From IMG/VR virus record IMGVR_UViG_3300011115_000879, positions 1 to 64,000 of that record: a DNA stretch of 64,000 nucleotides; one strand, given 5' to 3'. How positions within the stretch are numbered: the stretch's first letter is position 1; each line of letters begins with the position of its first letter. Both the position numbers and the translations under genes were made by a program. The notes below the pieces were generated by a model. The model was not told the origin of the DNA and searched no databases. It was given only the letters and a program-made list of their open reading frames with translations. The stretch comes from a virus. Below, in pieces: positions 1 through 64,000 of the stretch.

Positions 1-32
1 TCGCAATTTTAGAAGACTAAAACCAATAACAA

Positions 33-1670
33 ATGAGTAAAGTAATCAGTTTCGACCGTGAAGCAAAACAAAAACTTCAAGCAGGTATCGATAAAGTAAA
101 CAAAGCAGTATCCGTTACAATGGGTCCATTCGGACGTAACGTATTAATTGAAAAAGAACACGGCCAAGTAGCATCCACAAAGGATGGCGTTACAGTAGCA
201 AAAACCATTACATTGGAAGATCCAATTGAAAATATGGCCGCTACAGTAATTAAACAAGCCGCAGAAAAAACAGTAAACGCCGCAGGTGATGGAACAACAA
301 CATCAACCGTATTAGCGCATTCAATCGCCTCACAAGCGCTAGATGCTACATCTTATCCATCAACAAACGCAACACAAGTAAAGCGTGGTATTGAACAAGC
401 AGTTAAGGTAGTAGTAGAGGAATTAAAAAGAATGTCTCGTCCTATCGAGAGTGAAGATCAAATCAAACAAATCGCTACATTGTCAGCTAATGGTGATACT
501 GAAATCGGTGAATTGGTAGCAACAGCACTTGATAAAGTAGGAAGGGATGGAGTAGTAACAGTAGAAGAGTCGCGTACTGGGGAAACTAGTTTAGAAGTAG
601 TAGAAGGTATGCAATTCGATAGAGGCTACAAATCACACTACATGGTAACAGATAACAATACAATGTCTGCTAACCTAACAGATGCATTAGTATTGCTAGT
701 AGATGGTAGGATTTCAGCAGTAAAAGACCTTTTACCGCTATTAGAATCAGTATCATCAGATAATAAATCATTATTGATTATCGCTGAAGATATTGATGGT
801 GAAGCATTAGCAACGTTGATTGTAAATAAGATGAGAGGTATTTTGAAGGTAGCTGCTGTTAAAGCACCTGACTTTGGAGAACGTCGCTTATTGATCTTGG
901 AAGATATTGCAACCATTACAGGTGGAACAGTAGTATCACCTCAGAAAGGTATGAAACTAGATAAATTCAATAAAACATGGTTCGGATCTGCACGTACAAT
1001 TACTGTAGGTAAAGATACAACTACAATTATTGATGGTAAAGGAGATACAACAGCAATCGAAACGCGTGTATTAGAATTAAAAGCACAAATCGACAAATCA
1101 AGTTCACCATATGAAATTGAGAAATTGCAAGAACGCCTAGCCAAAATGATTGGTGGAGTAGCTATCATTAATGTAGGTGGTGGAACGGAAATCGAAATGA
1201 AGGAAAAGAAAGATCGTTTGGACGATGCATTACAAGCAACTAAAGCAGCATTGGAAGAAGGTATCTTACCAGGAGCTGGAGTAGCATTACTACATGCTAG
1301 AGAAGCAATTAGCTATATTAAAGCCGATGGTGATGATATTAATAAAGGTAAGCGTATTGTCTCTATAGCATGTAAAACACCATTTACACAAATCTTGACT
1401 AATGCTGGCGAAAATCACCATGAGTGGTTAATGACACTAAGTAAAGAATTAGATAATCTAAATTTAGTACCTGGATTAACAGAGGAAAGATTAGTAGATG
1501 CATATGCATCAGGTATTATTGATCCAACCAAGGTAGTACGTTCAGCATTAGAAAATGCAGCACACGCCGCTGTAACATTATTAATGACCGAATGTGTAAT
1601 TCATGATAAACCAGATACCAAGAAGAAAGATGATGGTATGGCTGATATGATGAGTGGAATGGGAATGTAA
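33..1670 (+). CDS. groEL: Chaperonin GroEL (phage-encoded)
   Basis: [23 protein letters not shown] motifs and MMSGMGM tail; 545 aa. Confidence 0.97.
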
Positions 1671-1677
1671 AAAGGTT

Positions 1678-1781
1678 AGTTAGGTGGCGGAATTGGTAGA
1701 CGCAACGACAAGTGTCAAAATGGGGCAATATTAATAGGGGTCCAAGTATATGACATACAGGTTCGAATCCTGTCCTAACTA
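1678..1781 (+). ncRNA. tRNA-like RNA with Leu-type D arm and no canonical anticodon arm
   Basis: Acceptor AGTTAGG/CCTAACT, D arm GGCGGAATTGGTAGACGC, T arm ACAGG-TTCGAAT-CCTGT; ~52-nt central region with GTGTCA/TGACAT stem. Confidence 0.75.
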
Positions 1782-1837
1782 CTAATATAGTTCGGTATTT
1801 TTCTAGCTTTTCATATATTTATTGGAAATATAATAAT

Positions 1838-2404
1838 ATGGAAACTAAAAAATGTATTAAATGTAAATTAGAATTATCTATCGAACGATCATCAAATTAT
1901 TGCACTAGTTGTAAAAGTAAAATGGATCTAGAATCATATCATAGAAATAAAGAAAAACGTCGCCAATACGTTAAGAACTATGAAAAGCAACATCCTGATA
2001 AACTTAAAAAGGGTCGTTTACAAACTAAACAATGGTTAAAAGATCGCCCTGAGTATATGAATGAGTGGTATAAAGAAAAATTATCCACTAATATAGAATA
2101 TAGAATAGCACATAATTTAAGAGAACGCTTGAGAGCAGCTCTTCATACTAATTCTAAAGGTGCTAAAACCATGAATATGTTAGGATGTAATATGGATGAA
2201 TTTAAACAACATATTGCTTCTAAATTTACTGAAAAAATGAATTGGGATAATTATGGCAGAAAAGGATGGCATATAGATCATATAATGCCTTGTAGTTCAT
2301 TTGATCTATCTGATCATGAACAGCAAAAACAATGCTTTCATTATACCAATTTACAACCACTATGGTGGAAAGATAATTTAGAAAAATCAGCTAAAATATT
2401 ATAA
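1838..2404 (+). CDS. Free-standing HNH (endonuclease VII-like) homing endonuclease
   Basis: N-terminal CxxC..CxxC; C-terminal WHIDHIMPC...CFHYTNLQPLW..DN. Confidence 0.85.
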   Translation: METKKCIKCKLELSIERSSNYCTSCKSKMDLESYHRNKEKRRQYVKNYEKQHPDKLKKGRLQTKQWLKDRPEYMNEWYKEKLSTNIEYRIAHNLRERLRAALHTNSKGAKTMNMLGCNMDEFKQHIASKFTEKMNWDNYGRKGWHIDHIMPCSSFDLSDHEQQKQCFHYTNLQPLWWKDNLEKSAKIL

Positions 2405-2406
2405 TA

Positions 2407-2430
2407 GGCAAAATAGATTTTGTATATTTA
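2407..2430 (+). promoter_or_regulatory. Early/middle promoter motif copy
   Basis: GGCA-AAATAGATTTTG-TATATTTA ending 4 nt before the ATG at 2435. Confidence 0.65.
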
Positions 2431-2434
2431 AGTT

Positions 2435-3358
2435 ATGAAAAAACAACACACATTATGGATCGAGCGCTACAGATCCCAAACATTAGAACAATATATCGGA
2501 AACGATACTATTAAAGAACGCATTGCTGATTGTATTACCAACAACGATATTCCACATTTTATATTTAGTGGAACGGCGGGTACTGGTAAAACAACATTAG
2601 CAAAATTAATAGTAAATAATATCAAATGTGATTATCTATACTTAAATGCTAGTGACGAAAATGGTATTGATATCATTAGAGATAAAGTTAAAGGCTTTGC
2701 ATCATCAGCATCGTTTAATCCTCTTAAAGTGATTATATTAGATGAAGCAGATTTCCTTACACAACCAGCTCAAGCTGCACTTCGTAATATCATTGAAGAA
2801 TATTCAATTAATACACGTTTTATCTTAACATGTAATTATATTGAGCGTTTAATTGAACCATTACAATCTCGTTGCGAAATTAATATTCTAAAACCACCAA
2901 CTAAAGGTGGCGTAGCTAAACATATCTGTACTAACATATTAGATATTGAAGGTATTACTTATGATATTAAAGACGTAGCAGCTATCATTAATGAACTATA
3001 TCCTGATATTAGATCTGTAATTAAAGTATTGCAACAAAATATTAAAGATGGCAAATTAAAGATTGTAACTTTAAACGATAACTGGTGTAAGCAACTCATT
3101 CAAATACTAAATAAACGCGATAAGGATGCTTGGTTTCAAATTCGCCAATTAGTAGCAGATTCGCAAGTAGATGATTTCCAAATCGCTTATAGATATATGT
3201 TTGAGCATCTACCTGAATTTAGTTATGGTAATGATGCTAATCTATCAGTTATATTAGATGATTTTATTTGGAGATCGAGTGTAGTACCTGATAAAGAAAT
3301 TAACTTTGCAGCCGCAATAGCAAAAATATTAGAAACAACTAAAAAACAACTATTATAA
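2435..3358 (+). CDS. Clamp loader AAA+ subunit (T4 gp44/RFC-small-like)
   Basis: LWIERYR, Walker A GTAGTGKT, LNASDENG, Walker B ILDEAD, SRC motif. Confidence 0.92.
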   Translation: MKKQHTLWIERYRSQTLEQYIGNDTIKERIADCITNNDIPHFIFSGTAGTGKTTLAKLIVNNIKCDYLYLNASDENGIDIIRDKVKGFASSASFNPLKVIILDEADFLTQPAQAALRNIIEEYSINTRFILTCNYIERLIEPLQSRCEINILKPPTKGGVAKHICTNILDIEGITYDIKDVAAIINELYPDIRSVIKVLQQNIKDGKLKIVTLNDNWCKQLIQILNKRDKDAWFQIRQLVADSQVDDFQIAYRYMFEHLPEFSYGNDANLSVILDDFIWRSSVVPDKEINFAAAIAKILETTKKQLL

Positions 3359-3609
3359 TGGAACAACAACAACTAAATATTAGTTTAGATAAAACAACAG
3401 GCGTATCTTGTGATAAGTGCCAAAATGAAGTATTTCAAGAAGTACTACTATTACGTAAAGTATCTAGATTTTTAACAGGTCAAGCACAAGATGGAGTAAT
3501 TCCAGTATCGGTATTCGCTTGTACTAAGTGTAGTCATGTAAATAATGAATTCCTACCAGCACCATTACGAACAGATGCTGTAGAAATTATAGAAGAAATT
3601 ACTGAGTAA
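3358..3609 (+). CDS. Small Zn-ribbon protein
   Basis: CDKC...CTKC; translationally coupled. Confidence 0.7.
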   Translation: MEQQQLNISLDKTTGVSCDKCQNEVFQEVLLLRKVSRFLTGQAQDGVIPVSVFACTKCSHVNNEFLPAPLRTDAVEIIEEITE

Positions 3610-3619
3610 ATAATTAACA

Positions 3620-3874
3620 ATGTTTAATATATTCAAACAAATAAAACAACTAAAAATGACAAAGCAAGAATTAGAACAAGAAAATGGACAATTGATGGAA
3701 GCTCTATCCCGAGCAAATTCAGCTAATAGAGAACAATCAACTTTAATAAGTCAACTACGTGATGATTTAAATGGAGCTATAAGTAGAGTAAGAATTCTAG
3801 ATGAGCAACTCAGTATGAGAGAAGCACGCCAAAAAGCAACAGAAAAATTTAACGACAACGATAGAAACTACTAA
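3620..3874 (+). CDS. Coiled-coil hypothetical protein
   Basis: Tightly packed ORF with heptad pattern. Confidence 0.65.
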   Translation: MFNIFKQIKQLKMTKQELEQENGQLMEALSRANSANREQSTLISQLRDDLNGAISRVRILDEQLSMREARQKATEKFNDNDRNY

Positions 3875-4251
3875 TGGCTACATTATTCGATCATATTAAA
3901 AACATTACTACTACTAAAGGAGCATACTTAGGAGACGAAGGATGGAATAATTGGATGATAAATCGTTTCTTAAGTATGGATCCTAGTTACTGCGAAGTAG
4001 TAAATATAGTACAAAAAAATACCTGGCAAATGAAGGGTGAGAACTTATATAATCTGTATAAGGATCTCATCCCTAAACAGTATAAATACCTTAAGTATAT
4101 TAAAGCATCTAAAAAGGTAGATTATAAACCAGAAGAAATAGAAGCAGTACAATCGTATTTTGAAATTAGTAAGAAAGAAGCTAAAGAATATATTAATATG
4201 ATTGATAAATCTGAATTAGAAACAATTAAATCTCAAATAAATGGCATTTGA
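3874..4251 (+). CDS. Clamp loader small subunit (T4 gp62-like)
   Basis: WMINRFLS...YFEISKKEAKEY pattern; near the gp44-like gene. Confidence 0.7.
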   Translation: MATLFDHIKNITTTKGAYLGDEGWNNWMINRFLSMDPSYCEVVNIVQKNTWQMKGENLYNLYKDLIPKQYKYLKYIKASKKVDYKPEEIEAVQSYFEISKKEAKEYINMIDKSELETIKSQINGI

Positions 4252-4504
4252 ACTTAAATTTATATTAGTAACAGTAGCAATGTTCTTAACAGATGTATGT
4301 TGGACAATGTATTTTGTTGAAGTAGAAAAACGCAATTCACTCCCTGCCGGAATTTGGGGATCAGCTATCTTATTATTCGGTTCGATAGTAACAATTAATT
4401 ATGTTGATGATCATAGATTATTAGCTGCCGCTATTATAGGTTCATTCTTAGGAGTAGTAGCTACAATTGAATATAAAAAACGTAAAGAAAATAAAACGAA
4501 ATAA
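4241..4504 (+). CDS. Small 3-TM membrane protein
   Basis: Three hydrophobic segments and a basic C-terminus. Confidence 0.65.
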   Translation: MAFELKFILVTVAMFLTDVCWTMYFVEVEKRNSLPAGIWGSAILLFGSIVTINYVDDHRLLAAAIIGSFLGVVATIEYKKRKENKTK

Positions 4505-4505
4505 T

Positions 4506-4820
4506 ATGAGTATAATAGGAGAATTTTGGGAAGAAAAAGTTGATAAAGAATATATTTTAAAACCAAAAGACGAAATTACTACACTAGTAATGAAAGATTT
4601 AAAACTACGTTCTGATCGTGGTTATATAAAATATAATACTACATTAGATAAAAATGACCATCAAAATATGCTTCAACATGCATACGAAGAAGCATTAGAT
4701 ATGGCTCAGTATCTTAAAAAAGAAATTACTACACTGAACACGATTCAAGATTTAGTTAAAGAATATCCTAACGATGCAGAATTAGGAATGAAATTAAGAC
4801 AAATGTATGGTAAAGCCTAA
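4506..4820 (+). CDS. Conserved phage hypothetical protein
   Basis: RSDRGYIKYNTTL..HAYEEALD; start moved to ATG 4506 to avoid overlap. Confidence 0.65.
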   Translation: MSIIGEFWEEKVDKEYILKPKDEITTLVMKDLKLRSDRGYIKYNTTLDKNDHQNMLQHAYEEALDMAQYLKKEITTLNTIQDLVKEYPNDAELGMKLRQMYGKA

Positions 4821-5748
4821 ATTAACAGAAATTGAATTAAGTATAAAGAAACATATTCCTCCTGAAATAAATCCTGCATTTCAACGCTCCGTATCCTACT
4901 CTCAATATTCAATGTGGGCTAATTGCCCTCATAGATGGGCAATGAAATATCTTGAAAATAAAGAACCTTATCAAGCAAGCATCCACACCGTATTCGGAAC
5001 GGCATTTCATGAAACATTACAAGAGTATCTCAAGATAATGTATAGTGAAAGTGGAGCTGCCTCTGATAGGATGAATTTAGAAGAATTATTTCAAGAACGC
5101 TTCAGAGAAGTATACTCTAAAGAATATAAATCAGCAGGTAACCACTTCAGCAATGCCTCAGAAATGAGAGATTTCTTCGATGATGCAACATCAATGCTTA
5201 CATGGATTCAAAAGAGGAGAAATAAAATATTCACTACTCGTAACATGAGATTACTAGGAATTGAATTACCTTTAATACTTAAATTATCAAATAATCTATA
5301 TTATAAAGCATTCGTTGATTTTGCATTATATGATATGGATTTAAATAAAGTTTACATATATGATATCAAAACATCAACGCGTGGATGGAGTGACTCTGAG
5401 AAAAGAGACGATAAAAAAATTGCTCAAGTCCTACTATACAAAGAGTATTTTGCAAGACAATACGGATTTGACGTCGACCAAATCGAAGTCGAATTCTTCA
5501 TCGTTAAGCGAAAAATCTATGAAAAAGCTGAATACCCTATTCCCCGGGTTCAGTCCTTCAAACCCGCTAGTGGAAAAACCAAACGAAAACAAGCCGTAGA
5601 TAGTTTTCAAGAATTTATTAAAGATTGCTTCGATGAGGGGGGAAAACCACAAATAAAATCTTACCTTAAAAATGTAGGTGAAAGTAGTTGTAAATATTGC
5701 CCATATAAAGACAGTTTAGAATTTTGCGATAAGACCAATGGTCTTTAA
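4807..5748 (+). CDS. PD-(D/E)XK (RecB/Cas4-like) exonuclease
   Basis: SYSQ..CP, FGTAFHE, D...YDIKT, C-terminal CKYCPY..C. Confidence 0.85.
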   Translation: MVKPKLTEIELSIKKHIPPEINPAFQRSVSYSQYSMWANCPHRWAMKYLENKEPYQASIHTVFGTAFHETLQEYLKIMYSESGAASDRMNLEELFQERFREVYSKEYKSAGNHFSNASEMRDFFDDATSMLTWIQKRRNKIFTTRNMRLLGIELPLILKLSNNLYYKAFVDFALYDMDLNKVYIYDIKTSTRGWSDSEKRDDKKIAQVLLYKEYFARQYGFDVDQIEVEFFIVKRKIYEKAEYPIPRVQSFKPASGKTKRKQAVDSFQEFIKDCFDEGGKPQIKSYLKNVGESSCKYCPYKDSLEFCDKTNGL

Positions 5749-5782
5749 TAGTCGTATATATTTATATTCAAATATATTAATT

Positions 5783-5974
5783 ATGGCAAAGATGCAATTA
5801 ACATCGGTTAAAATACCGGAAGACTTATTCGAACAATTTAAAATAGCATGTGTTAGATATAAATTTAGCGTTCAAAAATTAACAGAACGCGGTATGTTTC
5901 TATATCTTACAGATGAAGAATGGAGAAAAAATATCCATAACGTATTAGACACACAATTTACAGGAAGTATTTAA
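5783..5974 (+). CDS. Ribbon-helix-helix-like DNA-binding protein
   Basis: LTSVKIPEDLFEQFK pattern; ATG 5783 follows an ATATTTAT motif. Confidence 0.6.
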   Translation: MAKMQLTSVKIPEDLFEQFKIACVRYKFSVQKLTERGMFLYLTDEEWRKNIHNVLDTQFTGSI

Positions 5975-5992
5975 AATCAAACAATTAGTTAT

Positions 5993-7453
5993 ATGAAAGA
6001 AGGTTATATTGAGCAATCAAAACGTAAGAAAATCTTACTACTTTGCGACGATATCAGAATGACATCAGGTATTTCTACAATGGCTAGAGAAATCATATTA
6101 GGAACAGCCCATAGATTTAATTGGGTGAATGTTGGTGGAGCTATTAACCATCCAGATCAAGGTAAACGATTTGATCTAAATGCTGATACAAATACAAATG
6201 CTGGTATAAATGATGCTAGTGTAGTTTTATATCCTATTAATGGATATGGTGATCCTATGTTTCTAAAACAAATGATCGAAATGGAAAAACCAGATGCATT
6301 AATGATGTTTACTGATCCGAGATATTGGATTTGGTTATTTCAAATGGAACATGAAATTAGAAAAACAATGCCTATTATTTATCTTAACATTTGGGATGAT
6401 TTACCTTATCCAATGTATAATAAGCCATACTATGAATCATGTGATGCATTACTAGCAATTAGTAAGCAAACAGAAAATATCAACCATTCAGTATTAGGAC
6501 CAGAATTATCAGCTGAAAAAGTGATTAAATATGTTCCTCATGGTATTAATGAGAAAATATTCTTCCCTATCACAACAGAACACCCAGAATATTTAGCATT
6601 ACAAGACTTTAAAAAACAATTATATGGAAATAAATCGTACGATTTTACTCTATTATATAATGCGCGTAACATACGCCGTAAATCTGTTCCTGATTTAATG
6701 CTAGCGTGGAAGATATTCATTGATGAACTTCCAGAGGCACAAGCTAAAAAAACAGCATTAGTATTACATACACAGATTGTAGATGAAAATGGTACTGACT
6801 TACAAGCAGTAAAAGATATGTTATTTGGATATAATGAAAAATATAACATTATATTTGATCAAGGTCGCTACCCAGCAAACGTAATGAATTTACTCTATAA
6901 CGCTACGGATGGATGTGCTTTAATTAGCTCAAACGAAGGATGGGGATTATCATTAACTGAAGCAATGATGTGTGGTAAACCAATTATCGCTACAGTTACT
7001 GGAGGAATGCAAGATCAAATGCGTTTTGAAGATGAAAATGGTAATATGATTAAGTTCACTGAAGAATTTGGATCAAACCATAGAGGTAAATATAAAAAAC
7101 ATGGCAACTGGGCTTATCCAGTATTCCCAAGTAACTTATCATTAGTAGGATCAGTTCCAACACCATATATCTTTGATGATAGAGCAGAACCATTCGATAT
7201 AGCTACTCAAATAACAAATCTATATACGACGAAAACAACATTACCTGAAGAATATACAGAAGAATGTAACGCTGCTAGAGTATGGGTTACATCAGATGAA
7301 TCAATGCAATCAGCAAGATTGATGGCTAAAAATGTTATTGATGGAATCGAAGAAACATTCGCTAAATTTCAACCACGTCATCGATTTGAATTAATTCAAG
7401 TAGAAACTCCAAAACAACCAAAACATTACGTAAAAACAGTTATAGCAAAATAA
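5993..7453 (+). CDS. Glycosyltransferase, GT4 (GT-B)
   Basis: VPHGI, RNIRRK, EGWGLSLTEAM. Confidence 0.9.
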   Translation: MKEGYIEQSKRKKILLLCDDIRMTSGISTMAREIILGTAHRFNWVNVGGAINHPDQGKRFDLNADTNTNAGINDASVVLYPINGYGDPMFLKQMIEMEKPDALMMFTDPRYWIWLFQMEHEIRKTMPIIYLNIWDDLPYPMYNKPYYESCDALLAISKQTENINHSVLGPELSAEKVIKYVPHGINEKIFFPITTEHPEYLALQDFKKQLYGNKSYDFTLLYNARNIRRKSVPDLMLAWKIFIDELPEAQAKKTALVLHTQIVDENGTDLQAVKDMLFGYNEKYNIIFDQGRYPANVMNLLYNATDGCALISSNEGWGLSLTEAMMCGKPIIATVTGGMQDQMRFEDENGNMIKFTEEFGSNHRGKYKKHGNWAYPVFPSNLSLVGSVPTPYIFDDRAEPFDIATQITNLYTTKTTLPEEYTEECNAARVWVTSDESMQSARLMAKNVIDGIEETFAKFQPRHRFELIQVETPKQPKHYVKTVIAK

Positions 7454-7454
7454 T

Positions 7455-8765
7455 ATGAAACAACTAATATTCATAAGTTGCCCTATAGACACTTATAGTG
7501 GCTACGGTGCTCGCAGTAGAGATATCGTAAAAGCGCTTTTAAAATCAGATAAATACGAAGTAAGAATTCTACCACAAAGATGGGGTAATACACCTTTTGG
7601 ATTTTTAAAAGCAGATAATGCTGAAGATAAACAAATTTTAGATTGTATTTGGAGTCAACCACAACTACCAAAACAACCAGATTTATGGATTCAAATTACA
7701 GTACCTAATGAATTCCAACCAGTAGGTAAATTTAATCTAGGAATCACAGCAGGTATTGAAACAACAGTATGTGATGCTAGTTGGATCGAAGGTGTTAATA
7801 GAATGAACTTAACATTAGTATCATCGGAGCATGCTAAAAAAGTATTTGAAGGATCAGCATTTGAACAAAGAGATAATAATACACAACAGGTAATCAAACA
7901 AATTAAATTAGAAAAACCAGTTGAAGTATTATTTGAAGGAGTTAATACTGATATCTATCAAAAAATAGATGCTGTAAATGATAGTGAAGTTTGGGATATC
8001 GTAGAAGATATTAAAGAAGATTTTAACTTCTTATATGTTGGTCATTGGTTGCAAGGTGAATTAGGACAAGACAGAAAAGATACAGGTATGTTAATTAAAA
8101 CATTCCTTGAAACATTTAAAGGTAAAGGAATAAAACCAGGATTGATTCTTAAAACATCATCAGCTACTTATTCTATAATGGATAGAGATGAAATGTTAGA
8201 TAAAATTCAAAGGATTAGAGTAATGGTTGGAGGTGAAGATTTACCAAATGTTTATCTATTACATGGTGAATTAACAGATGAAGAAATAAACGAACTATAT
8301 AATCACACCAAAGTAAAAGCACACGTAACATTTACTAAAGGTGAAGGATTTGGTCGCCCATTGCTAGAAGCATCAATCAGCCAAAAACCAGTAATTGCTC
8401 CTAATTGGAGTGGACATATTGATTTTCTTGATGCAGAAATGTCAGTACTACTCCCAGGACAAGTAACTCAATTACACCCATCAGCAGTAGTACCTAATAT
8501 GCTATTACCAGAAAGTGGATGGTTCACAGTTGATTATAAAAAAGCAGCTGATGTATTAGTTGATGTTTATAAAAATCCTAAAAAATATCTTGATGGGGCA
8601 AAGAAACAAGCTTACCGTTCACGTACTGAATTTAGTTTAGATAAAATGAGTGAAAAACTATTAAATATACTAGATATTAAAGTACCTAAACAAGTAGCAC
8701 TTAAATTACCTCAACTTAAGAAAATTGAATTACCTAAACTTAAAAAGGTAGAAGATGCAAAGTAA
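7455..8765 (+). CDS. Glycosyltransferase, GT4 (GT-B)
   Basis: SGYG, DRKD, GEGFGRPLLEA. Confidence 0.88.
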   Translation: MKQLIFISCPIDTYSGYGARSRDIVKALLKSDKYEVRILPQRWGNTPFGFLKADNAEDKQILDCIWSQPQLPKQPDLWIQITVPNEFQPVGKFNLGITAGIETTVCDASWIEGVNRMNLTLVSSEHAKKVFEGSAFEQRDNNTQQVIKQIKLEKPVEVLFEGVNTDIYQKIDAVNDSEVWDIVEDIKEDFNFLYVGHWLQGELGQDRKDTGMLIKTFLETFKGKGIKPGLILKTSSATYSIMDRDEMLDKIQRIRVMVGGEDLPNVYLLHGELTDEEINELYNHTKVKAHVTFTKGEGFGRPLLEASISQKPVIAPNWSGHIDFLDAEMSVLLPGQVTQLHPSAVVPNMLLPESGWFTVDYKKAADVLVDVYKNPKKYLDGAKKQAYRSRTEFSLDKMSEKLLNILDIKVPKQVALKLPQLKKIELPKLKKVEDAK

Positions 8766-8809
8766 TACAGGAGCTATAGTTTATACTTATCAAAATAATA
8801 CATTAAATA

Positions 8810-9202
8810 ATGAAAGAATTACTTATAACATGTCCTAGATGCGAATCAAACGCATGTAGTGAAGTATCAAATGATAAATTAACTGTATGGAATTGTTTTG
8901 GATGTGGTTTCACATCCAATTCAACCCTTACAGAGAAAAATATCGAAACTACAGAAGAAACATTACCCGAACTATATAAAGCACTTAGATTTAAGAATGC
9001 TGAAGGTTTACATTGGTATCCAACATCTGTAATATTAGATAATAAAGCAATGGTATTTGCTGAAGGTAAAACAATTGAAGATTGGCAGTGGTCAGCCGTA
9101 CAATCTAAAGACAACAAACCAGACATGTCTACTAAAAAAGAATTCGCAGAACGTGAATTTATGGATGCTTTAGATTATATCGGTTACTTTAATCAAAAAT
9201 AA
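8810..9202 (+). CDS. Zn-ribbon hypothetical protein
   Basis: CPRC...CFGCG. Confidence 0.7.
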   Translation: MKELLITCPRCESNACSEVSNDKLTVWNCFGCGFTSNSTLTEKNIETTEETLPELYKALRFKNAEGLHWYPTSVILDNKAMVFAEGKTIEDWQWSAVQSKDNKPDMSTKKEFAEREFMDALDYIGYFNQK

Positions 9203-9206
9203 TGTT

Positions 9207-9833
9207 ATGCCCTCAATTAGTTATGCAATTACAGCGTGTAATGAACATGTTGAATTAGAACGTCTATTAGATCAATTAAATAAAACTATTCGTCCTGAAG
9301 ACGAAATAGTAGTCCAACTAGATACTACAGCTACTGCCGAAGTTAAGGCGGTAGCTGAGAAGTATAATGTTGGATATAAATGCGATTATCATAGAATATA
9401 TCATTCTTTAAATAATGATTTCGCATCCTTTAAAAATAATCTTAGTGAACATTGCACACGGGATTATATCTTTCAATTAGATGCTGATGAATATCCACAC
9501 CCAGAATTAATTGAAAATTTACCTGCTCTTCTTGCACACAACCCAGAAATTGATGTATTTCTAGTTCCTAGAATCAATACAGTAGAAGGATTAACTGAAA
9601 CTCATATTAAACAATGGGGATGGAATGTAGAGAAAGGTAGAGTTAATTTTCCAGATTACCAATGGAGAATATGGATTAATAAGAAAAATATCAAATGGAT
9701 AAATAAAGTACATGAACGTTTAGACGGTTTTGGATTATATTGTAATCTACCCCCATTAGATGAATTATGTATATTTCATCCTAAAGAAATTAAACGACAA
9801 GAAAAACAAAATCAATTATATGCTAGAATCTAA
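9207..9833 (+). CDS. Glycosyltransferase, GT2
   Basis: ISYAITACNE, LDADE, VHE. Confidence 0.88.
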   Translation: MPSISYAITACNEHVELERLLDQLNKTIRPEDEIVVQLDTTATAEVKAVAEKYNVGYKCDYHRIYHSLNNDFASFKNNLSEHCTRDYIFQLDADEYPHPELIENLPALLAHNPEIDVFLVPRINTVEGLTETHIKQWGWNVEKGRVNFPDYQWRIWINKKNIKWINKVHERLDGFGLYCNLPPLDELCIFHPKEIKRQEKQNQLYARI

Positions 9834-10671
9834 CATAATAACATATTGTATATCAACATATAATAATTTACCTTATTTAAAGTTAGCAGTAAAATCTGTA
9901 AGAGAAAATTCATATTATAAAGAATCACCTTTTATCATTCATGCTGAGAATTGTACTGATGGTACTAATAAATGGTTAGAAGAGGTTAAAGATTTATATA
10001 ATTTAGAAATATATATTGAAAAAAATGAAGTACCTGTTGGGATTGGAGGAGGAATGAATTTTTGCGCTAATAAAGTAAAAACAGAATATATCATGTTTTT
10101 GCATTCTGATTTTTATGTAACTAAAAATTGGGATATTGAATGTTTAAAAATTATACAAAAATATCCAAATAAAAAATTATGGATATCCTCTTATAGAATT
10201 GAACCCAATATGTTTAATAATTCTTCTTCACGTCCGGGGACTGTTATTGTTCCTCCTGATATGTTTGGAGCCTACCATGATAATTTTAAAATTAAATTAT
10301 TTGAAGAATGGGCTACTGATTTTAAAAAAATGAATCCTGATATCGAAATTCCAAAAGGAGAAGGTGTATCAGGATTAATTAAAAAAATCGATTGGGGTGA
10401 AATAGGAGGAAATGACCCTATATTTGCACCCGCTTCATATGATGATATGGATTTATTTTTAAGGATGTTATATAAAGGGTATGAATTTATATTAACTAGT
10501 AATTCACTAGTATGGCATTTTGGAGCAAGAGGTAGCCACCGATTAGAAGAAAATAATGGACACACATCATCTAGACAAAGAGAAGCAGAACAAAAAAATA
10601 TAAATAAATGGTTGGAAAAGTGGGGTAAAATGCCTATCTTTAATGAATATGGAATGATAAAACAATTTTAA
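9820..10671 (+). CDS. Glycosyltransferase, GT2
   Basis: CISTYN, CTDGT, LHSD, DDMD; start moved to ATG 9820. Confidence 0.85.
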   Translation: MLESNIITYCISTYNNLPYLKLAVKSVRENSYYKESPFIIHAENCTDGTNKWLEEVKDLYNLEIYIEKNEVPVGIGGGMNFCANKVKTEYIMFLHSDFYVTKNWDIECLKIIQKYPNKKLWISSYRIEPNMFNNSSSRPGTVIVPPDMFGAYHDNFKIKLFEEWATDFKKMNPDIEIPKGEGVSGLIKKIDWGEIGGNDPIFAPASYDDMDLFLRMLYKGYEFILTSNSLVWHFGARGSHRLEENNGHTSSRQREAEQKNINKWLEKWGKMPIFNEYGMIKQF

Positions 10672-10682
10672 AATATATAAAC

Positions 10683-11273
10683 ATGAATAGATTAGATCAA
10701 AAATTAAATGTATTGTATAGCACGTCAAGTGATATTAATGAACATCTATACACAATACAAAAATACTCTTCAGAATGTAATACTGTAGTAGAAATGGGAG
10801 TTCGAATCCCAGTCTCAACATTTGCTCTGTTAGCAGGAAGACCAAAAAAATTAACATCGGTTGATTTAATTCATCCTAACCAATTTGGTGGTGGTGACGA
10901 GCTTTTATTAGTTCAGGAACTAGCAGCAGAAGAAAATATTGATTTTGAATTTATACAAAGTGATTCACTTACTTATAAAATAGAAGAATGTGATTTATTA
11001 TTAATAGATACATGGCATACTTACAGACAACTTATAAGTGAATTAATAACACATCAAGATAATGTAAAAAAATATATTATATTACATGATACTACAAGTT
11101 ATGAAATAGAAGACGAAGCAAATTGGGTTCAATCACCAGAACCAAATTTTGTAGGTGAAATAAAACAAGGATTATGGGCAGCTGTTGAAGATTTTCTTTC
11201 AAATTTCCCAGAATGGATTATAGAAAAAAGATATATTAATAATAATGGATTAACAATCCTTAAAAGAAGGTAA
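10683..11273 (+). CDS. Class I SAM methyltransferase (Methyltransf_24-like)
   Basis: VEMGV, DLLLIDTWH, LHDT. Confidence 0.8.
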   Translation: MNRLDQKLNVLYSTSSDINEHLYTIQKYSSECNTVVEMGVRIPVSTFALLAGRPKKLTSVDLIHPNQFGGGDELLLVQELAAEENIDFEFIQSDSLTYKIEECDLLLIDTWHTYRQLISELITHQDNVKKYIILHDTTSYEIEDEANWVQSPEPNFVGEIKQGLWAAVEDFLSNFPEWIIEKRYINNNGLTILKRR

Positions 11274-11275
11274 AT

Positions 11276-12208
11276 ATGAAAAATAAAAAAATCTTCATTA
11301 CAGGAGGAGCTGGTTTTTTAGGGAGGAATTTGGTTAAGCGTTATTACAATGATAATGAAATAACTATTTATTCTAGAGATGAAGCCAAACATTATTATTT
11401 AAAAAAAGAATTTCCAAAAATCAACTGTATAGTTGGGGACGTAAGAAATTATGATTTATTAAAACGAGCCTCTGTTAATCATAATATAGGAATATTTGCC
11501 GCTAGTCTAAAGCAGATTGAAGCTATAGATCAAAATGTTGAAGAAGGAGTTAAAGTTATTATTGAGGGGGCTATTAATTCAAGACGAGTAGCAGAAGAAA
11601 ATAACTTTGAAGCAGCATGTTTTATCTCTTCAGATAAAAGTAGAGCTGCTACTACATTATACGGTGCTATGAAGTTTGTAGCAGGAGAATCATTTATAGT
11701 TAATGCAGAAAAATCTAATGTAAGATTAAGTACTGCAGTTTATGGTAATGTATTAAACAGTACAGGAAGTATTATTCCGTTAATATGGGATGCCATTAAA
11801 AAAGGATATAAATTAAAACTGTATTCTCCTCAAATGACTCGTTTCATGATAGATATAGAACAGGCAATTGATCTAATAGAATATGGATTACAAGTTACAG
11901 GTTATAACATTATCCCAAATTTAAAAAGTTTTAAAGTACAAGATTTATTTGAAATTTATAAAGAAGAATTTGGATTAGAATATGAATTAGGAGAACCTCG
12001 CATCTCAGAAAAACTTCATGAAATGATGATATCTAAAGAAGAAGTACCTCGTACAATATATAATCCAGAACATGATATATATTATATGCATTATAAGAAT
12101 ATTAATTCAAATAAATTCGATTGGGGAGAGTTTGCATCAGATATTACAGTAGTTAATAAACAAGAATTAAAAACAATTTTGCAACACTATGGATATTTTA
12201 AACAGTAA
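11276..12208 (+). CDS. NDP-sugar 4,6-dehydratase (PseB/CapD-like)
   Basis: TGGAGFLG, SRDEAK, ISSDK, YGAMK, YGNV, EKLHE. Confidence 0.88.
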   Translation: MKNKKIFITGGAGFLGRNLVKRYYNDNEITIYSRDEAKHYYLKKEFPKINCIVGDVRNYDLLKRASVNHNIGIFAASLKQIEAIDQNVEEGVKVIIEGAINSRRVAEENNFEAACFISSDKSRAATTLYGAMKFVAGESFIVNAEKSNVRLSTAVYGNVLNSTGSIIPLIWDAIKKGYKLKLYSPQMTRFMIDIEQAIDLIEYGLQVTGYNIIPNLKSFKVQDLFEIYKEEFGLEYELGEPRISEKLHEMMISKEEVPRTIYNPEHDIYYMHYKNINSNKFDWGEFASDITVVNKQELKTILQHYGYFKQ

Positions 12209-12926
12209 TTTACAAGTAGAAAAAATTACAGATCCTTATAATATTTGGGTTATAGATAATTTTTTAAAAGAAGAAGTACTACAGACCATTATTAAAGAAT
12301 GGCCATCTAGTGAAGATGAAATATGGTATAAAGGTCATACTATGGTAGACGGTAGGACTAATATTTTAGAGCAAGGTATGAGAGGAATTAGTAAAATAGA
12401 AAAAATGCCAAAATATATATCGAAAATAATAGATTATCTTCATTCAATTGAATTTACTAATAAACTTGGAAAAATATTAAATATTGATAATTTAGTACCT
12501 GATAAAGCAATGAGATGGTCAGGAATGAGAACTATGTTACCTGGTTCATTTCAATTAATACATAGCGATGCTAGAAAATCCCCAGAAACTGGGTTAAGAA
12601 AAGAAATTACATGTTTAGTATACTTTAATGAAGATTATAATAAAGATAGAGATGAAGGGTGTTTAGAAATATGGAATGATAATATGACTATTCGTACTCA
12701 TGAAATTTCTCCATCATTAAATAGATTAGTAGTATTTTTAAATAGTGATACATCTTTTCATGGAGTACCAAATGTAAAATCAGAAAGAAGAGCAATTACC
12801 TTTTCCATATTAAGAGAAGGAGAAACAACAAAACGCTCAAAAGCCCTATTTGTAGCTAGACCAGAAGATTCAGAAGAAATAAAAAATGAAGGAATTAAAA
12901 GATCTCAAATAAATGATATAAAATGA
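12189..12926 (+). CDS. 2OG-Fe(II) oxygenase
   Basis: VIDNFL, HSD, LVYFN, SFHGV, R. Confidence 0.8.
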   Translation: MDILNSNLQVEKITDPYNIWVIDNFLKEEVLQTIIKEWPSSEDEIWYKGHTMVDGRTNILEQGMRGISKIEKMPKYISKIIDYLHSIEFTNKLGKILNIDNLVPDKAMRWSGMRTMLPGSFQLIHSDARKSPETGLRKEITCLVYFNEDYNKDRDEGCLEIWNDNMTIRTHEISPSLNRLVVFLNSDTSFHGVPNVKSERRAITFSILREGETTKRSKALFVARPEDSEEIKNEGIKRSQINDIK

Positions 12927-13648
12927 ATATTTTGATTCTAGGACATAAAGGTATGTTAGGTCATATGTTGATAAAATATTTAACAGACCAAAATCATACT
13001 ATCCATACAATAGATTATAGATTTCCTTCTATAGAATTTAAAGATAAAATTTTAAAATTTAATGGTGATTATATTATAAATGCTATTGGTGCTATACCAC
13101 AAAAAACAAATTTATTTAATATTAATTATGAATTACCAATTTGGTTATCTCAATATACTGATAATAAAATAATTCATGCTGGAACAGATTGCGAAATAGA
13201 TAATGATGAATATGGTATTTCAAAACGAATAGCGTCTGATTATATAAAAAAATTTAGTACTAATACTAAGATAATTAAATCCTCTATAATAGGACCTGAA
13301 TTAGATTCTAAATCTAGTTTATTAGAATGGTTTTTAGATAGTAAAATTGATGTTAAAGGGTATACTAAAGTAATGTGGAGTGGAATAACTACTTTAGAAT
13401 GGGCTAAACAATGTTTGAATCTAATTAATAATTGGGATAAATTAGAAAAAGAAAATATTATTGAAAGTACTTGTTTATCTAAATATGATTTATTATCTTT
13501 AATAAAAGAAATATTTAATAAAAATATTAATATTATTCCTGAAGATAAAATTATTATTGATAAATGTTTAAAAGGAAATATAAGAACACTAGATATAAAA
13601 ATTCAATTACACGAGTTAAAAAATTACTATTATAATGATTCAATATAA
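12923..13648 (+). CDS. RmlD-like NDP-sugar reductase
   Basis: GHKGMLG, TDC, YGISK. Confidence 0.8.
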   Translation: MNILILGHKGMLGHMLIKYLTDQNHTIHTIDYRFPSIEFKDKILKFNGDYIINAIGAIPQKTNLFNINYELPIWLSQYTDNKIIHAGTDCEIDNDEYGISKRIASDYIKKFSTNTKIIKSSIIGPELDSKSSLLEWFLDSKIDVKGYTKVMWSGITTLEWAKQCLNLINNWDKLEKENIIESTCLSKYDLLSLIKEIFNKNINIIPEDKIIIDKCLKGNIRTLDIKIQLHELKNYYYNDSI

Positions 13649-14561
13649 CGAATATTTTCAAGGTGTAGCTGAAGTTCAAAAACTAGGTTTTCCTGATATA
13701 TCAGATACTAGAATACCTTTAGAATATCTAGAAAATAAACAATTTATTTTATTTAGAACATGCCATTCCTATGGTGATTGGGCACTCCTATCAGCAATAC
13801 CACGACTTTTAAAACAAAAATACCCCGGTTGTATTGTAATAATACCATCTCCAGAATGTATAGGAAAATATTTTGCTCCAGATTCATGGAATTATAAACA
13901 TAGTAATCCATTTAATAATGTTATAGAAGTATTTAAAAATAATCCTTATGTTGATGGAATGATAGATGAAATTCCTCAAGGTATGCCTATATACCATGAT
14001 CATTTTAGGATATATGATCCAAATAATGCTGATATTCCTTTAATTCAACAAATGTTAAAATTTTGGAGATTTGAAGATAATGAAATAAAAGATTGTCAAC
14101 CTGAATTATATTGGGATGATGAAGAAAAAGAAATTGGAAATAATATTATAGAAGAAATATTTAAAAATGAATCTTTTGGATTCCTTTATGTAGATGATAT
14201 ATACTCAGTAGGAGATGGAGTAAATCATAATTGGTACTCAGAAGAAGAAAAACCAGAAAAATTAAAATATAAAAGATCACTAATACAAAAAGAAATAAAT
14301 AAACATAATTTACCCTGGTTATACTATTCAGGACAAGATTCTTTTATATATAAAACTGATAGTAAAATATTTGATGTAAAAGAACTTAATATTAGTTTAC
14401 GCATACAACAATATATTAAATCAAAATCGGAATTAATAATAGGCCATCAGGGTGGATATGGAACAGATTGTATGCCTAGGTATACAAAGTGTTATGTTAT
14501 TCCTTTAACTCCTGGATTTTTAGCAGAACATATATTACTTGGAACAACATATCTATACTAA
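13635..14561 (+). CDS. Putative glycosyltransferase (GT9-like)
   Basis: SYGD..L..LKQKYP, VFKNNPYVD. Confidence 0.55.
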   Translation: MIQYNEYFQGVAEVQKLGFPDISDTRIPLEYLENKQFILFRTCHSYGDWALLSAIPRLLKQKYPGCIVIIPSPECIGKYFAPDSWNYKHSNPFNNVIEVFKNNPYVDGMIDEIPQGMPIYHDHFRIYDPNNADIPLIQQMLKFWRFEDNEIKDCQPELYWDDEEKEIGNNIIEEIFKNESFGFLYVDDIYSVGDGVNHNWYSEEEKPEKLKYKRSLIQKEINKHNLPWLYYSGQDSFIYKTDSKIFDVKELNISLRIQQYIKSKSELIIGHQGGYGTDCMPRYTKCYVIPLTPGFLAEHILLGTTYLY

Positions 14562-14566
14562 TTTTT

Positions 14567-15289
14567 ATGATAATAGCAACACTAAATCACAATCTACCAG
14601 ATTTAACTGATAATTTGGTTAAACAACTACAAAGAGATCCTTTATTTGACCAATGTGAATTAATGGTAATTGATAATGGTTCAAAAGAACAATTAGCAAA
14701 ATCAACAACTCATCAACTAGAAGAAAATATATTTTTTGGAGGTGGACTCAATGTAGCCATAGATTATTTTCTTTCAACAGACCATGATTATTTATATTTT
14801 TTAAATAATGATTTAATATTTCATGGTCCTCGATTTTTATCACAATCATTACAAGAAGCAAAAGATTCAAATGCTGCTGTATATTCTCCTTCCGTTATTA
14901 ATGCTTCAATTGATCAATGTCATTGGAAACAAATGTGGAACTGGGGGAATGGTTTAAGAGAAGTAAAATGGGTAGATTTTCAATGTCCTCTATTACGACG
15001 AGATATTTTAGAATTAATTAAACAATATCCCGATGACTTAATTTATGGTTGGGGTAATGATCTTTATACAGGTTGTATCACTGAAAAATATAATCTAAAA
15101 ACAATAGTATCAGATAATAATACAATCTGTCATTTAAATTCTCAAACATTTGCTCAAAATAAAATTGATATAGGTGTTAGTGAATTCTGTAAGAGAGCAG
15201 AAGAAAATATGTTTAATTACTTTAGGAATTCTGAAATGAATTCATTATATTGGGAATTAAGAAAACACGGTGAAAATTATAAAATATAA
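14567..15289 (+). CDS. Glycosyltransferase, GT2-like
   Basis: VIDNGS, FLNND, GWGND; start moved to ATG 14567. Confidence 0.8.
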   Translation: MIIATLNHNLPDLTDNLVKQLQRDPLFDQCELMVIDNGSKEQLAKSTTHQLEENIFFGGGLNVAIDYFLSTDHDYLYFLNNDLIFHGPRFLSQSLQEAKDSNAAVYSPSVINASIDQCHWKQMWNWGNGLREVKWVDFQCPLLRRDILELIKQYPDDLIYGWGNDLYTGCITEKYNLKTIVSDNNTICHLNSQTFAQNKIDIGVSEFCKRAEENMFNYFRNSEMNSLYWELRKHGENYKI

Positions 15290-15292
15290 AAT

Positions 15293-15811
15293 ATGAAATT
15301 ACATTTAGGTTGCGGAACAAAACACCTTAAAGACTATACAAATATTGATATCCGATACCTTCCAGGAGTAGACGAAGTAAATAATATTCGTTTTTTAAGA
15401 AACTATAAAGAAAATTCAGTTGATGAGATATATGCTTGTCATGTTCTAGAACATTTTGGTAGATGGGAATATAAAGATGTACTTAAGCGGTGGTTTGAAA
15501 TTCTTAAACCCGAAGGCCAATTACGTTTAGCAATACCTAATTTCTCTGCAATATGTTCATATTATATTAAAACAGGAGATCTAAAATCAATAACTGGGTT
15601 ACTTTATGGAGGTCAAGATTATGATGAAAATTACCACTACATTACTTTTGATTATCATAGTTTATCTAATGATTTAAAAGATATGGGCTATAAAACAATA
15701 TCAGAATGGAATACAGAAGATTATCCAGGAGATGATTTTAGTAAATCATATCTACCACATATGGATAAAAACGGAATATTAATGAGTTTAAATATACTAG
15801 CAATAAAATAA
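15293..15811 (+). CDS. Class I SAM methyltransferase (Methyltransf_11-like)
   Basis: LHLGCG, HVLEH, LKPEG. Confidence 0.85.
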   Translation: MKLHLGCGTKHLKDYTNIDIRYLPGVDEVNNIRFLRNYKENSVDEIYACHVLEHFGRWEYKDVLKRWFEILKPEGQLRLAIPNFSAICSYYIKTGDLKSITGLLYGGQDYDENYHYITFDYHSLSNDLKDMGYKTISEWNTEDYPGDDFSKSYLPHMDKNGILMSLNILAIK

Positions 15812-16623
15812 TGAAATTATTTATAAGTCATATTGATAATAAAATTTTAGAAAAAAAATTAGAATCTGTAAAACATATAGATTTTTCTTTATTTGTAGAA
15901 GATATTCCAAAACAGCAAAGTGATTTATCTTCAATAAACATATTACTCTTGTTTGAACCAAATGAATATTTTGGTTTACATGATTGGGCTATCCAAAATC
16001 AACATTTATTTCAAGTTATTTTAACATGGAGTGATAAAGTATTAAATAACTGTGAAAATGCTATTTACTTTCCATTTACTAGTACGTGGTTTACTCAAGA
16101 ACAATATGAAAAAAAACATGAAAAGCGATTTGAGATATCTCATTTATGTGGTAAATTATTAAAAACATATGGACAATCTCTAAGACATGAACTATTAGCT
16201 AGAAAAAATGAAATAAAAATACCTACTAATTTTTACGATGTGTATGGAGATAGATATAATGTTGAAGATGCTAAAAAAGGTAAAGAATTTGTATTTGGAA
16301 ATTCAATGTTTGGAGCTGTTATAGAAAATACTTCTCATAGAGGGTATTTTACCGAAAAAATACTAGATTGTTTTTTAATGAAAACTATACCCGTATATTG
16401 GGGGTGTCCAAATATTGGAGATTTCTTTAACAAAGAAGGTATAATTAGATTTGAAAATATAGATGATTTTATTTATATTTCAAATAATCTAACTTCAGAT
16501 CTTTATTCTCAATATTCTAAAGCAATTGAAGATAATTATCAAATAGCTATTCAAAGTACAGATTATTATTCAAAAATAGTAAGTAAAATAGAAGAAATAT
16601 TTAAACATAATAATTTAATATGA
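15811..16623 (+). CDS. GT10-like (fucosyltransferase family) protein
   Basis: IEN..YFTEKILD..TIPVYWG. Confidence 0.75.
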   Translation: MKLFISHIDNKILEKKLESVKHIDFSLFVEDIPKQQSDLSSINILLLFEPNEYFGLHDWAIQNQHLFQVILTWSDKVLNNCENAIYFPFTSTWFTQEQYEKKHEKRFEISHLCGKLLKTYGQSLRHELLARKNEIKIPTNFYDVYGDRYNVEDAKKGKEFVFGNSMFGAVIENTSHRGYFTEKILDCFLMKTIPVYWGCPNIGDFFNKEGIIRFENIDDFIYISNNLTSDLYSQYSKAIEDNYQIAIQSTDYYSKIVSKIEEIFKHNNLI

Positions 16624-17516
16624 GCAAAACAAAAGTACTAATTCAAATATTTCCTATGCTTAAGGAAATAGATTATTTAGAAAGAACATTATTATTTTTA
16701 AAACAAAATTCTCTATTCATAGATAAAGAAAAATACCACATCATATTAGATGTTACCCTCCCTACCTCAGATTATTTAACAGATTGGGAAAAGTCTATTT
16801 TAAAAAAAGATTATTTTATAAATAGGCTTAAAAACATAGAAAAATATTATGGAAACTGGTGTGAATGTCATTTTAATGCAGATGAAAATGTTAAGGGATT
16901 ATTAGATTGTTTTTTAAATAATTTAAAAAAATACCCTGATATAGATGATATTATTTTACTAGAACCAGATATGATATTTAATCCATATACTCTAAATTTA
17001 TACCTAGAATCTAGCATTCAAGCTAAAACTCAATCTCCAAATTACATAATTACTGCAGAATATGTTAAGATGTGGGATACTAGTTGGGATATTGTTGTTA
17101 ATTCTAAATTTTTAAATGAACCTTTTAATTATAGAAATACTCTTGATCCTATAGTTGATACTTATTTTATTACAAATAACGAAACATATTTAAAACCTCT
17201 AATATTTAATAATAATAAATATTTTAAATTTGGGGGTGGGTGGTTTACTATGTATTCTAAATCATTTATAGATGAAATAGATTTTCCTAATACCTTGGAA
17301 GGGTACGGAGCTTTAGATAACTTTATAATGTATTTTTGTCAAAATAAACCAAATTCAGTAACTCAGTATAAAATTGAAAATTTAATAATCACGGATTATC
17401 ATAACCATGTAGATTCTTATGATAATTATGTTTATTCTCTTAATAAAAAACAAGATTTATATCAGAAAAATAATGATATAATGATGAATCATTTCAAAAA
17501 TAAATTTAACTTATAA
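16620..17516 (+). CDS. Putative GT-A fold glycosyltransferase
   Basis: LLEPD, GGGWF, GYGALD; glycan island context. Confidence 0.5.
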   Translation: MSKTKVLIQIFPMLKEIDYLERTLLFLKQNSLFIDKEKYHIILDVTLPTSDYLTDWEKSILKKDYFINRLKNIEKYYGNWCECHFNADENVKGLLDCFLNNLKKYPDIDDIILLEPDMIFNPYTLNLYLESSIQAKTQSPNYIITAEYVKMWDTSWDIVVNSKFLNEPFNYRNTLDPIVDTYFITNNETYLKPLIFNNNKYFKFGGGWFTMYSKSFIDEIDFPNTLEGYGALDNFIMYFCQNKPNSVTQYKIENLIITDYHNHVDSYDNYVYSLNKKQDLYQKNNDIMMNHFKNKFNL

Positions 17517-17526
17517 TAGAATAGTT

Positions 17527-18162
17527 ATGAAAAATGTATATGATATAACAAATGAATTTGAAAAACGCCTATCAGATTATACTGGAGCTCCATATGTAGT
17601 TACTGTTGATAATCAGAGTAATGCTTTATTCTTATCTCTAATGTATGAGAATGTTAAAGATAAAGATATTACAATTCCTAGTCGCACATATCCTTCAGTA
17701 CCATGTGAAATAGCACATGCCGGAGCTAAAATTAACTTTAAAAAAACTAAAGGTAAAACTATAAAGGGTGCATATCAATTAGAACCTACTAATATTTGGG
17801 ACTCTGCACTCTGTTTTACTGCAGATATGTACAAACCAGGAACTCACATGTGTGTTTCATTTACAGGACCATATAAGCATTTTAAGTTATCTAAAGGAGG
17901 AGCTATATTAACTGATAGTTTAGAAGCATATTTGTGGTTTAAGAGAGCTAGATATAGCGGAAGAAGAGAATGTTCATATCATGATGATCACTTTGATATG
18001 TTAGGATGGAATTTCTATATGATGCCTGAACTAGCAGCTAGAGGAATGTTACTAATGAATCAGTTCTATAATATGGATGGTACCAAAAAACACCAAGACG
18101 ATTTAGAACTACCATACCCAGATTTATCTAAATTTGAAATTTATACTAAAGCTAACAGATAA
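17527..18162 (+). CDS. Compact DegT/DnrJ/EryC1 sugar aminotransferase
   Basis: FEKRLSDY, DSA, SFxxxKxxxxxxGG, GWNFYM. Confidence 0.8.
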   Translation: MKNVYDITNEFEKRLSDYTGAPYVVTVDNQSNALFLSLMYENVKDKDITIPSRTYPSVPCEIAHAGAKINFKKTKGKTIKGAYQLEPTNIWDSALCFTADMYKPGTHMCVSFTGPYKHFKLSKGGAILTDSLEAYLWFKRARYSGRRECSYHDDHFDMLGWNFYMMPELAARGMLLMNQFYNMDGTKKHQDDLELPYPDLSKFEIYTKANR

Positions 18163-18752
18163 TGGAAAAGGTATTAATAGGAGCAGGAGGACATGCTCGT
18201 GAAGTTAAAGCACATATGGGTGATTCTACTATAAAATGTTTTGTAGATAATACATATTGGAAAGAAAATAATGATTATATATTCCCTTTATCTGAATTTG
18301 ATCCGTTTAAATATGAAGTAATAGTAGCTATAAGTGATCCTAAAGTTAGATTAAGTATAATTCAAGATTTACCTAAAGAGACTAAATACTTTACCTATAT
18401 TCACCCTTCGGCACAAATATTATCATACATTGATATAGGTGAAGGTTCATTTATAGGAGCTAATTGTGTTTTAACATGTAATATTAAAATAGGTAAACAT
18501 GCTTTATTAAATAGATCAGTTCATATAGGACATGATACAACTATAGGAGATTATTTTAGTGCAATGCCTGGAGTTATAGTATCAGGTAATGTAATTATAC
18601 ATGATTGTGTTTATTTAGGTACAAATTCTTCAGTTAGAGAAAAAATATCAATTCATAGCTCAACAGTAATAGGATTAAATTCAGGAGTAGTAAAACATAT
18701 TGAAAAATCAGGAACCTATGTTGGTACACCAGCTAAAAAAATAAATTTATGA
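18162..18752 (+). CDS. Sugar acetyltransferase (NeuD/PglD family)
   Basis: GAGGHA, IHPSA, hexapeptide repeats, GTPAK. Confidence 0.88.
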   Translation: MEKVLIGAGGHAREVKAHMGDSTIKCFVDNTYWKENNDYIFPLSEFDPFKYEVIVAISDPKVRLSIIQDLPKETKYFTYIHPSAQILSYIDIGEGSFIGANCVLTCNIKIGKHALLNRSVHIGHDTTIGDYFSAMPGVIVSGNVIIHDCVYLGTNSSVREKISIHSSTVIGLNSGVVKHIEKSGTYVGTPAKKINL

Positions 18753-19912
18753 TATCATTTATAATACCAAGTTACAATAACCTTAAGCATCTTAAGAATA
18801 TTTATACGTCTATAAAGAAACATGAACCCGAAGCAGAAGTTATTTTACTGGATGATGGATCAACTGATGGTACATGGGAATGGATTCAAAAGCAAGATGT
18901 AATTAAATATAGAAGTGAAGATAGAGTAGGTCATACTATTCTGTATGATAAGGGTATTGAGTTAGCAACCAATGAAGTAGTTGGGATACTACATGCTGAT
19001 ATGATTGTAGGACCTAACTATTCAAAGAACTTACTTAAGCATCTTAAACCAGCCACAATAGTATGTGCAACTAGGATAGAACCACCACTACATCCAGAAG
19101 GAAAGGAAAAGATTATTCAAGACTTTGGATTAGATTTCGACACTTTAAACATTTCATCATTTGAAGAATATTGTGACTATGCTCAACAAGAGAATAAAAA
19201 CAAAACAACGAAGGGAATGTTTGCTCCTTGGATACTATATAAAAAAGATTTTCAAGCTATAGGAGGTCATGACCCTTTATTCGCTCCCTTTCCATATGAG
19301 GATTCAGATATCTTTCAAAGATGGATATTAGCTGGATATGAGTTAGTACAAAGCAGAGATGCGTTTGTATATCACTTAACATGTAGAGGACATAGATGGA
19401 ATGATCAAGTAGGTAAGGATGATGATTACTATAAAGTAGTATCAGCTAAAGCAGCTAGAAACTATTTACGTAAGTGGGGTAGTTGGATTAAGAATGATGA
19501 ATATCAATATCCTATAATATTACCTAAATATAACATTGTATTTGCAATTAAGCAATGTAATTCGCAGTTACTAGAAGTATTAGAACCATGGTGTGACAGA
19601 ATATATATTGAAAATAATATGCAACTATTAATGTTGCAATATATAGATAAAGAACAACCTAATACTAAATTTGATCTTAAAAAACGAGTACTAATATTAG
19701 AAAATAATGATCCTATAGGTGAAAATGATATTGTAATTGAATTTAATGCTACTAAACTAACAAATGATAATTTTCAATTAATTCAACAACTACCTGAAAT
19801 CATACAGAGCTCAGGAGAAATAGGAACATTTGAATTAGATATATTTAAAATAACAATTAACAGTTTAGAAACGTACGAGCAAAATTTAATATATTTATGT
19901 GAGAAACACTAA
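18749..19912 (+). CDS. Glycosyltransferase, GT2
   Basis: IIPSYN, DDGSTDGT, HADM, EDSD. Confidence 0.88.
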   Translation: MISFIIPSYNNLKHLKNIYTSIKKHEPEAEVILLDDGSTDGTWEWIQKQDVIKYRSEDRVGHTILYDKGIELATNEVVGILHADMIVGPNYSKNLLKHLKPATIVCATRIEPPLHPEGKEKIIQDFGLDFDTLNISSFEEYCDYAQQENKNKTTKGMFAPWILYKKDFQAIGGHDPLFAPFPYEDSDIFQRWILAGYELVQSRDAFVYHLTCRGHRWNDQVGKDDDYYKVVSAKAARNYLRKWGSWIKNDEYQYPIILPKYNIVFAIKQCNSQLLEVLEPWCDRIYIENNMQLLMLQYIDKEQPNTKFDLKKRVLILENNDPIGENDIVIEFNATKLTNDNFQLIQQLPEIIQSSGEIGTFELDIFKITINSLETYEQNLIYLCEKH

Positions 19913-19916
19913 ATAT

Positions 19917-20465
19917 ATGGCTTCTTCTAGACAACGCACCGTCACCGCTCAAAAGTTAGGTAGAATTATAACATTAGGAGAAATTGAGTCTGAATATGTT
20001 AATAGTGTTATACAGTTAATATATGAGATTAATGAAGAGGACGGTAGAAAAACGCAAGTAGAACCGATAAAACTAATAATTAACTCATCTGGTGGAGATG
20101 TGTATCATAGTTTTGCTTTAGTTGATGTAATTTCTAACTCACTTACTCCAATATATACAATATGCCACGGAATGGCTATGTCAGCTGCGTTAATAGTATA
20201 CGCAGCTGGACATAAGCGATTTGCAAGTCAACGAGTAACATTCATGTATCATGAAATAGCATGGGCAGTACAACAAGAAAAATTACAATACCATTCACAA
20301 GAGGTGAAAGAAGGTGAAAGGCTGTGGAAGATATATGATGATTATCTACTTTCTAAAACCCAATTTACCGAAAAACAACTATCAGACGTTATAAATACGC
20401 GTAGTGAATGGTATTTTGATGTGGAAACAGCACATAAGTACGGATTAGTAGACGAAATAATTTAA
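19917..20465 (+). CDS. ClpP-like peptidase
   Basis: INSSGG, GMAMSA (Ser), MYH (His), YGLVDEI; ATG 19917 follows ATATTTAT. Confidence 0.82.
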   Translation: MASSRQRTVTAQKLGRIITLGEIESEYVNSVIQLIYEINEEDGRKTQVEPIKLIINSSGGDVYHSFALVDVISNSLTPIYTICHGMAMSAALIVYAAGHKRFASQRVTFMYHEIAWAVQQEKLQYHSQEVKEGERLWKIYDDYLLSKTQFTEKQLSDVINTRSEWYFDVETAHKYGLVDEII

Positions 20466-20504
20466 TATTTATACATAAATAACAATAAATAAAAAATAGC
20501 ACAA

Positions 20505-21368
20505 TTGATTAACGAAGCAAAAAGATTTCAAAAATTAGCTAATATTCTTACTGAAGCAGTAGAAGTACCAACATGGTTAGCAGGTAAATTAGAAGATGTC
20601 CATACTAAACCAGGTCAGGGTTCTATATTTGCTAAATCTGTTAGTGATGTATTAAAATTAGCACAAGAAGCCTTAGATAAAGAACCAAATATTGATAAAA
20701 TTGCTAATAGTACAGGTACATTAACAATTAAATCCTCAGGTATTGGATATAATTTAGTATTACCTATTGATAAAGCTAAAGCATTACCTGGAGCAAAAGA
20801 GAGTGAAGTAGAAAAAGTTGAAGGTCCTAATAAAATAAAAGTACCTGCAGTTACAACTACGGCTTCACTTACACAATTTAAAACAGATGAATTAACAGTC
20901 ATTGTTCGCCCTAAAAAAGACGAAAGTGGAGCTGTAATTCCAAATGAGTATATTGTATTATCAGTATTCCCTGGTGATCCTAGTATTCCTAGAGCATCAG
21001 AATGGGGAGGTAAATATGCCGTAGTTATTCCGGGTGATAAAGAAGAAAATATTGAAAAAGCAGTAACTGAAGCTTTAAAAAAATATCGTATATCGTTAAA
21101 AGAAAATGAAAATATTGATATTTCTGAGAATAAATTTGATCAAATATTAGATGATGCTTGGACAATTGCTTTAGATGCACATATTCCTGAGGAAGATCCT
21201 CAAGGTTTCTTAGATAATGTTAATTTTATTGCAGACAGAGAAATAAAAGCAATTAATCCAAATTATTCTGTTAATCATGTACATTATCATGGTGGAAAAA
21301 TTGAATTTAATATACATGATAATAATACTGAAAAAACAATTATAACAAATACCAATTATTCTTTATAA
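20505..21368 (+). CDS. Probable virion/internal head protein
   Basis: INEAKRFQKLA leader and I/L-x-E motifs; late motif at 20465; start codon uncertain (TTG 20505 or ATA 20496). Confidence 0.55.
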   Translation: MINEAKRFQKLANILTEAVEVPTWLAGKLEDVHTKPGQGSIFAKSVSDVLKLAQEALDKEPNIDKIANSTGTLTIKSSGIGYNLVLPIDKAKALPGAKESEVEKVEGPNKIKVPAVTTTASLTQFKTDELTVIVRPKKDESGAVIPNEYIVLSVFPGDPSIPRASEWGGKYAVVIPGDKEENIEKAVTEALKKYRISLKENENIDISENKFDQILDDAWTIALDAHIPEEDPQGFLDNVNFIADREIKAINPNYSVNHVHYHGGKIEFNIHDNNTEKTIITNTNYSL

Positions 21369-21389
21369 AAATAACTTTAAATAAAATCA

Positions 21390-21689
21390 ATGGCAGACAT
21401 TAAACCAAAACTGAAAATATCAGTTAATAAGAACCCTACAAAAGAAGGTGTTAAAGTTCAATTCGTATTACCAGAAGCATTAGAAGGTGATGCTAAAGCA
21501 GAAATGACTCAAAAATTACAATCTAGATTGAATGGTGGTTTATCTCAATATAACCTTACAGTATCTCAAGATACTGATGTTCCATATAGTAACGTTATAG
21601 GATTCTTAATTCCAATAGCTGACATTAAGTTATTAATTAAGAAAGCTATTACAGGTGGTGGAGCTGAGACTAGTCCCGAAGCGATTTAA
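21390..21689 (+). CDS. Hypothetical protein
   Basis: A-rich leader; packed ORF. Confidence 0.65.
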   Translation: MADIKPKLKISVNKNPTKEGVKVQFVLPEALEGDAKAEMTQKLQSRLNGGLSQYNLTVSQDTDVPYSNVIGFLIPIADIKLLIKKAITGGGAETSPEAI

Positions 21690-21706
21690 CTTTAAAAACA
21701 ATCGTT

Positions 21707-22024
21707 ATGACTAAAACTCGAAAAATGAGAAGAAAGATTCCTGTATTTAAGATAAATATGAAACCGGGTGCTAGTTATTCTCAAATAGCAGAAATACCTG
21801 AATTAAAGCAGGTAATAATGGAAGAAACCATATTTGCTATTGCTGACGGTATGAATAAAAATAAAAAAATCATATCTTTATTTGAAGTGGCAGAATCAAA
21901 TTACTATATTCAATTAGATAAAAATAATTGGAAACCAGCATTATCTACAGCTCTTGAGTATTATATAGAAAAAGAAGATTGGAAGAAATGTATTGAATGT
22001 CGAGATTTAATAAAAAAATTATAA
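21707..22024 (+). CDS. Hypothetical protein with C-terminal UVR-like motif
   Basis: EKEDWKKCIECRDLIKKL. Confidence 0.6.
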   Translation: MTKTRKMRRKIPVFKINMKPGASYSQIAEIPELKQVIMEETIFAIADGMNKNKKIISLFEVAESNYYIQLDKNNWKPALSTALEYYIEKEDWKKCIECRDLIKKL

Positions 22025-22027
22025 GTT

Positions 22028-22450
22028 ATGGAAGATAATGAAGGTCATGTAAAAGGAATAAAAAAATCAGTAGAAGATATTATAGGATCTGCAACATCAA
22101 TAAAACTCAAACGCAAGTCAGGAGTTGATTCTCAAAAAGAAAAATTTGAAAAAATAATTTTATCTTTAGAAGAATTAGATGTTAGATCATTAATATTGGG
22201 AGGTGATTTAGGATTAGATTTCACAGCATATGATGAGAAATTCTACGCCGTTATAGATGCTATATTTCAACTTCACTTTAGTAAAGAAATAAATGAATTA
22301 ATATTCTTCTACTTATATGAACGTATTAATGAAGATGGTTCATTTAATAAAGTAGTGGATATTGATGGAGTTGAAATAGAATTAAGTAGTCCTTCAGATT
22401 TATGGGCTATTATTCAAGCAATGGAAGAAAATTCTAAAAAGAAAAAGTAA
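22028..22450 (+). CDS. Hypothetical protein
   Basis: GTTATG start; packed ORF. Confidence 0.65.
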   Translation: MEDNEGHVKGIKKSVEDIIGSATSIKLKRKSGVDSQKEKFEKIILSLEELDVRSLILGGDLGLDFTAYDEKFYAVIDAIFQLHFSKEINELIFFYLYERINEDGSFNKVVDIDGVEIELSSPSDLWAIIQAMEENSKKKK

Positions 22451-23052
22451 TGCCCGCCGCTAAAACATTCACTAAATCTCAAATTGAGACGGCTATGCGC
22501 TACACTAAGAGTGTAAGAGCAGCAGCTAAGTATTTAGGATGTTCATATCAACACCTTAAACCGTTTATGAAAACGCTTAGAGTTGATGATAGTGATCCTA
22601 ATTCACCCACTTTATTTGAGACTCATAAAAACCAAAACGGTAAAGGTATTCCTAAATTCCTACCTAATAGACGTAAGGAACCAAACGTTAAGAATATTAT
22701 ACTAACTGGTACTGGATGGGAATCATTCACTCCTGAGAAGATTAAGGTAAGATTAGTGGCTGAAGGTTACTTAAAAGATGAATGCTATACCTGTGGATTT
22801 AATGAGCGTAGGGTAACTGATTATAGAATACCACTATTATTAAATTTTAAAGATAATAATAGATGTAATTATCTACTTGATAATTTAGAACAATTATGTT
22901 ATAATTGCTATTATCTATACATTGGAGAAGTATTATCACCAAATCAAATACGCCACATCGAAGATAATCAAACAGTATTAGCTAAACCACATGAGTGGAA
23001 TTTAGATGCTGATCAATTAGATAATATGAGAGCTTTAGGATTAATAGATTAA
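22450..23052 (+). CDS. HTH plus degenerate HNH/Zn-finger protein
   Basis: SVRAAAKYLGCS helix-turn-helix; CYTC...NL..LCYNC. Confidence 0.65.
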   Translation: MPAAKTFTKSQIETAMRYTKSVRAAAKYLGCSYQHLKPFMKTLRVDDSDPNSPTLFETHKNQNGKGIPKFLPNRRKEPNVKNIILTGTGWESFTPEKIKVRLVAEGYLKDECYTCGFNERRVTDYRIPLLLNFKDNNRCNYLLDNLEQLCYNCYYLYIGEVLSPNQIRHIEDNQTVLAKPHEWNLDADQLDNMRALGLID

Positions 23053-23107
23053 TTTAGAAATGGCAAAATAAAAATCGTATATTCAATTATAAATAAAAAC
23101 AAAAACA

Positions 23108-23338
23108 ATGGCACAATTTTTTCAAGTTAAAGTTCAATTTAGAACAGAAGACGACAAAGGTAAAATTAAAAAAGAAAACGTATCGTATTTAGTAGATGCA
23201 ATGTCAGTAACAGAAGCAGAAGCTAGAACAGTTCAATATTTAAATGCACGTGGTGAAGAAGCATTTGAAGTTAAGGCAGCATCTGAATCTAAGATTGCTC
23301 AAGTAGTAATGATAGACGTGATAGAAGAGGTAAAATAA
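23108..23338 (+). CDS. DUF4494-like protein
   Basis: KIKKENVSYLVDAMSVTEAEAR; promoter motif at 23062. Confidence 0.75.
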   Translation: MAQFFQVKVQFRTEDDKGKIKKENVSYLVDAMSVTEAEARTVQYLNARGEEAFEVKAASESKIAQVVMIDVIEEVK

Positions 23339-23373
23339 AAATCGTATATTTAATTAAACAAAAAACAATAAAA

Positions 23374-23520
23374 ATGAAAAAAGCAATTTTAGCAGTACTA
23401 GTAGCGAGTGTATTTACAGCGTGTAATGACACCACAACTACAACAACAACTACAGACTCAACCAAAGTCGATTCAACAGTAGTAGACAGTACAAAGGTAA
23501 TTACTGATTCAGTTAAGTAA
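23374..23520 (+). CDS. 48-aa lipoprotein (not in ORF track)
   Basis: MKKAILAVLVASVFTA-C lipobox, then NDTTTTTTTTDSTKVDSTVVDSTKVITDSVK; promoter motif at 23329. Confidence 0.8.
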   Translation: MKKAILAVLVASVFTACNDTTTTTTTTDSTKVDSTVVDSTKVITDSVK

Positions 23521-23587
23521 TTGGAGCCGTTAAGCGTCAGGGGGTCTAGCCTGCGAAGACTACGTAACGAAAGGTCTTTTATTATAT

Positions 23588-23747
23588 TGTAGGATGGTGA
23601 AATGCTTTAGAGCTCGGCATACACACCCCTTCGTCTCAGGGGCGCAGATAACGAGATAGATAAATAGTATGGGTTGACCACACGCTTGCAAGCATTGAGT
23701 GCTATTTATCGAATTGCTGCTTGAAGGTTCAACTCCTTCTCCTACAG
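23588..23747 (+). ncRNA. 160-nt tRNA-like RNA with expanded D loop and ~80-nt branched variable arm
   Basis: Acceptor TGTAGGA/TCCTACA; anticodon-like arm CCCCT-TCGTCTC-AGGGG; T arm GAAGG-TTCAACT-CCTTC. Confidence 0.75.
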
Positions 23748-23752
23748 CATAA

Positions 23753-23825
23753 GCCGAAGTAGCTCAGTTGGTAGAGCAACTGATTTGTAATCAGTAGGTC
23801 GCTAGTTCGACTCTAGTCTTCGGCT
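23753..23825 (+). tRNA. tRNA-Thr(TGT)
   Basis: Cloverleaf; CTGAT-TTGTAA-TCAG anticodon arm. Confidence 0.95.
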
Positions 23826-23833
23826 CAACAATT

Positions 23834-23919
23834 GCCTGAGTGTTGAAATAGGTAGACAAGACAGACTTAAAATCTGTTGAGTAGTAATGCTCGTGCCGGT
23901 TCAAGTCCGGCCTCAGGTA
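23834..23919 (+). tRNA. tRNA-Leu(TAA)
   Basis: ACAGA-CTTAAAA-TCTGT; long variable arm. Confidence 0.95.
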
Positions 23920-23936
23920 CAGTTCATTGATAATAT

Positions 23937-24419
23937 GGGGGATGTATGGCATTTGATCCGTATGAGATTGGTTAGTATACACGCAGAGACATGGTATTCG
24001 CTCTCTTTAATCTCGATACAAAAACCTTAAACGACAACAAAAATTCTCGTCAAGAAATCGGTGCAACTATTATCAACATGGCATTTGCGAATGCTAATGT
24101 AGCTATGGCTGCCTAGTATCTACGGATACTTTCTTTCCCTGGCAACTTGGGTGAAACGGTAAGTTGCAACATTACGTTTTCTTGGTTATCGTAAAACTAA
24201 GTGGTGGACTGTTACCAATCGGTAGCCCAGACTACTAATCAGAATGATCGTACCAGTCTATTGAGGTTCATTACTATCATAGAACGAACAATTCAGATTG
24301 ACCTACGGTGCAGATACTAACGAGGGTTCATCCTCTTGATTAGATCAGTACTAAGCGTGTGAGAAGCTGTACTAATTGGTACTTACGGAGACCAGGGTTC
24401 GACTCCCTGATCCTCCACA
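23937..24419 (+). ncRNA. ssrA: tmRNA
   Basis: GGGGGAT/ATCCTCC acceptor with G3-U70; T arm CAGGG-TTCGACT-CCCTG; tag ORF 24033-24116 DNKNSRQEIGATIINMAFANANVAMAA*. Confidence 0.92.
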
Positions 24420-24423
24420 ACAT

Positions 24424-24497
24424 TGACTTTTAGCTCAGATGGTTAGAGCGTCTGACTCATAATCAGAGGGTCGTTGGTTCAAGTCCGACAAAGTCAA
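24424..24497 (+). tRNA. tRNA with CAT anticodon (elongator Met or Ile2)
   Basis: TCTGA-CTCATAA-TCAGA; acceptor TGACTTT/AAAGTCA. Confidence 0.92.
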
Positions 24498-24728
24498 CAA
24501 TACAAGGTAGTATAAGAGCGGACGAATTCCGAAAGGATAAGGTTACAAAGCCCTGCCACACCGCAATGAGAGAGTCATTGGTACTACTTTTTTAAATTAC
24601 TAGTCCTCTATCTGGTACCGGATATGAATCGAAGATAGCATCCGCTTCCCATAAGAACAGCGCGCTTAGATAGCTCCGAATCGTCAGTCGGCACTGTTGG
24701 CAACTCAGGGGGTACAAAAGTTGCAAAT

Positions 24729-24805
24729 AGTCAGGTGGGTGTAATGAGGGATGGTGCCCGACTCCATTAATGGTTGCTTATCCGGTTCGAGTCCGGCCCT
24801 GACTG
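24729..24805 (+). ncRNA. tRNA-like RNA (AGTCAGG family)
   Basis: Acceptor AGTCAGG/CCTGACT and T arm CCGG-TTCGAGT-CCGG; D and anticodon arms non-canonical. Confidence 0.7.
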
Positions 24806-24817
24806 CTAAGAAAAAGT

Positions 24818-24934
24818 ATGAAAGAAGATACAGTAATTACAATCTATAGTAAAAGATCGAATAGGTATTGGGAGTGCTCTTATGGTGCATTTCTAAAAAA
24901 CTGGTCTAAGTACGGTTGGATTATTGTAGATTAA
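24818..24934 (+). CDS. 38-aa hypothetical protein in the tRNA cluster
   Basis: MKEDTVITIYSKRSNRYWECSYGAFLKNWSKYGWIIVD with A-rich leader. Confidence 0.5.
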   Translation: MKEDTVITIYSKRSNRYWECSYGAFLKNWSKYGWIIVD

Positions 24935-24938
24935 ACAT

Positions 24939-25010
24939 AGTCAGGTGGCGTAAATGGAAACGCCCCACCATAGTAGGTGGGAGATGTAGGTTCGATTCCT
25001 ATCCTGACCG
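24939..25010 (+). ncRNA. tRNA-like RNA (AGTCAGG family) with 6-nt anticodon loop
   Basis: AGTCAGG/CCTGACC; D arm GCGT..ACGC; CCACC-ATAGTA-GGTGG; GTAGG-TTCGATT-CCTAT. Confidence 0.72.
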
Positions 25011-25104
25011 CGCAAAAAACTATTAGGTGAAGTTTCCTTACCACGACAAATTCGTCCACTGTGACTATATCGTATGGGTTTTTGATACCTACTTTAATTT
25101 AGAT

Positions 25105-25263
25105 ATGAAAAAAATTTGGAGAGTATGGGCGAAAGCCTTAGGAGAAAAAGCAGGAGCTACTGATAAAGAATCAGATACGATAGCTATTATCAGAACTCTG
25201 ATAGTACTAACCTATATAATAACAAACATATGTATTATAGCAGGTATAATTAGACATTGGTAA
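25105..25263 (+). CDS. Small membrane protein
   Basis: MKKIWRVWAKALGEKAG..one TM..IRHW; start moved to ATG 25105. Confidence 0.65.
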   Translation: MKKIWRVWAKALGEKAGATDKESDTIAIIRTLIVLTYIITNICIIAGIIRHW

Positions 25264-25266
25264 TAC

Positions 25267-25340
25267 TGTGATATGGTGTAACGGTAACACTACAGATTTT
25301 GATTCTGTCATCTCTAGTTCGAATCTAGGTATCACATCCA
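25267..25340 (+). tRNA. tRNA-Gln(TTG)
   Basis: ACAGA-TTTTGAT-TCTGT; encoded CCA. Confidence 0.93.
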
Positions 25341-25350
25341 CTTAACAAAT

Positions 25351-25425
25351 ACGTGTGTAGTTCAATTGGTAGAACACTGCTCTCCAAAAGCAGTAATGAA
25401 GGTTCGAGTCCTTACATACGTGCCA
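25351..25425 (+). tRNA. tRNA-Trp(CCA)
   Basis: CTGCT-CTCCAAA-AGCAG; encoded CCA. Confidence 0.93.
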
Positions 25426-25545
25426 CTAGTAATAATGACACGCACGGCACTCTGGAATGTATGCATGCTGAACAGACAATGCGAACGATGAAGATAGGAT
25501 ACCTCACAGTGCGTAGGTAAGTTTCAAAGCCTGTCACTAGCTTTA

Positions 25546-25573
25546 AGAGCAACCAGCAATGGTTGCTCTCTTT
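25546..25573 (+). terminator. Intrinsic terminator closing the RNA cluster
   Basis: AGAGCAACCA-GCAA-TGGTTGCTCT followed by CTTT. Confidence 0.75.
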
Positions 25574-25608
25574 CATCATATTTATATGTGAACATTAAAA
25601 TTAAAACT

Positions 25609-25863
25609 ATGAGCTTCAAACAATGGATCATCGATCTGTTCAAAGATGAACGTGGATCAACTTCAATCAAACCATTAATAGCATTTATAGGATCATTATG
25701 TTTATGTGTAACTATGACGATTACTTCGGTAACCGTTAAGGACTTTAAACCTAGCGATGTACTGGTAAATGCAGTAATGATTATAACAGCGATTGGAATG
25801 GGTGCTGATAGCCTAGATAAATTTTCAGTTAAAAATAAAGAAACACCACCTGAAGATAAATAA
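25609..25863 (+). CDS. 2-TM membrane protein (holin-like)
   Basis: Two TM helices; late motif at 25578; start moved to ATG 25609. Confidence 0.55.
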   Translation: MSFKQWIIDLFKDERGSTSIKPLIAFIGSLCLCVTMTITSVTVKDFKPSDVLVNAVMIITAIGMGADSLDKFSVKNKETPPEDK

Positions 25864-25899
25864 TTTGGTTATGGCAAAATAACTTAGTATATTTAGGTT

Positions 25900-26460
25900 A
25901 TGAAAAAGTTATTAAGATGGTGGAGATGGGAAGGAAAAGACCTACATAGAGAAATCTATACAGGTATTAAAAATATAATCCGTTGGTTTCCAGTTATTTG
26001 GAAAGACAGAGATTGGGATGATCATTATATCTGGGAAATATTAAAAACTAAGTTACGAAACCAAGCTGAGTGTATTGGTAAGAATGGTCATCATGTCAAT
26101 GCCGAAAGAGATGCTGAGCGAATGATGTTATGTGTTAGATTAATAGATAAAATCCAAAGCGAATACTATCAGTCAGAGTGTATGGATTATTGTATCGATG
26201 AACTCCATTGGGATAATATAGAAGACAAACCAGATTATGTACAACTACGTATAGAAAAAATATCAGATAACTTTCAAGATTACTTCGATAAGTATAGGTT
26301 AACCTATATAGACGTTATGACTAGACCTAAAGATAAACTAATCTTTAGCAACAATTCAAACATGCATATAGCAATGAATATAGCTAATATCAATGCCGAT
26401 AGAGCAAAAACACTATTATTTAAAATCTTAAATAAACATATAACATCATGGTGGGACTAA
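25900..26460 (+). CDS. Conserved phage hypothetical protein
   Basis: WFPVIWKDRDWD...SWWD; promoter motif at 25873. Confidence 0.7.
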   Translation: MKKLLRWWRWEGKDLHREIYTGIKNIIRWFPVIWKDRDWDDHYIWEILKTKLRNQAECIGKNGHHVNAERDAERMMLCVRLIDKIQSEYYQSECMDYCIDELHWDNIEDKPDYVQLRIEKISDNFQDYFDKYRLTYIDVMTRPKDKLIFSNNSNMHIAMNIANINADRAKTLLFKILNKHITSWWD

Positions 26461-26630
26461 CACATATAAAAGAACATTTAGCCGTTATAGGAATTATTAT
26501 TCTAATATTAGCTCCAATAGCTTGGGCTTGGACTTGCGGAATTGATAGTATGCACCGAGAACACCCAGACTATAAAGGAGAAGATTTCCTTGGCGAAGAA
26601 AAAGACGTAGATTCATCAAAATTAAAATAA
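26448..26630 (+). CDS. Small membrane protein
   Basis: One TM and HPDYKGEDF. Confidence 0.6.
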   Translation: MVGLTHIKEHLAVIGIIILILAPIAWAWTCGIDSMHREHPDYKGEDFLGEEKDVDSSKLK

Positions 26631-26884
26631 TGAAACAATACATTAATCCACTATTAAGAGTTGCTACGGTTGCTATGTTACTATATGTAATATATAATCA
26701 ATCAGAGAACATCAAAACGCTAAAAACTAGTAACGCATCAATTCAGTATCAGTGCGATTCATTAAAGAGTGAAATCTTCGTAAAGGATATTGACATACAA
26801 AGATATGGTATTATAATTGATAGAGCTAATGAAGATCCTAGATGTAATAAAGTATTAGATAAACTATTTAACGAAACAGAATAA
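26630..26884 (+). CDS. TM plus coiled-coil hypothetical protein
   Basis: N-terminal TM; coupled start. Confidence 0.6.
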   Translation: MKQYINPLLRVATVAMLLYVIYNQSENIKTLKTSNASIQYQCDSLKSEIFVKDIDIQRYGIIIDRANEDPRCNKVLDKLFNETE

Positions 26885-26886
26885 CA

Positions 26887-27132
26887 ATGGCAACAGCAAC
26901 ACTAACATTCGACCTTACTGATCCAGATGATCTAATAGAACACAAACGCTGCATTAAAGCAATAGATGTATGTCTAGCTATATGGGATATGGATCAATAT
27001 CTCAGAACAAGAATTAAGTATGAATCCGATACGATGACAAATGAAGAATGTGGTGCTTATGAGACTATGAGGGATAAGCTAAGAGAGATCTTGGAAGAGA
27101 GAAGTATATCGTTTGACGAATTAATAAACTAA
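26887..27132 (+). CDS. Hypothetical protein
   Basis: Packed ORF. Confidence 0.65.
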   Translation: MATATLTFDLTDPDDLIEHKRCIKAIDVCLAIWDMDQYLRTRIKYESDTMTNEECGAYETMRDKLREILEERSISFDELIN

Positions 27133-27135
27133 GTT

Positions 27136-27339
27136 ATGACAGCAGTAGAATGGCTACTTCAAGAAATGGGAAAGCTTAGCAATGGTCAACCCACAGAAGC
27201 AATGATACTGTATGCTAAGAAGTTAGAAAGGCAGCAAAGAGAAGATGCTTTTAAAGAAGGTGGTGAAGCAGTATCAGATTATTTAAATAGAGAAGCTTGC
27301 CGCCAGTTAGGTATTCTCCCATATACAAAAATTAAATAA
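27136..27339 (+). CDS. Hypothetical protein (MTAVEWL type)
   Basis: Packed ORF with GTTATG start. Confidence 0.65.
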   Translation: MTAVEWLLQEMGKLSNGQPTEAMILYAKKLERQQREDAFKEGGEAVSDYLNREACRQLGILPYTKIK

Positions 27340-27340
27340 T

Positions 27341-27973
27341 ATGAAAACAGGAACATCAAGTTTAATGGACAGTCATTTAGTAGATTTTACTAATCCAAAT
27401 GCAAATAATATAAAGAGTAGTTCAACTACATCTAAAAAAGTTATTAGAATAGATGACATCAACGAAGAAGTAGATGAACTAATAAGACAGAATGAACTTA
27501 CATCTTCCCAAACAGAAACACAAGGTTATATCTGTCCTGTGACAAAAGTACAATGTGATGACGAATGCTGCACAAGTCCAGAAAATTGTAACATAGACAA
27601 CGAAGAATTTATACATCCAATATCAGCAGATTGTGAAGAAGTAAAAAATTGGGATAATTTCGTAGAGGAAAAAAATAAGGAATTATATTACCTAAAGCAA
27701 GTTATGAATCCATACCCAACAGGTTCTCCATCTTACTATACATACGAGAAAGGATTTATAGAAGGGTACAAAAAAGCACAATATACCCAAACAGAAATAT
27801 CAGATGAAGAAATAGAGAAAGCGGCTAATAAATCTGCATTAGGTGGTTACGCATGGCAAAAGGAAAAAAGAAAATCATTTAAAGAAGGTAGTAAATGGTA
27901 TCGTGATTCTATGGTTAATCAAGTCGGCTCTAAAGAGATAATTCAAGCATATAAAGAACACTTAAAAAGATAA
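27341..27973 (+). CDS. Mosaic hypothetical protein
   Basis: Cys cluster CPVTKVQCDDECC..C plus EISDEEIE..KWYR module. Confidence 0.65.
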   Translation: MKTGTSSLMDSHLVDFTNPNANNIKSSSTTSKKVIRIDDINEEVDELIRQNELTSSQTETQGYICPVTKVQCDDECCTSPENCNIDNEEFIHPISADCEEVKNWDNFVEEKNKELYYLKQVMNPYPTGSPSYYTYEKGFIEGYKKAQYTQTEISDEEIEKAANKSALGGYAWQKEKRKSFKEGSKWYRDSMVNQVGSKEIIQAYKEHLKR

Positions 27974-27976
27974 ATA

Positions 27977-28189
27977 ATGGATTTAACATCAAAACAGAAA
28001 GCGGTTCAGTTAGTAATTCAATACGATGAGTTACTAACCTATTTAGAAAGCAAAGCAAAAGCAAAAGAATGCGCAATCATGGTAGCTAATGCCATAAAAG
28101 AAGAAACGGTGGATAACTACGATACCATACACTCAATGGATAGGTTATCTTACTGGACGGAAGTAATAGCAGAAATAGGACAATTATGA
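27977..28189 (+). CDS. Hypothetical protein, KA..AKECA..YW.EV family
   Basis: Shares motif with 28186, 29678, 47399 and 48472. Confidence 0.65.
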   Translation: MDLTSKQKAVQLVIQYDELLTYLESKAKAKECAIMVANAIKEETVDNYDTIHSMDRLSYWTEVIAEIGQL

Positions 28190-28446
28190 TAACAGTAAAA
28201 GAAAAAGCAGCAGAGTTAATAGAAACTTTTTATTATCCTACTTTAAGATGGGCATTCATTCATGCTAAAGAATGTGCTGTAAAAGCAGTGGATGAAATTA
28301 TTAAGAGTAGAAAGGAAGATAAAGGATTCAATGATATATTATCTTTTAGAAGTAATGAATATTATAATCCTAATCCAATGTATTTAACCTACTGGGAGCA
28401 GGTAAAAGAAGAAATTAAAAATTTTACACCAAAATATCCAGATTAA
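28186..28446 (+). CDS. Hypothetical protein, same paralog family
   Basis: KEKAAELI..AKECAVKAVDEII..YWEQVKEEI. Confidence 0.65.
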   Translation: MITVKEKAAELIETFYYPTLRWAFIHAKECAVKAVDEIIKSRKEDKGFNDILSFRSNEYYNPNPMYLTYWEQVKEEIKNFTPKYPD

Positions 28447-28449
28447 AAA

Positions 28450-28620
28450 ATGACACTACAAGAGGCTATAACCGTATTAACAATACACCAGCAATGGAAA
28501 AAGGGTGCTAATTTGCCAATGTTAGAACCTAAAAGAATAACCGAAGCCATTGATATTATCCTTGAAAATCATTTACATCAACAATTTAAAGAAGCTAAAA
28601 ATGAAAGGGGTATTAAATAA
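28450..28620 (+). CDS. 56-aa hypothetical protein (not in ORF track)
   Basis: MTLQEAITVLTIHQQWKKGA...; fills the gap. Confidence 0.6.
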   Translation: MTLQEAITVLTIHQQWKKGANLPMLEPKRITEAIDIILENHLHQQFKEAKNERGIK

Positions 28621-28801
28621 AACAGAACGTGGGTGGGTTGTAAGTTATAGAACAGATGATATGAATATTGATTCCTACGATAATTTGCCATTATTCGCTA
28701 ATAATCAAATTAGTCTTGTAGATATGGAGCAAGTTGAATTTGAGATAATTGAGTTACCTAAATGGCGTGACAGTGCTAAATATGCTAAAATAATTAAATA
28801 A
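28601..28801 (+). CDS. Hypothetical protein, paralog of the 28808 N-terminus
   Basis: MKGVLNKTERGWVV..LP..QVEFEI..YAKI; start moved to ATG 28601. Confidence 0.65.
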   Translation: MKGVLNKTERGWVVSYRTDDMNIDSYDNLPLFANNQISLVDMEQVEFEIIELPKWRDSAKYAKIIK

Positions 28802-28807
28802 AATACT

Positions 28808-29428
28808 ATGAAAGGGACATTAAAAGAAACAAAAGCAGGGTGGTTTGTATGGTACGACGTACTAAAAGACGAAGTAACAACTGGCTACGATTCTCTCCCA
28901 GTACTCCAATTAGAATTTAGTGTAAGTGAAAAACAACCAATCATTCCATTAGAGAACGATAAGCAAGTAGAGTTTGAAATAGTGAGATATTGTCCTTATC
29001 ATAAATGTAGTCCATCTGAACCAAAAGGATGTACAATCGATTGTGCATACACTGAAGTTAAGTATGCTAAGCTGATAGAGAAGAAGATTGTACCAGATCA
29101 AACATTCCTCATGAAAGATAAGAACGGTATCTTCTATGAAATGTCTGCTAAAGAAAAAATGGCATCTTCTATGAAAGTAAAAACCAACGAAGAAAGATTT
29201 GATGAATTTATAGACTCAGTAAATCAACCTCCTTATCCTGAATTAGAAGGAACGTTGGAAGTCTGTAAAGATATCATTAACTTTAGAACATCAGAGATAT
29301 CAGATGAGGAGATTGAGCAAGCATGTTGGGAACATTTTACTGATGAATATGCTGATATGTGGTCAGAAAGACTTGCCTTTAAATTAGCCTGTAAATGGTA
29401 TAGAGAACAATTAAATTTAAGAAAATGA
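28808..29428 (+). CDS. Mosaic hypothetical protein
   Basis: MKGTLKETKAGW..QVEFEI module, Cys insert and EISDEEIE..KWYRE module. Confidence 0.65.
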   Translation: MKGTLKETKAGWFVWYDVLKDEVTTGYDSLPVLQLEFSVSEKQPIIPLENDKQVEFEIVRYCPYHKCSPSEPKGCTIDCAYTEVKYAKLIEKKIVPDQTFLMKDKNGIFYEMSAKEKMASSMKVKTNEERFDEFIDSVNQPPYPELEGTLEVCKDIINFRTSEISDEEIEQACWEHFTDEYADMWSERLAFKLACKWYREQLNLRK

Positions 29429-29676
29429 AACAATGGTCATCGCCTAATGCAAGGTACTTTACAACACATTTCATTGCAGGAGCAATTGGAGCACTAATAT
29501 GTGTATTTTTACCTGATTCTAAAAGTAAACCTGATAAAAAATATCCTGTAGAAATAACTTTAATTATGGGGTCAGGTTATATGTGCATGGATGCTGATTC
29601 AGTAGTTGGTAATATGGCATATAGAGATGGTATTAAAATCAAATTAGATAACGTAGCTTGTATAAAATTTAAGTAA
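29425..29676 (+). CDS. Hypothetical membrane-anchored protein
   Basis: One TM. Confidence 0.55.
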   Translation: MKQWSSPNARYFTTHFIAGAIGALICVFLPDSKSKPDKKYPVEITLIMGSGYMCMDADSVVGNMAYRDGIKIKLDNVACIKFK

Positions 29677-29677
29677 T

Positions 29678-29950
29678 ATGCCACCAATACCACCCCCACC
29701 TCGACAACCTAAAACAAAGAGTACTATGACACCATTAGAAAAAGCTCAACGACTATACCGAGACGCATACATGAGATGGTGCTATGAACCATCACATAAT
29801 AAAAATGTATTAATAGCTAAAAACATCTGCGAATACATCTGCAACGAAGTATTAGGAGATATGGGTGCTGATAGAGGATACGCATTCTGGACTGAGGTAA
29901 AACATATCCTAAACACTCACACACATGAAGAATTAAATAAACAATTATGA
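29678..29950 (+). CDS. Hypothetical protein, MTPLEKA family
   Basis: MTPLEKA..AKNIC..FWTEVK. Confidence 0.6.
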   Translation: MPPIPPPPRQPKTKSTMTPLEKAQRLYRDAYMRWCYEPSHNKNVLIAKNICEYICNEVLGDMGADRGYAFWTEVKHILNTHTHEELNKQL

Positions 29951-30282
29951 AAATAGCTATAGCAATTATACTCTGCATATTAGCCAGTATATTATCATTT
30001 ATACAGCTACAGGGACAAATGGCTTGGAAATTTCCAAAAGATAATCCATACATAATGATGTTACTCGGATTACCAATATCGTTAGTATTCATTAATACAA
30101 CAAAATTATTCAATGAACACTTTGGAACTAATTGGCCTGGACGTTTAATTGGGTTTGGAGTTGGAATTATAATGTTTACAATAATGAGTTGGATAGTATT
30201 TAAAGAACATCCAACACCTAAAACACTAACATGTCTATTATTAGCGTTTGGAATAGTAGTAATACAAATATTTGGAAAATAA
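29947..30282 (+). CDS. 4-TM small membrane protein (SMR/DMT-like topology)
   Basis: Four TM segments; FKEHPTPKTL loop. Confidence 0.6.
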   Translation: MKIAIAIILCILASILSFIQLQGQMAWKFPKDNPYIMMLLGLPISLVFINTTKLFNEHFGTNWPGRLIGFGVGIIMFTIMSWIVFKEHPTPKTLTCLLLAFGIVVIQIFGK

Positions 30283-30292
30283 AATAAAAAAT

Positions 30293-30505
30293 ATGAGTAA
30301 AGAAATGAATAAAGACGCAGTAGGAAAGTATTTCATTATCTCCAATCTAGGATTTGGAGACTTCATGAAAGATATAGATGGTAACATAAAGCTATACGAT
30401 ACTCTTGATGATGCTCATGGCTCAGCAGGGATCAATGAGCTACATGATACCTTGATCTGTAAAGTAGAATGGAATCATTTAGAATCGGAAGAGTTTCAAG
30501 ACTAA
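30293..30505 (+). CDS. Hypothetical protein
   Basis: Start moved to ATG 30293. Confidence 0.55.
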   Translation: MSKEMNKDAVGKYFIISNLGFGDFMKDIDGNIKLYDTLDDAHGSAGINELHDTLICKVEWNHLESEEFQD

Positions 30506-30515
30506 AACAAAACAC

Positions 30516-31604
30516 ATGAACGCATTAGATAAGCAATACCAAGCACTACTTCAAGACATTATCGATAACGGAATACATAAGCTAGATCGTACTGGAACTG
30601 GAACTAGATCACTATTCGGTAGACAGATTCGTCATTCAATGAAGGATGGCTTCCCACTTCTTACTACCAAGAAGATGGCATGGAAGTCAATCATGGTAGA
30701 GCTACTATGGTTCCTACGTGGCGATACGAACATTAAGTTCCTAGTTGATAACAACTGCCACGTTTGGGATGGGGATGCTTATAAGGCCTTTCAGGCTCGT
30801 AACGGTAAATGCTATTGCGGTCATACAACGACTTGCGATTGTGGAGATATCTTGCAGAGTGAATTTATTGAACGAATTAAAACCGATGATAAGTTTGCAA
30901 AGAAGTGGGGGTCACTCGGCAAGATATACGGGCATCAATGGCGCAAATGGGGAGAAAGAGAGCACGATTCAATATCTAATGAATATGTTATTGGAGTAGA
31001 TCAGATTCAGAATTTAATTAAAGAAATTAAAACAAATCCTGATAGTCGTAGGTTAATGGTTAATGCGTGGAATGTAGGTGAGTTAAACCAAATGATTCTT
31101 CCACCATGTCATTACGGCTTTCAAGTTTATACAAGAGAGCTGAGTATGAGTGAGAAGGAACTTTGGTATAAAAATAATAATAATAACTCAAAATTTCCTA
31201 AAGGAGCAATTTCATTAATGTGGAATCAAAGATCAGTGGATACCTTCCTTGGCTTACCTTTCAACATAGCAAGCTATGGCTTACTACTGGAGCTTATAGC
31301 TAAAGCAGTTGACATGGTTCCTGATGAGTTAATTGGTAACTTAGGTGATGTACACTTATATTTAAACCACTACCAACAAGCAAAGGAGCAAATTAGTAGA
31401 GAGCCATTTGAGCTACCTAAATTAAATATCAATACGGAGTTCTGGATGACTGAAGGTGGTTCATGTGGCGAAGGTCCATTAAACGCAAGCGCTATATTCG
31501 ATTCATTTACAGATGATAATTTCTGTAGATGCTTACTGGAGAATGATATTCAACTATACGATTATCAGTCACATTCAAGTATTAAAGCACCACTATCAAA
31601 TTAA
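30516..31604 (+). CDS. thyA: Thymidylate synthase
   Basis: DRTGTGT, FPLLTTKK, YGHQWR, PDSRR, LPPCH, QRSVD..LGLPFN, GDVHLY. Confidence 0.96.
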   Translation: MNALDKQYQALLQDIIDNGIHKLDRTGTGTRSLFGRQIRHSMKDGFPLLTTKKMAWKSIMVELLWFLRGDTNIKFLVDNNCHVWDGDAYKAFQARNGKCYCGHTTTCDCGDILQSEFIERIKTDDKFAKKWGSLGKIYGHQWRKWGEREHDSISNEYVIGVDQIQNLIKEIKTNPDSRRLMVNAWNVGELNQMILPPCHYGFQVYTRELSMSEKELWYKNNNNNSKFPKGAISLMWNQRSVDTFLGLPFNIASYGLLLELIAKAVDMVPDELIGNLGDVHLYLNHYQQAKEQISREPFELPKLNINTEFWMTEGGSCGEGPLNASAIFDSFTDDNFCRCLLENDIQLYDYQSHSSIKAPLSN

Positions 31605-31608
31605 AAAT

Positions 31609-31788
31609 ATGAAATACGAAGTTTGGTATAAAAGAATAGCAGATAATACAGTAGAGAAATGTATAGCTACTGTTAATGATGAAAATGATGCTTACTGGGT
31701 ATGTGATGCATTATATTCACATGATAGTGAAATAGGAGAAGAAGATACATCGGAATACTATGTAAAAGAAGTTGGAAAGTCAAAGTAA
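31609..31788 (+). CDS. Hypothetical protein
   Basis: Start moved to ATG 31609. Confidence 0.55.
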   Translation: MKYEVWYKRIADNTVEKCIATVNDENDAYWVCDALYSHDSEIGEEDTSEYYVKEVGKSK

Positions 31789-31819
31789 TTATCGTATCTT
31801 TAGTTAAATAAATTAAGTT

Positions 31820-32137
31820 ATGAGTAGTATTATCAAAGGAAATGTAAATTGGGCAAATCAGGAAGGTATAGTAAAACCTGATAAATTACCTAGTAAAGGT
31901 GAAAGTATACCTGATGATGAAAAGTTTAATGCTATTAACGATCTGTATAAGGAAAGTAAGTTACTCAGACAAAAAAGTGGAAACTTATATGAAGTATGCC
32001 CTTCATCAGAATTATCAAGTTTCATAGCATTATTAGATTCAGCAAACCATATTGTTAATAATATGAGTAGAGAACTTGCCTATAGACTTCAAGAAGAAGG
32101 TGGAGCAATACTTATGACTAAGAAAAAGAAAAAATAA
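31820..32137 (+). CDS. Hypothetical protein
   Basis: Promoter motif at 31779. Confidence 0.6.
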   Translation: MSSIIKGNVNWANQEGIVKPDKLPSKGESIPDDEKFNAINDLYKESKLLRQKSGNLYEVCPSSELSSFIALLDSANHIVNNMSRELAYRLQEEGGAILMTKKKKK

Positions 32138-32913
32138 TGAAAATAGTTGCAATCAGTGATACACACAATAGACATAAACATCTAACATCAGTTGGAATGG
32201 GAAATATACTCCCTGATGGTGATTTACTAATTCACGGAGGTGACTTTAGTGGTATGGGACATAAAGGTGAAGTAGAATCATTCTTAAAATGGTTAGTTCA
32301 ACAAGCACCTCGTTACACACATGGTATTGTATTCATAGCAGGTAATCACGATATATCATTTGATCCTAAATATGGTGAGTATGATATACAAGATGAATTA
32401 GGAATAGGACCTAAACAGAAACCGCTTTGGCTTAGAGGACTGTTAGCAACATTACCAAGTAATGTTCGTTACTTAGAAAATAGTGATGTAACGATTGATG
32501 GAGTTAAAATATGGGGTTCACCTATTACACCTTGGTTCAATGGTGATAAATGGGGATTCAATAGACATAGAGGTGATGATTTAGTAGAGGTATGGAAACA
32601 AATACCAATGGACGCTGATGTAGTTGTAACACATAGTCCAGCAGCATATAAGCTAGATTATGTACCTCGCAATGCTGAGTATACAGGATGTGAAGGATTA
32701 AGATATCGACTTGGAGAAGTAAAACCACTAATTCATATCTGTGGTCACATTCATGAAGCGTACGGATACGACTATGATTATACTGAGTCTGAAACGAGTA
32801 TAAATTATTTCAATGCTAGTATCTGTAATCACCAGTACGAACCTGTGAATAAACCATGGGAGATTGAGGCTGACTTTAATCTAAGAAAAATAAGCGGTAA
32901 TTTTATTTTATAA
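32137..32913 (+). CDS. Calcineurin-like metallophosphoesterase
   Basis: SDTH, GGD, GNHD, THSP, GHIH. Confidence 0.9.
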   Translation: MKIVAISDTHNRHKHLTSVGMGNILPDGDLLIHGGDFSGMGHKGEVESFLKWLVQQAPRYTHGIVFIAGNHDISFDPKYGEYDIQDELGIGPKQKPLWLRGLLATLPSNVRYLENSDVTIDGVKIWGSPITPWFNGDKWGFNRHRGDDLVEVWKQIPMDADVVVTHSPAAYKLDYVPRNAEYTGCEGLRYRLGEVKPLIHICGHIHEAYGYDYDYTESETSINYFNASICNHQYEPVNKPWEIEADFNLRKISGNFIL

Positions 32914-32914
32914 T

Positions 32915-33103
32915 ATGGTAAAGTTATATTCTAAATCAATAGATGTAACGTCTAAGCTACTAAATCTGTGTGTTAAATTACGATTGTGGAAGGCAGCTAG
33001 AATTATATTAGATTTAAGAAAAAAACACATAGTTATTAAGTTAAGAAAAAAATTAAGTTATGAAAAAACAAACACAACAAGAAATGATCGATGGTATTAT
33101 TGA
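32915..33103 (+). CDS. Basic hypothetical protein
   Basis: Packed ORF overlapping the next gene. Confidence 0.45.
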   Translation: MVKLYSKSIDVTSKLLNLCVKLRLWKAARIILDLRKKHIVIKLRKKLSYEKTNTTRNDRWYY

Positions 33104-33392
33104 TCATTTTGATTTTAATAGAGTTATGACAGCAATGGATGCTCTGAATTGGAGATGGAGTGGAATGAAAGACACACCGACTAAACAAGAACTAATAGAT
33201 AGTGCCTCAGAAAGATTACATAGCGCTATTGAACAGGTTCTTAGTCCTGATAATAAAGAACATAGAGATATTGGTTGGATTAGCGCTAGTGGTGGTTTTC
33301 AAGCTCGAGCTTGGAAAACTAAAAAGAATAACTTAGCAAAGCTTAAATTAGAATTCATAGTATCAGAATGGGATGAAGAAAGAGATTATTAA
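33060..33392 (+). CDS. Hypothetical protein
   Basis: FDFNRV..M..L.W.W..SGGF. Confidence 0.65.
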   Translation: MKKQTQQEMIDGIIDHFDFNRVMTAMDALNWRWSGMKDTPTKQELIDSASERLHSAIEQVLSPDNKEHRDIGWISASGGFQARAWKTKKNNLAKLKLEFIVSEWDEERDY

Positions 33393-33409
33393 TACTTAAA
33401 ATAAAATAA

Positions 33410-33805
33410 ATGAAAAAATTACTATTAACAGTACTAACCTGTTTTACATTATCATTAGTAACAAACGCTCAATCATTTGTTGGACATTATATTAATGTTA
33501 TCAAAAGAAACAAAGTAACTAATAAATTAGGAGAATGGGAAGAAACTAATTTAAATGTTATATTTAGTGGCAATGCTAAAGGGGATATAATATTCTATTA
33601 TCCTTCAGGTGAAGTAGAACGCTATTATAAAATAACAGATATATTCCATGGTACTACAGTCAATAATCTCAAATATAGATACATTACTACCGTTAATGAA
33701 AAAAAAGATACAGTTATGATGCAACTATATAATAATGGAGTATTTAGAGTACACTATAGTAAATATATCTTAGAGTATCATAGTGACTATAGTGAAGATA
33801 ATTAA
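33410..33805 (+). CDS. Secreted protein (Sec signal peptide)
   Basis: MKKLLLTVLTCFTLSLVTNA-Q, a Bacteroidota-style signal peptide. Confidence 0.7.
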   Translation: MKKLLLTVLTCFTLSLVTNAQSFVGHYINVIKRNKVTNKLGEWEETNLNVIFSGNAKGDIIFYYPSGEVERYYKITDIFHGTTVNNLKYRYITTVNEKKDTVMMQLYNNGVFRVHYSKYILEYHSDYSEDN

Positions 33806-33836
33806 AATGGCAAAATAACTTTTGTATATTTAGTGT

Positions 33837-34022
33837 ATGTTAAAAGCAATAATTAAATGGAATAGTGGTCACTTGGCTCTATTATGTTCAAGTTGTAGAA
33901 AAATTATTAAGGTTGGATATGAATTCACTGAAGAAGAATCTTTATTCGCTGGAGGTAAAGGTCATCTAGATCCACAACATTGTGATGAATGTATTAATAA
34001 ACTAAAACAATTAGAGTTATGA
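33837..34022 (+). CDS. Small Zn-binding protein
   Basis: CSSC...CDEC; promoter motif at 33809. Confidence 0.6.
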   Translation: MLKAIIKWNSGHLALLCSSCRKIIKVGYEFTEEESLFAGGKGHLDPQHCDECINKLKQLEL

Positions 34023-34348
34023 GTGGAGGACATTTTGATTATAACCAACATAGAATTGGTTACATAGCAGATGAAATTAAAGAACAGATTGAAAGGAACG
34101 GTAGACCAAAGACGAGAGAGGAAATGAAAGATGAAGGATGGCGTGATGAAAATTGGTATGTAAAGTATCCTGAAGATCTAAACTGGCCAAAATTTTCTCC
34201 TGAGGTATTAGATAAGTTTAAAGAAGCTCTCTATTATCTAGAACGAGCACAAATATATGCTCAAAGAGTAGATTATTATCTATCAGGAGATGATGGTGAA
34301 GAATCATTCCTAAGTAGATTAGAAGAAGATTTAAGTAAACTAAAATAA
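34019..34348 (+). CDS. Conserved phage hypothetical protein
   Basis: MSGGHFDY...DYYLSGDDGEESF. Confidence 0.7.
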   Translation: MSGGHFDYNQHRIGYIADEIKEQIERNGRPKTREEMKDEGWRDENWYVKYPEDLNWPKFSPEVLDKFKEALYYLERAQIYAQRVDYYLSGDDGEESFLSRLEEDLSKLK

Positions 34349-34353
34349 TATTT

Positions 34354-34581
34354 ATGACTGTACAAGAACTAATAGAAAAGCTACAAACAGTAGATCAAAC
34401 AGCTAGTGTATTTGTTGGTGGATATGAAGGTGGTCTTCATGACATTAAACCAACATTCTTTGTTGAGGATGTTAGGTTAAATATAAATGATGAAAGTCAA
34501 TGGTATTATGGTCCACATGAATTAGATAGAACATATGATGAATCCACTAATGAATTAGTAAAAGGTATTATAATAAGTTAA
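34354..34581 (+). CDS. Hypothetical protein
   Basis: MTVQELIEKL..GYEGG..YYGPHE. Confidence 0.65.
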   Translation: MTVQELIEKLQTVDQTASVFVGGYEGGLHDIKPTFFVEDVRLNINDESQWYYGPHELDRTYDESTNELVKGIIIS

Positions 34582-34591
34582 AATATAAATT

Positions 34592-35026
34592 ATGTCATAT
34601 TCAAGATGGTCGAGTTCAAGATGGTATACGTTCTGGAGAACAGATGGATCTTCCGATTACGGCTTTCCAACAGAGAAGCGTAAACGAGCTCAAGTATTTG
34701 AGATATGTGACTTCCCTAGTTACCAAATAACTTATGGTGAATTAGTAGATAAAGGTGCATATACTGTATTAAGAGAGGTTAAAGCATTCTACTCCAAACC
34801 ACATACTGAAGAAATTAATTCATATAACCAAGATGAATATGAAACTGAATACTCAGATACACTATTTATAGCTAAAAATCCAACTGGACCAGAATTAGTA
34901 GAATTATCAGGTTATATAGCTCAATTTCAAAAAGATGTAGATGAAGCGTTTACTTTAAAAAGTTACTTAAACGACATATGGCACTTAAAAATTAAAAGAA
35001 GTATCATTAATTTATTTAAAAATTAA
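34592..35026 (+). CDS. Hypothetical protein
   Basis: MSYSRWS..WYTFW. Confidence 0.65.
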   Translation: MSYSRWSSSRWYTFWRTDGSSDYGFPTEKRKRAQVFEICDFPSYQITYGELVDKGAYTVLREVKAFYSKPHTEEINSYNQDEYETEYSDTLFIAKNPTGPELVELSGYIAQFQKDVDEAFTLKSYLNDIWHLKIKRSIINLFKN

Positions 35027-35034
35027 GTTATAAT

Positions 35035-35223
35035 ATGAAAACAAATTTAAAAGCAGCTGGTATCACATTATTGATTTTATTAATAATTGTAGGATTTATA
35101 TATGGTTTACTATTCTATACAAGCATAATGGTTCCAATTGGGATGTGTATATCGGGAGCGGTTATTGTGGTATGTATCTTTAATATGGTAAAACTTACTT
35201 TACTTAATGATCGGCAAGATTAA
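35035..35223 (+). CDS. 2-TM small protein
   Basis: Two hydrophobic segments. Confidence 0.55.
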   Translation: MKTNLKAAGITLLILLIIVGFIYGLLFYTSIMVPIGMCISGAVIVVCIFNMVKLTLLNDRQD

Positions 35224-35239
35224 TTTTGTATATTCAATT

Positions 35240-35449
35240 ATGAAAAAAAGTAAAAAAGAACCACTTGAACGTAAATGGTTTATTGTTATGAATTCACAAT
35301 TAGAATATTTTGCTGGGTTATTATATGGTGGGCAAATAGTATGGTCTAGAGACTATGATGATGCTAAACCATTAGATTTAGAATCAAAATTCATTACTTT
35401 AAAGAGTATGAGTTATGGCGAAGAACTTATCTTAGATTACATAAAATAA
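35240..35449 (+). CDS. Hypothetical protein
   Basis: ATG 35240 directly after the promoter motif. Confidence 0.6.
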   Translation: MKKSKKEPLERKWFIVMNSQLEYFAGLLYGGQIVWSRDYDDAKPLDLESKFITLKSMSYGEELILDYIK

Positions 35450-35454
35450 AAGTT

Positions 35455-35667
35455 ATGACACCAGTTTATCCAAAAGAACATCCTGAACGTAGACAAGAAG
35501 TACTAAATAAGTTCTATAAGCAAGTTAGAGAAACAAGATGGGATACACCTGAAGAGAAACCTATCTCCCTTCGTGGTCGTAAGCCTAAAAAGATAGAATT
35601 ACCTGTAATCAATCAATTACCTCAAACTAAAAGTACTAAAATCAAAGATAGATATAATTGGTTATAA
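35455..35667 (+). CDS. Hypothetical protein with RGRKP (AT-hook-like) motif
   Basis: SLRGRKPKK. Confidence 0.6.
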   Translation: MTPVYPKEHPERRQEVLNKFYKQVRETRWDTPEEKPISLRGRKPKKIELPVINQLPQTKSTKIKDRYNWL

Positions 35668-35713
35668 AAGGCAAGACTAATTTTGTATATTCAATTAAAT
35701 AAAAAATAAAGCT

Positions 35714-35950
35714 ATGAATATTAACGTTGATATTGATATAGAGGATATGTTATATGAAATGTCTAAAAGGGAAAAACAGCAACTAGCAGATGATCTCTAT
35801 AACGATGGATATATACCTAAGCCATTTCAAAATGAAGCACATAGATACACAGACGATTTTAGTGATGCTTGTAGAAAACTAATAGGTCAAGCTTGGCGAT
35901 TAACTAGAGAAGAAGAAGAATATATTATTAACATATCAAAACGATTTTAA
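35714..35950 (+). CDS. Hypothetical protein
   Basis: Own promoter motif at 35670. Confidence 0.65.
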   Translation: MNINVDIDIEDMLYEMSKREKQQLADDLYNDGYIPKPFQNEAHRYTDDFSDACRKLIGQAWRLTREEEEYIINISKRF

Positions 35951-35951
35951 T

Positions 35952-36068
35952 ATGGGACAAGGTAAACGAAAGGATCAAATAGATTCAAGTGAACGAATAG
36001 CTGATATTTGTATTATAGTTTGTGGTGTATCACTACTTATAGCTATACTAATTAACTTATTAAAATAG
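35952..36068 (+). CDS. 38-aa membrane peptide
   Basis: MGQGKRKDQIDSSERIADICIIVCGVSLLIAILINLLK. Confidence 0.55.
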   Translation: MGQGKRKDQIDSSERIADICIIVCGVSLLIAILINLLK

Positions 36069-36108
36069 GCAAAGTAAAAATTGTATATTTATTTCAAATA
36101 AAAAAATT

Positions 36109-36315
36109 ATGACTACTAATAATAATAATAACTTACAATTGAAATGGGATTGTTTGATGATTGAAAGAATGGTTAATGATTTAGTGTTAAAAGGTATACA
36201 TAAGAATGAAGATTTAGTTGCTGCTGTAGATGAATTCTATCCACCAACTACTGAATTTGAAATGGAACACTACTCAGAAGCTATTATTTATGCTAAATTA
36301 TCATTATTAAATTAG
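36109..36315 (+). CDS. Hypothetical protein
   Basis: Own promoter motif at 36068. Confidence 0.6.
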   Translation: MTTNNNNNLQLKWDCLMIERMVNDLVLKGIHKNEDLVAAVDEFYPPTTEFEMEHYSEAIIYAKLSLLN

Positions 36316-36363
36316 GCAAAATAAAAATCGTACATTCACCTCGAACCAAAAATAAAATAAAAT

Positions 36364-36546
36364 ATGGCTATTCAAACGAAAGATCAAGCGCAAGGTAAAG
36401 TAGATAAGAAATTAGACAGAGTATTGAATAAGCCTAAAAAGATTGTTCCATTGATGGAACGTAATTTTAACGATTTAGCTACATTGGAAGAACAATTTGA
36501 GTGGTTAAAACGTAAGCAACGCCAAAAAGATAGGGAGGCAAAATAA
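36364..36546 (+). CDS. Hypothetical protein
   Basis: Flanked by two identical 39-bp promoter repeats. Confidence 0.65.
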   Translation: MAIQTKDQAQGKVDKKLDRVLNKPKKIVPLMERNFNDLATLEEQFEWLKRKQRQKDREAK

Positions 36547-36584
36547 AAATCGTACATTCACCTCGAACCAAAAAATAATAAGTT

Positions 36585-37376
36585 ATGTCAAACGAATTAA
36601 ATTCAACCGCAGTAATGTCTAACAACAGTTATTCATTAGATCAAATCAAGTCAATAGCTCCATCAGTGTTTACTGTTGATAAAGCTGCTCATTTAACGGA
36701 TAAGTATATCCAAACTCCAACATCCCGTGTTGTAGAGGATTTAATGGCTTTAGGATGGCAAGTAACTAAAGCACAAGAAGTTAAAGCACGTAAAGGTAAA
36801 GGATTCCAAAAACATATGGTTGTGTTTCGCAACCCAGATATTATGATTAAGGGTAAAGGTGGTGATGATTCATTCCCACAAATTATATTAACTAATAGTC
36901 ATGATGGTAAAGCAGCATTTAATTTTAGGGTAGGTATTTTCAGATTAATCTGCAGTAACGGTTTAGTTATTAGTGATGCTGATTTTAATAATGTATCTAT
37001 TCGTCATATTAATTATACATTTGAGACATTACAAACTAAAATTGGTGAAGTAATTACTAAATTACCTGGTTTAGTTGCTAAAATTAATTTATTCAAATCA
37101 ACTCAATTAAGTGAGACAGCAATGGCTGAATTTGCTATTAAAGCCGCTTCATTACGTACTAAACAAAGTACAAATGTAGTAGAATTATTAAGAGCAGAAC
37201 GTGACTTAGATAGAGGTAATGATCTATGGACTGTATTTAATCGTGTTCAAGAGAAAATAATTAGCGGTGGGTTTGGTTATGGTAGGAAAAATCGTAAGGC
37301 AAGGTCAATTAAAAACTTTCAACAAGATATTAAGTTGAATGAAGAATTATTTGAATTAGCCGAGACTTATCTATAG
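36585..37376 (+). CDS. DUF932/DUF945-family protein
   Basis: APSVF, KHMVVFR, LTNSHDG, GIFRLICSNGL, LWTVFNRVQE. Confidence 0.85.
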   Translation: MSNELNSTAVMSNNSYSLDQIKSIAPSVFTVDKAAHLTDKYIQTPTSRVVEDLMALGWQVTKAQEVKARKGKGFQKHMVVFRNPDIMIKGKGGDDSFPQIILTNSHDGKAAFNFRVGIFRLICSNGLVISDADFNNVSIRHINYTFETLQTKIGEVITKLPGLVAKINLFKSTQLSETAMAEFAIKAASLRTKQSTNVVELLRAERDLDRGNDLWTVFNRVQEKIISGGFGYGRKNRKARSIKNFQQDIKLNEELFELAETYL

Positions 37377-37382
37377 TAAAAT

Positions 37383-37416
37383 AAGGGGGATGGCAACGTC
37401 CCCCTTTTACATTTAA
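37383..37416 (+). terminator. Terminator hairpin overlapping the promoter motif
   Basis: AAGGGGGATG-GCAA-CGTCCCCCTT-TTACATTTA. Confidence 0.75.
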
Positions 37417-37433
37417 TCAAACAAAAATAAGTT

Positions 37434-37976
37434 ATGAAAAAAGTATTAGTAATTCATCCAAACGACAGTAGTACCGATTTTTTAAAACCGATATACGCTA
37501 ATATACCTAACGCTACTGTTATTAGAGGTGGGATGACTAGAGCTGATGTGGATCAAGAAATTATCAAGCATGATCGTATTATAATGTTAGGACATGGTTC
37601 ACCAGGTGGTTTATTTTCTATAGGTGAATTTGAAGGTAGTTATGGATTTATTATCAGTCATGGTACAGCAGATTTACTAAGAGATAAAGAATGTATATTC
37701 ATTTGGTGTAATGCAGATAAATTTGTTAAGGAACATAACCTAAAAGGTTTATATAGCGGGATGTTTATTAGCGAAGTTGGTGAAGCGTTTTATTGTGAAA
37801 CACCAGCATCACAAGAAGTAGTAACTGAATCGAATGATTATTTTGCTAATGAATTAGGTAAAGTAAGTAATTTAGATTTAAACGAAATACATAATTACAT
37901 CAAAACCAATTACGGTATATTAGCTGAGAGTAATGATGTAGCAAATTACAATAACAATAGAATATATTTAGTATGA
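37434..37976 (+). CDS. Hypothetical protein, possible caspase/gingipain-like (clan CD) fold
   Basis: RIIMLGHG and IFIWCNA spacing resembles a His-Cys dyad. Confidence 0.5.
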   Translation: MKKVLVIHPNDSSTDFLKPIYANIPNATVIRGGMTRADVDQEIIKHDRIIMLGHGSPGGLFSIGEFEGSYGFIISHGTADLLRDKECIFIWCNADKFVKEHNLKGLYSGMFISEVGEAFYCETPASQEVVTESNDYFANELGKVSNLDLNEIHNYIKTNYGILAESNDVANYNNNRIYLV

Positions 37977-38233
37977 TAATAACATTAATAGTTGTTTTAT
38001 TTGTAATAATTCTAGGAATGGGACGTCATATTAAGAAGATAACAGATCAATTAGAATTATTAGATAGAGAACAACATGATCAAAATAAAGAAATAGCAAT
38101 ATTAATGAAAAATCATTTAAGACATCAAGGAATGTTATTACAACATAGTGAAGTATTAATGTATTTAGCTGAACGAGATGAAACATTAAAGAAATATACT
38201 ATAAAATATTCAGGTATAGTAGGAGAAGCATAA
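37973..38233 (+). CDS. TM plus coiled-coil hypothetical protein
   Basis: N-terminal TM. Confidence 0.6.
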   Translation: MIITLIVVLFVIILGMGRHIKKITDQLELLDREQHDQNKEIAILMKNHLRHQGMLLQHSEVLMYLAERDETLKKYTIKYSGIVGEA

Positions 38234-38264
38234 TTTATCCATATTTATAAAAAACAAAAATCAT

Positions 38265-38435
38265 ATGGCATCAGCACAAACAGAAATGAAAGTAATTAGC
38301 GTATTATTAGAGGAAGCAATGGATAATGGATTAGAAGTAGAAGTTGTATATGCCGCCTTAAAGGCAATGAGAGAAGATGATGCTATTACACCAGCACAAG
38401 CGTTTCAGGTTGGTATGGATGAATGGGTTAAGTAA
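38265..38435 (+). CDS. 56-aa hypothetical protein (not in ORF track)
   Basis: MASAQTEMKVISVLLEEA...EWVK; ATATTTAT at 38241. Confidence 0.6.
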   Translation: MASAQTEMKVISVLLEEAMDNGLEVEVVYAALKAMREDDAITPAQAFQVGMDEWVK

Positions 38436-38518
38436 TCACATAAGCACTCAACATAAAAGATAAAGTGGCTAGGCAAAATTGCCTAGCTATCTTTATGTTA
38501 ACCAAAAAATAAAAAATT

Positions 38519-38710
38519 ATGAGTGTAAGATTAGTGCAAAAAGAAACAACGTACGAAGTAAATTTTAATGGTGATGAATATCAAGTCACAGTAATGGAAG
38601 ATAATATTAGTGTTGGATATACAGTTTATGATGTATTTGATGAGAATGGTGAGTTAGTAGAAGGTGATTTAGAAAGTGCAGTGATTAGTTATTTAGAAGA
38701 AAATAGTTAG
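38519..38710 (+). CDS. Acidic hypothetical protein
   Basis: Own hairpin-embedded promoter at 38472. Confidence 0.65.
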   Translation: MSVRLVQKETTYEVNFNGDEYQVTVMEDNISVGYTVYDVFDENGELVEGDLESAVISYLEENS

Positions 38711-38760
38711 GACGGCAAAATAAGAATCGTACATTCACGTTAACCAAAAAATAATAAGTT

Positions 38761-39591
38761 ATGAACCAAGAAAGTAAAAAAAGAGGTCGTCCGTCAAAAG
38801 TACAGAACGTTACCTATGTCCCGTCATTAATTGACTTTTCAAACATTACAAAGTTAAATGAACTTAACATTGATAAAAAGATGTTAGAAGTAATGAAAAG
38901 TGGTTTACCTATAGATGAGTTGTTATCTGAAGAAGGTGGTATACCATGTGCTTCAAATTACATGATGATCGGTGATCCAGGAGTAGGTAAAACTACAGTA
39001 TTATTAGATTTATTATCAGCAGTCCAAAACAAAGGTCGTAAATGTTTATTCATAAGCGGCGAAATGGGACGTAAACAAATGTTCAAATATACAGAACGAT
39101 TCAAGCAGTTCGGTATTATACAAACATTATTCATGGCTGATTATATGTCATATAACACTAAAGACACAATTGAACAAGTATTAAATATGGGATGGGATTG
39201 TGTGTTGATTGATAGTGCAGCTGAAATAATCGATGGTGTACGTGATGATAATGGATGGGATAGAAAAACAGCTGAGGCATGGTTCGTTGATATATGCATC
39301 AAGCATAATAAGGGTGAAAATGAAGGTACTAAATTTACATCATTCCTTGCCATCCAACAAGTAACTAAAGCAGGTGAATTTGTAGGTAGTAATAAATTAA
39401 AACATCTATTCGATGCTATGGGTGAAATGAGACGTCAATCCGAGAAAGAAGGCGGAGATACTTATATTACATTTAGTAAGAATAGAAACGGAAATGCAGG
39501 TATTAAATTCAATTATCAATTAAACAACGATTCAATATATTATGGTAAAGTGGTTAAAGAAGAAAATGAAGATGATAGTGAGGCAGAATAA
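38761..39591 (+). CDS. RadA/Sms-like RecA-fold ATPase with N-terminal AT-hook
   Basis: KKRGRPSK; GDPGVGKT; ISGE; LIDS; QVTKAGEFVG..LKHLFD; KNR. Confidence 0.8.
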   Translation: MNQESKKRGRPSKVQNVTYVPSLIDFSNITKLNELNIDKKMLEVMKSGLPIDELLSEEGGIPCASNYMMIGDPGVGKTTVLLDLLSAVQNKGRKCLFISGEMGRKQMFKYTERFKQFGIIQTLFMADYMSYNTKDTIEQVLNMGWDCVLIDSAAEIIDGVRDDNGWDRKTAEAWFVDICIKHNKGENEGTKFTSFLAIQQVTKAGEFVGSNKLKHLFDAMGEMRRQSEKEGGDTYITFSKNRNGNAGIKFNYQLNNDSIYYGKVVKEENEDDSEAE

Positions 39592-39628
39592 TAATCGTAC
39601 ATTCACGTTAACCAAAAAATATAAAAAC

Positions 39629-40450
39629 ATGAAAAAAGAATTCAAAGTAGGCGACAAAGTAGTAATTAGTAAAAAATCTAGATTCTATGGAGATCATTAT
39701 TCAAATCCAACAGATGTGGACGGCACAATCACTAAGATTAGAGATGATTATGAAGGTCCTTTTAATGTTTTAGATATTAAAGTAGAATGGGATAATGGAA
39801 TGAAAAATTCATACAGTGAAATTGATTTAGAATTGGCAAAACAACAGTCATACATTCACGATAACCAAAACGATAAAAATATGAATAAAGCATTTAAAGT
39901 AGGTGATAAAGTAATGATTGATAGTAGTTCCGAATACTATAGTGATAACGATACTTCAAATCCAAGAGATGTGGAAGGCACAATTACTGAAATTGAAGGT
40001 GAGGATTGGCTTGGTGGATTGGGTATTATTGTTAAATGGGATAACGGAAAAATAAATGGCTACAATAAAGTAGATTTAAAATTGGCAAAGAAAGAATCGT
40101 ATATTCATGATGAAGAAAAAATTAACCAACCATTAAAACCTAAAGTTATGATTAAAGCAATTACAATTACAGATTTAGATCAAATTAAAGCGTTATGCGA
40201 AGCTATTCCTGGTATTAAATCTCAAGTACAGGATATGTACCCTGAGTTATTTGAAGTACATAAAGCAGGTAATAGATATGTTGATGTGTATGGTACTGAA
40301 TTTATATTAGCAACTGAACAAGGTGCAGTAGCATTAGTTGATTTAGAAACAGGTAAAATAGGTAAAACAGTATATGTTGATGACATTAATGATGTTACAG
40401 AAGATGAAATGGAGTTAGTATATAATGACAAAGAGTATACTTTAGCTTAG
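39629..40450 (+). CDS. Fused protein: two tandem SH3/KOW-like repeats plus C-terminal domain, with internal in-frame starts at 39881 and 40148
   Basis: FKVGDKV..SNP.DV.GTIT.I..V.WDNG..N.Y...DL.LAK twice; each ATG follows a promoter motif. Confidence 0.75.
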   Translation: MKKEFKVGDKVVISKKSRFYGDHYSNPTDVDGTITKIRDDYEGPFNVLDIKVEWDNGMKNSYSEIDLELAKQQSYIHDNQNDKNMNKAFKVGDKVMIDSSSEYYSDNDTSNPRDVEGTITEIEGEDWLGGLGIIVKWDNGKINGYNKVDLKLAKKESYIHDEEKINQPLKPKVMIKAITITDLDQIKALCEAIPGIKSQVQDMYPELFEVHKAGNRYVDVYGTEFILATEQGAVALVDLETGKIGKTVYVDDINDVTEDEMELVYNDKEYTLA

Positions 40451-40530
40451 ATATATTATTGGTTAGGTGGGTGCAGAAATGCGTTCGCCTATCTTTATGC
40501 TTGGCACAACTAAAATCGTATATTCACGTT

Positions 40531-40980
40531 ATGGAATTAGAAAAACGAATAGAGCAATACACACCTGTAAAATATAATCCTTATTATTGGTGGCGTCGTT
40601 TCAAACAACGAGAAACAAAACATCCTTATACAATTCTACAAACCAGAATTGAACATGGTGATTTCGAAGTAAGTGATTACCATTGGTGGATGATGTGGGA
40701 AGATAAATTAGAGCAAGACGCTATATCTAAAGAACGTAACGTAGATAAACAACATGAGTTGAGAGGATTATATGGTGAACGTAAACGACGATTAGCAACT
40801 GACTTTGAAAAAGACGAAGCAAAGATTAAATCAGAAATGTATAAAGCATTTAGAATAGAGTTTAGATTAAACGAAACAGAACTAGAAGATAAAATGATTA
40901 AATTCGACGGAACATTAAGTGAATTTTATTATGAATTAAAAAGTAAGCAACAAAATAAGATAGTATCACTCACGCGCTAG
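40531..40980 (+). CDS. Hypothetical protein
   Basis: YNPYYWWRRF; start moved to ATG 40531 after the promoter at 40503. Confidence 0.65.
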   Translation: MELEKRIEQYTPVKYNPYYWWRRFKQRETKHPYTILQTRIEHGDFEVSDYHWWMMWEDKLEQDAISKERNVDKQHELRGLYGERKRRLATDFEKDEAKIKSEMYKAFRIEFRLNETELEDKMIKFDGTLSEFYYELKSKQQNKIVSLTR

Positions 40981-41017
40981 GCAAGACTACGTATATACAT
41001 TCATTCAAAATTAAGTT

Positions 41018-41098
41018 ATGATAATAGCATTAGTAGTATTATTGATCGTTGTAATTGTCAAGTATATTATATTTGAAATTAAAAATCCGGGAATTTAG
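41018..41098 (+). CDS. 26-aa single-TM peptide
   Basis: MIIALVVLLIVVIVKYIIFEIKNPGI between two promoter motifs. Confidence 0.55.
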   Translation: MIIALVVLLIVVIVKYIIFEIKNPGI

Positions 41099-41142
41099 GC
41101 AAAGTAAATTCATTACATTTAATCAACCAAAACGATAAAAGT

Positions 41143-41352
41143 ATGTATTTAATCAAATTAACACAAGTATCTAAGGCGTTTGTTATTAAAGATACTAATA
41201 CTCGAAGAGAGTATACAGTAACATGGCGTAACTATACACCTAATCCATGGTTTATTGAAGATGAATATGAAGTAGAAATAGATCAGGAAACGGCATTAGG
41301 TGAAGATTTAATAGTGTTAGTACAAGACCAATTTGATGATTGGGCAAAGTAA
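41143..41352 (+). CDS. Hypothetical protein
   Basis: Own promoter at 41098; stop codon inside the next motif. Confidence 0.65.
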   Translation: MYLIKLTQVSKAFVIKDTNTRREYTVTWRNYTPNPWFIEDEYEVEIDQETALGEDLIVLVQDQFDDWAK

Positions 41353-41389
41353 TAGTCATATATTCACATTAACGAAATAAAATAATAGT

Positions 41390-41635
41390 ATGGGTAAGAA
41401 GAAGATGAATAATATAATAACTCAGGACGAAACGAATGATTTACTTCAGCGGGTGAGTGACCTGGAATATATGACAACAACATTGATTAGGGATAATATT
41501 GAGTTGGCTCAATTAAGTAGTGCGATGAAATGCTTGGTTGGCATGTATGAATGTGATATTATTGAGCTGCAAGATGCGCGTTTTTTTGCGCGTTTAAAGC
41601 GCTTTTTTGCGCCGCTTTTTGGTGGTATTAAGTAG
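41390..41635 (+). CDS. Hypothetical protein
   Basis: Own promoter at 41343. Confidence 0.55.
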   Translation: MGKKKMNNIITQDETNDLLQRVSDLEYMTTTLIRDNIELAQLSSAMKCLVGMYECDIIELQDARFFARLKRFFAPLFGGIK

Positions 41636-42057
41636 TGTTTTTGTATCGCAAGGGTGACGAACAATTGTTATGTGTGTATAATTGGATTTTGTGTTAAGGT
41701 ATGTTGTACGTTGTGTATGTGGAATGTTCGTTATGTGGGTGATGTGGCGTGTTGTGGCAGGTACATTTTTAGCCTTGCCTCTCCAAACACTTTTTTAAAG
41801 CAAAAGATATATACGATTTTTTTAGCACAATTTTGTACGTACATTCACTGAGGTAATAAGTTCTTATATTTATCGACGTACAACAGCATTATTTTGTTAT
41901 AAGGAACCGGCCTCGCCACAAGTTGAACGTAACGCTAATAATACTCAGTACACCACATATTTTTTTTGCAAAACTGTTACATAGGTAACGGCTTTCCTAC
42001 TGCTTGAATTGGCAAGATTTTGTTACTACATTCACCACGAACCAAAAATTAAGTGTT

Positions 42058-42702
42058 ATGAGAATTATTGATAAAGATTTTATTGTGGGTGGACATAAAG
42101 TAGGTGTTTACCAAGCGTACGTAGATATCGACCCTAATTTTGTACCAATGGAGCCGGGTGTACGTGTTTTACCAGCAGCTTTTTTTTCACAGAAGGATTT
42201 TTTTACACTCAAACGCCGCTACTTACCCGGTGATAAACCAACGTTCCCACAAGGTGGCTATGAGGTGTTCGGATCGGGAGGTGAGGTTCGCAGCTACGAT
42301 CTAGACGCCGTCATTTTGTATCCAGAAACACGCGCTCAGAAGAAGATCATCGACGCAATGGCTCCAGCTGACCCGGATGCTCCAACTCGTGGGCGTAAGG
42401 CTTCAAGCACACCGAAAGAGATAAAGATAACAAGCGGAAGACGTGGGCGCCCATCACTCAGTCAAGAAGATAAAGCCGCAAAGGAAGAAGCCGCTGCGGT
42501 TAAGGCTTCAAAGTCGGGAGGTAAGCGAGGAAGGCCGGCGCGTGAAGGTGGTCCGAAACCAATGAAGGAAGCAACAGGCGGTAAACGTGGACGCCCTAGA
42601 ATGACCGAGGCAGTTATCGCCCTTAAAGTGGCGGATAAGGCGCTTCGAGCGAGCAAGTCCGGCGGTAAGCGAGGTAGACCAGCAAGTACAAAACGTAAGT
42701 AA
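42058..42702 (+). CDS. Multi-AT-hook DNA-binding protein
   Basis: RRGRP once and KRGRP three times in a basic Ala/Lys-rich tail; start moved to ATG 42058. Confidence 0.75.
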   Translation: MRIIDKDFIVGGHKVGVYQAYVDIDPNFVPMEPGVRVLPAAFFSQKDFFTLKRRYLPGDKPTFPQGGYEVFGSGGEVRSYDLDAVILYPETRAQKKIIDAMAPADPDAPTRGRKASSTPKEIKITSGRRGRPSLSQEDKAAKEEAAAVKASKSGGKRGRPAREGGPKPMKEATGGKRGRPRMTEAVIALKVADKALRASKSGGKRGRPASTKRK

Positions 42703-42707
42703 CAATT

Positions 42708-42731
42708 AGCGCTCGTAAGAGCGCTTTTTTT
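42708..42731 (+). terminator. Intrinsic terminator
   Basis: AGCGCTC-GTAA-GAGCGCT followed by a T run. Confidence 0.85.
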
Positions 42732-42788
42732 ATGCTCGTGTTTGTCACAACTACTGTTGTACATTCATGTTAACCAAAAATTAAGGTT

Positions 42789-42980
42789 ATGATTTACAAA
42801 TTATGCATTTCGAAAAACAGAGTACAGTACCTAAAACAACAACTAGGTGATAATATTTTTGTCACTGATGAGGTTAGAGAAGATAACCTAGCTAGTGTGG
42901 AAGTAACCATCAACGATGACATGGACGCACTGAGTTTGTTCCATGCTGGAGTAATGGTTGGAATGAACGGCTCAGTATAA
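42789..42980 (+). CDS. Hypothetical protein
   Basis: Own promoter at 42744. Confidence 0.65.
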   Translation: MIYKLCISKNRVQYLKQQLGDNIFVTDEVREDNLASVEVTINDDMDALSLFHAGVMVGMNGSV

Positions 42981-43047
42981 ATAAATTAGGGCGGGGCAAA
43001 ATAAATGTTGTACATTCACATCACACAAATAATTAAAAATTAAGGTT

Positions 43048-43371
43048 ATGAGCAAGAAAAAAACAGTAGTAGCACCAGTAGAAACAATCGTAGTTAACAG
43101 TGTAAAAAGAGGCCGCCCAACGCTAGAAGGATCAGCGCGCCAAGCTAAATTAGCAGCACGTGCGGAGCGAGTTGCAGCGGGTGGATCAGTTGAGCGTGGG
43201 CGCCCGAGTAATCCAACGAGTGCTCGTCAAACTCGTCTAGCGGCTAGAGCAGCTAGGCTCGCGAGCGGAGTTGAGGTCAGAGCCGGCCGTCCAAAAGGTA
43301 CAGGTAAAACGGTGGAGGTAGAGGTGAGTGTGGAGCCGGTAGTTGAGGTGGGTGTTGGGGTTGAAGCCTAA
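43048..43371 (+). CDS. AT-hook repeat protein
   Basis: KRGRP, ERGRP, RAGRP separated by duplicated SARQ..LAARA helices. Confidence 0.72.
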   Translation: MSKKKTVVAPVETIVVNSVKRGRPTLEGSARQAKLAARAERVAAGGSVERGRPSNPTSARQTRLAARAARLASGVEVRAGRPKGTGKTVEVEVSVEPVVEVGVGVEA

Positions 43372-43424
43372 CACCCGGGCACAGCCCGCTTCGTACATTC
43401 ACATCGAACCAAAAATTAAAAATT

Positions 43425-43580
43425 ATGTACAGTTTAGATTGTTCTTTTTACACAGCGGAATTTACATGTATCGGTGATTTAGTAACTCACGTTATGCTTT
43501 TAGGTATGGATCCGAATTATGAGATCACTAGAAACGGAAAAGGTATTGGTGAGCAAGCAGCTGATTATCTTCAGTTTTAG
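43425..43580 (+). CDS. 51-aa hypothetical protein (not in ORF track)
   Basis: MYSLDCSFY..GMDPNYEITRNG; own promoter at 43378. Confidence 0.65.
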   Translation: MYSLDCSFYTAEFTCIGDLVTHVMLLGMDPNYEITRNGKGIGEQAADYLQF

Positions 43581-43627
43581 GCACAGTTTTTTTTGTACAT
43601 TCACGTTAACCAAAAAATATAAAGTAT

Positions 43628-43966
43628 ATGAAAGTATCAATTGAGCAAGCAGTAGTAAAAGTAAATGAGTGTATGTCTTCTGTTTTTACCAAGAATGATG
43701 TACTGAATTTGTTACAGAGTATTGAAATGAAAAAGGAAAATCTTGTGACTAAGGAGATGTTAGTGACTTTTGTTACTGACTATGTTGAAACACAAGTTGA
43801 GCGGTTAGATGCTGGGGATATTTTAGATCTTAGTACAGCTGAGTTTGATTTGAATGGTTGTGAGTTAAGTTTAGAAAGTGTTGATATTGACACAAGAGAT
43901 TTCACTAGAAACATTTTAGGAGAGATTGACGAAGCAGTTGATACTTTCTTGAATTACGATCTATAG
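43628..43966 (+). CDS. Acidic hypothetical protein
   Basis: Own promoter at 43580. Confidence 0.65.
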   Translation: MKVSIEQAVVKVNECMSSVFTKNDVLNLLQSIEMKKENLVTKEMLVTFVTDYVETQVERLDAGDILDLSTAEFDLNGCELSLESVDIDTRDFTRNILGEIDEAVDTFLNYDL

Positions 43967-44031
43967 ATAACTTAGAGCGGGGCTCGTCAGAGTCCCGTTC
44001 TTATATTTAATCAAACCAAAAACAATTAGTT

Positions 44032-44223
44032 ATGAATGAGTACGCTTACAACCAGTTATTATCTTTGTTACAACAAGCAGCTGCGATAGCAGAGGAGAAC
44101 AAGGACAATGTTACCAATTTTGATCTCGAGGATCTGGGGCTGTCGCTAGAAGGGATCATCCAGGAGATCGAGGACCTAGGAACATTTGTGGGTGAGGGTG
44201 ATGATGAGGAGTACGATAACTAG
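44032..44223 (+). CDS. Very acidic small protein
   Basis: Own hairpin-embedded promoter at 43986. Confidence 0.6.
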   Translation: MNEYAYNQLLSLLQQAAAIAEENKDNVTNFDLEDLGLSLEGIIQEIEDLGTFVGEGDDEEYDN

Positions 44224-44232
44224 GGGGATAAA

Positions 44233-44304
44233 GCCGCGTTGGTCAAGAGGTTAAGACGCCTCCCTTTCACGGAGGAATCACGGGTTCGAGTCCCGTACGT
44301 GGTA
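44233..44304 (+). tRNA. tRNA-Glu(TTC)
   Basis: CCTCC-CTTTCAC-GGAGG; ACGGG-TTCGAGT-CCCGT. Confidence 0.95.
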
Positions 44305-44361
44305 CAAGTTTTGTTTGGCACAATCAATTTTATACATTCACATTAACCAAAAATTAAGACA

Positions 44362-44574
44362 ATGGAAAAATTATCAAATGCAATCGAAATGTTTTTGTTC
44401 GACATGATCCCATCATTTTTGTATGGTGAGACAATTAGTGGAGTACCGATGAGTCAGGTGTCCAGGGGCTTCAACACCACTCACCCGCCAGTCCAGCTAA
44501 GTGAATTTGAATGGATACAGGAGTTTAGAGTGGGTTCGCTCCACAGAGTTGAGCAACGGGTTTTTTTGGGATAA
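44362..44574 (+). CDS. Hypothetical protein
   Basis: Own promoter at 44317. Confidence 0.6.
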   Translation: MEKLSNAIEMFLFDMIPSFLYGETISGVPMSQVSRGFNTTHPPVQLSEFEWIQEFRVGSLHRVEQRVFLG

Positions 44575-44621
44575 GGCAACGCTTTTTTTGTACATTTATT
44601 ACGAACCAAAAACATTAAATT

Positions 44622-45050
44622 ATGTCTACAAGATCATTAATCGGAAAACAAAACGCAGACAAAACAGTAACGTTTATTTATTGCCACCATGATGGCTACC
44701 CTAGTGGGGTGGGTGATACGCTCATCGAGTCTTACTCCACACCAGAGCAGGTGGATGGTTTACTCGCACTGGGGGATCTGAGTGTACTAGGGAGTGAGCT
44801 GGGTGAGCAACAGGATTTTAATAAACACACCCGTGATTGGTGTTTAGCGTACGGAAGGGATAGGGGTGAGACGGGTACTGAGGCTCAAACAATCGATCAA
44901 GAGATGTACGTGCGTGAGAATTTGAGGGGTGAGGAGTATAAGTATATTTATTCACTAAGCAAGAACTGGGTTTGTTATGGAAATGATGATGATGAGGACG
45001 ATGAGGAGTTCACCATCAAGTATCCAACAACAGAATCCAGTACAACATAA
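44622..45050 (+). CDS. Conserved phage protein (MSTRS..IYCHHDGYP..AYGRDRGE type)
   Basis: Motifs as named; own promoter at 44575. Confidence 0.75.
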   Translation: MSTRSLIGKQNADKTVTFIYCHHDGYPSGVGDTLIESYSTPEQVDGLLALGDLSVLGSELGEQQDFNKHTRDWCLAYGRDRGETGTEAQTIDQEMYVRENLRGEEYKYIYSLSKNWVCYGNDDDEDDEEFTIKYPTTESSTT

Positions 45051-45078
45051 GTTCATACTTTAATTTTAATGGTTAACC

Positions 45079-45110
45079 GGGCCGGAGTTTCTACTCCAGG
45101 CCCTCTCTTT
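45079..45110 (+). terminator. Hairpin/terminator after the inverted leader copy
   Basis: GGGCCGGAGT-TTCT-ACTCCAGGCCC-TCTCTTT. Confidence 0.65.
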
Positions 45111-45165
45111 ATGTTTGTAAGGCAGAATTAATTATGTACATTCACGTTAACCAAAAATTAAAAAT

Positions 45166-45390
45166 ATGATTGTTAAAATTTATCATTACGATTGTTCTTC
45201 AAATGAATTATTAAATGTAGATGTTATTGAGTGTAAAACACAAGAAGAATGTGAGTTAGAGATTATAAAACATCACTACCAAATTGATTATGACAATTGT
45301 AATACGGATTTAAGTGAAGAAGAGTATATTGAGAAATATAAAGTTAGTGACTTACAGTTTTATGAGAACTATGATTATGAAATTTGTTAG
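45166..45390 (+). CDS. Acidic hypothetical protein
   Basis: Own promoter at 45121. Confidence 0.6.
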   Translation: MIVKIYHYDCSSNELLNVDVIECKTQEECELEIIKHHYQIDYDNCNTDLSEEEYIEKYKVSDLQFYENYDYEIC

Positions 45391-45435
45391 TCAGAATTAG
45401 TTATGTATATTCACGTTAACCAAAAATTATTAGTT

Positions 45436-45630
45436 ATGAAAAAGTATTTAGTTGTTTCGTCTGAAAATGGTAATGATTTTTACATTGTAAATGATTTAAA
45501 AGAATTGATTGAAGAAATGTATGAGTTTGAATTAGTACAAAACGGAGAAACGTTTGAAAGTGTGAGTGAAAAATTATATAGATTCTATCAAGTGTTTGAA
45601 ATTGATGGTGAAATTAAAGTATTAAATTAA
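45436..45630 (+). CDS. Hypothetical protein
   Basis: Start moved to ATG 45436 after the promoter at 45390. Confidence 0.6.
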   Translation: MKKYLVVSSENGNDFYIVNDLKELIEEMYEFELVQNGETFESVSEKLYRFYQVFEIDGEIKVLN

Positions 45631-45683
45631 ACGTGGGTAGTCAGAAATGACTACCTATATTTATTCAAACCAAAAATTAAACC

Positions 45684-45845
45684 ATGAAGCAAGAAAAAGA
45701 TTACGCGTTCCAAGTAGTAGTATTCCTAGTATTATTAGTGATAGCAACAACCAGCTGTAGCCGCTATAGAGCAGTAGGATCAGATGGTAGGTGTATGTTT
45801 AAAAAACAAACCAATTATCAAATGACTAGGATAATTCGATTATAA
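45684..45845 (+). CDS. 53-aa putative lipoprotein (not in ORF track)
   Basis: Hydrophobic stretch then TTS-C; own promoter at 45640. Confidence 0.55.
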   Translation: MKQEKDYAFQVVVFLVLLVIATTSCSRYRAVGSDGRCMFKKQTNYQMTRIIRL

Positions 45846-45903
45846 AGCCAGTTGGACGTCAAAACTAGCAGCGTACATTCACATCGAACCAAAAATTAAT
45901 GAT

Positions 45904-46074
45904 ATGGCAAACATGAGCTACTGCAGATTCGAAAACACATACAACGACTTAAAGGACTGCCTTGAACACATTAATGATGAATGTGAAAATGAACGTGATG
46001 AGCGTTACAGACTCAGAATGATTGAGCTATTAGCACACGTACAAGATTCAATCGATTCAGATTATATCGATTAA
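45904..46074 (+). CDS. 56-aa phage protein (NMSYCRFENT type)
   Basis: MANMSYCRFENTYNDLKDC; own promoter at 45858. Confidence 0.7.
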   Translation: MANMSYCRFENTYNDLKDCLEHINDECENERDERYRLRMIELLAHVQDSIDSDYID

Positions 46075-46132
46075 ATAATCAGGGCTAGGCAAAACCAGCA
46101 GCGTACATTCACGTTAACCAAATAATTAGAAC

Positions 46133-46219
46133 ATGAACGAATTAAAGATTAAAATTACAGGCGTTACAATGATGTTAGCCTCAACAGCGTATTTAATAGT
46201 TTATATGCTCAATAATTAA
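46133..46219 (+). CDS. 28-aa TM peptide
   Basis: MNELKIKITGVTMMLASTAYLIVYMLNN; own promoter at 46088. Confidence 0.5.
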   Translation: MNELKIKITGVTMMLASTAYLIVYMLNN

Positions 46220-46276
46220 CAGGGCGGGGCAGAACAATAATCGTACATTTACATCAACCAAAAAAATATAAAGTAT

Positions 46277-46432
46277 ATGAAACAGTTAATCGCTTACAAA
46301 CGCTTCACAATTAAAGTAGTATCTGGATTTATGTTAGGCTGTATAGTCCTGGATGAAGTAATTGGAATAATGATTGGACCAATCCTCATTGAAATTGACT
46401 TCCCCAAACGCGAATCAAGTAATACAATGTAA
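46277..46432 (+). CDS. 51-aa hydrophobic protein
   Basis: Own promoter at 46228. Confidence 0.55.
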   Translation: MKQLIAYKRFTIKVVSGFMLGCIVLDEVIGIMIGPILIEIDFPKRESSNTM

Positions 46433-46488
46433 TCGGGGCTAGTCAGAATAATAAACATACATTTACATCGAACCAAAAATTGAGTATT

Positions 46489-46701
46489 ATGAAATTATTA
46501 AGTGGAATTATCAGTGTAATATTAGGATTCATGTCGTTATTCATCATGTTCGTTAAGGCGAAAACGGATGTAGAAATGGGAGTGGGATTTGGAGTGTTAC
46601 TAGCAGCAATCATCTTTATGTGCTTTATGATCATGGAAGAACAGAAGCAAGAAGTAGAGCGCCTGCGTGGAGTAATACTGAAGAGTAAGGGTATAATCTA
46701 A
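46489..46701 (+). CDS. 2-TM protein
   Basis: ATG 46489 after the promoter at 46442. Confidence 0.6.
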   Translation: MKLLSGIISVILGFMSLFIMFVKAKTDVEMGVGFGVLLAAIIFMCFMIMEEQKQEVERLRGVILKSKGII

Positions 46702-46721
46702 TCCACAGTCGATAGGCGGAT

Positions 46722-46758
46722 AAGTAAGGTGAGCGAGAAATCGCTCGCCATCTTACTT
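46722..46758 (+). terminator. Strong hairpin/terminator
   Basis: AAGTAAGGTGAGCGA-GAAA-TCGCTCGCCATCTTACTT. Confidence 0.7.
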
Positions 46759-46793
46759 GGATACTGGGCTCCGGGGCCGTATATTTACTCCAC

Positions 46794-47113
46794 GATCACC
46801 AACGTTAGTCCTCCATCCACACTGTATTCTTAACGCCCGCTTGGACACTACGTTTGGTGATCTTCCTTATCCTTCATATATTTATGAATGTTAAGAATAT
46901 AGTGCGGAAATAAAGACTCCACTCACATTCCCCAACATCAAACCAAGTACACAACCAGCTGAAAGTGCTGGGAGTTCCCCTAGCGGTGGCGGTAGCTAGG
47001 ATCAGAGCTGAATTCACATTGATGAATTAGCCGGGTTAAAATAAGCACGTGACAACGTTCCACGGTTTATCAGGCCCCGGCGGAACGGCTTCCTGTTAGA
47101 GATACGAGCGGAA
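46794..47113 (+). ncRNA. Candidate structured non-coding element
   Basis: Preceded by TTG-N20-TATATTTA; two interleaved ~18-bp stems plus five further hairpins; no credible ORF. Confidence 0.5.
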
Positions 47114-47142
47114 ATATAAATACAATAACCCCAACCCACGTT

Positions 47143-47361
47143 ATGAATAATAAGCTCAAAAAATCACCATCACCGCTCCGTCTCCACAAATATACTCCAC
47201 CCGAACAAGCACTCATTAATTCCCTATACACCAACGGGCATCTTAAACCCGCAATGATGGAAGTATGGGACCAATTAAAAGCCGGTAATGAGGTTATCCG
47301 CCGCAATCAGCTCAACTTCCACTCACACATAGAACGAGTAATAAAGAACCAGGTAAAATAA
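47143..47361 (+). CDS. Hypothetical protein
   Basis: GTTATG start. Confidence 0.5.
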   Translation: MNNKLKKSPSPLRLHKYTPPEQALINSLYTNGHLKPAMMEVWDQLKAGNEVIRRNQLNFHSHIERVIKNQVK

Positions 47362-47398
47362 AAATTAACCGTCAGAATAATAAGCGTATATTCACGGC

Positions 47399-47632
47399 AT
47401 GAAAAATAAGAACATGACACCAGCAGTAGAAAAAGCGAATGACTTAATCGATGATTACTATAACATGTTAATGGATAATATAGACGATGAGTTCATTAGA
47501 CGATTAGTAGCTATACGGTGTGCATTAAAGGCAGTAGATGAAATAATAAACACGCTCACCAATTCATGGTGCGTGATATCAGATAAGGAAAACTGGGACG
47601 AGGTAAAACAACAATTAGAAAACAGCTATTAA
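47399..47632 (+). CDS. Hypothetical protein, MTP.EKA..AVDEII..W.EVK family
   Basis: Motif shared with 28186 and others; promoter at 47371. Confidence 0.65.
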   Translation: MKNKNMTPAVEKANDLIDDYYNMLMDNIDDEFIRRLVAIRCALKAVDEIINTLTNSWCVISDKENWDEVKQQLENSY

Positions 47633-47642
47633 ACCAACCAAT

Positions 47643-47849
47643 ATGAACTGGATAGAAGTAACAAAGCACTCAGACATCCCAAGTATAATCTACACCGATA
47701 GAATAAAAATACTAATTGAAGACGTTAACGGGTTCATAGGAGTGGGATACTGGAACTCATATGACTGGGTATTAGACACCTATCACCATGATATTGATGG
47801 TGAAATACGCTTCTATAAGATTAAACGATACGCACTAATAGAATTATAA
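47643..47849 (+). CDS. Hypothetical protein
   Basis: MNWIEV.. small phage domain. Confidence 0.6.
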   Translation: MNWIEVTKHSDIPSIIYTDRIKILIEDVNGFIGVGYWNSYDWVLDTYHHDIDGEIRFYKIKRYALIEL

Positions 47850-47867
47850 ACCATTAAACCAACCAAC

Positions 47868-48116
47868 ATGGAAAGAATAAACACAGCACCCACACCCACG
47901 TTTAAAGTAAATGACCGAGTCCAATTCTACACCCAATACAGCGAGCGAGGAAGTGCTCCAACAACAAGTACCATCGAGTATGGAATCATAGAGAAGATAA
48001 ACACCATCACAGCGGAAGTAAGAACACGAGACGGTAAATGGAAACTACGGAGGGGTGAAATGACCCACTACACCGATCCATTTATCGGGTGGGTGGATGA
48101 GGAACCCAGTAAGTAA
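47868..48116 (+). CDS. Hypothetical SH3/KOW-like protein
   Basis: FKVNDRVQF..GIIEKIN..AEV. Confidence 0.55.
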   Translation: MERINTAPTPTFKVNDRVQFYTQYSERGSAPTTSTIEYGIIEKINTITAEVRTRDGKWKLRRGEMTHYTDPFIGWVDEEPSK

Positions 48117-48471
48117 CTAGACGCCCAGCCTATAGATCCGAGGAGCGTGAGCCTTAGAGCTCGCGCTTCCTCTATTGAGATCGAGCCGATAGCGGTTGCG
48201 TGCGGCCCGATAGCGGGGTGGGTGCGGAACGGCCCCACGCTAATCGCGGTACATCGATGGGGCGTGTGCGGCGCGACAAAAGGTATGGGTATTCTCAACA
48301 CACACACGATCTTTAACTATCGACAGTATATACGCATATCCCCATAAACGAACCCCAAATTCCGAAATAACCCTTTCACCCCAAATTCACAAAATCCCAA
48401 CTCTAACTTTTAACAAAATTTTACGTGTCGGCAAGATATATACCGTATATTTATCACATAATACCAAATAA

Positions 48472-48712
48472 CATGACGCCGCTAGAAAAAGCCAATAGAA
48501 TAATTCAGGAATCTAAATTAAATCTTAAGTGGCACTACTATGATAATTTATCTAAGTACGATAAAATAAAAGTAATCAATTGTTCTTTGCTAGTAGTTAA
48601 CGAATTAATTGACGAAAGTCGAGAACAAGGAAATGTAGAACGTTTTAAATATTTTAGAGAAGTAAAAAAAGAAATCGAAAACCATGATACCAACAGAGAT
48701 ACTATTGACTAA
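48472..48712 (+). CDS. Hypothetical protein, MTPLEKA family
   Basis: Start moved to the MTPLEKA ATG after the promoter at 48430. Confidence 0.6.
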
Positions 48713-48854
48713 ATTAGCGTTTGAGGAATACGTTAAACGCATACATGATAGTAGCGCCGCAAAATATGGATTAACCGTTGAACAGTATCAACATGCCGTA
48801 GCTAGTGGTAGTATAGTTACTCCAAATACGAACCTTAATACCCAGCAAAAATAA
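48684..48854 (+). CDS. 56-aa hypothetical protein
   Basis: MIPTEILLTKLAFEEY..; fills the gap. Confidence 0.45.
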   Translation: MIPTEILLTKLAFEEYVKRIHDSSAAKYGLTVEQYQHAVASGSIVTPNTNLNTQQK

Positions 48855-48859
48855 TAGTT

Positions 48860-49363
48860 ATGTTAAAAGAAATTACACTCGAAGAAGCAAAACAATATCG
48901 TAAATTAAATGATTATGATTTATATAGTATGCATTTGGTTACGGCTTTTAGTAAACATAAAGATCCTAATGACGACCCAAAGTGGGATACTATAACATAT
49001 TATAGCGATATTAGAGGTGGAATTACTGATGAGCAAGGAGATTTAATTCATCCTCACTATGTTTATATTCTTACCAATCCTTCTATACCGGGTATTGTTA
49101 AAATAGGTCATACTACTCGTACAGTATATGATCGTGTGAAGGAAATTAATGCTGCCCCTGGTGTTATTTTTCCTTGGGAAATGCGTTTTACATATAAGTG
49201 TCCTAATGGTCGTATGCTTGAGGAAGAAATTCATTCACATTTACAAGATTTAGGTCTTCGTCCAAATAAAAGACGTGAAGGTTTTACTATTGACGTAAAT
49301 GACGCTATTAAAGTTATTGAGGATTTAGGGAAAAAATACACAATCGCATTATCAAATATATAA
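48860..49363 (+). CDS. T5orf172/GIY-YIG domain protein
   Basis: VYILTNPSIPGIVKIGHT..RV..LEEEIH..REGF. Confidence 0.8.
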   Translation: MLKEITLEEAKQYRKLNDYDLYSMHLVTAFSKHKDPNDDPKWDTITYYSDIRGGITDEQGDLIHPHYVYILTNPSIPGIVKIGHTTRTVYDRVKEINAAPGVIFPWEMRFTYKCPNGRMLEEEIHSHLQDLGLRPNKRREGFTIDVNDAIKVIEDLGKKYTIALSNI

Positions 49364-49388
49364 ATCAACGCTTTTAAAATCGCAAACA

Positions 49389-49574
49389 ATGACTAGAAGA
49401 CAAAAATTGATAAAATTATTGGGTACTATACTTATAATTGTACTTCATAATTATATAATGAGGGTAAAAGGTATAGATTCATTTCAATTTATATCTTTCT
49501 TTGCACTACATTTTTTATGGTGTGAAAGTTGGAGTGTATATACGGAGAGGAAAAGGGAAGAAGTAGTCGGCTAG
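49389..49574 (+). CDS. Small membrane protein
   Basis: Two hydrophobic segments. Confidence 0.5.
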   Translation: MTRRQKLIKLLGTILIIVLHNYIMRVKGIDSFQFISFFALHFLWCESWSVYTERKREEVVG

Positions 49575-49613
49575 TTTTAGGTTTTTGTATTTGTAATATA
49601 TTTATCATCAGCA

Positions 49614-50174
49614 ATGAGTCATTACAAGATCAAATTAGAAGATAAAGCTGCATTTTTAAATCGTCTTGAAAAACAAGACATTCATATTGGTAGCTATGAT
49701 ATAACTGATAATAAGTATGAAGGTTACTTCGAAGTTGATATTGAAGATGAATATGCTAATAAAATTATAAAATCTATTTTAAACAAATCCCCTAAAATAA
49801 ACACAATTAAAGAAATGAGACAACAAATAACTAAAACTCAATTGAAACAAATTATTCGCGAAGAATTGGGTAAAATGAAAAAAATTAATGAGTACGATGA
49901 AACAAATAGTGGTACAGTTGGTCTAGGGTTTTGGGCTCTAGATAATTATCCATGGATTAAAGATGCTCTAGGTACTAGTGATGCAGAACAAATAGGTGAT
50001 GCTTTAATTATGATGGCTTCTTTTGTTCCAGTAGTAGGTGGTGGTATAGCAGGAGTAATTGCGACTATTAGAAATGCTAGAAAAGCTAAAAAACAAGCTG
50101 GCGGTGCAATAGCAGAAAATGAAGGGGATGGAGAATTAGCAGATATTGTTGCTAAAATTAAGTTTCCTAAATAA
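49614..50174 (+). CDS. Probable virion-associated protein
   Basis: LKQIIREE/INE motifs and a TM-like segment; late motif at 49598. Confidence 0.55.
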   Translation: MSHYKIKLEDKAAFLNRLEKQDIHIGSYDITDNKYEGYFEVDIEDEYANKIIKSILNKSPKINTIKEMRQQITKTQLKQIIREELGKMKKINEYDETNSGTVGLGFWALDNYPWIKDALGTSDAEQIGDALIMMASFVPVVGGGIAGVIATIRNARKAKKQAGGAIAENEGDGELADIVAKIKFPK

Positions 50175-50198
50175 TTACTAATACGTTTAATATAATTT

Positions 50199-50232
50199 TA
50201 GGGCAGCTCGAAAGAGTTGCCCTATTCTATTT
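50199..50232 (+). terminator. Intrinsic terminator
   Basis: TAGGGCAGCTC-GAAA-GAGTTGCCCTA-TTCTATTT. Confidence 0.8.
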
Positions 50233-50365
50233 GGATGTCAGAATTTTCTCCACTAACTTAATATTACAAGCGGTTTGAATAAAATGTTTGAGAGAAGAAA
50301 GGAAGAAGAGAGAAAATAAATAATGGAAACATAAAGAATCGTATATTTATATATAAACATATATT

Positions 50366-50566
50366 ATGAGATATAAAAACAACGTCTTAGATAAACTACA
50401 AGCGACGGATACTGCTGTTAATCGTATTAAGATACAAGTAAATAGAAATGTAAGTCAAGATGAAATTCTTGAATCTATTGAAACATTAAAAGAAACATTA
50501 GAACAAATTAGAGAAATAATTTCCGTTGAACCGGATGATTTTGATCAACAATTTAGACCTCAATAA
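50366..50566 (+). CDS. Hypothetical protein
   Basis: Late motif at 50343. Confidence 0.65.
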   Translation: MRYKNNVLDKLQATDTAVNRIKIQVNRNVSQDEILESIETLKETLEQIREIISVEPDDFDQQFRPQ

Positions 50567-50572
50567 GAAAAT

Positions 50573-50848
50573 ATGCAAATAATGTTATGGGTAGTATTAG
50601 TACATATTATTGAAATAATTGGTATTGCTGGTTATTTAATAATTAGAAAAAATACTAAATTAGAAAAAGCATTAGTAAATCAACAACAATATATAGATGC
50701 TATTAGTATTGTTATTAACGATTCTAATACTGTCATTCAGGAATTAGATAATAGAGGTGCTTTTGAATCAGACGATGAAGTAGGTACATTCTTTAGGAAT
50801 ATAAAAGAAATTCAAACTATCTTAAATCAATTTAATAATAAAAATTAA
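50573..50848 (+). CDS. TM plus coiled-coil protein
   Basis: N-terminal TM; GAFESDDEVG. Confidence 0.65.
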   Translation: MQIMLWVVLVHIIEIIGIAGYLIIRKNTKLEKALVNQQQYIDAISIVINDSNTVIQELDNRGAFESDDEVGTFFRNIKEIQTILNQFNNKN

Positions 50849-50898
50849 TTTGGTTACGTTATTTCCTGTTATTATATTGTCAATAAACAATTAATAAT

Positions 50899-51678
50899 AT
50901 GTCATATTACGAAGAAGACGTAAACGTATTTCTAGATAATGAATTTGGAACAGTAGCATTAAATAAACGTGGACAACCTCGTCAACGTAGACCAAAAGAA
51001 CCTCGTATTTATTTTACTGAGGATACTGATAATGCAATTATTGAATATCTAGACTCCTCAGATCAATCATTTCGTAATCAGCTTTATAGGGAGCGTATTG
51101 AGTACGCTTTCTATAAATTAGCTGAAAATATAATCCATACATTCAAATTTTATTATACTGACTCAGATACTATTGAGGAATTAAAACATGAAGTAGTAAC
51201 GTTTCTACTTGAGAAACTTCACTTATACGATCAATCTAAAGGTAAAGCATTTTCTTACTTCGGCACTATTGCCAAACGCTACCTAATCGTTTATAATAAT
51301 AATAATTATAAAAAGCTTCAGGAACATGCTGAAGTAGAGGAAATAGATGACGATAAAGTTATTTTATACGATACTATCCGTACAGCAGAAGAACAAGAAG
51401 ATCCAAATACATTTATAGATCAGTACATACGATACGTAGATAAGTATTTATATAATATATTTCCTAAATCTCAAGATGCTAAAACAGCAGATGCTATTAT
51501 GGAATTATTTCGTAAACGTGAAACATTAGATATATTTAATAAAAAAGCATTATATATCTATATTCGTGAAATTACGGATACTACAACTCCTCAAATTACT
51601 AAAGTAACTAAAAAACTAGATAGTTTACGTACTAAATTATATAATGAATATTACCAACACGGATATATAAGAAATTAA
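50899..51678 (+). CDS. Sigma-factor-like protein (T4 gp55/sigma70 region 2-like)
   Basis: ELKHEVVTFLLEKLHLYDQSKGKAFSYFGTIAKRYL resembles sigma region 2.2-2.4. Confidence 0.65.
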   Translation: MSYYEEDVNVFLDNEFGTVALNKRGQPRQRRPKEPRIYFTEDTDNAIIEYLDSSDQSFRNQLYRERIEYAFYKLAENIIHTFKFYYTDSDTIEELKHEVVTFLLEKLHLYDQSKGKAFSYFGTIAKRYLIVYNNNNYKKLQEHAEVEEIDDDKVILYDTIRTAEEQEDPNTFIDQYIRYVDKYLYNIFPKSQDAKTADAIMELFRKRETLDIFNKKALYIYIREITDTTTPQITKVTKKLDSLRTKLYNEYYQHGYIRN

Positions 51679-51707
51679 GTACGTATATTTATTAATAAAC
51701 GCAATTT

Positions 51708-52100
51708 ATGGCTAATTTTGATGACGTTACCCTATTCGGTAGCACGTCATTATCCGATTTATTTAAACAAATTCATAGAAATAATAAGGATACTGATAAA
51801 CAAATTAATGAATTGATTGATGCTCTTAAACCATTAGCATCATCTAATGCTGGTTCTGCAGTAATGTTAATGCCTACTGTTAAAGATTTAATTGATGTTA
51901 ATGTAAAAAATAATGATCAATTAATTAAGATGGCAGGTATAGCACAACGTGCATCAACAGCTAATAATAATAATGCAGATTCTTTCTTTAATCCTGATGA
52001 AATGCAATTATTATTAGAAGAACAACGCGCTATACAAATTGAAGGAAATAAATTACTAGAACAAACTGAAACTATACAACACCAAATTGAAAATAAATGA
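51708..52100 (+). CDS. Conserved hypothetical late protein
   Basis: Late motif at 51685; helical. Confidence 0.6.
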   Translation: MANFDDVTLFGSTSLSDLFKQIHRNNKDTDKQINELIDALKPLASSNAGSAVMLMPTVKDLIDVNVKNNDQLIKMAGIAQRASTANNNNADSFFNPDEMQLLLEEQRAIQIEGNKLLEQTETIQHQIENK

Positions 52101-53260
52101 GAATAAGAGAAAATTTAGGTGGGTTATTAGTAGCAACTAGTAAAAAATCTCAAATTCCTGTTATTAAACCCCAAATGGGTAAAGTATTTGGAGTAATTAC
52201 TACCGAAAATACACCTACTAAAGAATTATTTGATAATAATGGTGGATGGAAATCTATAGGTACTATATTTTATCAAGATTATAGTCAATATAAAAATATA
52301 GATACTACTGATTTAACTAAATGTAAAATAGCTAAACCACTTCATGCTAGTAATCAAAATTATCCTTTAGTAGGAGAAATAGTTCAACTTATAGATTCAG
52401 TTGCTCCTACTAGTCAAGTAAGTAATACTGCAATTCAAAAATATTATACTAACGTTATTAATTTATGGAATAGTGGACAACAAAATGCACCATCCGGAGA
52501 TAGTTTAGGTAAAACATTTTCTGAAAATGCTGATGTTAGAAATTTAATTTCATTTGAAGGAGATAGAATATATCAAGGTAGAAAAGGAAATGGTATACGT
52601 TTTGGAAGTACAGTAAAATCCCATTCAGATATAAATGAATGGAGTGATTTAGGAAATGATGGAGATCCAATTACTATATTAGTAAATGGATATGTAACTA
52701 CAAATAAAAAATCATTAGTACCTAATGTTGAAGAAATAGATAAAGAAATGTCATCAATTTATATGACATCTACTCAACAAATTCATCTAACACCAGATAT
52801 AATTACTACTTTAAATCCATTAACACAACCTAAATTTCCAAATGTTTATAAAAATGGATCTCAAATAATATTAAATAGCGATAGAGTTACTTTAAATTCT
52901 AAAAAAGATGAAGTAATGATATTTGCTAAAACAAATATTGAACTTAATACTAATAATATTATAAATCACAATGCTGGAAGGAGAGTACATTTAAATTCTC
53001 CTATAATATGGTTAGGAACTAAATCTGATAATACACAACCAACAGAACCTTTATTATTAGGAAATAAAACAACAGAATTATTTAGACAACTTATAAGTGT
53101 ATTATCAACATTAGGTACAGACTTAATATCAGTTGTAACTCCTTTACCAGGTGCTCCTTTAGTAGGAGTAAATGTTGCTGGAACTAAATTAGCCTCTAGC
53201 TTATCTACACTACAAGATTTACTTAAAGATATTACTTCAAAAAATAATTTTACTATATAA
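52097..53260 (+). CDS. Baseplate hub/spike protein (gp5-like)
   Basis: YPLVGEIV, EGDRIYQGRKGNGIRFG, QIILNSDRV, EPLLLG beta-repeat region. Confidence 0.6.
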   Translation: MRIRENLGGLLVATSKKSQIPVIKPQMGKVFGVITTENTPTKELFDNNGGWKSIGTIFYQDYSQYKNIDTTDLTKCKIAKPLHASNQNYPLVGEIVQLIDSVAPTSQVSNTAIQKYYTNVINLWNSGQQNAPSGDSLGKTFSENADVRNLISFEGDRIYQGRKGNGIRFGSTVKSHSDINEWSDLGNDGDPITILVNGYVTTNKKSLVPNVEEIDKEMSSIYMTSTQQIHLTPDIITTLNPLTQPKFPNVYKNGSQIILNSDRVTLNSKKDEVMIFAKTNIELNTNNIINHNAGRRVHLNSPIIWLGTKSDNTQPTEPLLLGNKTTELFRQLISVLSTLGTDLISVVTPLPGAPLVGVNVAGTKLASSLSTLQDLLKDITSKNNFTI

Positions 53261-54744
53261 TGATTACATACACATATGAAGTTTTTGAAGATAAAGATTA
53301 TAGATGGGTAAAAGTTTATGATAAAGATAATAAAATATGGTTTGATGGATATGATGACAAACAATTTAAAAATTCTATTGAAGGAGCATTTGATGTTAGT
53401 ATAGTACGATATACTAGGGATTTATTAATTAATTTTAGTAAAACAGATAAAACAAAGGAAGCTATTAGTAAAATGACTAATAGAAGAACAGATCAACCTG
53501 AATATAATAACCAAGCTGCTACTAAAGAACAAATAAAAAAACCAGAAGAACAAACAAAAAAACCAGAAGAACAAACAAATTCATCTTCTTCTACATACAC
53601 ATATGAAATTTTTGAAGATAAAGATTATAGATGGGTAAAAGTTTATAAAAAAAATGAATTATTTCGCGATGGATATACTGCTAAAGAATTTATACTTGGA
53701 AATTTTGAAGCATTACCAACTAGTATAGTAAGAAGAGCTAGAGATTGGATAATTGATTTTGATAATAAATTCACAAAAAAAGAAAAAGAAGCTATTAGTA
53801 AAATGACTAATAGAAGAACAGATCAACCCGAATTTAATAATAAAGCCCCTGTCAAAGAACCCCCAGAATCTAAAAAAGATATTCCTGCTAACGATTTAAA
53901 ACCAGCAAAAGAAGAAAAAAAGAAAATAACTTCTAAAATAAAAAAAGATAAAGATAAAACTAAATTAGATACTTCTAAAGCTAATACTCAACGAAATATA
54001 CAAGTAATTAAAGCACCCCAACCACCTGATAAAAAAATAGCAATAATATTATCTAGTATATTATTAGCAGCATTACTTAAAATATTAGCAGAGCAAAAAT
54101 CTAAACTACAAGATTTAGTAGTAAAAACAAATATTATAGTAGATAAAGCTAATACAACTGATCAAGTAATTCAAGCAATAACTTTAAAAAATGCCGCTTT
54201 ATCTGTAATAAGTAGTCAAGAAAATAAACTACAAGCTATAAATAAACAACTTGAAGTAATAAATACTATATTAGAATTATTAAGTATTATAATATCCATA
54301 TTAACACCATTAATAACTTTAAATCCTGGATTAAAGATAGTTATCGATAAAATTAAAGCTATAATAGATGCTATAAAATCAATGTTAGCTATATTAATTC
54401 CTATATTTCAACAAGCAATTGGTGATTTAGAAGATTTAAAAGCTCAACTACGTGATGCCATATTAAAAATAGATACAACTGCAGCTGCTACTATACCTAA
54501 TCTTAATAATAATATTACTTTTGGAACTAATTCTAATATTAATCCATATAAGAATTTTACATTTGCTTTAAAAGAAGAAGACAATCCTAAATTTAATGTA
54601 AGAGGTAATAAGCGCCATTATGCCGTAGCAATTAATCGTAATGGAACAGAAATAGTAAAAAGTGATTATTCATTCACACAAGATCCAAATGACTTAATAG
54701 AACAACTTAAACTTATTATAGATCAACAAAATTTACAAGGCTAA
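53260..54744 (+). CDS. Tail-region protein with duplicated N-terminal domain
   Basis: Two TYTYE.FEDKDYRWVKVY...EAISKMTNRRTDQPE repeats, then coiled-coil/hydrophobic region. Confidence 0.6.
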   Translation: MITYTYEVFEDKDYRWVKVYDKDNKIWFDGYDDKQFKNSIEGAFDVSIVRYTRDLLINFSKTDKTKEAISKMTNRRTDQPEYNNQAATKEQIKKPEEQTKKPEEQTNSSSSTYTYEIFEDKDYRWVKVYKKNELFRDGYTAKEFILGNFEALPTSIVRRARDWIIDFDNKFTKKEKEAISKMTNRRTDQPEFNNKAPVKEPPESKKDIPANDLKPAKEEKKKITSKIKKDKDKTKLDTSKANTQRNIQVIKAPQPPDKKIAIILSSILLAALLKILAEQKSKLQDLVVKTNIIVDKANTTDQVIQAITLKNAALSVISSQENKLQAINKQLEVINTILELLSIIISILTPLITLNPGLKIVIDKIKAIIDAIKSMLAILIPIFQQAIGDLEDLKAQLRDAILKIDTTAAATIPNLNNNITFGTNSNINPYKNFTFALKEEDNPKFNVRGNKRHYAVAINRNGTEIVKSDYSFTQDPNDLIEQLKLIIDQQNLQG

Positions 54745-54756
54745 ATATTTATACAC

Positions 54757-55122
54757 ATGAACGTTAAATTATTTAAAAAACTAATTAAAGACGCAGTAAC
54801 TGAAGCTCTATATGAAGATCTACCAGATATTATTAGCGAAGTATTAGCTAAGCAAAATAAACAACAGCTTAGTGAAAATAGAACAATGAGTTTTACTAGC
54901 GCTAATGTAGCTCCATTATCTGGAGATGTACGTAATTCATTAATGACTAAAATGGGAGCTGAATTTGGTTTTCAACAACCACAACAATCTACTAAATTAG
55001 AAGTAATTGATGCTGTTGATGAAGCAACAGGAGAAAGAGTAAATCCATATTTAGCATTTCTAAATGACTCAGCAGCTAATATGTCTCATGCTGATAGATC
55101 AGGATTAAGAAATTTAGATTAA
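54757..55122 (+). CDS. Hypothetical late protein
   Basis: KKLIKDAVTEAL; late motif at 54745. Confidence 0.6.
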   Translation: MNVKLFKKLIKDAVTEALYEDLPDIISEVLAKQNKQQLSENRTMSFTSANVAPLSGDVRNSLMTKMGAEFGFQQPQQSTKLEVIDAVDEATGERVNPYLAFLNDSAANMSHADRSGLRNLD

Positions 55123-55123
55123 T

Positions 55124-55537
55124 ATGCCTATACCTACTACCGTACGTGTTAATCCCTTAGATTTGCGAAAAAATATCGCAATTGGGGTATCTCTTCCCTT
55201 TAATGGCCCTTCAGGACCATTTAATAGTACATATAGTACTCAAGATCAAATTAAATCTAATTTAATTAATTTAATACTTACTAATAAAGGTGAAAGAGTA
55301 TTTAATCCTGAATTTGGTTTAGGACTTAGAGATATATTATTCGAAGGTATTACAGATGATATAGTACCTATTATACAGGATTTAATTGTAACAGGTACTA
55401 ATATGTTTATTCCCGAAATAATAATAGTAGAAACTATAGTAGATTTAAATAAAGATGATAATAGTATATCTATAACCGTTAATTATAGATTAAAAATTTC
55501 AGGAACAGCAGATCAAATTACAGTACAATTTATATAA
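55124..55537 (+). CDS. Baseplate wedge protein (gp25-like)
   Basis: QIKSNLINLILTNKGERVFNPEFG. Confidence 0.85.
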   Translation: MPIPTTVRVNPLDLRKNIAIGVSLPFNGPSGPFNSTYSTQDQIKSNLINLILTNKGERVFNPEFGLGLRDILFEGITDDIVPIIQDLIVTGTNMFIPEIIIVETIVDLNKDDNSISITVNYRLKISGTADQITVQFI

Positions 55538-55539
55538 AA

Positions 55540-57378
55540 ATGGCAGATAATAAAATATCATATTTAAATAAGACATTTAGTGATTTTAAGACAAATCTTG
55601 TAAATTACACCAAAACATATTTCCCTAATTCATATAATGATTTTTCAGATGCTAATCCAGGAGCAATATTCATTGAATTAGCTTCATATATAGGTGATGT
55701 AACATCATTTTATACTGATACTCAAATACAAGAAAATTTCTTATTATATGCTAAAGAGCGAGAAAATTTATTTGCATTATCTTATGGTTTAGGTTATTCT
55801 CCTAAAGTATCATACGCCTCAAACGTAGTAGTAGATATATTTCAACTTATACCTTCTTCAGGAAGTATAATAAGTGTTCCTGATTTAAGATATGGTATGA
55901 TTATACCGGAAAATACAATAATAACATCCATAAGTACTGGTACTAAATTTTTAACCATTGATAAAGTAAATTTTACAGATTCTACTGATACTGAAGTAAC
56001 ATATATAGATACAAACTACTTTTTACTTAAAAAATCAATTACTGCTATTTCGGCTGAAATTAAATCTACTACATTACAATTTAGTACACCACAAAAATTT
56101 CAAATAGCAACTATTAGTGATACTAATATATTACAAATACTAGATGCAACTGATGCTAGTAATAATAAATGGTATGAAGTACCATACTTAGCCCAATCCT
56201 CAATATTAACATCTATAGCTAATCCAACATCCGGAAGTGATGGTGTCCCATATTTAGTTAATTATACTAAAGTACCTCGCCGCTATGTTTCAAGATTCTT
56301 ATCAGACGATACATTGCAATTAGAATTTGGAGCTGGAGTAGCTAATGCATCTGATGGTACATTATTACCTAATCCTGATAATATACAATTAGGATTAATA
56401 CCGGGTATATCTAATTTATTAACTGGGTATAATAAAGCTAATGTATTCTTTACACAAGAGTATGGTTTAGCTCCAAGTAGTAATATTACTGTTAGATATC
56501 TTGTAGGCGGTGGAGTAACAGCTAATATATCATCAAATGACTTAACTTCAATTAATACATCAGGGGTTTATTTTCCTAGTGGAATAACAGGAGCATTAGC
56601 AGATCAAATTAAAGCTAGTATAGCTTCAACTAATCCAGGAGCTGCTTCAGGTGGTAGAGGTGCTGATGAAGTTGAAGAAATACGCAATAATGCCTTATAT
56701 GCATATCAATCACAATTACGTGCTGTAACCAGAGAAGATTATATTGTTAGAGCATTATCATTACCTGCTAATTATGGTAATGTTGCTAAAGTATATGTTA
56801 CTCAAGATGTAGCTCAAGAAATGATACCTACATCAACTGTATCTACTACTGAAATGCGTAACCCACTATCATTAGATATGTATGTATTAGCTTATGACAA
56901 TAATAAAAAATTAACAACAGCTACTAATACATTAAAATCTAACTTAGCTACTTATATTAATCAATATAGAATGGTTACTGATGCGGTTAATATTAAAGAT
57001 GCATTTTATATTAATATAGGTGTAGACTTTGATATTACTGTACAGAGAGATTATAATAATAGTGATGTTGTAACTAATTGTATCCTATCTTTACAAAATT
57101 ATTTTGACATAGATAAATGGACAATTAATCAACCTATATCTATATCTGATATTATTTCTAATTTAGTAAAAGTAAAAGGAGTACAATCTGTAGTTAAAAT
57201 TGAGATAACTAATAAACAAGGAGGAAATTATTCTCCATATGCATATGATATATCAGGGGCAACTAGACAAAATAATATATATCCTTCAATCGATCCTAGT
57301 ATATTTGAAGTTAGATATCCTAACACTGATATACAGGGTAGAGTTTTAGGTTTAGGAAGTACTACTCTAGTATGTTAA
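55540..57378 (+). CDS. Baseplate wedge protein (gp6/J-like)
   Basis: YNDFSDANPG, YIGDV, ASGG..E..EEIR, RAVTREDY. Confidence 0.85.
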   Translation: MADNKISYLNKTFSDFKTNLVNYTKTYFPNSYNDFSDANPGAIFIELASYIGDVTSFYTDTQIQENFLLYAKERENLFALSYGLGYSPKVSYASNVVVDIFQLIPSSGSIISVPDLRYGMIIPENTIITSISTGTKFLTIDKVNFTDSTDTEVTYIDTNYFLLKKSITAISAEIKSTTLQFSTPQKFQIATISDTNILQILDATDASNNKWYEVPYLAQSSILTSIANPTSGSDGVPYLVNYTKVPRRYVSRFLSDDTLQLEFGAGVANASDGTLLPNPDNIQLGLIPGISNLLTGYNKANVFFTQEYGLAPSSNITVRYLVGGGVTANISSNDLTSINTSGVYFPSGITGALADQIKASIASTNPGAASGGRGADEVEEIRNNALYAYQSQLRAVTREDYIVRALSLPANYGNVAKVYVTQDVAQEMIPTSTVSTTEMRNPLSLDMYVLAYDNNKKLTTATNTLKSNLATYINQYRMVTDAVNIKDAFYINIGVDFDITVQRDYNNSDVVTNCILSLQNYFDIDKWTINQPISISDIISNLVKVKGVQSVVKIEITNKQGGNYSPYAYDISGATRQNNIYPSIDPSIFEVRYPNTDIQGRVLGLGSTTLVC

Positions 57379-57407
57379 ATATTAATCTTAGATAAAAATA
57401 AAGTAAA

Positions 57408-58007
57408 ATGAACCTAGAAAAACTAAAAGGACACATTCCCGATAGCGTTATAGCAATGCTACCAGATACAATCGCAAAATTTGAATTAAATACTCCACTC
57501 CGCCTAGCACACTTCCTAGCTCAAGCAGGACATGAGTCAGGTGGCTTCAAAGCAGTAAACGAAAATTTAAACTATGGAGCTAAAGGTTTACGCGGTATCT
57601 TTGGTAAATACTTTCCAACAGATGCTAAAGCAGCTTTGTACGAACGCAAGCCAGAAAAGATAGCTAACCTAGTCTATGGTGGTAGAATGGGTAACGGAGT
57701 AGAAGCTACAGGAGAGGGTTGGAAATTTAGAGGAAGAGGTTATATTCAATTAACAGGTAAAGATAACTATACTGCTTTTGATAAGGTAGTAGAAGAGAAC
57801 ATACTTGAACAACCTGACTTGGTTGCTACTAAGTACCCAGTATTATCTGCAGCTTGGTTCTTTCATAAAAATGGCTTACATAAGATAGCGGACGGTGGTG
57901 CTACAGATGCTGTAGTTACTTCTGTGACGAAGAGAGTTAATGGCGGTACTATTGGTTTACCTGATCGTATTAAACATTTTAAAGAATATTACTCATTATT
58001 GGCTTAA
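57408..58007 (+). CDS. GH19 (chitinase-like) endolysin
   Basis: AHFLAQAGHES, ENLNY, FRGRGYIQLTG..NY, VNGG. Confidence 0.9.
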   Translation: MNLEKLKGHIPDSVIAMLPDTIAKFELNTPLRLAHFLAQAGHESGGFKAVNENLNYGAKGLRGIFGKYFPTDAKAALYERKPEKIANLVYGGRMGNGVEATGEGWKFRGRGYIQLTGKDNYTAFDKVVEENILEQPDLVATKYPVLSAAWFFHKNGLHKIADGGATDAVVTSVTKRVNGGTIGLPDRIKHFKEYYSLLA

Positions 58008-58051
58008 GAAATAATAATCTGTCATATTTATATGTAGTAACTATATAAAAT

Positions 58052-59158
58052 ATGTCAGTATATAAAATATTTCCTGAGAAAAGTGCTACGCTCTATTCAT
58101 ATTATCCAACCCTAAATACAGGGATTGATGAAATACTAGAGCTTAGCACATTTCAGTCTATTACAAGCACAAACGAGGTATCGCGAATATTAATTAAATT
58201 TCCATCTGCCGATATTAATACTATATTTAGTAAAGTATCATCATCTGCTTTTGATTGTTATTTAAAATTATGGAATGCCGATTCATCCCAATTACCTTTT
58301 AATTATACTATACAAGTACATCCTTTAGCAGCTGATTGGAATATTGGTACAGGTAGATTAGCTAATTCACCTATTACTACAGATGGAGTTAGTTGGCAAT
58401 ATGTTGATCAATTAGGAGGAAATCCATGGTCTACTTATGCAATATCTGGAGTAACAAGTTCATACCAATCTGGTAGTAATATAGGTGGTGGATTATGGTA
58501 TACTGCTTCTAATTATGAAGCTACTCAATCTTTTACTCACACATCTACAACAGATAATGATATTGAATTAAGAGTAACTAATACAGTAGCTGCATGGTCT
58601 GGTAGTATAATACCTAATTATGGTTTTATATTAAAACATACTAGCTCAATTGAATTTACTACAGCGTCTAAATTCGAAACTAAATACTTTTCTTCTAATA
58701 CTCATACAATTTATCCCCCATGCTTAGAAATAAGATGGGATGATTCAATATATAATACAGGTTCACTATCAGTATTAGATTCAGATCTATATATTACTAG
58801 TATAGGTAATAATAAAGGAGAATACCAACAAGATTCAGTACAACGTTTTAGAATTAAAGCTAGATCTAAATTTCCACCAAGAACCTTTACTACTAGTTCA
58901 TTTTCATTTGCTTTAGTAAATTATGCTTTACCTTCTTCTTCATATTGGTCAATAAAAGATTTGGATACCGATGAAATAGTCGTAGATTACGACACATCAT
59001 ATACAAAAATTAGTTGTGATTCTAATAGTAGTTATTTTGATATCTATATGAATGGACTAGAACCAGAAAGATATTATAAATTATTATTTAAAACTATATT
59101 ACCTAATGGTGAAACAATAATATTTGATGAAAATTACTATTTTAAAGTTAAACGATAA
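58052..59158 (+). CDS. Virion structural protein
   Basis: THTIYPP.LE..WDD, GLEPERYY; beta-rich; late motif at 58024. Confidence 0.65.
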   Translation: MSVYKIFPEKSATLYSYYPTLNTGIDEILELSTFQSITSTNEVSRILIKFPSADINTIFSKVSSSAFDCYLKLWNADSSQLPFNYTIQVHPLAADWNIGTGRLANSPITTDGVSWQYVDQLGGNPWSTYAISGVTSSYQSGSNIGGGLWYTASNYEATQSFTHTSTTDNDIELRVTNTVAAWSGSIIPNYGFILKHTSSIEFTTASKFETKYFSSNTHTIYPPCLEIRWDDSIYNTGSLSVLDSDLYITSIGNNKGEYQQDSVQRFRIKARSKFPPRTFTTSSFSFALVNYALPSSSYWSIKDLDTDEIVVDYDTSYTKISCDSNSSYFDIYMNGLEPERYYKLLFKTILPNGETIIFDENYYFKVKR

Positions 59159-59487
59159 TGTCTCAAATTCCTATAGAAAAACAAGTATTTGATAAAAATA
59201 CATTTGGTAGAGTAATTGATACTCAATTTAATCAACTATTAACAAAAGGAACTACTGAGGTTACTGTAGATGATTTCTTTATATTATATGATCAATTATT
59301 TTATCAAATTCCTGAAGAAGGAGACACAGATTCACATAGATTTATATTAGAAAGAGAAGCAGAATATCTAGGGGTTATAATTAATCAAGACGATATACAA
59401 GCGTTACTAGATGAAATAACATCGTTAAGACAACAGGTATTAGATACTCAAACTATACTTAGTGATCTAAGTAAAACAATTAAATAA
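59158..59487 (+). CDS. Hypothetical structural-cluster protein
   Basis: Coupled ORF with coiled-coil C-terminus. Confidence 0.65.
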   Translation: MSQIPIEKQVFDKNTFGRVIDTQFNQLLTKGTTEVTVDDFFILYDQLFYQIPEEGDTDSHRFILEREAEYLGVIINQDDIQALLDEITSLRQQVLDTQTILSDLSKTIK

Positions 59488-62400
59488 TGGCGGATAATAT
59501 TAAAATAGTAGGTAATATTCTTAATACTACAACAGTTTCACGTTATTCTAGTGAGGATACTAATTTAATCTCTTCTAGAATTTTACAAGAAAATTTTGGT
59601 GAAACTGGTGACTATATTGAAGTTTACTTATATGATGCTGGTGGTAATTTATTAAATATAAACTATGACTATCTTAGTTATAAACTACCATCTGATGCTA
59701 ATTTAAAACCAGGTACTACTACTCAACCTAATACTACAGGTAATATACAAACTACTAATATAGGAGTTATATCTACCCTATCTAACCCTACAAGTTCATT
59801 ATATCCTATAATAGAAATAGATCCTGTAATGGATATTCAAAACTATGGATATTCTTCAGGTGAATTTAACATCAGATATAATTTATTTAAAAATAAAATA
59901 TCAAATAACACTGATCAGGCCTTATTTATTAAAGAAATATCAGCAGATAGGACTGAAATAAGATTAGCCTCTACTACATTAACAAATGATGAAATTGAAT
60001 CAGTTGTAAATTCTATTATAGATGAAATAAATAACTCTGATTATTATGTAGATTATTTATTAAATTTTGGTAATAATGAACAATATATTGCTGTTAATGT
60101 AGCTTTAAATAAAGCTACTACTGGGTATGAAGTATTATTTAAATTATATCAACCATTACCATTAAGTGTACAAGAAAAAACATCATTATGGATTGTTGAA
60201 GAAAAAGTAAATCCATATATTTTTGATATAAATTTAGATAAATTAATTACACCCCCACCACCCCCAACATTGCGTGGTCCTAATTTTGATATTCCTATTG
60301 AAAATCAAGGTACTATAGCTACAGCATATGGTACATATTCTAATTTAATATCTAGTCTACAAAATAAATCATACTATCAGGTATTAAATCTGATGGCTAC
60401 TCAAAGTGCTAATGTAAATGTAGATTATACAGATTTTAATAATTTTGTATTCTTTGGATCAGCAAAACAACGTGTAATTAATTTTCATGTTAAAGCTAAG
60501 CAAATTGAAGATTATAATACTTTAATAAGTACTTATACTCCTCAAACAGCATCTATTCCTAGCTTAATTACAGAAATTAATCAATATTCATCTAATATAA
60601 AAGATATTACCACTCAATTTGATGGATATGAATATTATTTATATTTTGAATCTAGTTCATACACTTGGCCTAAGTCAGGATCTTTAAAACCATATAGTTT
60701 ATTATCTACTACTAATAGTACTGTAACAGCATGGTATAATAACTTAATATTAGTTGCTGAAAATTATGATCAAAATAATTATGATAATTTAGAATTTGCA
60801 ATACCACCATTTTTAACTGAAGATGATACTAATGCTCCTTTCTTATTATTTCTTAATATGATTGGAAATTATTTTGATGATATTTGGATATATATAAAAT
60901 CAATAACTGATCTTAATTTAGCTAATAATAATTTAGATTATGGTATATCTAAAGATTTAGTATATGAGCGATTAAAATCATTAGGTATTAAATTATACAA
61001 TAGTCAAGCTGGCGAAAGCGTAAGTCAATATCTAATAGGAGCCAATACCGGTAGTAGTATATTTGATAATAACTTTACTATTACAGGCAGCTATTTAAAT
61101 AATATACCTCGTAAAGATCTAACATCAGAACTATATAAACGCATTTACCATAACTTACCATTATTAGTTAAAACTAAAGGTACAGTTGCTGGTTTAGAGC
61201 ATCTTAATACAATATTTGGTATTACAAGTAGTATATTAAATGTTAAAGAATTTGGTGGTTCTACTAAAGCAGAATTAATAAATGGGTATAATAACGATAA
61301 AGTAAGAATAGTACAAAATACTATAACAGGTAGTGTATTATCTTCTATGTTAAGTTTACAAACATTCCCTACTGCATCATCTGCGTTTAGAGATAATGAT
61401 ACACATTATATAGATATATCATTTTCACCACAAACACAAATTGATACTTACATATCAGAATCAATATCTATAAGTAATCCAACGTGGAGTTTAGATGATT
61501 ATATAGGTGATCCTAGACAACAATATAATAATTCATATTCCGATTTAAATAATCAACGTATTTTATATTACCAAACAGGTAATACAGGTAGTTTATCCTT
61601 TAACTCAGGTAGTGCTCTATTTAATGGTACAAATAGTAGTATTCAAGTTACTCCTAGTACTGGTATTTCTTTTGGTACATCTGACTATACTATTGAAGCG
61701 TGGGTTTACTTTTTAGATCCAAATAATAGTGATCCTATTATAGGGACAAATAATGCGGGAAGTGATTTATCATTTTATAGAGAAAATAATAGTTTATTTA
61801 TAGATTCATTTAATGATAATACTAATGAATATAAATTTCCTTCTATAACAATAGGATCATGGCATCATGTTGCTGCTTCTAGAAGTGGCAGTGCAGAAAC
61901 AGTATGGTTAGATGGAGTTAGAAGTACTAGTGGAATATTATTAGGTAATTTTAATTTTTCTGGAATAACAAATTATGTAGGTAGTGCACCTGCCTTTCCT
62001 TGGAATTTTAATGGACTTTTAACTAATGTAAAAGCTATAAAAGGCTCTTATCTATATAATCCAGCATCTAGTAGTATTTCCATTCCTACATCTCTATTTA
62101 CTACTACTATCATTAATAGTACTACTTGGCAATTACCATTAATATCTTCTAGTTTAGCGCCCGGTGTTAATAGTATAAATAATGTTCTTTTTAGCCTTTA
62201 TAACCCATTCACACAAGCATACCCCGGATTTACGGGTTCATTAATGGATTATAATGGATTTATTAGATTAATAGATTATTTTGATAATTCATTATTCAAA
62301 ATGTTAGCTGATTTTACACCGGAACGTACTAGCTTATCAACAGGAGTAACAATCAACTCACCAGTATTAGAGCGTAACAAAACATCATTTGCTAACCCAA

Positions 62401-64000
62401 CTAATAGTACTACACAAAGCATATACACAGCACAATTTAATACAGCAAGTATAACACCACAATATAGTCCACTATATAATAATTTAACAGGTGATAAAAA
62501 ACCATACTTTACAGGTGAACTAAGTGGTAGTGTAGTAGATGTACATCAATATTTTACAGATAATTACAATCAATATTTAGGTGATTGGGATGTATATAAT
62601 TCACAACGTACTATATCTCAAAGCATTAATTTAAATAGCTTCAATCATTCTGATTGGAACGTATTATTGAATAATGTTTCTAAAAACGTTACTTCTAATA
62701 AACGTAAAGGCATACAATATATCTATGGTACAACAGGTAGTATTACTAGTAGTGTTGAATTACAAGACTCAAACCTATCATTAAGATCATATCAAATATC
62801 ACGCTATGAAGGTTCTAAAGTAACTAGTGCAACATATAATACTTACACTACTGGTGATAAATCATATGGTAAAACAGCAGCTATTGATCATCAATCACTC
62901 AAAGTGGCTTGGGTAAAAAATATACCAAGTCAAAGTTTAAATTTCTATGATAAAACCACTATCGATTTAAAATATCTAGTTGATAGTAGTACTTCATTAA
63001 TTGAATTATCATTATCAAACACTAATCTTTGTGAAGTACAAAATACATTTAAATCAGGAACACCGGTAGTATTATCAATATCTGATGTACAAAAACCAAC
63101 TAATCAAACTACTTTAAATGGTCTTAAAACTATATTTAGAGGTGGATATTCATATGATCCTATATTATATAGAGAAAATAATGAAACCTTAACATTCACT
63201 CACAATAATATAGTAAGCTCAGCATCGGCCCACTTAGGGGTAAAAGCATATAATTTGGATTCTTATTTATGGGCAGCGGGTGGAGATGGACGTACTATGA
63301 AGGTTGATCCAAATAAAATATCTAACCAAATTGGAGGAGGAACACAGTTTGGACAAGACGGAGCATCAATATATAAAATAAACTCAGTTAATGCTCCTGA
63401 AGGTAGTCAAATATCATACGCTAAAACATTAGCATCTTCTTGGGATATTAAACAATTACAATCAACTTATACTAATAAAGATGCCGTAACAAGTAAATAT
63501 CCGACGTATGGTTGGGATGTAAGAGGAGGAACTGATAACAAATATGTTTATTCTTTTAATGTATTAAATTTTAATAATACTAATTTAAATTTAAGCGCAT
63601 ACAATACAGAACCGGATCCTAATTCTTATGCTATAGATGGTGGTGGTAACTACACATATAAGGTACCACGAACTAGTAACTATAAATTAAGCGGAAGTAT
63701 TCCTTTCTATTTTAGTGGAGATGACACTAAAACCACAGATGGTAATAATAATAATATGTCGGGGTATATTAGATTTAAAGTAATGGGATTAGTACAAAGC
63801 AGCAGAACACCAGATATAGAAACATCATGGATAACAGTAGCCAATACTTTTCTTACTCCACTTGTACTAGGAAACCAGGTAAATTATAGCTCTAATCTTA
63901 ATGCTATTAAATACGATGGTAATTCTAATAGTAGTCTTTTTGATTGTAGTCTGAATAGTACAGCTAATTTAATAGAAGGTGATTATATTAGATTTCAATT
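59487..64000 (+). CDS. Very large virion/tail protein (>1500 aa, truncated by window end) with LamG/ConA-like domain
   Basis: ATG 59487 overlaps the previous stop; frame appears open to the end (hence absent from the ORF track); DYTIEAWVY..WHHVAASR..VWLDGV near 61680-61920. Confidence 0.8.
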   Translation, partial: MADNIKIVGNILNTTTVSRYSSEDTNLISSRILQENFGETGDYIEVYLYDAGGNLLNINYDYLSYKLPSDANLKPGTTTQPNTTGNIQTTNIGVISTLSNPTSSLYPIIEIDPVMDIQNYGYSSGEFNIRYNLFKNKISNNTDQALFIKEISADRTEIRLASTTLTNDEIESVVNSIIDEINNSDYYVDYLLNFGNNEQYIAVNVALNKATTGYEVLFKLYQPLPLSVQEKTSLWIVEEKVNPYIFDINLDKLITPPPPPTLRGPNFDIPIENQGTIATAYGTYSNLISSLQNKSYYQVLNLMATQSANVNVDYTDFNNFVFFGSAKQRVINFHVKAKQIEDYNTLISTYTPQTASIPSLITEINQYSSNIKDITTQFDGYEYYLYFESSSYTWPKSGSLKPYSLLSTTNSTVTAWYNNLILVAENYDQNNYDNLEFAIPPFLTEDDTNAPFLLFLNMIGNYFDDIWIYIKSITDLNLANNNLDYGISKDLVYERLKSLGIKLYNSQAGESVSQYLIGANTGSSIFDNNFTITGSYLNNIPRKDLTSELYKRIYHNLPLLVKTKGTVAGLEHLNTIFGITSSILNVKEFGGSTKAELINGYNNDKVRIVQNTITGSVLSSMLSLQTFPTASSAFRDNDTHYIDISFSPQTQIDTYISESISISNPTWSLDDYIGDPRQQYNNSYSDLNNQRILYYQTGNTGSLSFNSGSALFNGTNSSIQVTPSTGISFGTSDYTIEAWVYFLDPNNSDPIIGTNNAGSDLSFYRENNSLFIDSFNDNTNEYKFPSITIGSWHHVAASRSGSAETVWLDGVRSTSGILLGNFNFSGITNYVGSAPAFPWNFNGLLTNVKAIKGSYLYNPASSSISIPTSLFTTTIINSTTWQLPLISSSLAPGVNSINNVLFSLYNPFTQAYPGFTGSLMDYNGFIRLIDYFDNSLFKMLADFTPERTSLSTGVTINSPVLERNKTSFANPTNSTTQSIYTAQFNTASITPQYSPLYNNLTGDKKPYFTGELSGSVVDVHQYFTDNYNQYLGDWDVYNSQRTISQSINLNSFNHSDWNVLLNNVSKNVTSNKRKGIQYIYGTTGSITSSVELQDSNLSLRSYQISRYEGSKVTSATYNTYTTGDKSYGKTAAIDHQSLKVAWVKNIPSQSLNFYDKTTIDLKYLVDSSTSLIELSLSNTNLCEVQNTFKSGTPVVLSISDVQKPTNQTTLNGLKTIFRGGYSYDPILYRENNETLTFTHNNIVSSASAHLGVKAYNLDSYLWAAGGDGRTMKVDPNKISNQIGGGTQFGQDGASIYKINSVNAPEGSQISYAKTLASSWDIKQLQSTYTNKDAVTSKYPTYGWDVRGGTDNKYVYSFNVLNFNNTNLNLSAYNTEPDPNSYAIDGGGNYTYKVPRTSNYKLSGSIPFYFSGDDTKTTDGNNNNMSGYIRFKVMGLVQSSRTPDIETSWITVANTFLTPLVLGNQVNYSSNLNAIKYDGNSNSSLFDCSLNSTANLIEGDYIRFQ

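Follow-up and report, generated by a model that had tools for sequence, protein, structure and literature searches.

The uncultured Flavobacterium-type phage genome analysed here (159,567 bp, 94% complete) carries a repeated two-box element, GKCA-N12-TAYATTYA, that appears from its sequence to be a promoter family, both its activity and its start site being predicted. On balance, we favour a reading in which these are clade-specific promoters that act before replication and use the host core polymerase, the upstream box being read by a putative phage adaptor or activator. In the window (the 64,000-nt stretch of this genome that was scanned), the strict pattern was found 35 times, all on the + strand, against 0.31 expected from shuffled sequences (largest shuffle value 2), and the repeat noticed in a preliminary description of this DNA is thereby confirmed. 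The whole genome contains 37 strict copies in forward orientation, none in reverse and none for a backwards-read control; all strict copies lie on the coding strand. The 32 copies previously counted between 35213 and 47400 were reached with 30 strict and two one-mismatch copies (38472, box TATCTTTA; 41824, AGCA). Seven outlying copies were also recovered, as strict matches at 2407, 23062, 33809 and 48430 and as variants at 23329, 31779 and 25873. Additional strict copies are located at 21889 (111 nt from the next ORF) and, outside the window, at 135726 and 157579. Scanning spacer lengths of 6 to 23 on the + strand gave 37 copies with N12, two with N11 and none with any other length; the spacer is exactly 12 nt in 37/39 + strand copies. 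When copies from six related contigs were pooled (125 promoters), GKCA and the spacer length were invariant, whereas the spacer letters varied freely.

The downstream box had been likened to the Bacteroidota -7 element, and it indeed shares T-12, A-11, T-8 and T-7 with this element and lacks G at both -10 and -9. In F. johnsoniae, the -7 element reads T-12 A-11 H H T-8 T-7 T-6 G-5, with T-6 and G-5 reported to be nearly invariant; transcription starts 4–5 nt past it, and promoters lean mainly on it, the -33 element being weak (PMC6847099). The phage box departs from TAHHTTTG at precisely these two positions, with A at -5 in 125/125 copies (G in the host) and C at -6 in 97/125 (T in the host). 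Host sigma-A may therefore read the box poorly, with F. johnsoniae serving as the host consensus, which may not be that of the host of the GKCA clade. The fifth base 3′ of the box, the predicted +1, is A in 108/125 copies from the six contigs. An ATG lies exactly at this position in 5/37 genome copies (P 0.0015) and in 11/125 pooled copies (P 1.6e-4), so that these genes are predicted to be leaderless; box offsets 6–9 gave zero ATG starts among the copies examined. The main ATG peak is located at offsets 20–24, corresponding to A-rich leaders of 16–20 nt. The shared leader that had been described after each promoter was recovered over the 125 copies from six contigs as the post-box consensus C-g-T-T-A-a-c-C-A-A-A-A-A, and its standard form, AACCAAAAA, contains no Shine-Dalgarno sequence. 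The phage promoters thus resemble Bacteroidota sigma-A promoters (-33 TTTG / -7 TAnnTTTG) in the four conserved bases, in an implied start 4–5 nt past the box and in A-rich leaders without Shine-Dalgarno sequence, but differ from them by the constant A-5 and by an additional invariant box spanning -28 to -25. The stop codon of the upstream gene overlaps the element in 9/37 copies (TAA at +7/+8, n = 4; TAG at -2, n = 5); the motif does supply such stops, and the earlier wording "often" is fair, although these copies are a minority.

GKCA occupies positions -28 to -25, and its extended form, GKCA(m)A(r)T, positions -28 to -21. This box replaces the -33 TTG and ends exactly 12 bp before the T at -12. 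As mentioned in the preliminary description, some copies do have an upstream TTG: one starting at -36 to -33 was found in 27/125 copies, with about 7 expected. A -33 TTG placed 19–21 nt 5′ of the -7 box is missing in about 80% of copies, and positions -36 to -31 show no information content over the 125 copies. The GKCA motif was at control level in 301 Bacteroidota genomes, without enrichment, and is not part of the F. johnsoniae consensus, which bears out the earlier view that it lies outside the host consensus and is phage-specific. A sigma-54 promoter (TGGCAC-N5-TTGC) was considered and rejected, there being no GC element and the nearest T-Y-G lying 3 nt too far downstream.

As had been claimed, strict and near copies of this promoter type (class A) form a dense array, set in a block whose genes are small and for the most part unknown (Table 1). 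The 39-bp identity pointed out between two copies was found at 36315 and 36537.

Table 1. Coordinates of class A promoters, class B boxes and associated features (window numbering).
Position	Strand	Feature	Basis
2407..2437	+	class A promoter, leaderless; clamp-loader-like AAA+ gene 2435-3358	
23062..23085	+	outlying class A copy 5′ of DUF4494 gene, adjoins tRNA cluster	
23329; 25873; 31779		near-variants: GGTA; N11 spacer, leaderless; TATCTTTA, respectively	
33809..33839	+	class A promoter, leaderless gene 33837-34022	
35213..48453	+	class A array: 31 strict and 2 near copies, ~40 small genes; variable block	motif scan
35213..35236	+	first array promoter; spacer with perfect host-type -7 box TAATTTTG directly 5′ of phage box	
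35670-35693		array promoter built like 35213 copy (TAATTTTG in spacer)	
36315..36353	+	promoter and leader, 39 nt identical to 36537-36575	
36537..36575	+	promoter and leader of DUF932 gene (36585-37376)	
37383..37415	+	terminator-promoter fusion: 10-bp G/C stem, GGCA loop, T-run spacer, box	dG -18.3, z -5.0
38472..38495	+	one-mismatch copy, box TATCTTTA, standard AACCAAAAA leader; within palindromic hairpin 38465-38490	
39835..39858	+	promoter and leader in frame within ORF 39629-40450, between two related protein modules	
40084-40107		second promoter copy internal to ORF 39629-40450	
40503..40533	+	class A promoter, leaderless gene 40531-40980; terminator-like hairpin 5′ at 40464-40491	
41824..41847	+	one-mismatch copy (AGCA)	
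43974..44009	+	terminator-promoter fusion: 12-bp stem, GTCA loop	dG -21.8, z -6.1
45633..45663	+	hairpin-promoter fusion, GTCA within stem	
47371..47401	+	class A promoter, leaderless gene 47399-47632	
48430..48453	+	last class A copy in array; read-through from here would reach sigma-like gene	
49597; 51684; 5′ of structural genes beyond window		boxes similar to class B	
50342..50349	+	class B box, TATATTTA then TA, without GKCA; 5′ of sigma-like operon	
50899..51678	+	two-domain sigma-like protein: gp55/sigma-2-like N-terminal domain, C-terminal helix-turn-helix	

Pfam detected neither an RNA polymerase beta subunit nor a T7-type polymerase nor a sigma region 4 in the phage genome. Lacking an RNA polymerase gene, the phage must use the host core polymerase, in agreement with the earlier proposal that host RNA polymerase reads the array. 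A class A copy drives the leaderless clamp-loader gene, which suggests that the class acts before replication, in an expression order predicted from sequence; in the relative L034, copies lie directly 5′ of tRNA-like genes. At T4 middle promoters, MotA, an activator encoded by the phage, binds instead of sigma region 4. The phage promoters share with them a phage-specific box that substitutes for the -35/-33 element 12 bp before the -12 T, an arrangement present in 37/39 copies (T4 MotA boxes: 12±1 bp from -12 TAtaaT -7; PMC2988021). Both classes also occur in many copies, and the genes that they serve ahead of replication include replication genes, tRNAs and small genes. They differ in the box itself (GKCAmArT here, TGCTTtA in T4) and in the host, here a Bacteroidota with another primary sigma. 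A further difference is that no MotA/AsiA homologue was detected by Pfam, PF09158, PF09114 and PF09010 all failing to match the 94%-complete genome at E<=1; unrelated proteins may do the same job.

In the mechanism that we propose, TAYATTYA at -12 to -5 would act as the -10/-7 element and transcription would start at the A that is the fifth base past the box, giving RNAs that begin either with the A-rich leader (AACCAAAAA, 16–20 nt) or directly with AUG. GKCA(m)A(r)T would take the place of the -33 TTG element in the geometry of T4 middle promoters. We infer that it is read by a putative phage-encoded adaptor or activator non-homologous to MotA/AsiA; we do not believe the reader to be region 4 of host sigma-A at its usual place. 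Because about 32 promoters are stacked mostly without terminators, transcription would accumulate along the block and continue into the gp55-like sigma gene, whose product would probably turn on TATATTTAT-type late promoters. The gene for a GKCA adaptor would itself need a host-readable promoter, and the presence of only a handful of host-type boxes in the genome counts against this scheme. An unusual host sigma may also read the GKCA promoters.

The array might instead consist of immediate-early promoters read by the unmodified host sigma-A holoenzyme through the -7-like box, with GKCA an auxiliary contact or hitchhiking with a duplicated unit, a reading that we find rather doubtful. It would account for a genome with almost no other host-like promoters to open infection, for the TTG kept near -33 in part of the copies and for the perfect host box TAATTTTG in the first two array promoters. 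It also agrees with the reliance of F. johnsoniae promoters mainly on the -7 element (PMC6847099) and with the standard -33/-7 promoters of the matching block in the cultured relative immuto (see below). If host sigma does read the box directly, the known range of Bacteroidota promoter recognition would be wider. However, fixed GKCA and spacing with free spacer letters over 125 copies point to selection on a protein contact and not to inheritance alone. Moreover, positions -28 to -25 lie about 7 bp off the sigma region 4 site, the -7-like box is without the host G-5 and mostly without T-6, and the motif is not used in the 301 Bacteroidota genomes.

The sigma-like protein encoded downstream of the array deserves separate consideration as a reader of both boxes, its sigma-2 domain contacting TAYATTYA and its helix-turn-helix GKCA, with the short linker (about 15 residues) explaining the spacer. 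The predicted fold is compatible with such a role. The AF2 model (pLDDT 88) suggests a gp55-like sigma-2 fold for the N-terminal domain, the best re-aligned PDB chain being 7d7c_F (T4 gp55; Z 10.5, rmsd 5.9, 119 residues), followed by many sigma factors at Z 8–10, values that are moderate for helical proteins; Pfam Sigma70_r2 gave 18.7 bits, under the cut-off. Across the whole phage family, moreover, both the sigma-2 domain and A at -5 of the box are conserved. Nevertheless, the recognition helix (TPQITK..KKL) is almost unchanged in lineages with GKCA, AACM and TTYCC boxes, the gene follows the array, has a late-type box in front of it and could not start itself unless the protein were injected, gp55-type phage sigmas serve late genes, and class A drives a replication gene. 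We consider this dual role unlikely; the protein is probably the reader of the late-type TATATTTAT boxes before structural genes, not of GKCA. Very improbable, in our view, is that GKCA is an operator through which one phage repressor shuts the array at the late switch. Within one class, all promoters are overlapped by the site, which is clade-specific, like the site of a phage-encoded binding protein, and the host is able to initiate from a lone -7 box (PMC6847099). A repressor, however, could tolerate a spacer that varies by a base pair or more, GKCA is short and non-palindromic, and the -7-like box departs from the host consensus, so that some positive help seems needed. We give hardly any credence to an RNA-level signal (processing or termination) or a pure recombination site in place of a promoter. 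A few copies coincide with hairpins whose loop holds GKCA, and recombination could draw on repeats as long as 39 identical bases; against this stand the constant distance between two DNA boxes whose intervening sequence is free to vary, the 11 copies whose ATG coincides exactly with the predicted start, the likeness to a -7 element, the copies before tRNA-like genes and the restriction of strong hairpins overlapping the box to 3–4/37 copies.

A natural comparison is provided by the cultured Flavobacterium phage vB_FspM_immuto, in which the matching gene block carries 23 standard TTG-N20-TATATTTA promoters, including that of the DUF932 gene, and runs from DUF932 to T5orf172, followed by the sigma-like gene and then baseplate. 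This early promoter array is described here and has not been published as such. The two phages agree in gene block, genome position and -7-like box; in both, small genes have one promoter each, and the leader is uniform and specific to the lineage. They differ in that immuto has aGTTGC at -35, separated by 20 nt as in the standard geometry, and GGTATCAATAATTAAAAC as its leader. Other lineages pair the same -7-like box with AACM at -29 or TTYCC near -20, and the GKCA form corresponds to a single clade on the sigma-like tree. It is possible, and we suggest it tentatively, that Bacteroidota phages possess a system like sigma appropriation but unrelated to MotA/AsiA, in which a putative phage protein redirects polymerase from the -33 to the -28 box, and that lineages swapped the upstream box (TTGC -35, AACM -29, GKCA -28, TTYCC near -20) while keeping the -7-like box. 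The lineage-specific upstream boxes could reflect different hosts.

Promoter arrays are familiar from phage T4; what is unusual here is the phage-specific upstream box. To our knowledge, almost nothing is known of how large virulent Bacteroidota phages take over transcription, and this phage family is very common in metagenomes (1572 representatives of the sigma-like protein at the 50% identity clustering level). The pooled copies amount to 125 natural promoter variants with a fixed architecture. If a phage factor reads the box, this would be a second, independent strategy of the T4 middle-promoter type, and Flavobacterium genetics would gain a portable set of strong promoters, of leaders and of leaderless starts. 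If upstream boxes have indeed been swapped, each lineage of this very abundant, uncultured family would evolve a private code of promoter specificity.

T4-type PeSL cassettes (promoter-early stem-loop; Arbiol 2010 PMC2839356; Comeau 2014 PMC4122927) had been named as the nearest precedent. This is fair for the setting: a strong promoter consensus is repeated in intergenic spaces (32 copies in 12 kb) beside small relative-less genes of a highly variable region, gene content and order vary among relatives, and some copies are combined terminator-promoters with G-run/C-run stems. For the promoter itself, T4 middle promoter spacing is closer. In contrast to PeSL, the GKCA promoter is not of the standard host type, stem-loops accompany a minority of elements (about 7/32 by terminator scan) and break points are not clearly concentrated at promoter junctions. 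Terminator-like hairpins are nevertheless enriched (20 versus 6.9±2.6 expected). As about 7 of them adjoin the roughly 32 promoters and several genes are without their own promoter, the idea that each gene is its own unit is not supported. The host-takeover role proposed for the block is putative, being based on gene size and position. About half of the genes downstream of array promoters have no homologue in five related contigs, in keeping with the variability implied by the term "recombinable cassettes". The recombination itself is less clear: promoter junctions were broken only slightly more often than junctions without promoter (78–80% versus 71–73%; p 0.11 and 0.04, from non-independent counts confounded by gene boundaries). 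About half of the alignment-block ends in G001-G003 fell within -20 to +55 of a promoter, with the same confounding by gene boundaries, and clear single cases of break points at promoter elements were seen.

The motif GKCA-N12-TAYATTYA (hereafter the class A promoter), made of an upstream box (GKCA) and a −7-like 3′ box (TAYATTYA), was found 35 times in its strict form in the window, always on the + strand (35/35), against a mean of 0.31 and a maximum of 2 in shuffled sequences. The whole genome contains 37 forward matches and 0 reverse matches. When spacers of 6 to 23 nt were scanned, 37 copies had N12, two had N11 and all remaining lengths gave none. Thirty strict copies and two with one mismatch (38472, 41824) make up the 32 copies that the preliminary description had counted in the array at 35213–47400, and the 39 identical nucleotides that it had noticed between the copies at 36315 and 36537 were borne out. 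The stop codon of the upstream gene overlaps the box in 9/37 copies. Five related IMG/VR contigs carry the motif, similarly clustered, with 9 to 32 copies per contig. Judged from its sequence, the motif is a real and clean family of predicted promoters.

The window covers the leading 64 kb of a virus record of 159,567 bp with a G+C content of 32%, in which 217 of 229 gene calls (crude calling) lie on the + strand. In GroEL it shares 58% identity with the cultured Flavobacterium phage vB_FspM_immuto (Immutovirus, 160 kb; hereafter immuto) and 48% with the Bacteroides DAC phages. Thymidylate synthase, many glycosyltransferases, tRNAs and baseplate genes are also present in the window. The record is a large myovirus of the virulent type, with a host assigned at the level of the Bacteroidota. 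A megablast search of the array against isolated phages gave no match.

To describe the promoter, a position table was compiled from 125 copies of the motif, the first T of TAYATTYA being numbered −12. The upstream box reads G-28, G/T-27, C-26, A-25, and continues with A/C, A, A/G and T-21. It is followed by a spacer of free sequence, then by T-15, C/T-14, G-13 and the 3′ box (T-12 A Y A T T C/T A-5). Past the box come C-4, g, T and T, then an A at +1 in 108/125 copies, then a-c-C-A-A-A-A-A. Upstream of −28 the table contains zero information; a TTG beginning at −36 to −33 occurs in 27/125 copies versus about 7 expected. The −7 element of F. johnsoniae is T-12 A-11 H H T-8 T-7 T-6 G-5, with a start site 4–5 nt past this element and a weak −33 element (PMC6847099). 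Compared with it, the phage box retains T-12, A-11, T-8 and T-7, and G is avoided at −10 and −9.

The distance between box and start codon shows two sharp peaks. The main one, at offsets 20–24, corresponds to leaders of 16–20 nt, and offsets 6–9 are empty. In 5/37 copies of this genome (P 0.0015) and in 11/125 copies overall (P 1.6e-4), the fifth base past the box is the A of an ATG. Such ATGs, placed precisely at the predicted start site, are what leaderless genes would show and have hardly any alternative explanation; one such gene is listed in the table. In L034, a related locus, promoter copies are located directly 5′ of tRNA-like sequences (L034:2404–2470 and L034:4788–4850), so this promoter type would serve RNA genes too. 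The phage genome gave no match to an RNA polymerase beta subunit and none to Pfam sigma region 4; a search for T7-type polymerases was uninformative, its control having matched nothing anywhere. From the start-codon peaks, the clamp-loader and tRNA-like genes, and the lack of beta subunit and sigma region 4 matches, we read the motif as a promoter class for the host core polymerase, used before replication.

Features of the window singled out in the analysis (window coordinates)
Feature	Position	Length	Observation
Leaderless class A copy	2407		predicted promoter of the gene for a clamp-loader-like AAA+ protein (Gp44 lid domain)
Candidate sigma factor	50899–51678	259 aa	weak Sigma70_r2 and PHROG sigma matches
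Class A copy with GKCA as hairpin loop or stem	37392		striking case
Class A copy with GKCA as hairpin loop or stem	43986		striking case
Class A copy with GKCA as hairpin loop or stem	45640		striking case

A gap of 12 bp separates the GKCA box from the −12 T; for a standard −33/−35 element the gap would be about 20 bp (TTG) or 17 bp (hexamer). The middle promoters of T4 have a MotA box "12 bp ± 1" from the −12 TAtaaT −7 (PMC2988021); the genes under their control include those for replication, tRNAs and late-switch factors. The predicted GKCA promoters thus share the architecture of T4 middle promoters. However, a Pfam search of this phage genome found no homologue of MotA or AsiA. That the spacing is rigid although the spacer itself varies freely points to contact by a protein coupled to the polymerase, and our preferred reading is that a putative phage-encoded adaptor recognizes GKCA. 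Direct reading of the box by the host holoenzyme is a serious rival. The two promoters that open the array (35213–35236 and 35670–35693) contain a perfect host −7 box, TAATTTTG, within the spacer and immediately before the phage box, and may be dual promoters, or starters readable by the host. Each of 301 sampled Bacteroidota genomes contained 0–16 motifs, by eye similar to a backwards-read control, compared with 37 copies in the 0.16 Mb of the phage. A search of 185,579 species genomes for the specific promoter-plus-spacer form returned six single matches, approximately the chance number, and the three genomes inspected showed no motif enrichment.

Other readers of the box were considered besides the favoured phage-encoded adaptor. 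A sigma-54 reading of GGCA was ruled out, as a −12 GC element is lacking and the distances do not fit, and so was an ECF-type reading (GGCA as −35, CGTA as −10), which would leave a spacer of about 10 nt. The candidate sigma factor of the phage is itself an unlikely reader, since its recognition helix (TPQITK..KKL) hardly varies among lineages with differing upstream boxes. In its AF2 model (pLDDT 88), a linker of about 15 residues connects two helical domains: one resembles the sigma-2 domain of gp55, and the C-terminal one contains a helix-turn-helix with weak TrpR-like similarity. Nearly all Foldseek matches of this model were sigma factors, every one with E ≥ 0.1. On re-alignment the top chain was T4 gp55 (7d7c_F; Z 10.5, rmsd 5.9, 119 residues), followed by many sigma factors at Z 8–10. 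The protein is kept in immuto (48% identity), and clustering of metagenomic sequences at 50% leaves 1572 representatives of it. No Pfam family covers it, and its annotation is hypothetical throughout. Many structural genes, and the operon 50366–51678, are closely preceded by a second type of box (class B), TATATTTA then T-A without GKCA, a motif also written ATATTTAT. The sigma-like protein is probably a late sigma factor. An uncultured phage of 484 kb and Microcystis phage Mel-JY01 also have homologues of it.

The motif is absent from immuto. At the matching position, however, this phage has the same block of genes, composed of DUF932, many small genes, T5orf172 and the sigma-like gene, then baseplate genes. 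The 23 putative promoters of the block in immuto consist of aGTTGC, then TATATTTA, then GGTATCAATAATTAAAAC, with TTG exactly 20 nt upstream of the box, which is the standard Bacteroidota geometry. GGCAAA may be compared with an inverted TTGCC of the immuto −33 box, a post-hoc 5-mer match. Another 80 loci, retrieved by way of the sigma-like protein, show several upstream dialects on a common 3′ box: TTGGC at −35 in L099 and L105, AAC(a/c)nAAT at −29 in L064, TTYCC near −20 in L065, and GKCA or GKCR at −28, confined to one clade. The GKCA form is monophyletic on the tree of the sigma-like protein; leaders are uniform within a lineage and differ among lineages. Given its control-level frequency in Bacteroidota genomes and its restriction to a single clade among relatives, the GKCA box is, on these comparisons, phage-specific and clade-specific. 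As arrays of promoters are familiar from variable early regions, the predicted family is of an ordinary kind; its architecture is unusual, because a Bacteroidota phage here has a clade-specific box at the spacing of T4 middle promoters. The GKCA, immuto and other dialects form an informative natural comparison series of promoters.

The array block is highly variable. About half of its promoter-led genes have no homologue in the five related contigs, and relatives show only 72–83% identity in alignable parts. The array core (36364–39591) is conserved in order, and some genes change order. Clear individual cases include a cassette replaced between two promoters, and a homing-endonuclease-like insert where G001, one of the sequences compared, has a promoter. 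Broken junctions amounted to 78% with a promoter versus 71% without in an alignment test (p 0.11), and to 80% versus 73% in a gene-order test (p 0.04), both of weak weight because of crude gene calls and non-independent counts. Statistically, these figures lend weak support to the recombinable cassettes proposed in the preliminary description. Terminator-like hairpins are in excess in the array region (20 versus 6.9 ± 2.6 expected), and 3–4 of the 37 boxes overlap a strong hairpin. The likeness to T4-type promoter-early stem-loop cassettes (PMC2839356, PMC4122927) is therefore limited to the setting and to a minority of copies, and does not define the family. Most genes are not insulated, contrary to the earlier suggestion that nearly every gene is its own unit, so transcription should accumulate along the array.

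Several further features were observed. The regions 5993–21368 and 30516–31604 carry a long series of glycosyltransferase and sugar-modifying genes and a long (362 aa) thymidylate-synthase-like gene. Genes for 7-deazaguanine DNA modification are present in immuto; how promoters are read could be influenced by modification of DNA or virion. For a conserved 180-aa protein of the array (37434–37976), Pfam, PHROG and Atlas yielded no lead. The perfect palindrome centred on GGCAAAATTGCC (38465–38490) makes a terminator-like hairpin on either strand and is also a degenerate promoter copy. The single ORF at 39629–40450 has three modules, two of them related and each starting M-x-K-x-F-K-V-G-D-K-V. 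Between the related modules, a full promoter and leader are translated in frame (..LAKQQSYIHDNQNDKNM..), the usual stop GCA AAA TAA being changed to GCA AAA CAA. This ORF could be a cassette fusion that also yields nested shorter proteins via internal promoters. A lone tRNA-Glu (UUC) is located within the array at 44233–44305, the main tRNA cluster being at 23.7–25.4 kb. The array segment 46700–47140 (~440 nt) lacks a convincing + strand ORF; its G+C content is higher, its GC skew is reversed, and it contains a terminator-like hairpin at 46728–46749. The matching place in relatives harbours one opposite-strand promoter copy, giving a divergent pair (e.g. G004:512–576).

Follow-up and report, generated by a model that had tools for sequence, protein, structure and literature searches.

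The early gene region of a metagenomic phage raised the question of whether a short inverted copy of the leader that heads its early genes, placed directly in front of a hairpin, constitutes an RNA that acts on these genes. The locus lies within a window of 64,000 nucleotides (the whole stretch of DNA that was analyzed), which comprises positions 1-64,000 of a 159.6-kb IMG/VR record with a genome GC content of ~30%.

The phage, its early array and the inverted leader copy

The record encodes a GroEL-like chaperonin, a baseplate wedge protein, a thymidylate synthase, and seven tRNAs, and all ORFs of at least 150 aa in the window are located on the plus strand. Megablast and blastn searches of GenBank phages gave no match to the region, and the closest cultured relative according to the baseplate wedge protein is the Flavobacterium phage vB_FspM_immuto with 46% amino acid identity. 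Because of the gene content and this baseplate relative, the phage is assigned, as far as its sequence can tell, to the T4-like myoviruses with a host from the Bacteroidota. Between ~33.8 and 48.5 kb, the window harbors an array of ~35 small cassettes. These are headed by the motif G[GT]CA-N12-TAYATTYA, followed by a leader of the type CGTTAACCAAAAATTAAAA..ATG. With a spacer of N11-14, the motif G[GT]CA-N11-14-TAYATTYA is found in 39 copies in the genome. One leader is common to ~30 early genes, whereby it overlaps the promoter and the start site, and several of the cassette borders are composites of a stem-loop and a promoter. A 21-mer from promoter and leader is present as an exact match in six other IMG/VR contigs, so that the regulatory DNA of the array is generally well conserved. 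The features surrounding the inverted copy are listed below.

44575..44598, plus strand: promoter-type motif (GGCA-N12-TACATTTA) of the upstream cassette, one of the 39 genome copies; a promoter function is suggested by its position and repetition
44622..45050, plus strand: upstream early gene of 142 aa, member of the uncharacterized family phrog_1987 (E 2.7e-30, residues 1-127)
44955..45056, minus strand: 33-aa ORF (MNLCCTG...), antisense to the 142-aa gene and judged to be a non-gene
45051..45078, plus strand: anti-leader seed, complementary to the whole 5'UTR (UUAACC...), the AUG, and the 2-3 following bases
45079..45103, plus strand: putative terminator hairpin with a 10-bp stem, one bulge, and the invariant apex GU-UUCU-AC
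45104..45116, plus strand: U-rich tail TCTCTTTATGTTT of the putative intrinsic terminator; the tail is T-rich in 9/9 aligned modules
45121..45144, plus strand: promoter-type motif (motif only) of the next cassette, between the seed and the next leader
45146..45171, plus strand: leader and AUG of the next gene, predicted cis partner of the seed in read-through RNA
45166..45390, plus strand: downstream gene of 74 aa in a hypervariable slot, with no homologue detected among the relatives

The TAA stop codon of the ORF 44622-45050 directly abuts the element. At this place, the first-pass annotation had reported an inverted copy of the leader plus start codon, followed by a GC hairpin and a pyrimidine tail, all of which we found as described. 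The inverted copy (GTTCATACTTTAATTTTAATGGTTAAC) occupies positions 45051-45077, the hairpin reads GGGCCGGAGT-TTCT-ACTCCAGGCCC with an A as the bulged residue, and the leaders that had been quoted for comparison are located at 38739, 42769, and 40129. Since GGTTAACC is a palindrome, the presence of GTTAACC in the inverted copy is trivial to some extent. The region 45045-45120 folds with -20.5 kcal/mol (z -3.3), a stability equalled by none of 200 shuffled sequences, and the 28 nt preceding the hairpin show no or only weak pairing in the local fold. The complement of the hairpin apex (GTAGAAAC) occurs nine times on the plus strand, none of these sites adjoining the module, and a second GTTTCTAC, at 51201, has no flanking hairpin.

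No promoter motif of either type separates the seed from the upstream gene, and an RNA that ends with the element likely starts at the motif 44575..44598. Since there is no promoter ahead of the seed, a separate small RNA would have to be processed from the upstream mRNA; otherwise it would be the whole mRNA that acts.

Complementarity and conservation

The seed was paired with the 27 array start regions by using RNAduplex, which yielded a mean of -12.5 kcal/mol and a best value of -21.0 kcal/mol. For dinucleotide-shuffled seeds, the mean was -6.4 (sd 1.1), and none of the 500 reached the mean observed for the array; the comparison with shuffled controls suggested in the first-pass annotation thus revealed an enrichment. 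Among sampled 28-mers of the genome, the seed ranks at ~3 in 10,000, and among GC-matched ones at 1 in 1,000. In a scan of the whole plus strand (step 4, ~40,000 28-mer windows), the two top windows were those at 45053 and 45049, while the runners-up were G-rich windows that pair via G.U and are only ~1.3 kcal/mol weaker (mean over five leaders). These comparisons confirm that the complementarity between seed and leaders exceeds chance and is not an artefact of AT-richness. The same was seen in related phages (see below), where the seed was paired with the leaders of its own genome: in 9/9 cases, at most 0.5% of the shuffles reached the observed mean.

A protein search of IMG/VR for loci with the 142-aa gene gave no match, and the relatives were reached via DNA patterns. 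BLAST of the locus against five contigs sharing the 21-mer (G001-G005) gave, for three of these contigs, alignments that span the whole block between seed and leader. A seed pattern matched 12 viral contigs, once each, the window's own contig not being among them. Four of these matches are ordinary leaders of minus-strand genes from unrelated phages; nine true modules were aligned, whereby the window's own copy is part of the alignment. The aligned seed, TCATAC-TTT(T)AA(T)TTTTAATGGTTAA, is invariant except for the lengths of the T-runs, which vary by 1-2 bases in L012, in L032, and in the window's own copy. Invariant throughout the nine-module alignment are 24 contiguous seed columns and the apex GT-TTCT-AC, whereas the stem has been rebuilt, with double compensatory changes in five of the ten consensus pairs. 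L009, L012, L031, L032, and L033 show U.G wobbles, which would be A.C on the minus strand. Since U.G pairs are possible on the plus strand only, these wobbles, together with the U tail and the FopS-like orientation of the seed (see the last section), argue that the object under selection is the plus-strand RNA.

A second search fixed only TTAATGGTTAA (the 3' 11 nt of the seed) and the apex and left the 5' half unspecified. It led to the identification of 21 further phage-type modules in metagenome contigs, with an intact 5' half in 21/21, although the apparent invariance is inflated because both pattern searches needed exact matches. The element is thus carried by ~30 related phage contigs, and the conservation search proposed in the first-pass annotation had a positive outcome. 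With a covariance model, each phage genome gave one strong match of 61-74 bits and all others stayed at or below 18.5 bits, which agrees with the earlier statement that this is the only inverted copy.

The surroundings of the element are far from constant. Proteins flanking it share 39-63% identity. In three phages, including L032 and L033, a phrog_1987 homologue (50-55% identity) lies upstream; three other phages have a gene of a 70-85-aa family at this place, and one has an HNH endonuclease gene. Downstream, the ORFs of the nine modules are mutually unrelated except for those of L009 and L034, and at least 14 unrelated gene starts occur across the modules, while the order seed-terminator-promoter-leader is kept in 9/9. 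Relatives of ~92% identity, found on contigs from three other freshwater studies, carry many substitutions in both flanking genes and, among the substitutions listed, one (45077 C>A) inside 45039-45110. Furthermore, a contig from run X2 and, over a shorter stretch of 29 letters, one from X5 have the same downstream gene joined to another hairpin variant.

As a competing explanation, the first-pass annotation had named the start of a minus-strand gene, i.e., a leader and ATG followed by the 33-aa ORF. Such an ORF exists at 45056-44955, and the 25-mer pattern is a genuine opposite-strand leader in the unrelated contigs L028/L035 and L029/L030. However, the frame comprises only two codons in L014 and four in L031, and the peptides are unrelated among the relatives. 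In addition, the minus strand shows no promoter motif upstream of the ORF, where the hairpin abuts, the hairpin wobbles suit the plus strand only, and so does the location of the larger ORFs of the window. The lack of conservation of the frame effectively refutes the ORF as a gene, and the explanation fails with it; we regard its probability as next to negligible.

It could also be that the locus is an ordinary terminator-promoter junction of the PeSL type (promoter early stem-loop; see the last section), in which the seed is an inverted-leader relic without pairing function that arose, e.g., by cassette recombination and was kept by descent or by hitch-hiking with the junction. The array does consist of stem-loop and promoter junctions like those of the hyperplastic regions of T4-type phages (PMC2839356, PMC4122927), these phages show a high conservation of their promoter and leader DNA in any case, the runners-up of the genome scan are only slightly weaker, and the exact-match searches favour invariant copies. 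A relic would hardly account for a stem that is turned over by compensation next to seed columns and an apex that stay unchanged between such diverged neighbours, nor for one copy per genome in constant orientation, for a module that persists while both neighbours are swapped, or for its recognition by a model built from bacterial sequences alone. We therefore consider a functionless relic decidedly unlikely.

Predicted pairing in trans and in cis

The reading that we favour, and which we hold to be somewhat more probable than its contrary, is that 45051-45116 represents a conserved single-copy anti-leader RNA module that masks translation starts, with action in trans included. The element would then probably be a phage-borne translational regulator. 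The complementarity, the uniqueness within the genome, the conservation, the covariation of the plus-strand hairpin, and the likeness to bacterial elements were observed directly. According to the proposed mechanism, the last part of an early plus-strand transcript would present a 28-nt unstructured seed, followed by a terminator and a U tail; the seed would pair with leader and start codon, and ribosomes would be excluded. Bacteroidota mRNAs have no Shine-Dalgarno sites and rely on an open A-rich leader. As ~30 early cassettes share one leader, one RNA could reach many of them in trans, and the same seed could pair in cis with the next start in a read-through RNA and with the leader of its own mRNA. 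Transcription, termination, any processing, pairing in vivo, and the effect on translation are what we infer from these features. The first-pass annotation had proposed a 3'-UTR-derived RNA able to pair across many early starts. The pairing part of this proposal gains from the conservation, the covariation, and the FopS likeness, whereas the part concerning a separate small RNA is weakened by the fact that no own promoter is visible. It had also suggested that such pairing would account for the conservation of the leader, a leader that overlaps the promoter and the start site as well.

T4 uses RegB and RegA for the shut-off of its early mRNAs, and the element might be an RNA counterpart of this shut-off. 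With regard to stoichiometry, the element shares its promoter class with the targets and is present in one copy compared to ~30 target species, which speaks against a stoichiometric shut-off.

The partners of the seed can be sought next door or elsewhere in the genome. In only 3/9 genomes does the seed pair best with the cis leader. Modules whose local leader has no UUAACC (L031, L032, L033, L071, L072, and L121) still retain AAUGGUUAA, the 3' part of the seed. In L032, pairing with other leaders reaches -19.8 and -18.3 kcal/mol, compared to -10.4 kcal/mol for the cis leader. Retention of AAUGGUUAA without a local UUAACC and the stronger non-cis leaders of L032 argue for partners other than the neighbour.

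Pairing with the neighbour is nevertheless a prominent feature of the predicted longer transcripts. For 45040-45185, the minimum-energy structure is identical to the centroid structure, with -38.1 kcal/mol and z -5.1, and 0/200 shuffles were as stable. It contains an interrupted helix of 22 bp between the seed and the next leader plus AUG, which encloses the terminator and the promoter, and in which the AUG of the next gene (45166-45168) pairs with the CAU at 45054-45056. In read-through folds, this pairing of the next AUG with the seed CAU is predicted with P of at least 0.99 in 9/9 modules, whereby 61-99% of the leader bases are paired. Thus, it might be that control is exerted in cis only, as in T4: the seed would be the 5' arm that sequesters the next leader and AUG in the read-through RNA, transcripts from the loop promoter (45121-45144) would have no 5' arm and be translated, and the slot would be expressed from its own promoter only. 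Apart from the stable fold and the AUG pairing, this explanation draws on the order of seed, terminator, promoter, and leader that is kept in every module, and on the complementarity that extends into the downstream codons in L009 and L034. There is also precedent in T4, where the start regions of genes e, soc, 49, and I-TevI are sequestered in early or read-through transcripts (PMC3014915). Against it stands the terminator between the arms, so that the 3' arm should be absent from most upstream transcripts; the terminator-like hairpin and its U tail argue for a limited read-through. Furthermore, the downstream gene changes in nearly every phage and is not conserved, so that no particular gene would be under control. 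The seed is invariant while the cis leader is variable and is the best partner in a minority of the genomes, with GGUUAA being kept where UUAACC is missing, and neither the invariant apex nor the likeness to free-standing bacterial small RNAs is explained. Control in cis only is thus unlikely in our view, albeit worth serious consideration.

When the upstream mRNA ends at the terminator, most of the seed is predicted to pair with the 5' leader of this same mRNA (P 0.5-0.74), which might leave it unavailable for action in trans. The complementarity in L009 and L034 bears on the origin of the seed as well. In reverse complement, the conserved block reads as a leader followed by ATGACCGATTT, and the downstream genes of L009 and L034 start with ATGAGTGATTT, whereby the match reaches into the downstream codons (AAAUCGGUCAU vs AUGAGUGAUUU). 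Because of this extension, the sequence suggests that the seed originated as an inverted copy of a gene start.

Seed and next leader could, in addition, be read as the inverted repeats of an invertible promoter, with a recombinase that flips the 67-bp terminator-promoter segment. Repeats of ~22/25 nt do flank the promoter, and invertible promoters are common in Bacteroidota. However, the relatives differ widely in how similar their repeats are (-10 to -25 kcal/mol). Moreover, 67 bp is a very short segment, the wobble pairs point to selection on RNA and not on DNA, and ~30 copies are all found in one orientation. Strand-switch joints were not found in the contigs of four runs, although contigs can miss rare forms. 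An inverton was rejected on account of the single orientation in ~30 copies and of the contigs free of strand-switch joints, and we find it hardly credible.

Bacterial relatives and comparison with known systems

Control by small RNAs in Bacteroidota has been opened up only recently, with GibS, FopS, and RbpB. Our second pattern search also matched Bacteroidota chromosomes, and two groups of bacterial elements could be distinguished. The first is found in Chitinophagaceae and Sphingobacteriales and has the layout [small covarying hairpin]-UUUUCAUAGGAUAAGG-UUUAAUGGUUAA-[hairpin, apex GUUUCUAC]-UUUU; on the reverse strand, an "ORF" is conserved over 7 codons and then runs for 8-69 codons. The second group is located between an MBL-fold/rhodanese gene and a rhodanese gene. 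A mixed covariance model from nine phage and nine bacterial copies gave matches in 102 of 151 sampled Chitinophagaceae genomes, with up to 12 per genome. In general, the bacterial elements have the form UUUU(U/C)CAU-N~20-GGUUAA-hairpin-U tail with several seed sub-types (examples are L041 9262-9335 on the minus strand, L214 4712-4775, and L291-L293), and the alignment of phage and Chitinophagaceae copies shares CAU-N(11-17)-UUAAUGGUUAA-hairpin(GUUUCUAC)-U tail.

This layout is reminiscent of FopS from Bacteroides thetaiotaomicron, which has 14 paralogues, each with a free 5' seed and a Rho-independent terminator (Rfam RF04319; PMC11697453). FopS small RNAs target the start regions of susC genes and block translation starts; they are multicopy, mostly free-standing with their own sigma-ABfr promoter, and associate with the RRM protein RbpB (PMC11697453). 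The bacterial elements found here align with the Rfam FopS model over the full length and in the same orientation with 20.5-27.3 bits, below the gathering score of 56, and the FopS consensus GUGUUUUUCAUgGUAUUAGAUUUAAGGUUAA is nearly identical to a Paraflavitalea copy. The presence of such elements in two thirds of the sampled Chitinophagaceae genomes suggests that FopS-type RNAs occur much more widely in the phylum than is apparent from Rfam. Applied to the phage, the Rfam FopS model gave no match in 37000-49000 (E<=1), in 45030-45125 (E<=10), or in 11400-11500 of the relative L012 (E<=10). As the model does not detect the phage element and the gathering score of 56 bits is not attained, the element was not filed as a member of the Rfam family. 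Other Rfam matches of the phage element, such as those to SorY and Spot 42, were weak and terminator-driven and were likewise rejected. An RRM_1 (RbpB-like) gene was not found in the phage genome. A model of 20 bacterial copies alone, which had been collected with a model including phage sequences, ranked the phage module first in 4/4 phage genomes, with 35-41 bits (E 7e-5 to 2e-6) compared to 19-24 bits for the next match. Judged by layout and sequence, the phage element either is related to the FopS-type small RNAs or derives from a captured one.

Bacterial seeds pair with the phage leaders above their own shuffles (median z -2.9), from which it appears that both sets share the type of target. 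It might then be possible that the phage-borne RNA is directed at host mRNAs, e.g., at SusC-type starts, and that the match to the phage's own leaders is secondary. SusC-type outer-membrane transporters are often phage receptors. Such a role would fit the likeness to the Chitinophagaceae FopS-like family, the pairing of the bacterial seeds just mentioned, and the action of FopS on susC start regions (PMC11697453). However, the phage seed departs from the bacterial seeds exactly in the middle part that matches the phage leaders, and it has no U-run before the CAU that would pair with AUGAAAAA. Moreover, five Chitinophagaceae genomes showed no enrichment of the leader pattern TTAACCAAAA...ATGA, and most of its matches there are the small-RNA genes themselves; TTAACCATTAA, considered as a host-type leader that the phage might have copied, is only ~2.4-fold over control in one Chitinophagaceae genome. 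Host mRNAs as the main targets thus appear highly doubtful to us.

With regard to origin, it is conceivable, though we put it at appreciably less than an even chance, that freshwater T4-like Bacteroidota phages captured a FopS-type RNA from a host and retargeted its seed to their own shared early leader. If so, a single RNA would tune or shut off a whole class of early genes outside a Shine-Dalgarno context, and there might be cross-talk with FopS-like RNAs of the host and with SusC-type targets. To our knowledge, no phage-encoded FopS-type RNA that acts on the phage's own early genes has been described. The anti-leader module would be a compact case of global translational control, with one antisense seed and one shared leader, and it hints that phages may borrow small-RNA scaffolds from their hosts. 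Furthermore, the invariant 25-mer plus apex can serve as a marker for an uncultured group of lake phages and points to Chitinophagaceae-like hosts.

Several known systems resemble the element in part. PeSLs are composites of a stem-loop and an early promoter at the borders of variable small ORFs in T4-type phages (PMC2839356, PMC4122927). They have in common with the locus that a terminator stem-loop directly precedes an early-type promoter and that the small-ORF neighbours are swapped, but they are numerous in a genome and no anti-leader has been described for them, whereas the phage element is unique per genome and has an additional invariant seed of 28 nt. Start-region sequestration of T4 genes is likewise similar in that an upstream arm is predicted to pair with the next start in the dominant structure, in a phage of the T4 type, and in that a promoter between the arms (9/9 modules, as a motif only) would let the gene's own transcript escape. 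Here, however, the helix encloses a terminator, the gene that would be controlled differs between the phages, and the 5' arm, unlike in T4, is invariant and fits the whole leader family. The c4 antisense RNA of phages P1 and P7, reportedly described by Citron and Schuster in 1990, is part of the same transcript as its target and lies upstream of it; it is said to be complementary to a downstream ribosome-binding region and to act both in cis and in trans. It differs from the phage element by being cut by RNase P, by a tRNA-like fold, and by serving one operon (icd-ant), and there is no sequence relation.

The closest likeness is that to the bacterial RNAs. The as yet undescribed elements from Chitinophagaceae and Sphingobacteriales have UUAAUGGUUAA or a GGUUAA variant in front of the hairpin with the apex GUUUCUAC and a CAU 11-17 nt upstream, as does the phage element. 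They differ in that they are multicopy and that their seeds have another middle part and a U-run ahead of the CAU. Furthermore, many of them stand on their own behind a promoter-like block and carry a small 5' hairpin that shows covariation. FopS and the phage element are alike in the terminator hairpin with its U-rich tail and in a seed that is complementary, in silico, to start regions, as well as in a free stretch with an anti-start codon (UCAU) that is followed by GGUUAA 14-16 nt further on; one of the 14 FopS RNAs is also 3'UTR-derived (PMC11697453). In contrast to the multicopy FopS with its own promoter, the phage element is phage-encoded, single copy, and has no own promoter visible; its seed fits the leader family of the phage, whereas FopS fits susC starts of the AUGAAAAA type, and the hairpin apex is GUUUCUAC in the phage element and GuGaa in FopS. 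Overall, the element is of a known kind, i.e., a FopS-like antisense RNA that would mask start regions, in a new setting and form.

Recombination and gene content around the module

The slot immediately 3' of the predicted RNA module (45166-45390 in the window, with equivalents in about 30 related contigs) is hypervariable, and at least 14 unrelated small genes were found to occupy it across the window and these contigs. In the assembled contigs of the freshwater sequencing run X2, this downstream gene follows another variant of the hairpin, and likewise, over a shorter stretch, in run X5, which argues, as far as assembled sequence can tell, that recombination occurs within the module. On the upstream side, the following gene was identified in one related phage contig:

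L012 10751-11426, HNH endonuclease gene, 224 aa, 3' end one base before the seed

Homologues of this gene lie in the genome of the window at 1772-2401 and 138456-138776, and it looks like a free-standing homing endonuclease that was inserted at this junction.

Many assemblies (L009, L012, L013, L014, and L031-L033) carry the module only 0.1-2.5 kb away from one of their ends, and in G004, the sole complete genome with terminal repeats, it is located 2.4 kb from the start. Either the assemblies are broken here by repeats or the array lies close to the physical genome end.

Composition and tRNA genes

The region 42001-48000 of the window has a GC content of 0.37-0.43 compared to about 0.30 elsewhere and possibly represents a recently acquired stretch. 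Relatively GC-rich genes include the one of 142 aa that precedes the module, homologues of which are scattered among jumbo phages and cyanophages. Two of the tRNA genes in the window are notable:

24939-25011, tRNA predicted by ARAGORN, anticodon undetermined and given as two bases (ag)
44233-44305, solitary tRNA-Glu (ttc) within the early cassette array

FopS-like elements in bacterial genomes

FopS-like elements of the form UUUU(U/C)CAU-N~20-GGUUAA-terminator were found in 102 of the 151 sampled Chitinophagaceae genomes, where they constitute a multicopy family (up to 12 per genome) with several sub-types of the seed. Since the Rfam FopS model yields only sub-threshold matches to this family, it is probably uncatalogued. 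As in these elements, UUAAUGGUUAA and a hairpin with a GUUUCUAC apex also occur in Chitinophaga-like genomes, in a spacer with an MBL-fold/rhodanese gene of 472 aa on one side and a small rhodanese gene on the other; a clear U tail is absent after the hairpin at this spacer (L178, L199, L253, and L263).

FopS-like examples:
L041 9262-9335 (minus)
L214 4712-4775
L166; L109; L276-L295

UUAAUGGUUAA/GUUUCUAC-apex element, Chitinophaga-like genomes:
L178 4040-4110 (minus)
L199 6065-6135
L253; L263

Promoter-type motif of the phage genome

The motif G[GT]CA-N11-14-TAYATTYA is present in 39 copies in the phage genome, at 2407-48453 and 127305-157602, whereby the G[GT]CA box and the -7/-10-like element are 12 nt apart. 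This spacing recalls the MotA-dependent middle promoters of T4, unlike the -33/-7 layout of Bacteroidota.

Follow-up and report, generated by a model that had tools for sequence, protein, structure and literature searches.

A conserved structured RNA and a putative RNA-RNA pairing module ahead of a small open reading frame in a Flavobacterium-phage-like myovirus

A gene-free gap in the genome of a freshwater myovirus very probably encodes a conserved structured RNA read from the + strand. Its ~165-nt domain with invariant loops appears to define a new, previously undescribed RNA family and is probably the leader of the small open reading frame (ORF) that follows. Comparison of nine lineages further suggests that a short hairpin RNA, transcribed just upstream from the same strand, pairs through its loop with the 5' end of the leader transcript. 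We give this two-transcript model, as a whole, a probability of about 0.5. The most likely interpretation of the sequence comparisons is a built-in RNA lock and key that would control the small gene.

The virus record is a 159.6-kb IMG/VR sequence, and the window analyzed here is its first 64 kb (~30% GC, with every gene on the + strand). The genome encodes GroEL, thymidylate synthase, glycosyltransferases, and T4-like baseplate, sheath, and tube proteins. Among cultured phages, it is closest to the 160-kb Flavobacterium phages vB_FspM_immuto, with which its baseplate wedge shares 46% amino-acid identity. The element lies within a C-rich interval of 440 nt without genes, flanked upstream by a 70-aa membrane-protein gene (46490-46701) and downstream by a 72-aa ORF (47143-47361); GC content is 45-50% in this interval versus ~30% in the genome. 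The initial annotation had seen no credible ORF here, and none of at least 50 aa with a start codon lies inside 46757-47115. The components of the region are the following.

46718-46757, + strand: long hairpin 3' of the upstream gene (46490-46701), terminator-like, without a T-run
46757-46787, + strand: promoter-like box P1, with TTGG at 46757-46760, 19 nt, and TATATTTA at 46780-46787; predicted start ~46792
46794-46862, + strand: hairpin A:A' (46794-46811 with 46843-46862) with a 31-nt loop; proposed small RNA T1
46816-46834, + strand: B, the loop segment complementary to B'
46854-46885, + strand: promoter-like box P2, with TTGG at 46854-46857 inside A', 19 nt, and TATATTTAT at 46877-46885; predicted start 46889
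46863-46876, + strand: pyrimidine/U-rich tail TTCCTTATCCTTCA, 3' of A'; a similar tail occurs in all homologues
46890-46908, + strand: B', complementary to B; predicted 5' end of transcript T2
46909-46933, + strand: C/A-rich linker, mostly unpaired, with conserved ACTCCAC (46916-46922)
46934-47097, + strand: structured 3' domain (model R1, covariation, G-U versus A-C)
46934-37 with 47094-97, + strand: closing stem of the 3' domain, enclosing H1-H5
46954-59 with 46967-72, + strand: helix H1 of the 3' domain
46973-85 with 46994-47009, + strand: helix H2 of the 3' domain
47011-15 with 47024-28, + strand: helix H3 of the 3' domain
47030-51 with 47061-81, + strand: helix H4 of the 3' domain
47082-85 with 47090-93, + strand: helix H5 of the 3' domain
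47104-47142, + strand: pre-ORF segment, with GCGGAAATA (47108-16), then TATAAATA (47115-22), then ACGTTATG
47143-47361, + strand: small ORF of 72 aa, with weak collinear similarity to a family of 64-104 aa ORFs

Eight additional module sequences were recovered from freshwater metagenomes (L097, L011, L108, L110, L112, L117, L120, and L121). L097, a JGI freshwater contig, emerged from a back-translation search that used an open frame spanning the promoter, and L011 from scanning baseplate-anchored loci for box pairs with loop-to-downstream complementarity. Homologues of the small ORF of L011 led to contigs L108/L109, L110, L112/L115, L117-L119, L120, L116 (partial), and L121/L122. The element lies in a hypervariable region and many relatives are without it. 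No match was returned by blastn of 46700-47150 against 50,697 phage records, and BLAST of 46700-47400 in ten related IMG/VR genomes gave only chance matches of 14-30 nt; covariance model R1, described below, found nothing in five of those ten. The contig of the closest relative by baseplate identity (L002, 94%) begins ~1.4 kb downstream of the element. Exact-pattern scans of IMG/VR for B', the upstream hairpin, and H2 gave no hits, and the scan for H4 returned only the contig of L011 itself. A scan of IMG/VR for the CTTCCTT..TATATTTAT box yielded nine matches, all unrelated and in giant-virus and coding contexts, and a back-translation search of JGI metagenomes with the 3' part found no relative. 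Against the 4227 models of Rfam 15, the window region, L097, and L011 produced only chance-level hits to miRNA and snoRNA models (E>1). The window region was searched at E<=10 and had no family at gathering scores or at that cut-off, in line with the annotation of the element as an undescribed structured RNA.

For the 3' domain, RNAalifold, applied to three sequences, recovered the closing stem and five helices, and the covariance model R1 built on this structure comprises 170 positions and 48 pairs. Within 1.1 Mb of sequence from related loci, plus five related genomes, R1 matches homologues only, and it matches each ORF-anchored contig that extends far enough upstream, with 84-186 bits. Among 11 distinct sequences, 90.5% of the cells in the 48 pairs are able to pair, versus 30-47% when partners are slid by 1-3 columns. 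Both-side (compensatory) changes occur in 24 of the 48 pairs, versus 1-7 with slid partners, and none of 500 shuffles equals the observed pairing or covariation score. These helix counts come from an alignment fitted to the structure of R1, in which several of the 11 rows are close kin. The stems covary, while loops and junctions are highly conserved: CATTGA, GGTGGYGG, and ACAACGTTCC are near-invariant loops, joined in this conservation by TAAAATAAG. The hairpins first noted from the letters (CCAGC/GCTGG, CCTAGC/GCTAGG, GAATTCA/TGAATT, and CCGGG..CCCGG) were all found again, and all are supported by covariation. ARAGORN and a tRNA model, used to look for a decayed tRNA inside the 3' domain, detected none there.

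The direction of reading can be approached through wobble pairs. Helix cells contain 44 G-U versus 20 A-C combinations (25 versus 8 in the first five sequences). An excess of G-U over A-C is not expected of DNA or of the opposite strand and therefore points to an RNA from the + strand. The + strand of 46785-47115 folds at -92.3 kcal/mol versus -77.6 +/- 4.9 for dinucleotide shuffles (z -3.0; one shuffle in 100 did as well). On the - strand, the window is again more stable than its shuffles (z -4.0), and L097 is not (z -1.8, 6/100).

Upstream of the 3' domain, all nine lineages share one order of elements, namely box 1, A, loop with B, A', pyrimidine-rich tail, box 2, and B'. The interleaved pairings that the initial annotation had proposed are real, and covariation supports their conservation in the nine homologues. 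In the window, the first stem joins 46794-46809 with 46847-46862 (16 nt ungapped, 81% complementary) and has a bulged extension to 46794-46811 and 46843-46862; the loop complementarity of 46816-46834 with 46890-46908 covers 19 nt at 89%. Hairpin A:A' is kept in 9/9 homologues. Its outer 8 bp read GATCACCA/TGGTGATC in the window versus AGACGCCA/TGGCGTCT in the others, which amounts to four compensatory double changes, and further variants include C-G to U-A in L108 versus L011 and G-U in L110 and L112. MAFFT alignments of the 5' modules placed the A arm of the window out of register, so each 5' module was scored separately and not by column pair counts. A small hairpin had also been drawn around the second box (46866-46878 with 46883-95); it is present in the window, but its conservation was not found in the homologues.

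The B:B' duplex is likewise present in 9/9 homologues, at -19 to -25.7 kcal/mol and with z-scores of -5.2 to -6.9 versus shuffled targets. The sequences of B and B' fall into four unrelated types: CACTRTATTCTKAAC in the window, L117, and L120; GCATTGATGCTTGAAC in L097; CACTCACTTTATCCA in L011, L108, L110, and L112; and TTTACCTGAAC in L121. Combined with the partners of other groups, B reaches only -5 to -13 kcal/mol, and the cross-matrix resolves into specificity groups. Within the group of the window, one pair is G-U in the window, G-C in L117, and A-U in L120, a series that is a signature of + strand RNA, and another pair alternates between U-A and G-C. Energy does not make B' the sole best partner of the loop, as about six other + strand sites in the genome score equally well or better; B' is singled out by its fixed position and by covariation instead. 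The difference in B/B' sequence between otherwise near-identical phages suggests that these segments act as an exchangeable specificity determinant.

Natural recombinants point in the same direction. The flanks of L097 are ~98% identical to those of the window, versus ~45% for the module. In contigs of four freshwater or lake runs, homology to relatives stops precisely where the first TATATTTA ends (46787). The X4 contig retains 46728-46787 and 46917-47131, with the 129-nt A-B-A'-box-B' segment replaced by 128 other letters, and the ACTCCAC linker forms the left boundary of the 3' module at this joint (46787 to 46917). Together, the identical flanks around the diverged module of L097 and the swapped 5' part of X4 suggest that the box and ACTCCAC serve as exchange points for whole modules and for sub-modules.

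Two promoter-like boxes organize the 5' part. In Bacteroidota sigma-A promoters, the -33 element is a TTG located about 19-21 nt upstream of the -7 box. In the lineages compared here, TATATTTA(T) is present in 17/18 boxes when both positions are pooled, and most boxes show this spacing, with TTGG exactly 19 nt upstream in 13/18. For P1, TATATTTA(T) occurs in 9/9 lineages, and TTGG stands at 19 nt in 6/9 and at 24 nt in L110, L112, and L120. For P2, the box is kept in 8/9 lineages (L110 has TGTATTTAT) and TTGG-N19 in 7/9, being absent from L110 and L112. The combined pattern TTGG-N19-TAYATTYA has only five sites in the 159.6-kb genome (25865, 46757, 46854, 116935, and 120540), two of which belong to this element. 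The boxes annotated as a host-type promoter at 46757/46780 fit a Bacteroidota-like promoter (TTGG at 46757, 19 nt, TATATTTA at 46780). The late motif reported between the stems is also there, but it is better described as a further promoter-like box, complete in itself and with a separate TTGG at -19.

In Flavobacterium psychrophilum, the sigma-A -7 box TAnnTTTG spans positions -12 to -5 (PMC9723704). TATATTTA fits TAnnTTT, but its last base is A and not G. Applied here, this geometry would place the start of T1 2-3 nt before A and that of T2 at 46889, one base before B'. In 9/9 lineages, B' begins 4-5 nt 3' of the P2 box. Since B' lies at the predicted transcription start of the second box, the interleaved stems are better read as a small hairpin RNA and the beginning of another transcript than as one pseudoknot; the two-state switch of the initial annotation stays alive as a single-transcript rival.

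Termination signals differ among lineages. In L011 and L108, a canonical terminator (1911-1937 plus a T-run) separates A' from box 2, and another precedes box 1. Both retain a perfect 15-bp B:B' despite the intervening terminator, which favors two separate RNAs. A simple terminator scan did not call the A:A' hairpin of the window (31-nt loop, tail UUCCUUAUCCUUCA, patchy U-tract), so transcripts from P1 may run on through B'. The tail TTCCTTATCCTTCA is a possible weak termination tract for T1. Further upstream, the 3' foot of the long hairpin at 46718-46757 contains the TTGG of promoter 1; this hairpin is near-identical in L097, and L011 has a canonical hairpin with a T-run at the equivalent spot.

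From these features we infer that both boxes fire, that T1 ends before P2, and that the pairing joins two molecules; transcript starts, ends, and strand are likewise read from sequence. The proposed module would consist of two tandem + strand transcription units within 46757-47361. P1 (TTGG-N19-TATATTTA) would produce T1, a short RNA of ~75-90 nt in which hairpin A:A' displays B in its 31-nt loop, followed by the U/C-rich tail. P2, of the same type and with its -33 element inside A', would start T2 exactly at B'; T2 would then comprise B', the C/A-rich linker, the ~165-nt multi-helix domain, and the small ORF (47143-47361). The free 5' end of T2, whose first 18 nt are predicted to be about half unpaired, would pair with the T1 loop over 15-19 bp. 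This duplex would set the fate of T2 through its stability, through processing by a double-strand RNase, or through leader folding: the 5' end could be protected or exposed, an RNase site created, or the leader refolded. The fate of T2 would in turn set the output of the small protein. The odds are roughly even that 46757-47361 forms one accessory regulatory module of this freshwater, Flavobacterium-phage-like myovirus.

The element does not appear to be free-standing, as the 3' domain is followed within ~25-45 nt by an ORF of 64-104 aa in 8/9 homologues. This family shows the pattern MNxxPNEFDEFFSLINTT..KGYIP..basic tract..WDxKIKAYN and has no Pfam or PHROG match, and every ORF-family contig that reaches the upstream region carries the 3' domain directly upstream. 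The ORF of the window is probably a diverged member: its similarity to the family is weak but collinear (TPPEQ-ALINS, NGHLKP, EVWDQLKAGNEVIRRNQ), and a single-sequence protein search with it found no homologue. The terminator scan saw no terminator between the 3' domain and the ORF, and no helix sequestering the start site was found. An rpoS-like switch, with the 5' end of T2 pairing to the ORF initiation region, was considered and rejected (z -1.1 to +1.4). B' lies ~235-250 nt upstream of the ATG at 47143, and this distance, along with the lack of initiation-region pairing, leaves no simple route from pairing to translation visible. The H4 loop AACGUU and ACGUUAUG at the start codon are both invariant and palindromic; that they pair with each other is offered as an idea only.

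Further repeats surround the ORF. The copy of GCGGAAATA at 47108-16 is a direct repeat of 46904-12. More generally, in the window and its homologues, the 9-14 nt just after B' recur right before the ORF, with a repeat sequence that differs from lineage to lineage. An 11-nt direct repeat, GAATAATAAGC (47145-47155 and 47375-47385), brackets a 230-nt segment with the ORF, and L097, in which the RNA module is present and the ORF absent, has a single copy. This difference is an indel that arose by recombination between the GAATAATAAGC repeats.

A serious rival, with a limited but real chance of being correct, holds that only P1 fires and that 46792-47142 is one long 5' leader of the ORF. In this case, A:A' and B:B' would be alternative or partly coexisting, pseudoknot-like switch conformations, and the second TATATTTAT would be an RNA or spacing element and not a promoter. 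It owes its weight to the window's A:A', which is no textbook terminator, and to a second box that has degenerated in L110 and has no TTGG either there or in L112; the minimum-energy fold, in which B:B' takes the place of A:A' in the window and A:A' forms in L097, also suits it. Against a single transcript stand the canonical terminators that separate A' from a perfectly paired B' in L011 and L108, the exact coincidence of B' with the start predicted from the second box in every lineage, and the separate TTGG-N19 of that box in 7/9. Moreover, a 15-19 bp helix within a closed loop, with a linker of 4-12 nt, would probably be sterically and topologically hard to form. The 3' domain could instead be a stand-alone functional RNA (ligand- or protein-binding, a decoy, or a ribozyme), with T1/B' tuning its level and a purely positional link to the ORF. 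The RNA without ORF in L097, the highly conserved loops and junctions between covarying stems, and the missing pairing of the 5' end with the initiation region would all suit such a role. We consider it doubtful, given an ORF family that follows closely in 8/9 lineages, the absence of a visible terminator in between, and the lack of a match to any known RNA class.

A DNA-level element, in which interleaved inverted repeats in single-stranded or cruciform DNA would mark an origin, a packaging or injection signal, or a recombination site, is very improbable. In its favor, DNA contains the long near-perfect inverted repeats just as RNA does, the - strand of the window also beats its shuffles, and the module boundaries act as recombination points. 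The initial annotation had listed a single-stranded DNA structure such as an origin or injection-stop signal, a suggestion countered by the 44:20 balance of G-U over A-C in the helices and by the G-U intermediate at one B:B' pair. The - strand of L097 is unremarkable, the region is GC-rich without an easily unwound tract, and the element is absent from ten related genomes by BLAST (from five of them also by R1), which excludes an essential origin. A T4-type replication origin combines a promoter with an AT-rich unwinding tract and is essential to the phage, in contrast with the 45-50% GC found here and the absence from ten relatives. Lack of any function, with the repeats being a decayed gene or chance palindromes of a fast-evolving early region, is scarcely credible. 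Such decay would suit the hypervariable surroundings and the many relatives without the element; yet ~48 + 30 base pairs are kept in nine homologues through many compensatory changes, no open frame is present, and covariation already contradicts it.

Returning to the two-transcript model, its control logic appears closest to that of the same-strand antisense RNAs c4 of phages P1/P7 and CI of P4. The c4 RNA belongs to the immI region of P1 and P7 (RF01695; Citron & Schuster 1990, as cited in PMC2864571). Like c4, the proposed T1 is a small hairpin RNA upstream of its target on the same strand, with loop sequences complementary to downstream boxes (here in 9/9 lineages). Four differences set the systems apart. 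The c4 covariance model RF01695 has no match at E<=10 in the window region, nor at E<=1 in L097 and L011; c4 targets the icd/ant ribosome-binding region, whereas B' would form the very 5' terminus of a leader of ~250 nt; c4 is excised from the same transcript, whereas a second promoter-like box precedes the target here; and the phage here is a large myovirus of the virulent type, in contrast to a temperate plasmid prophage. In P1/P7 heteroimmunity, complementary boxes differ between related phages and set specificity. The B/B' boxes described here vary among related phages in the same manner.

The CI RNA of P4 (seqA/seqB/seqC) is a small stable RNA with complementary same-strand leader boxes that covary between relatives, and it causes premature termination of its own leader. 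Covarying same-strand leader boxes are shared with the present module, as is the proposed action of the small RNA on transcripts of the same region. The module differs in having two boxes instead of three, a partner at the predicted transcript start, and no identified termination target. Plasmid antisense RNAs (CopA/CopT of R1, RNA I/RNA II of ColE1, and hok/sok) come from the opposite strand, where complementarity is automatic. They resemble the proposed pairing in that contact between a loop and a single-stranded end seeds a long duplex, in the use of a constitutive, dosage-dependent promoter for the regulator, and in specificity groups reminiscent of incompatibility groups. With both RNAs on one strand, unlike in the plasmid systems, it must be selection that preserves the complementarity, a conclusion borne out by the covariation. 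Structured 5' leaders include riboswitches and phage translational operators such as the T4 regA/gene 32 sites. The 3' domain resembles them in its multi-helix junction, its invariant unpaired nucleotides, and its covarying stems directly upstream of a coding region (8/9 lineages), but it matches none of the 4227 Rfam models, and no expression platform (terminator or sequestering helix) was found. Given the lack of a model match, a target that is no ribosome-binding site, and the second promoter-like box before the target, the module is not a member of the c4, P4 CI, or plasmid systems. Its proposed mode of control is of a familiar type, and the RNA family behind it appears to be new.

Regulatory RNAs of large virulent Bacteroidota phages are essentially unknown, and same-strand antisense RNAs have so far been textbook curiosities of P1, P7, and P4. 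The comparative support assembled here (~80 conserved base pairs and four interchangeable specificities) offers a testable case of RNA-RNA control in uncultured freshwater phages, and the R1 covariance model can be used to find further members. Near-identical flanks around swapped B/B' suggest selection on pairing specificity. If true, such selection would bear on how co-infecting phage strains avoid cross-regulation. A bolder and unlikely extension is that B/B' are swapped among co-circulating strains so that each small RNA governs only its own leader. Such an RNA-only lock and key would amount to a kin-recognition or incompatibility system in a virulent-type, jumbo-sized myovirus, with the 3' domain as a new class of ligand- or protein-sensing RNA reading the state of the cell.

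Several other features of the locus deserve mention. Between 35 and 48 kb, about 35 single-gene cassettes each carry GKCA-N12-TAYATTYA and a AACCAAAAA leader. This combination (GKCA-N12-TAYATTYA with ..AACCAAAAA..) occurs 37 times genome-wide, always on the + strand and mostly 5' of small early-region genes. TATATTTAT without the GKCA box is found 5' of many structural genes as a second promoter-like class (window 35213-48453 and genome-wide). In several relatives, the RNA module stands directly 3' of a tRNA-like gene with a long variable arm (L110 600-720, L112 990-1095, and L117 830-915), and L108 has only a remnant resembling the 3' half of such a gene (2460-2520). The tRNA of the window nearest to the module is a Glu tRNA at 44233-44305.

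A second GC-rich, gene-free element lies at 48117-48350. It shows 70-89% identity in at least 15 related loci, a far wider spread than that of the RNA module, and contains three GATAGCG(G) repeats ~10-11 nt apart followed by the invariant blocks ..AATTGCGGTCCATCGATGGGG.., TTCTCAAC, and ATCGACAGTATATACGCATAT. As an RNA, its consensus folds weakly (-4 kcal/mol, 2 compensatory pairs), and an Rfam search gave no match; it looks like an origin- or operator-like DNA array for protein binding. The GC-rich ORFs at 42004-42702 and 43048-43371 (232 and 107 aa), without PHROG match, explain two local GC peaks and are rich in GGKRGRP/RGRP repeats that look like AT-hooks. Lastly, ARAGORN calls a tRNA at 24939-25011 with an undetermined two-base anticodon '(ag)', to which the Rfam tRNA model gives only 41 bits; this is an odd or degenerate tRNA inside the phage tRNA cluster.
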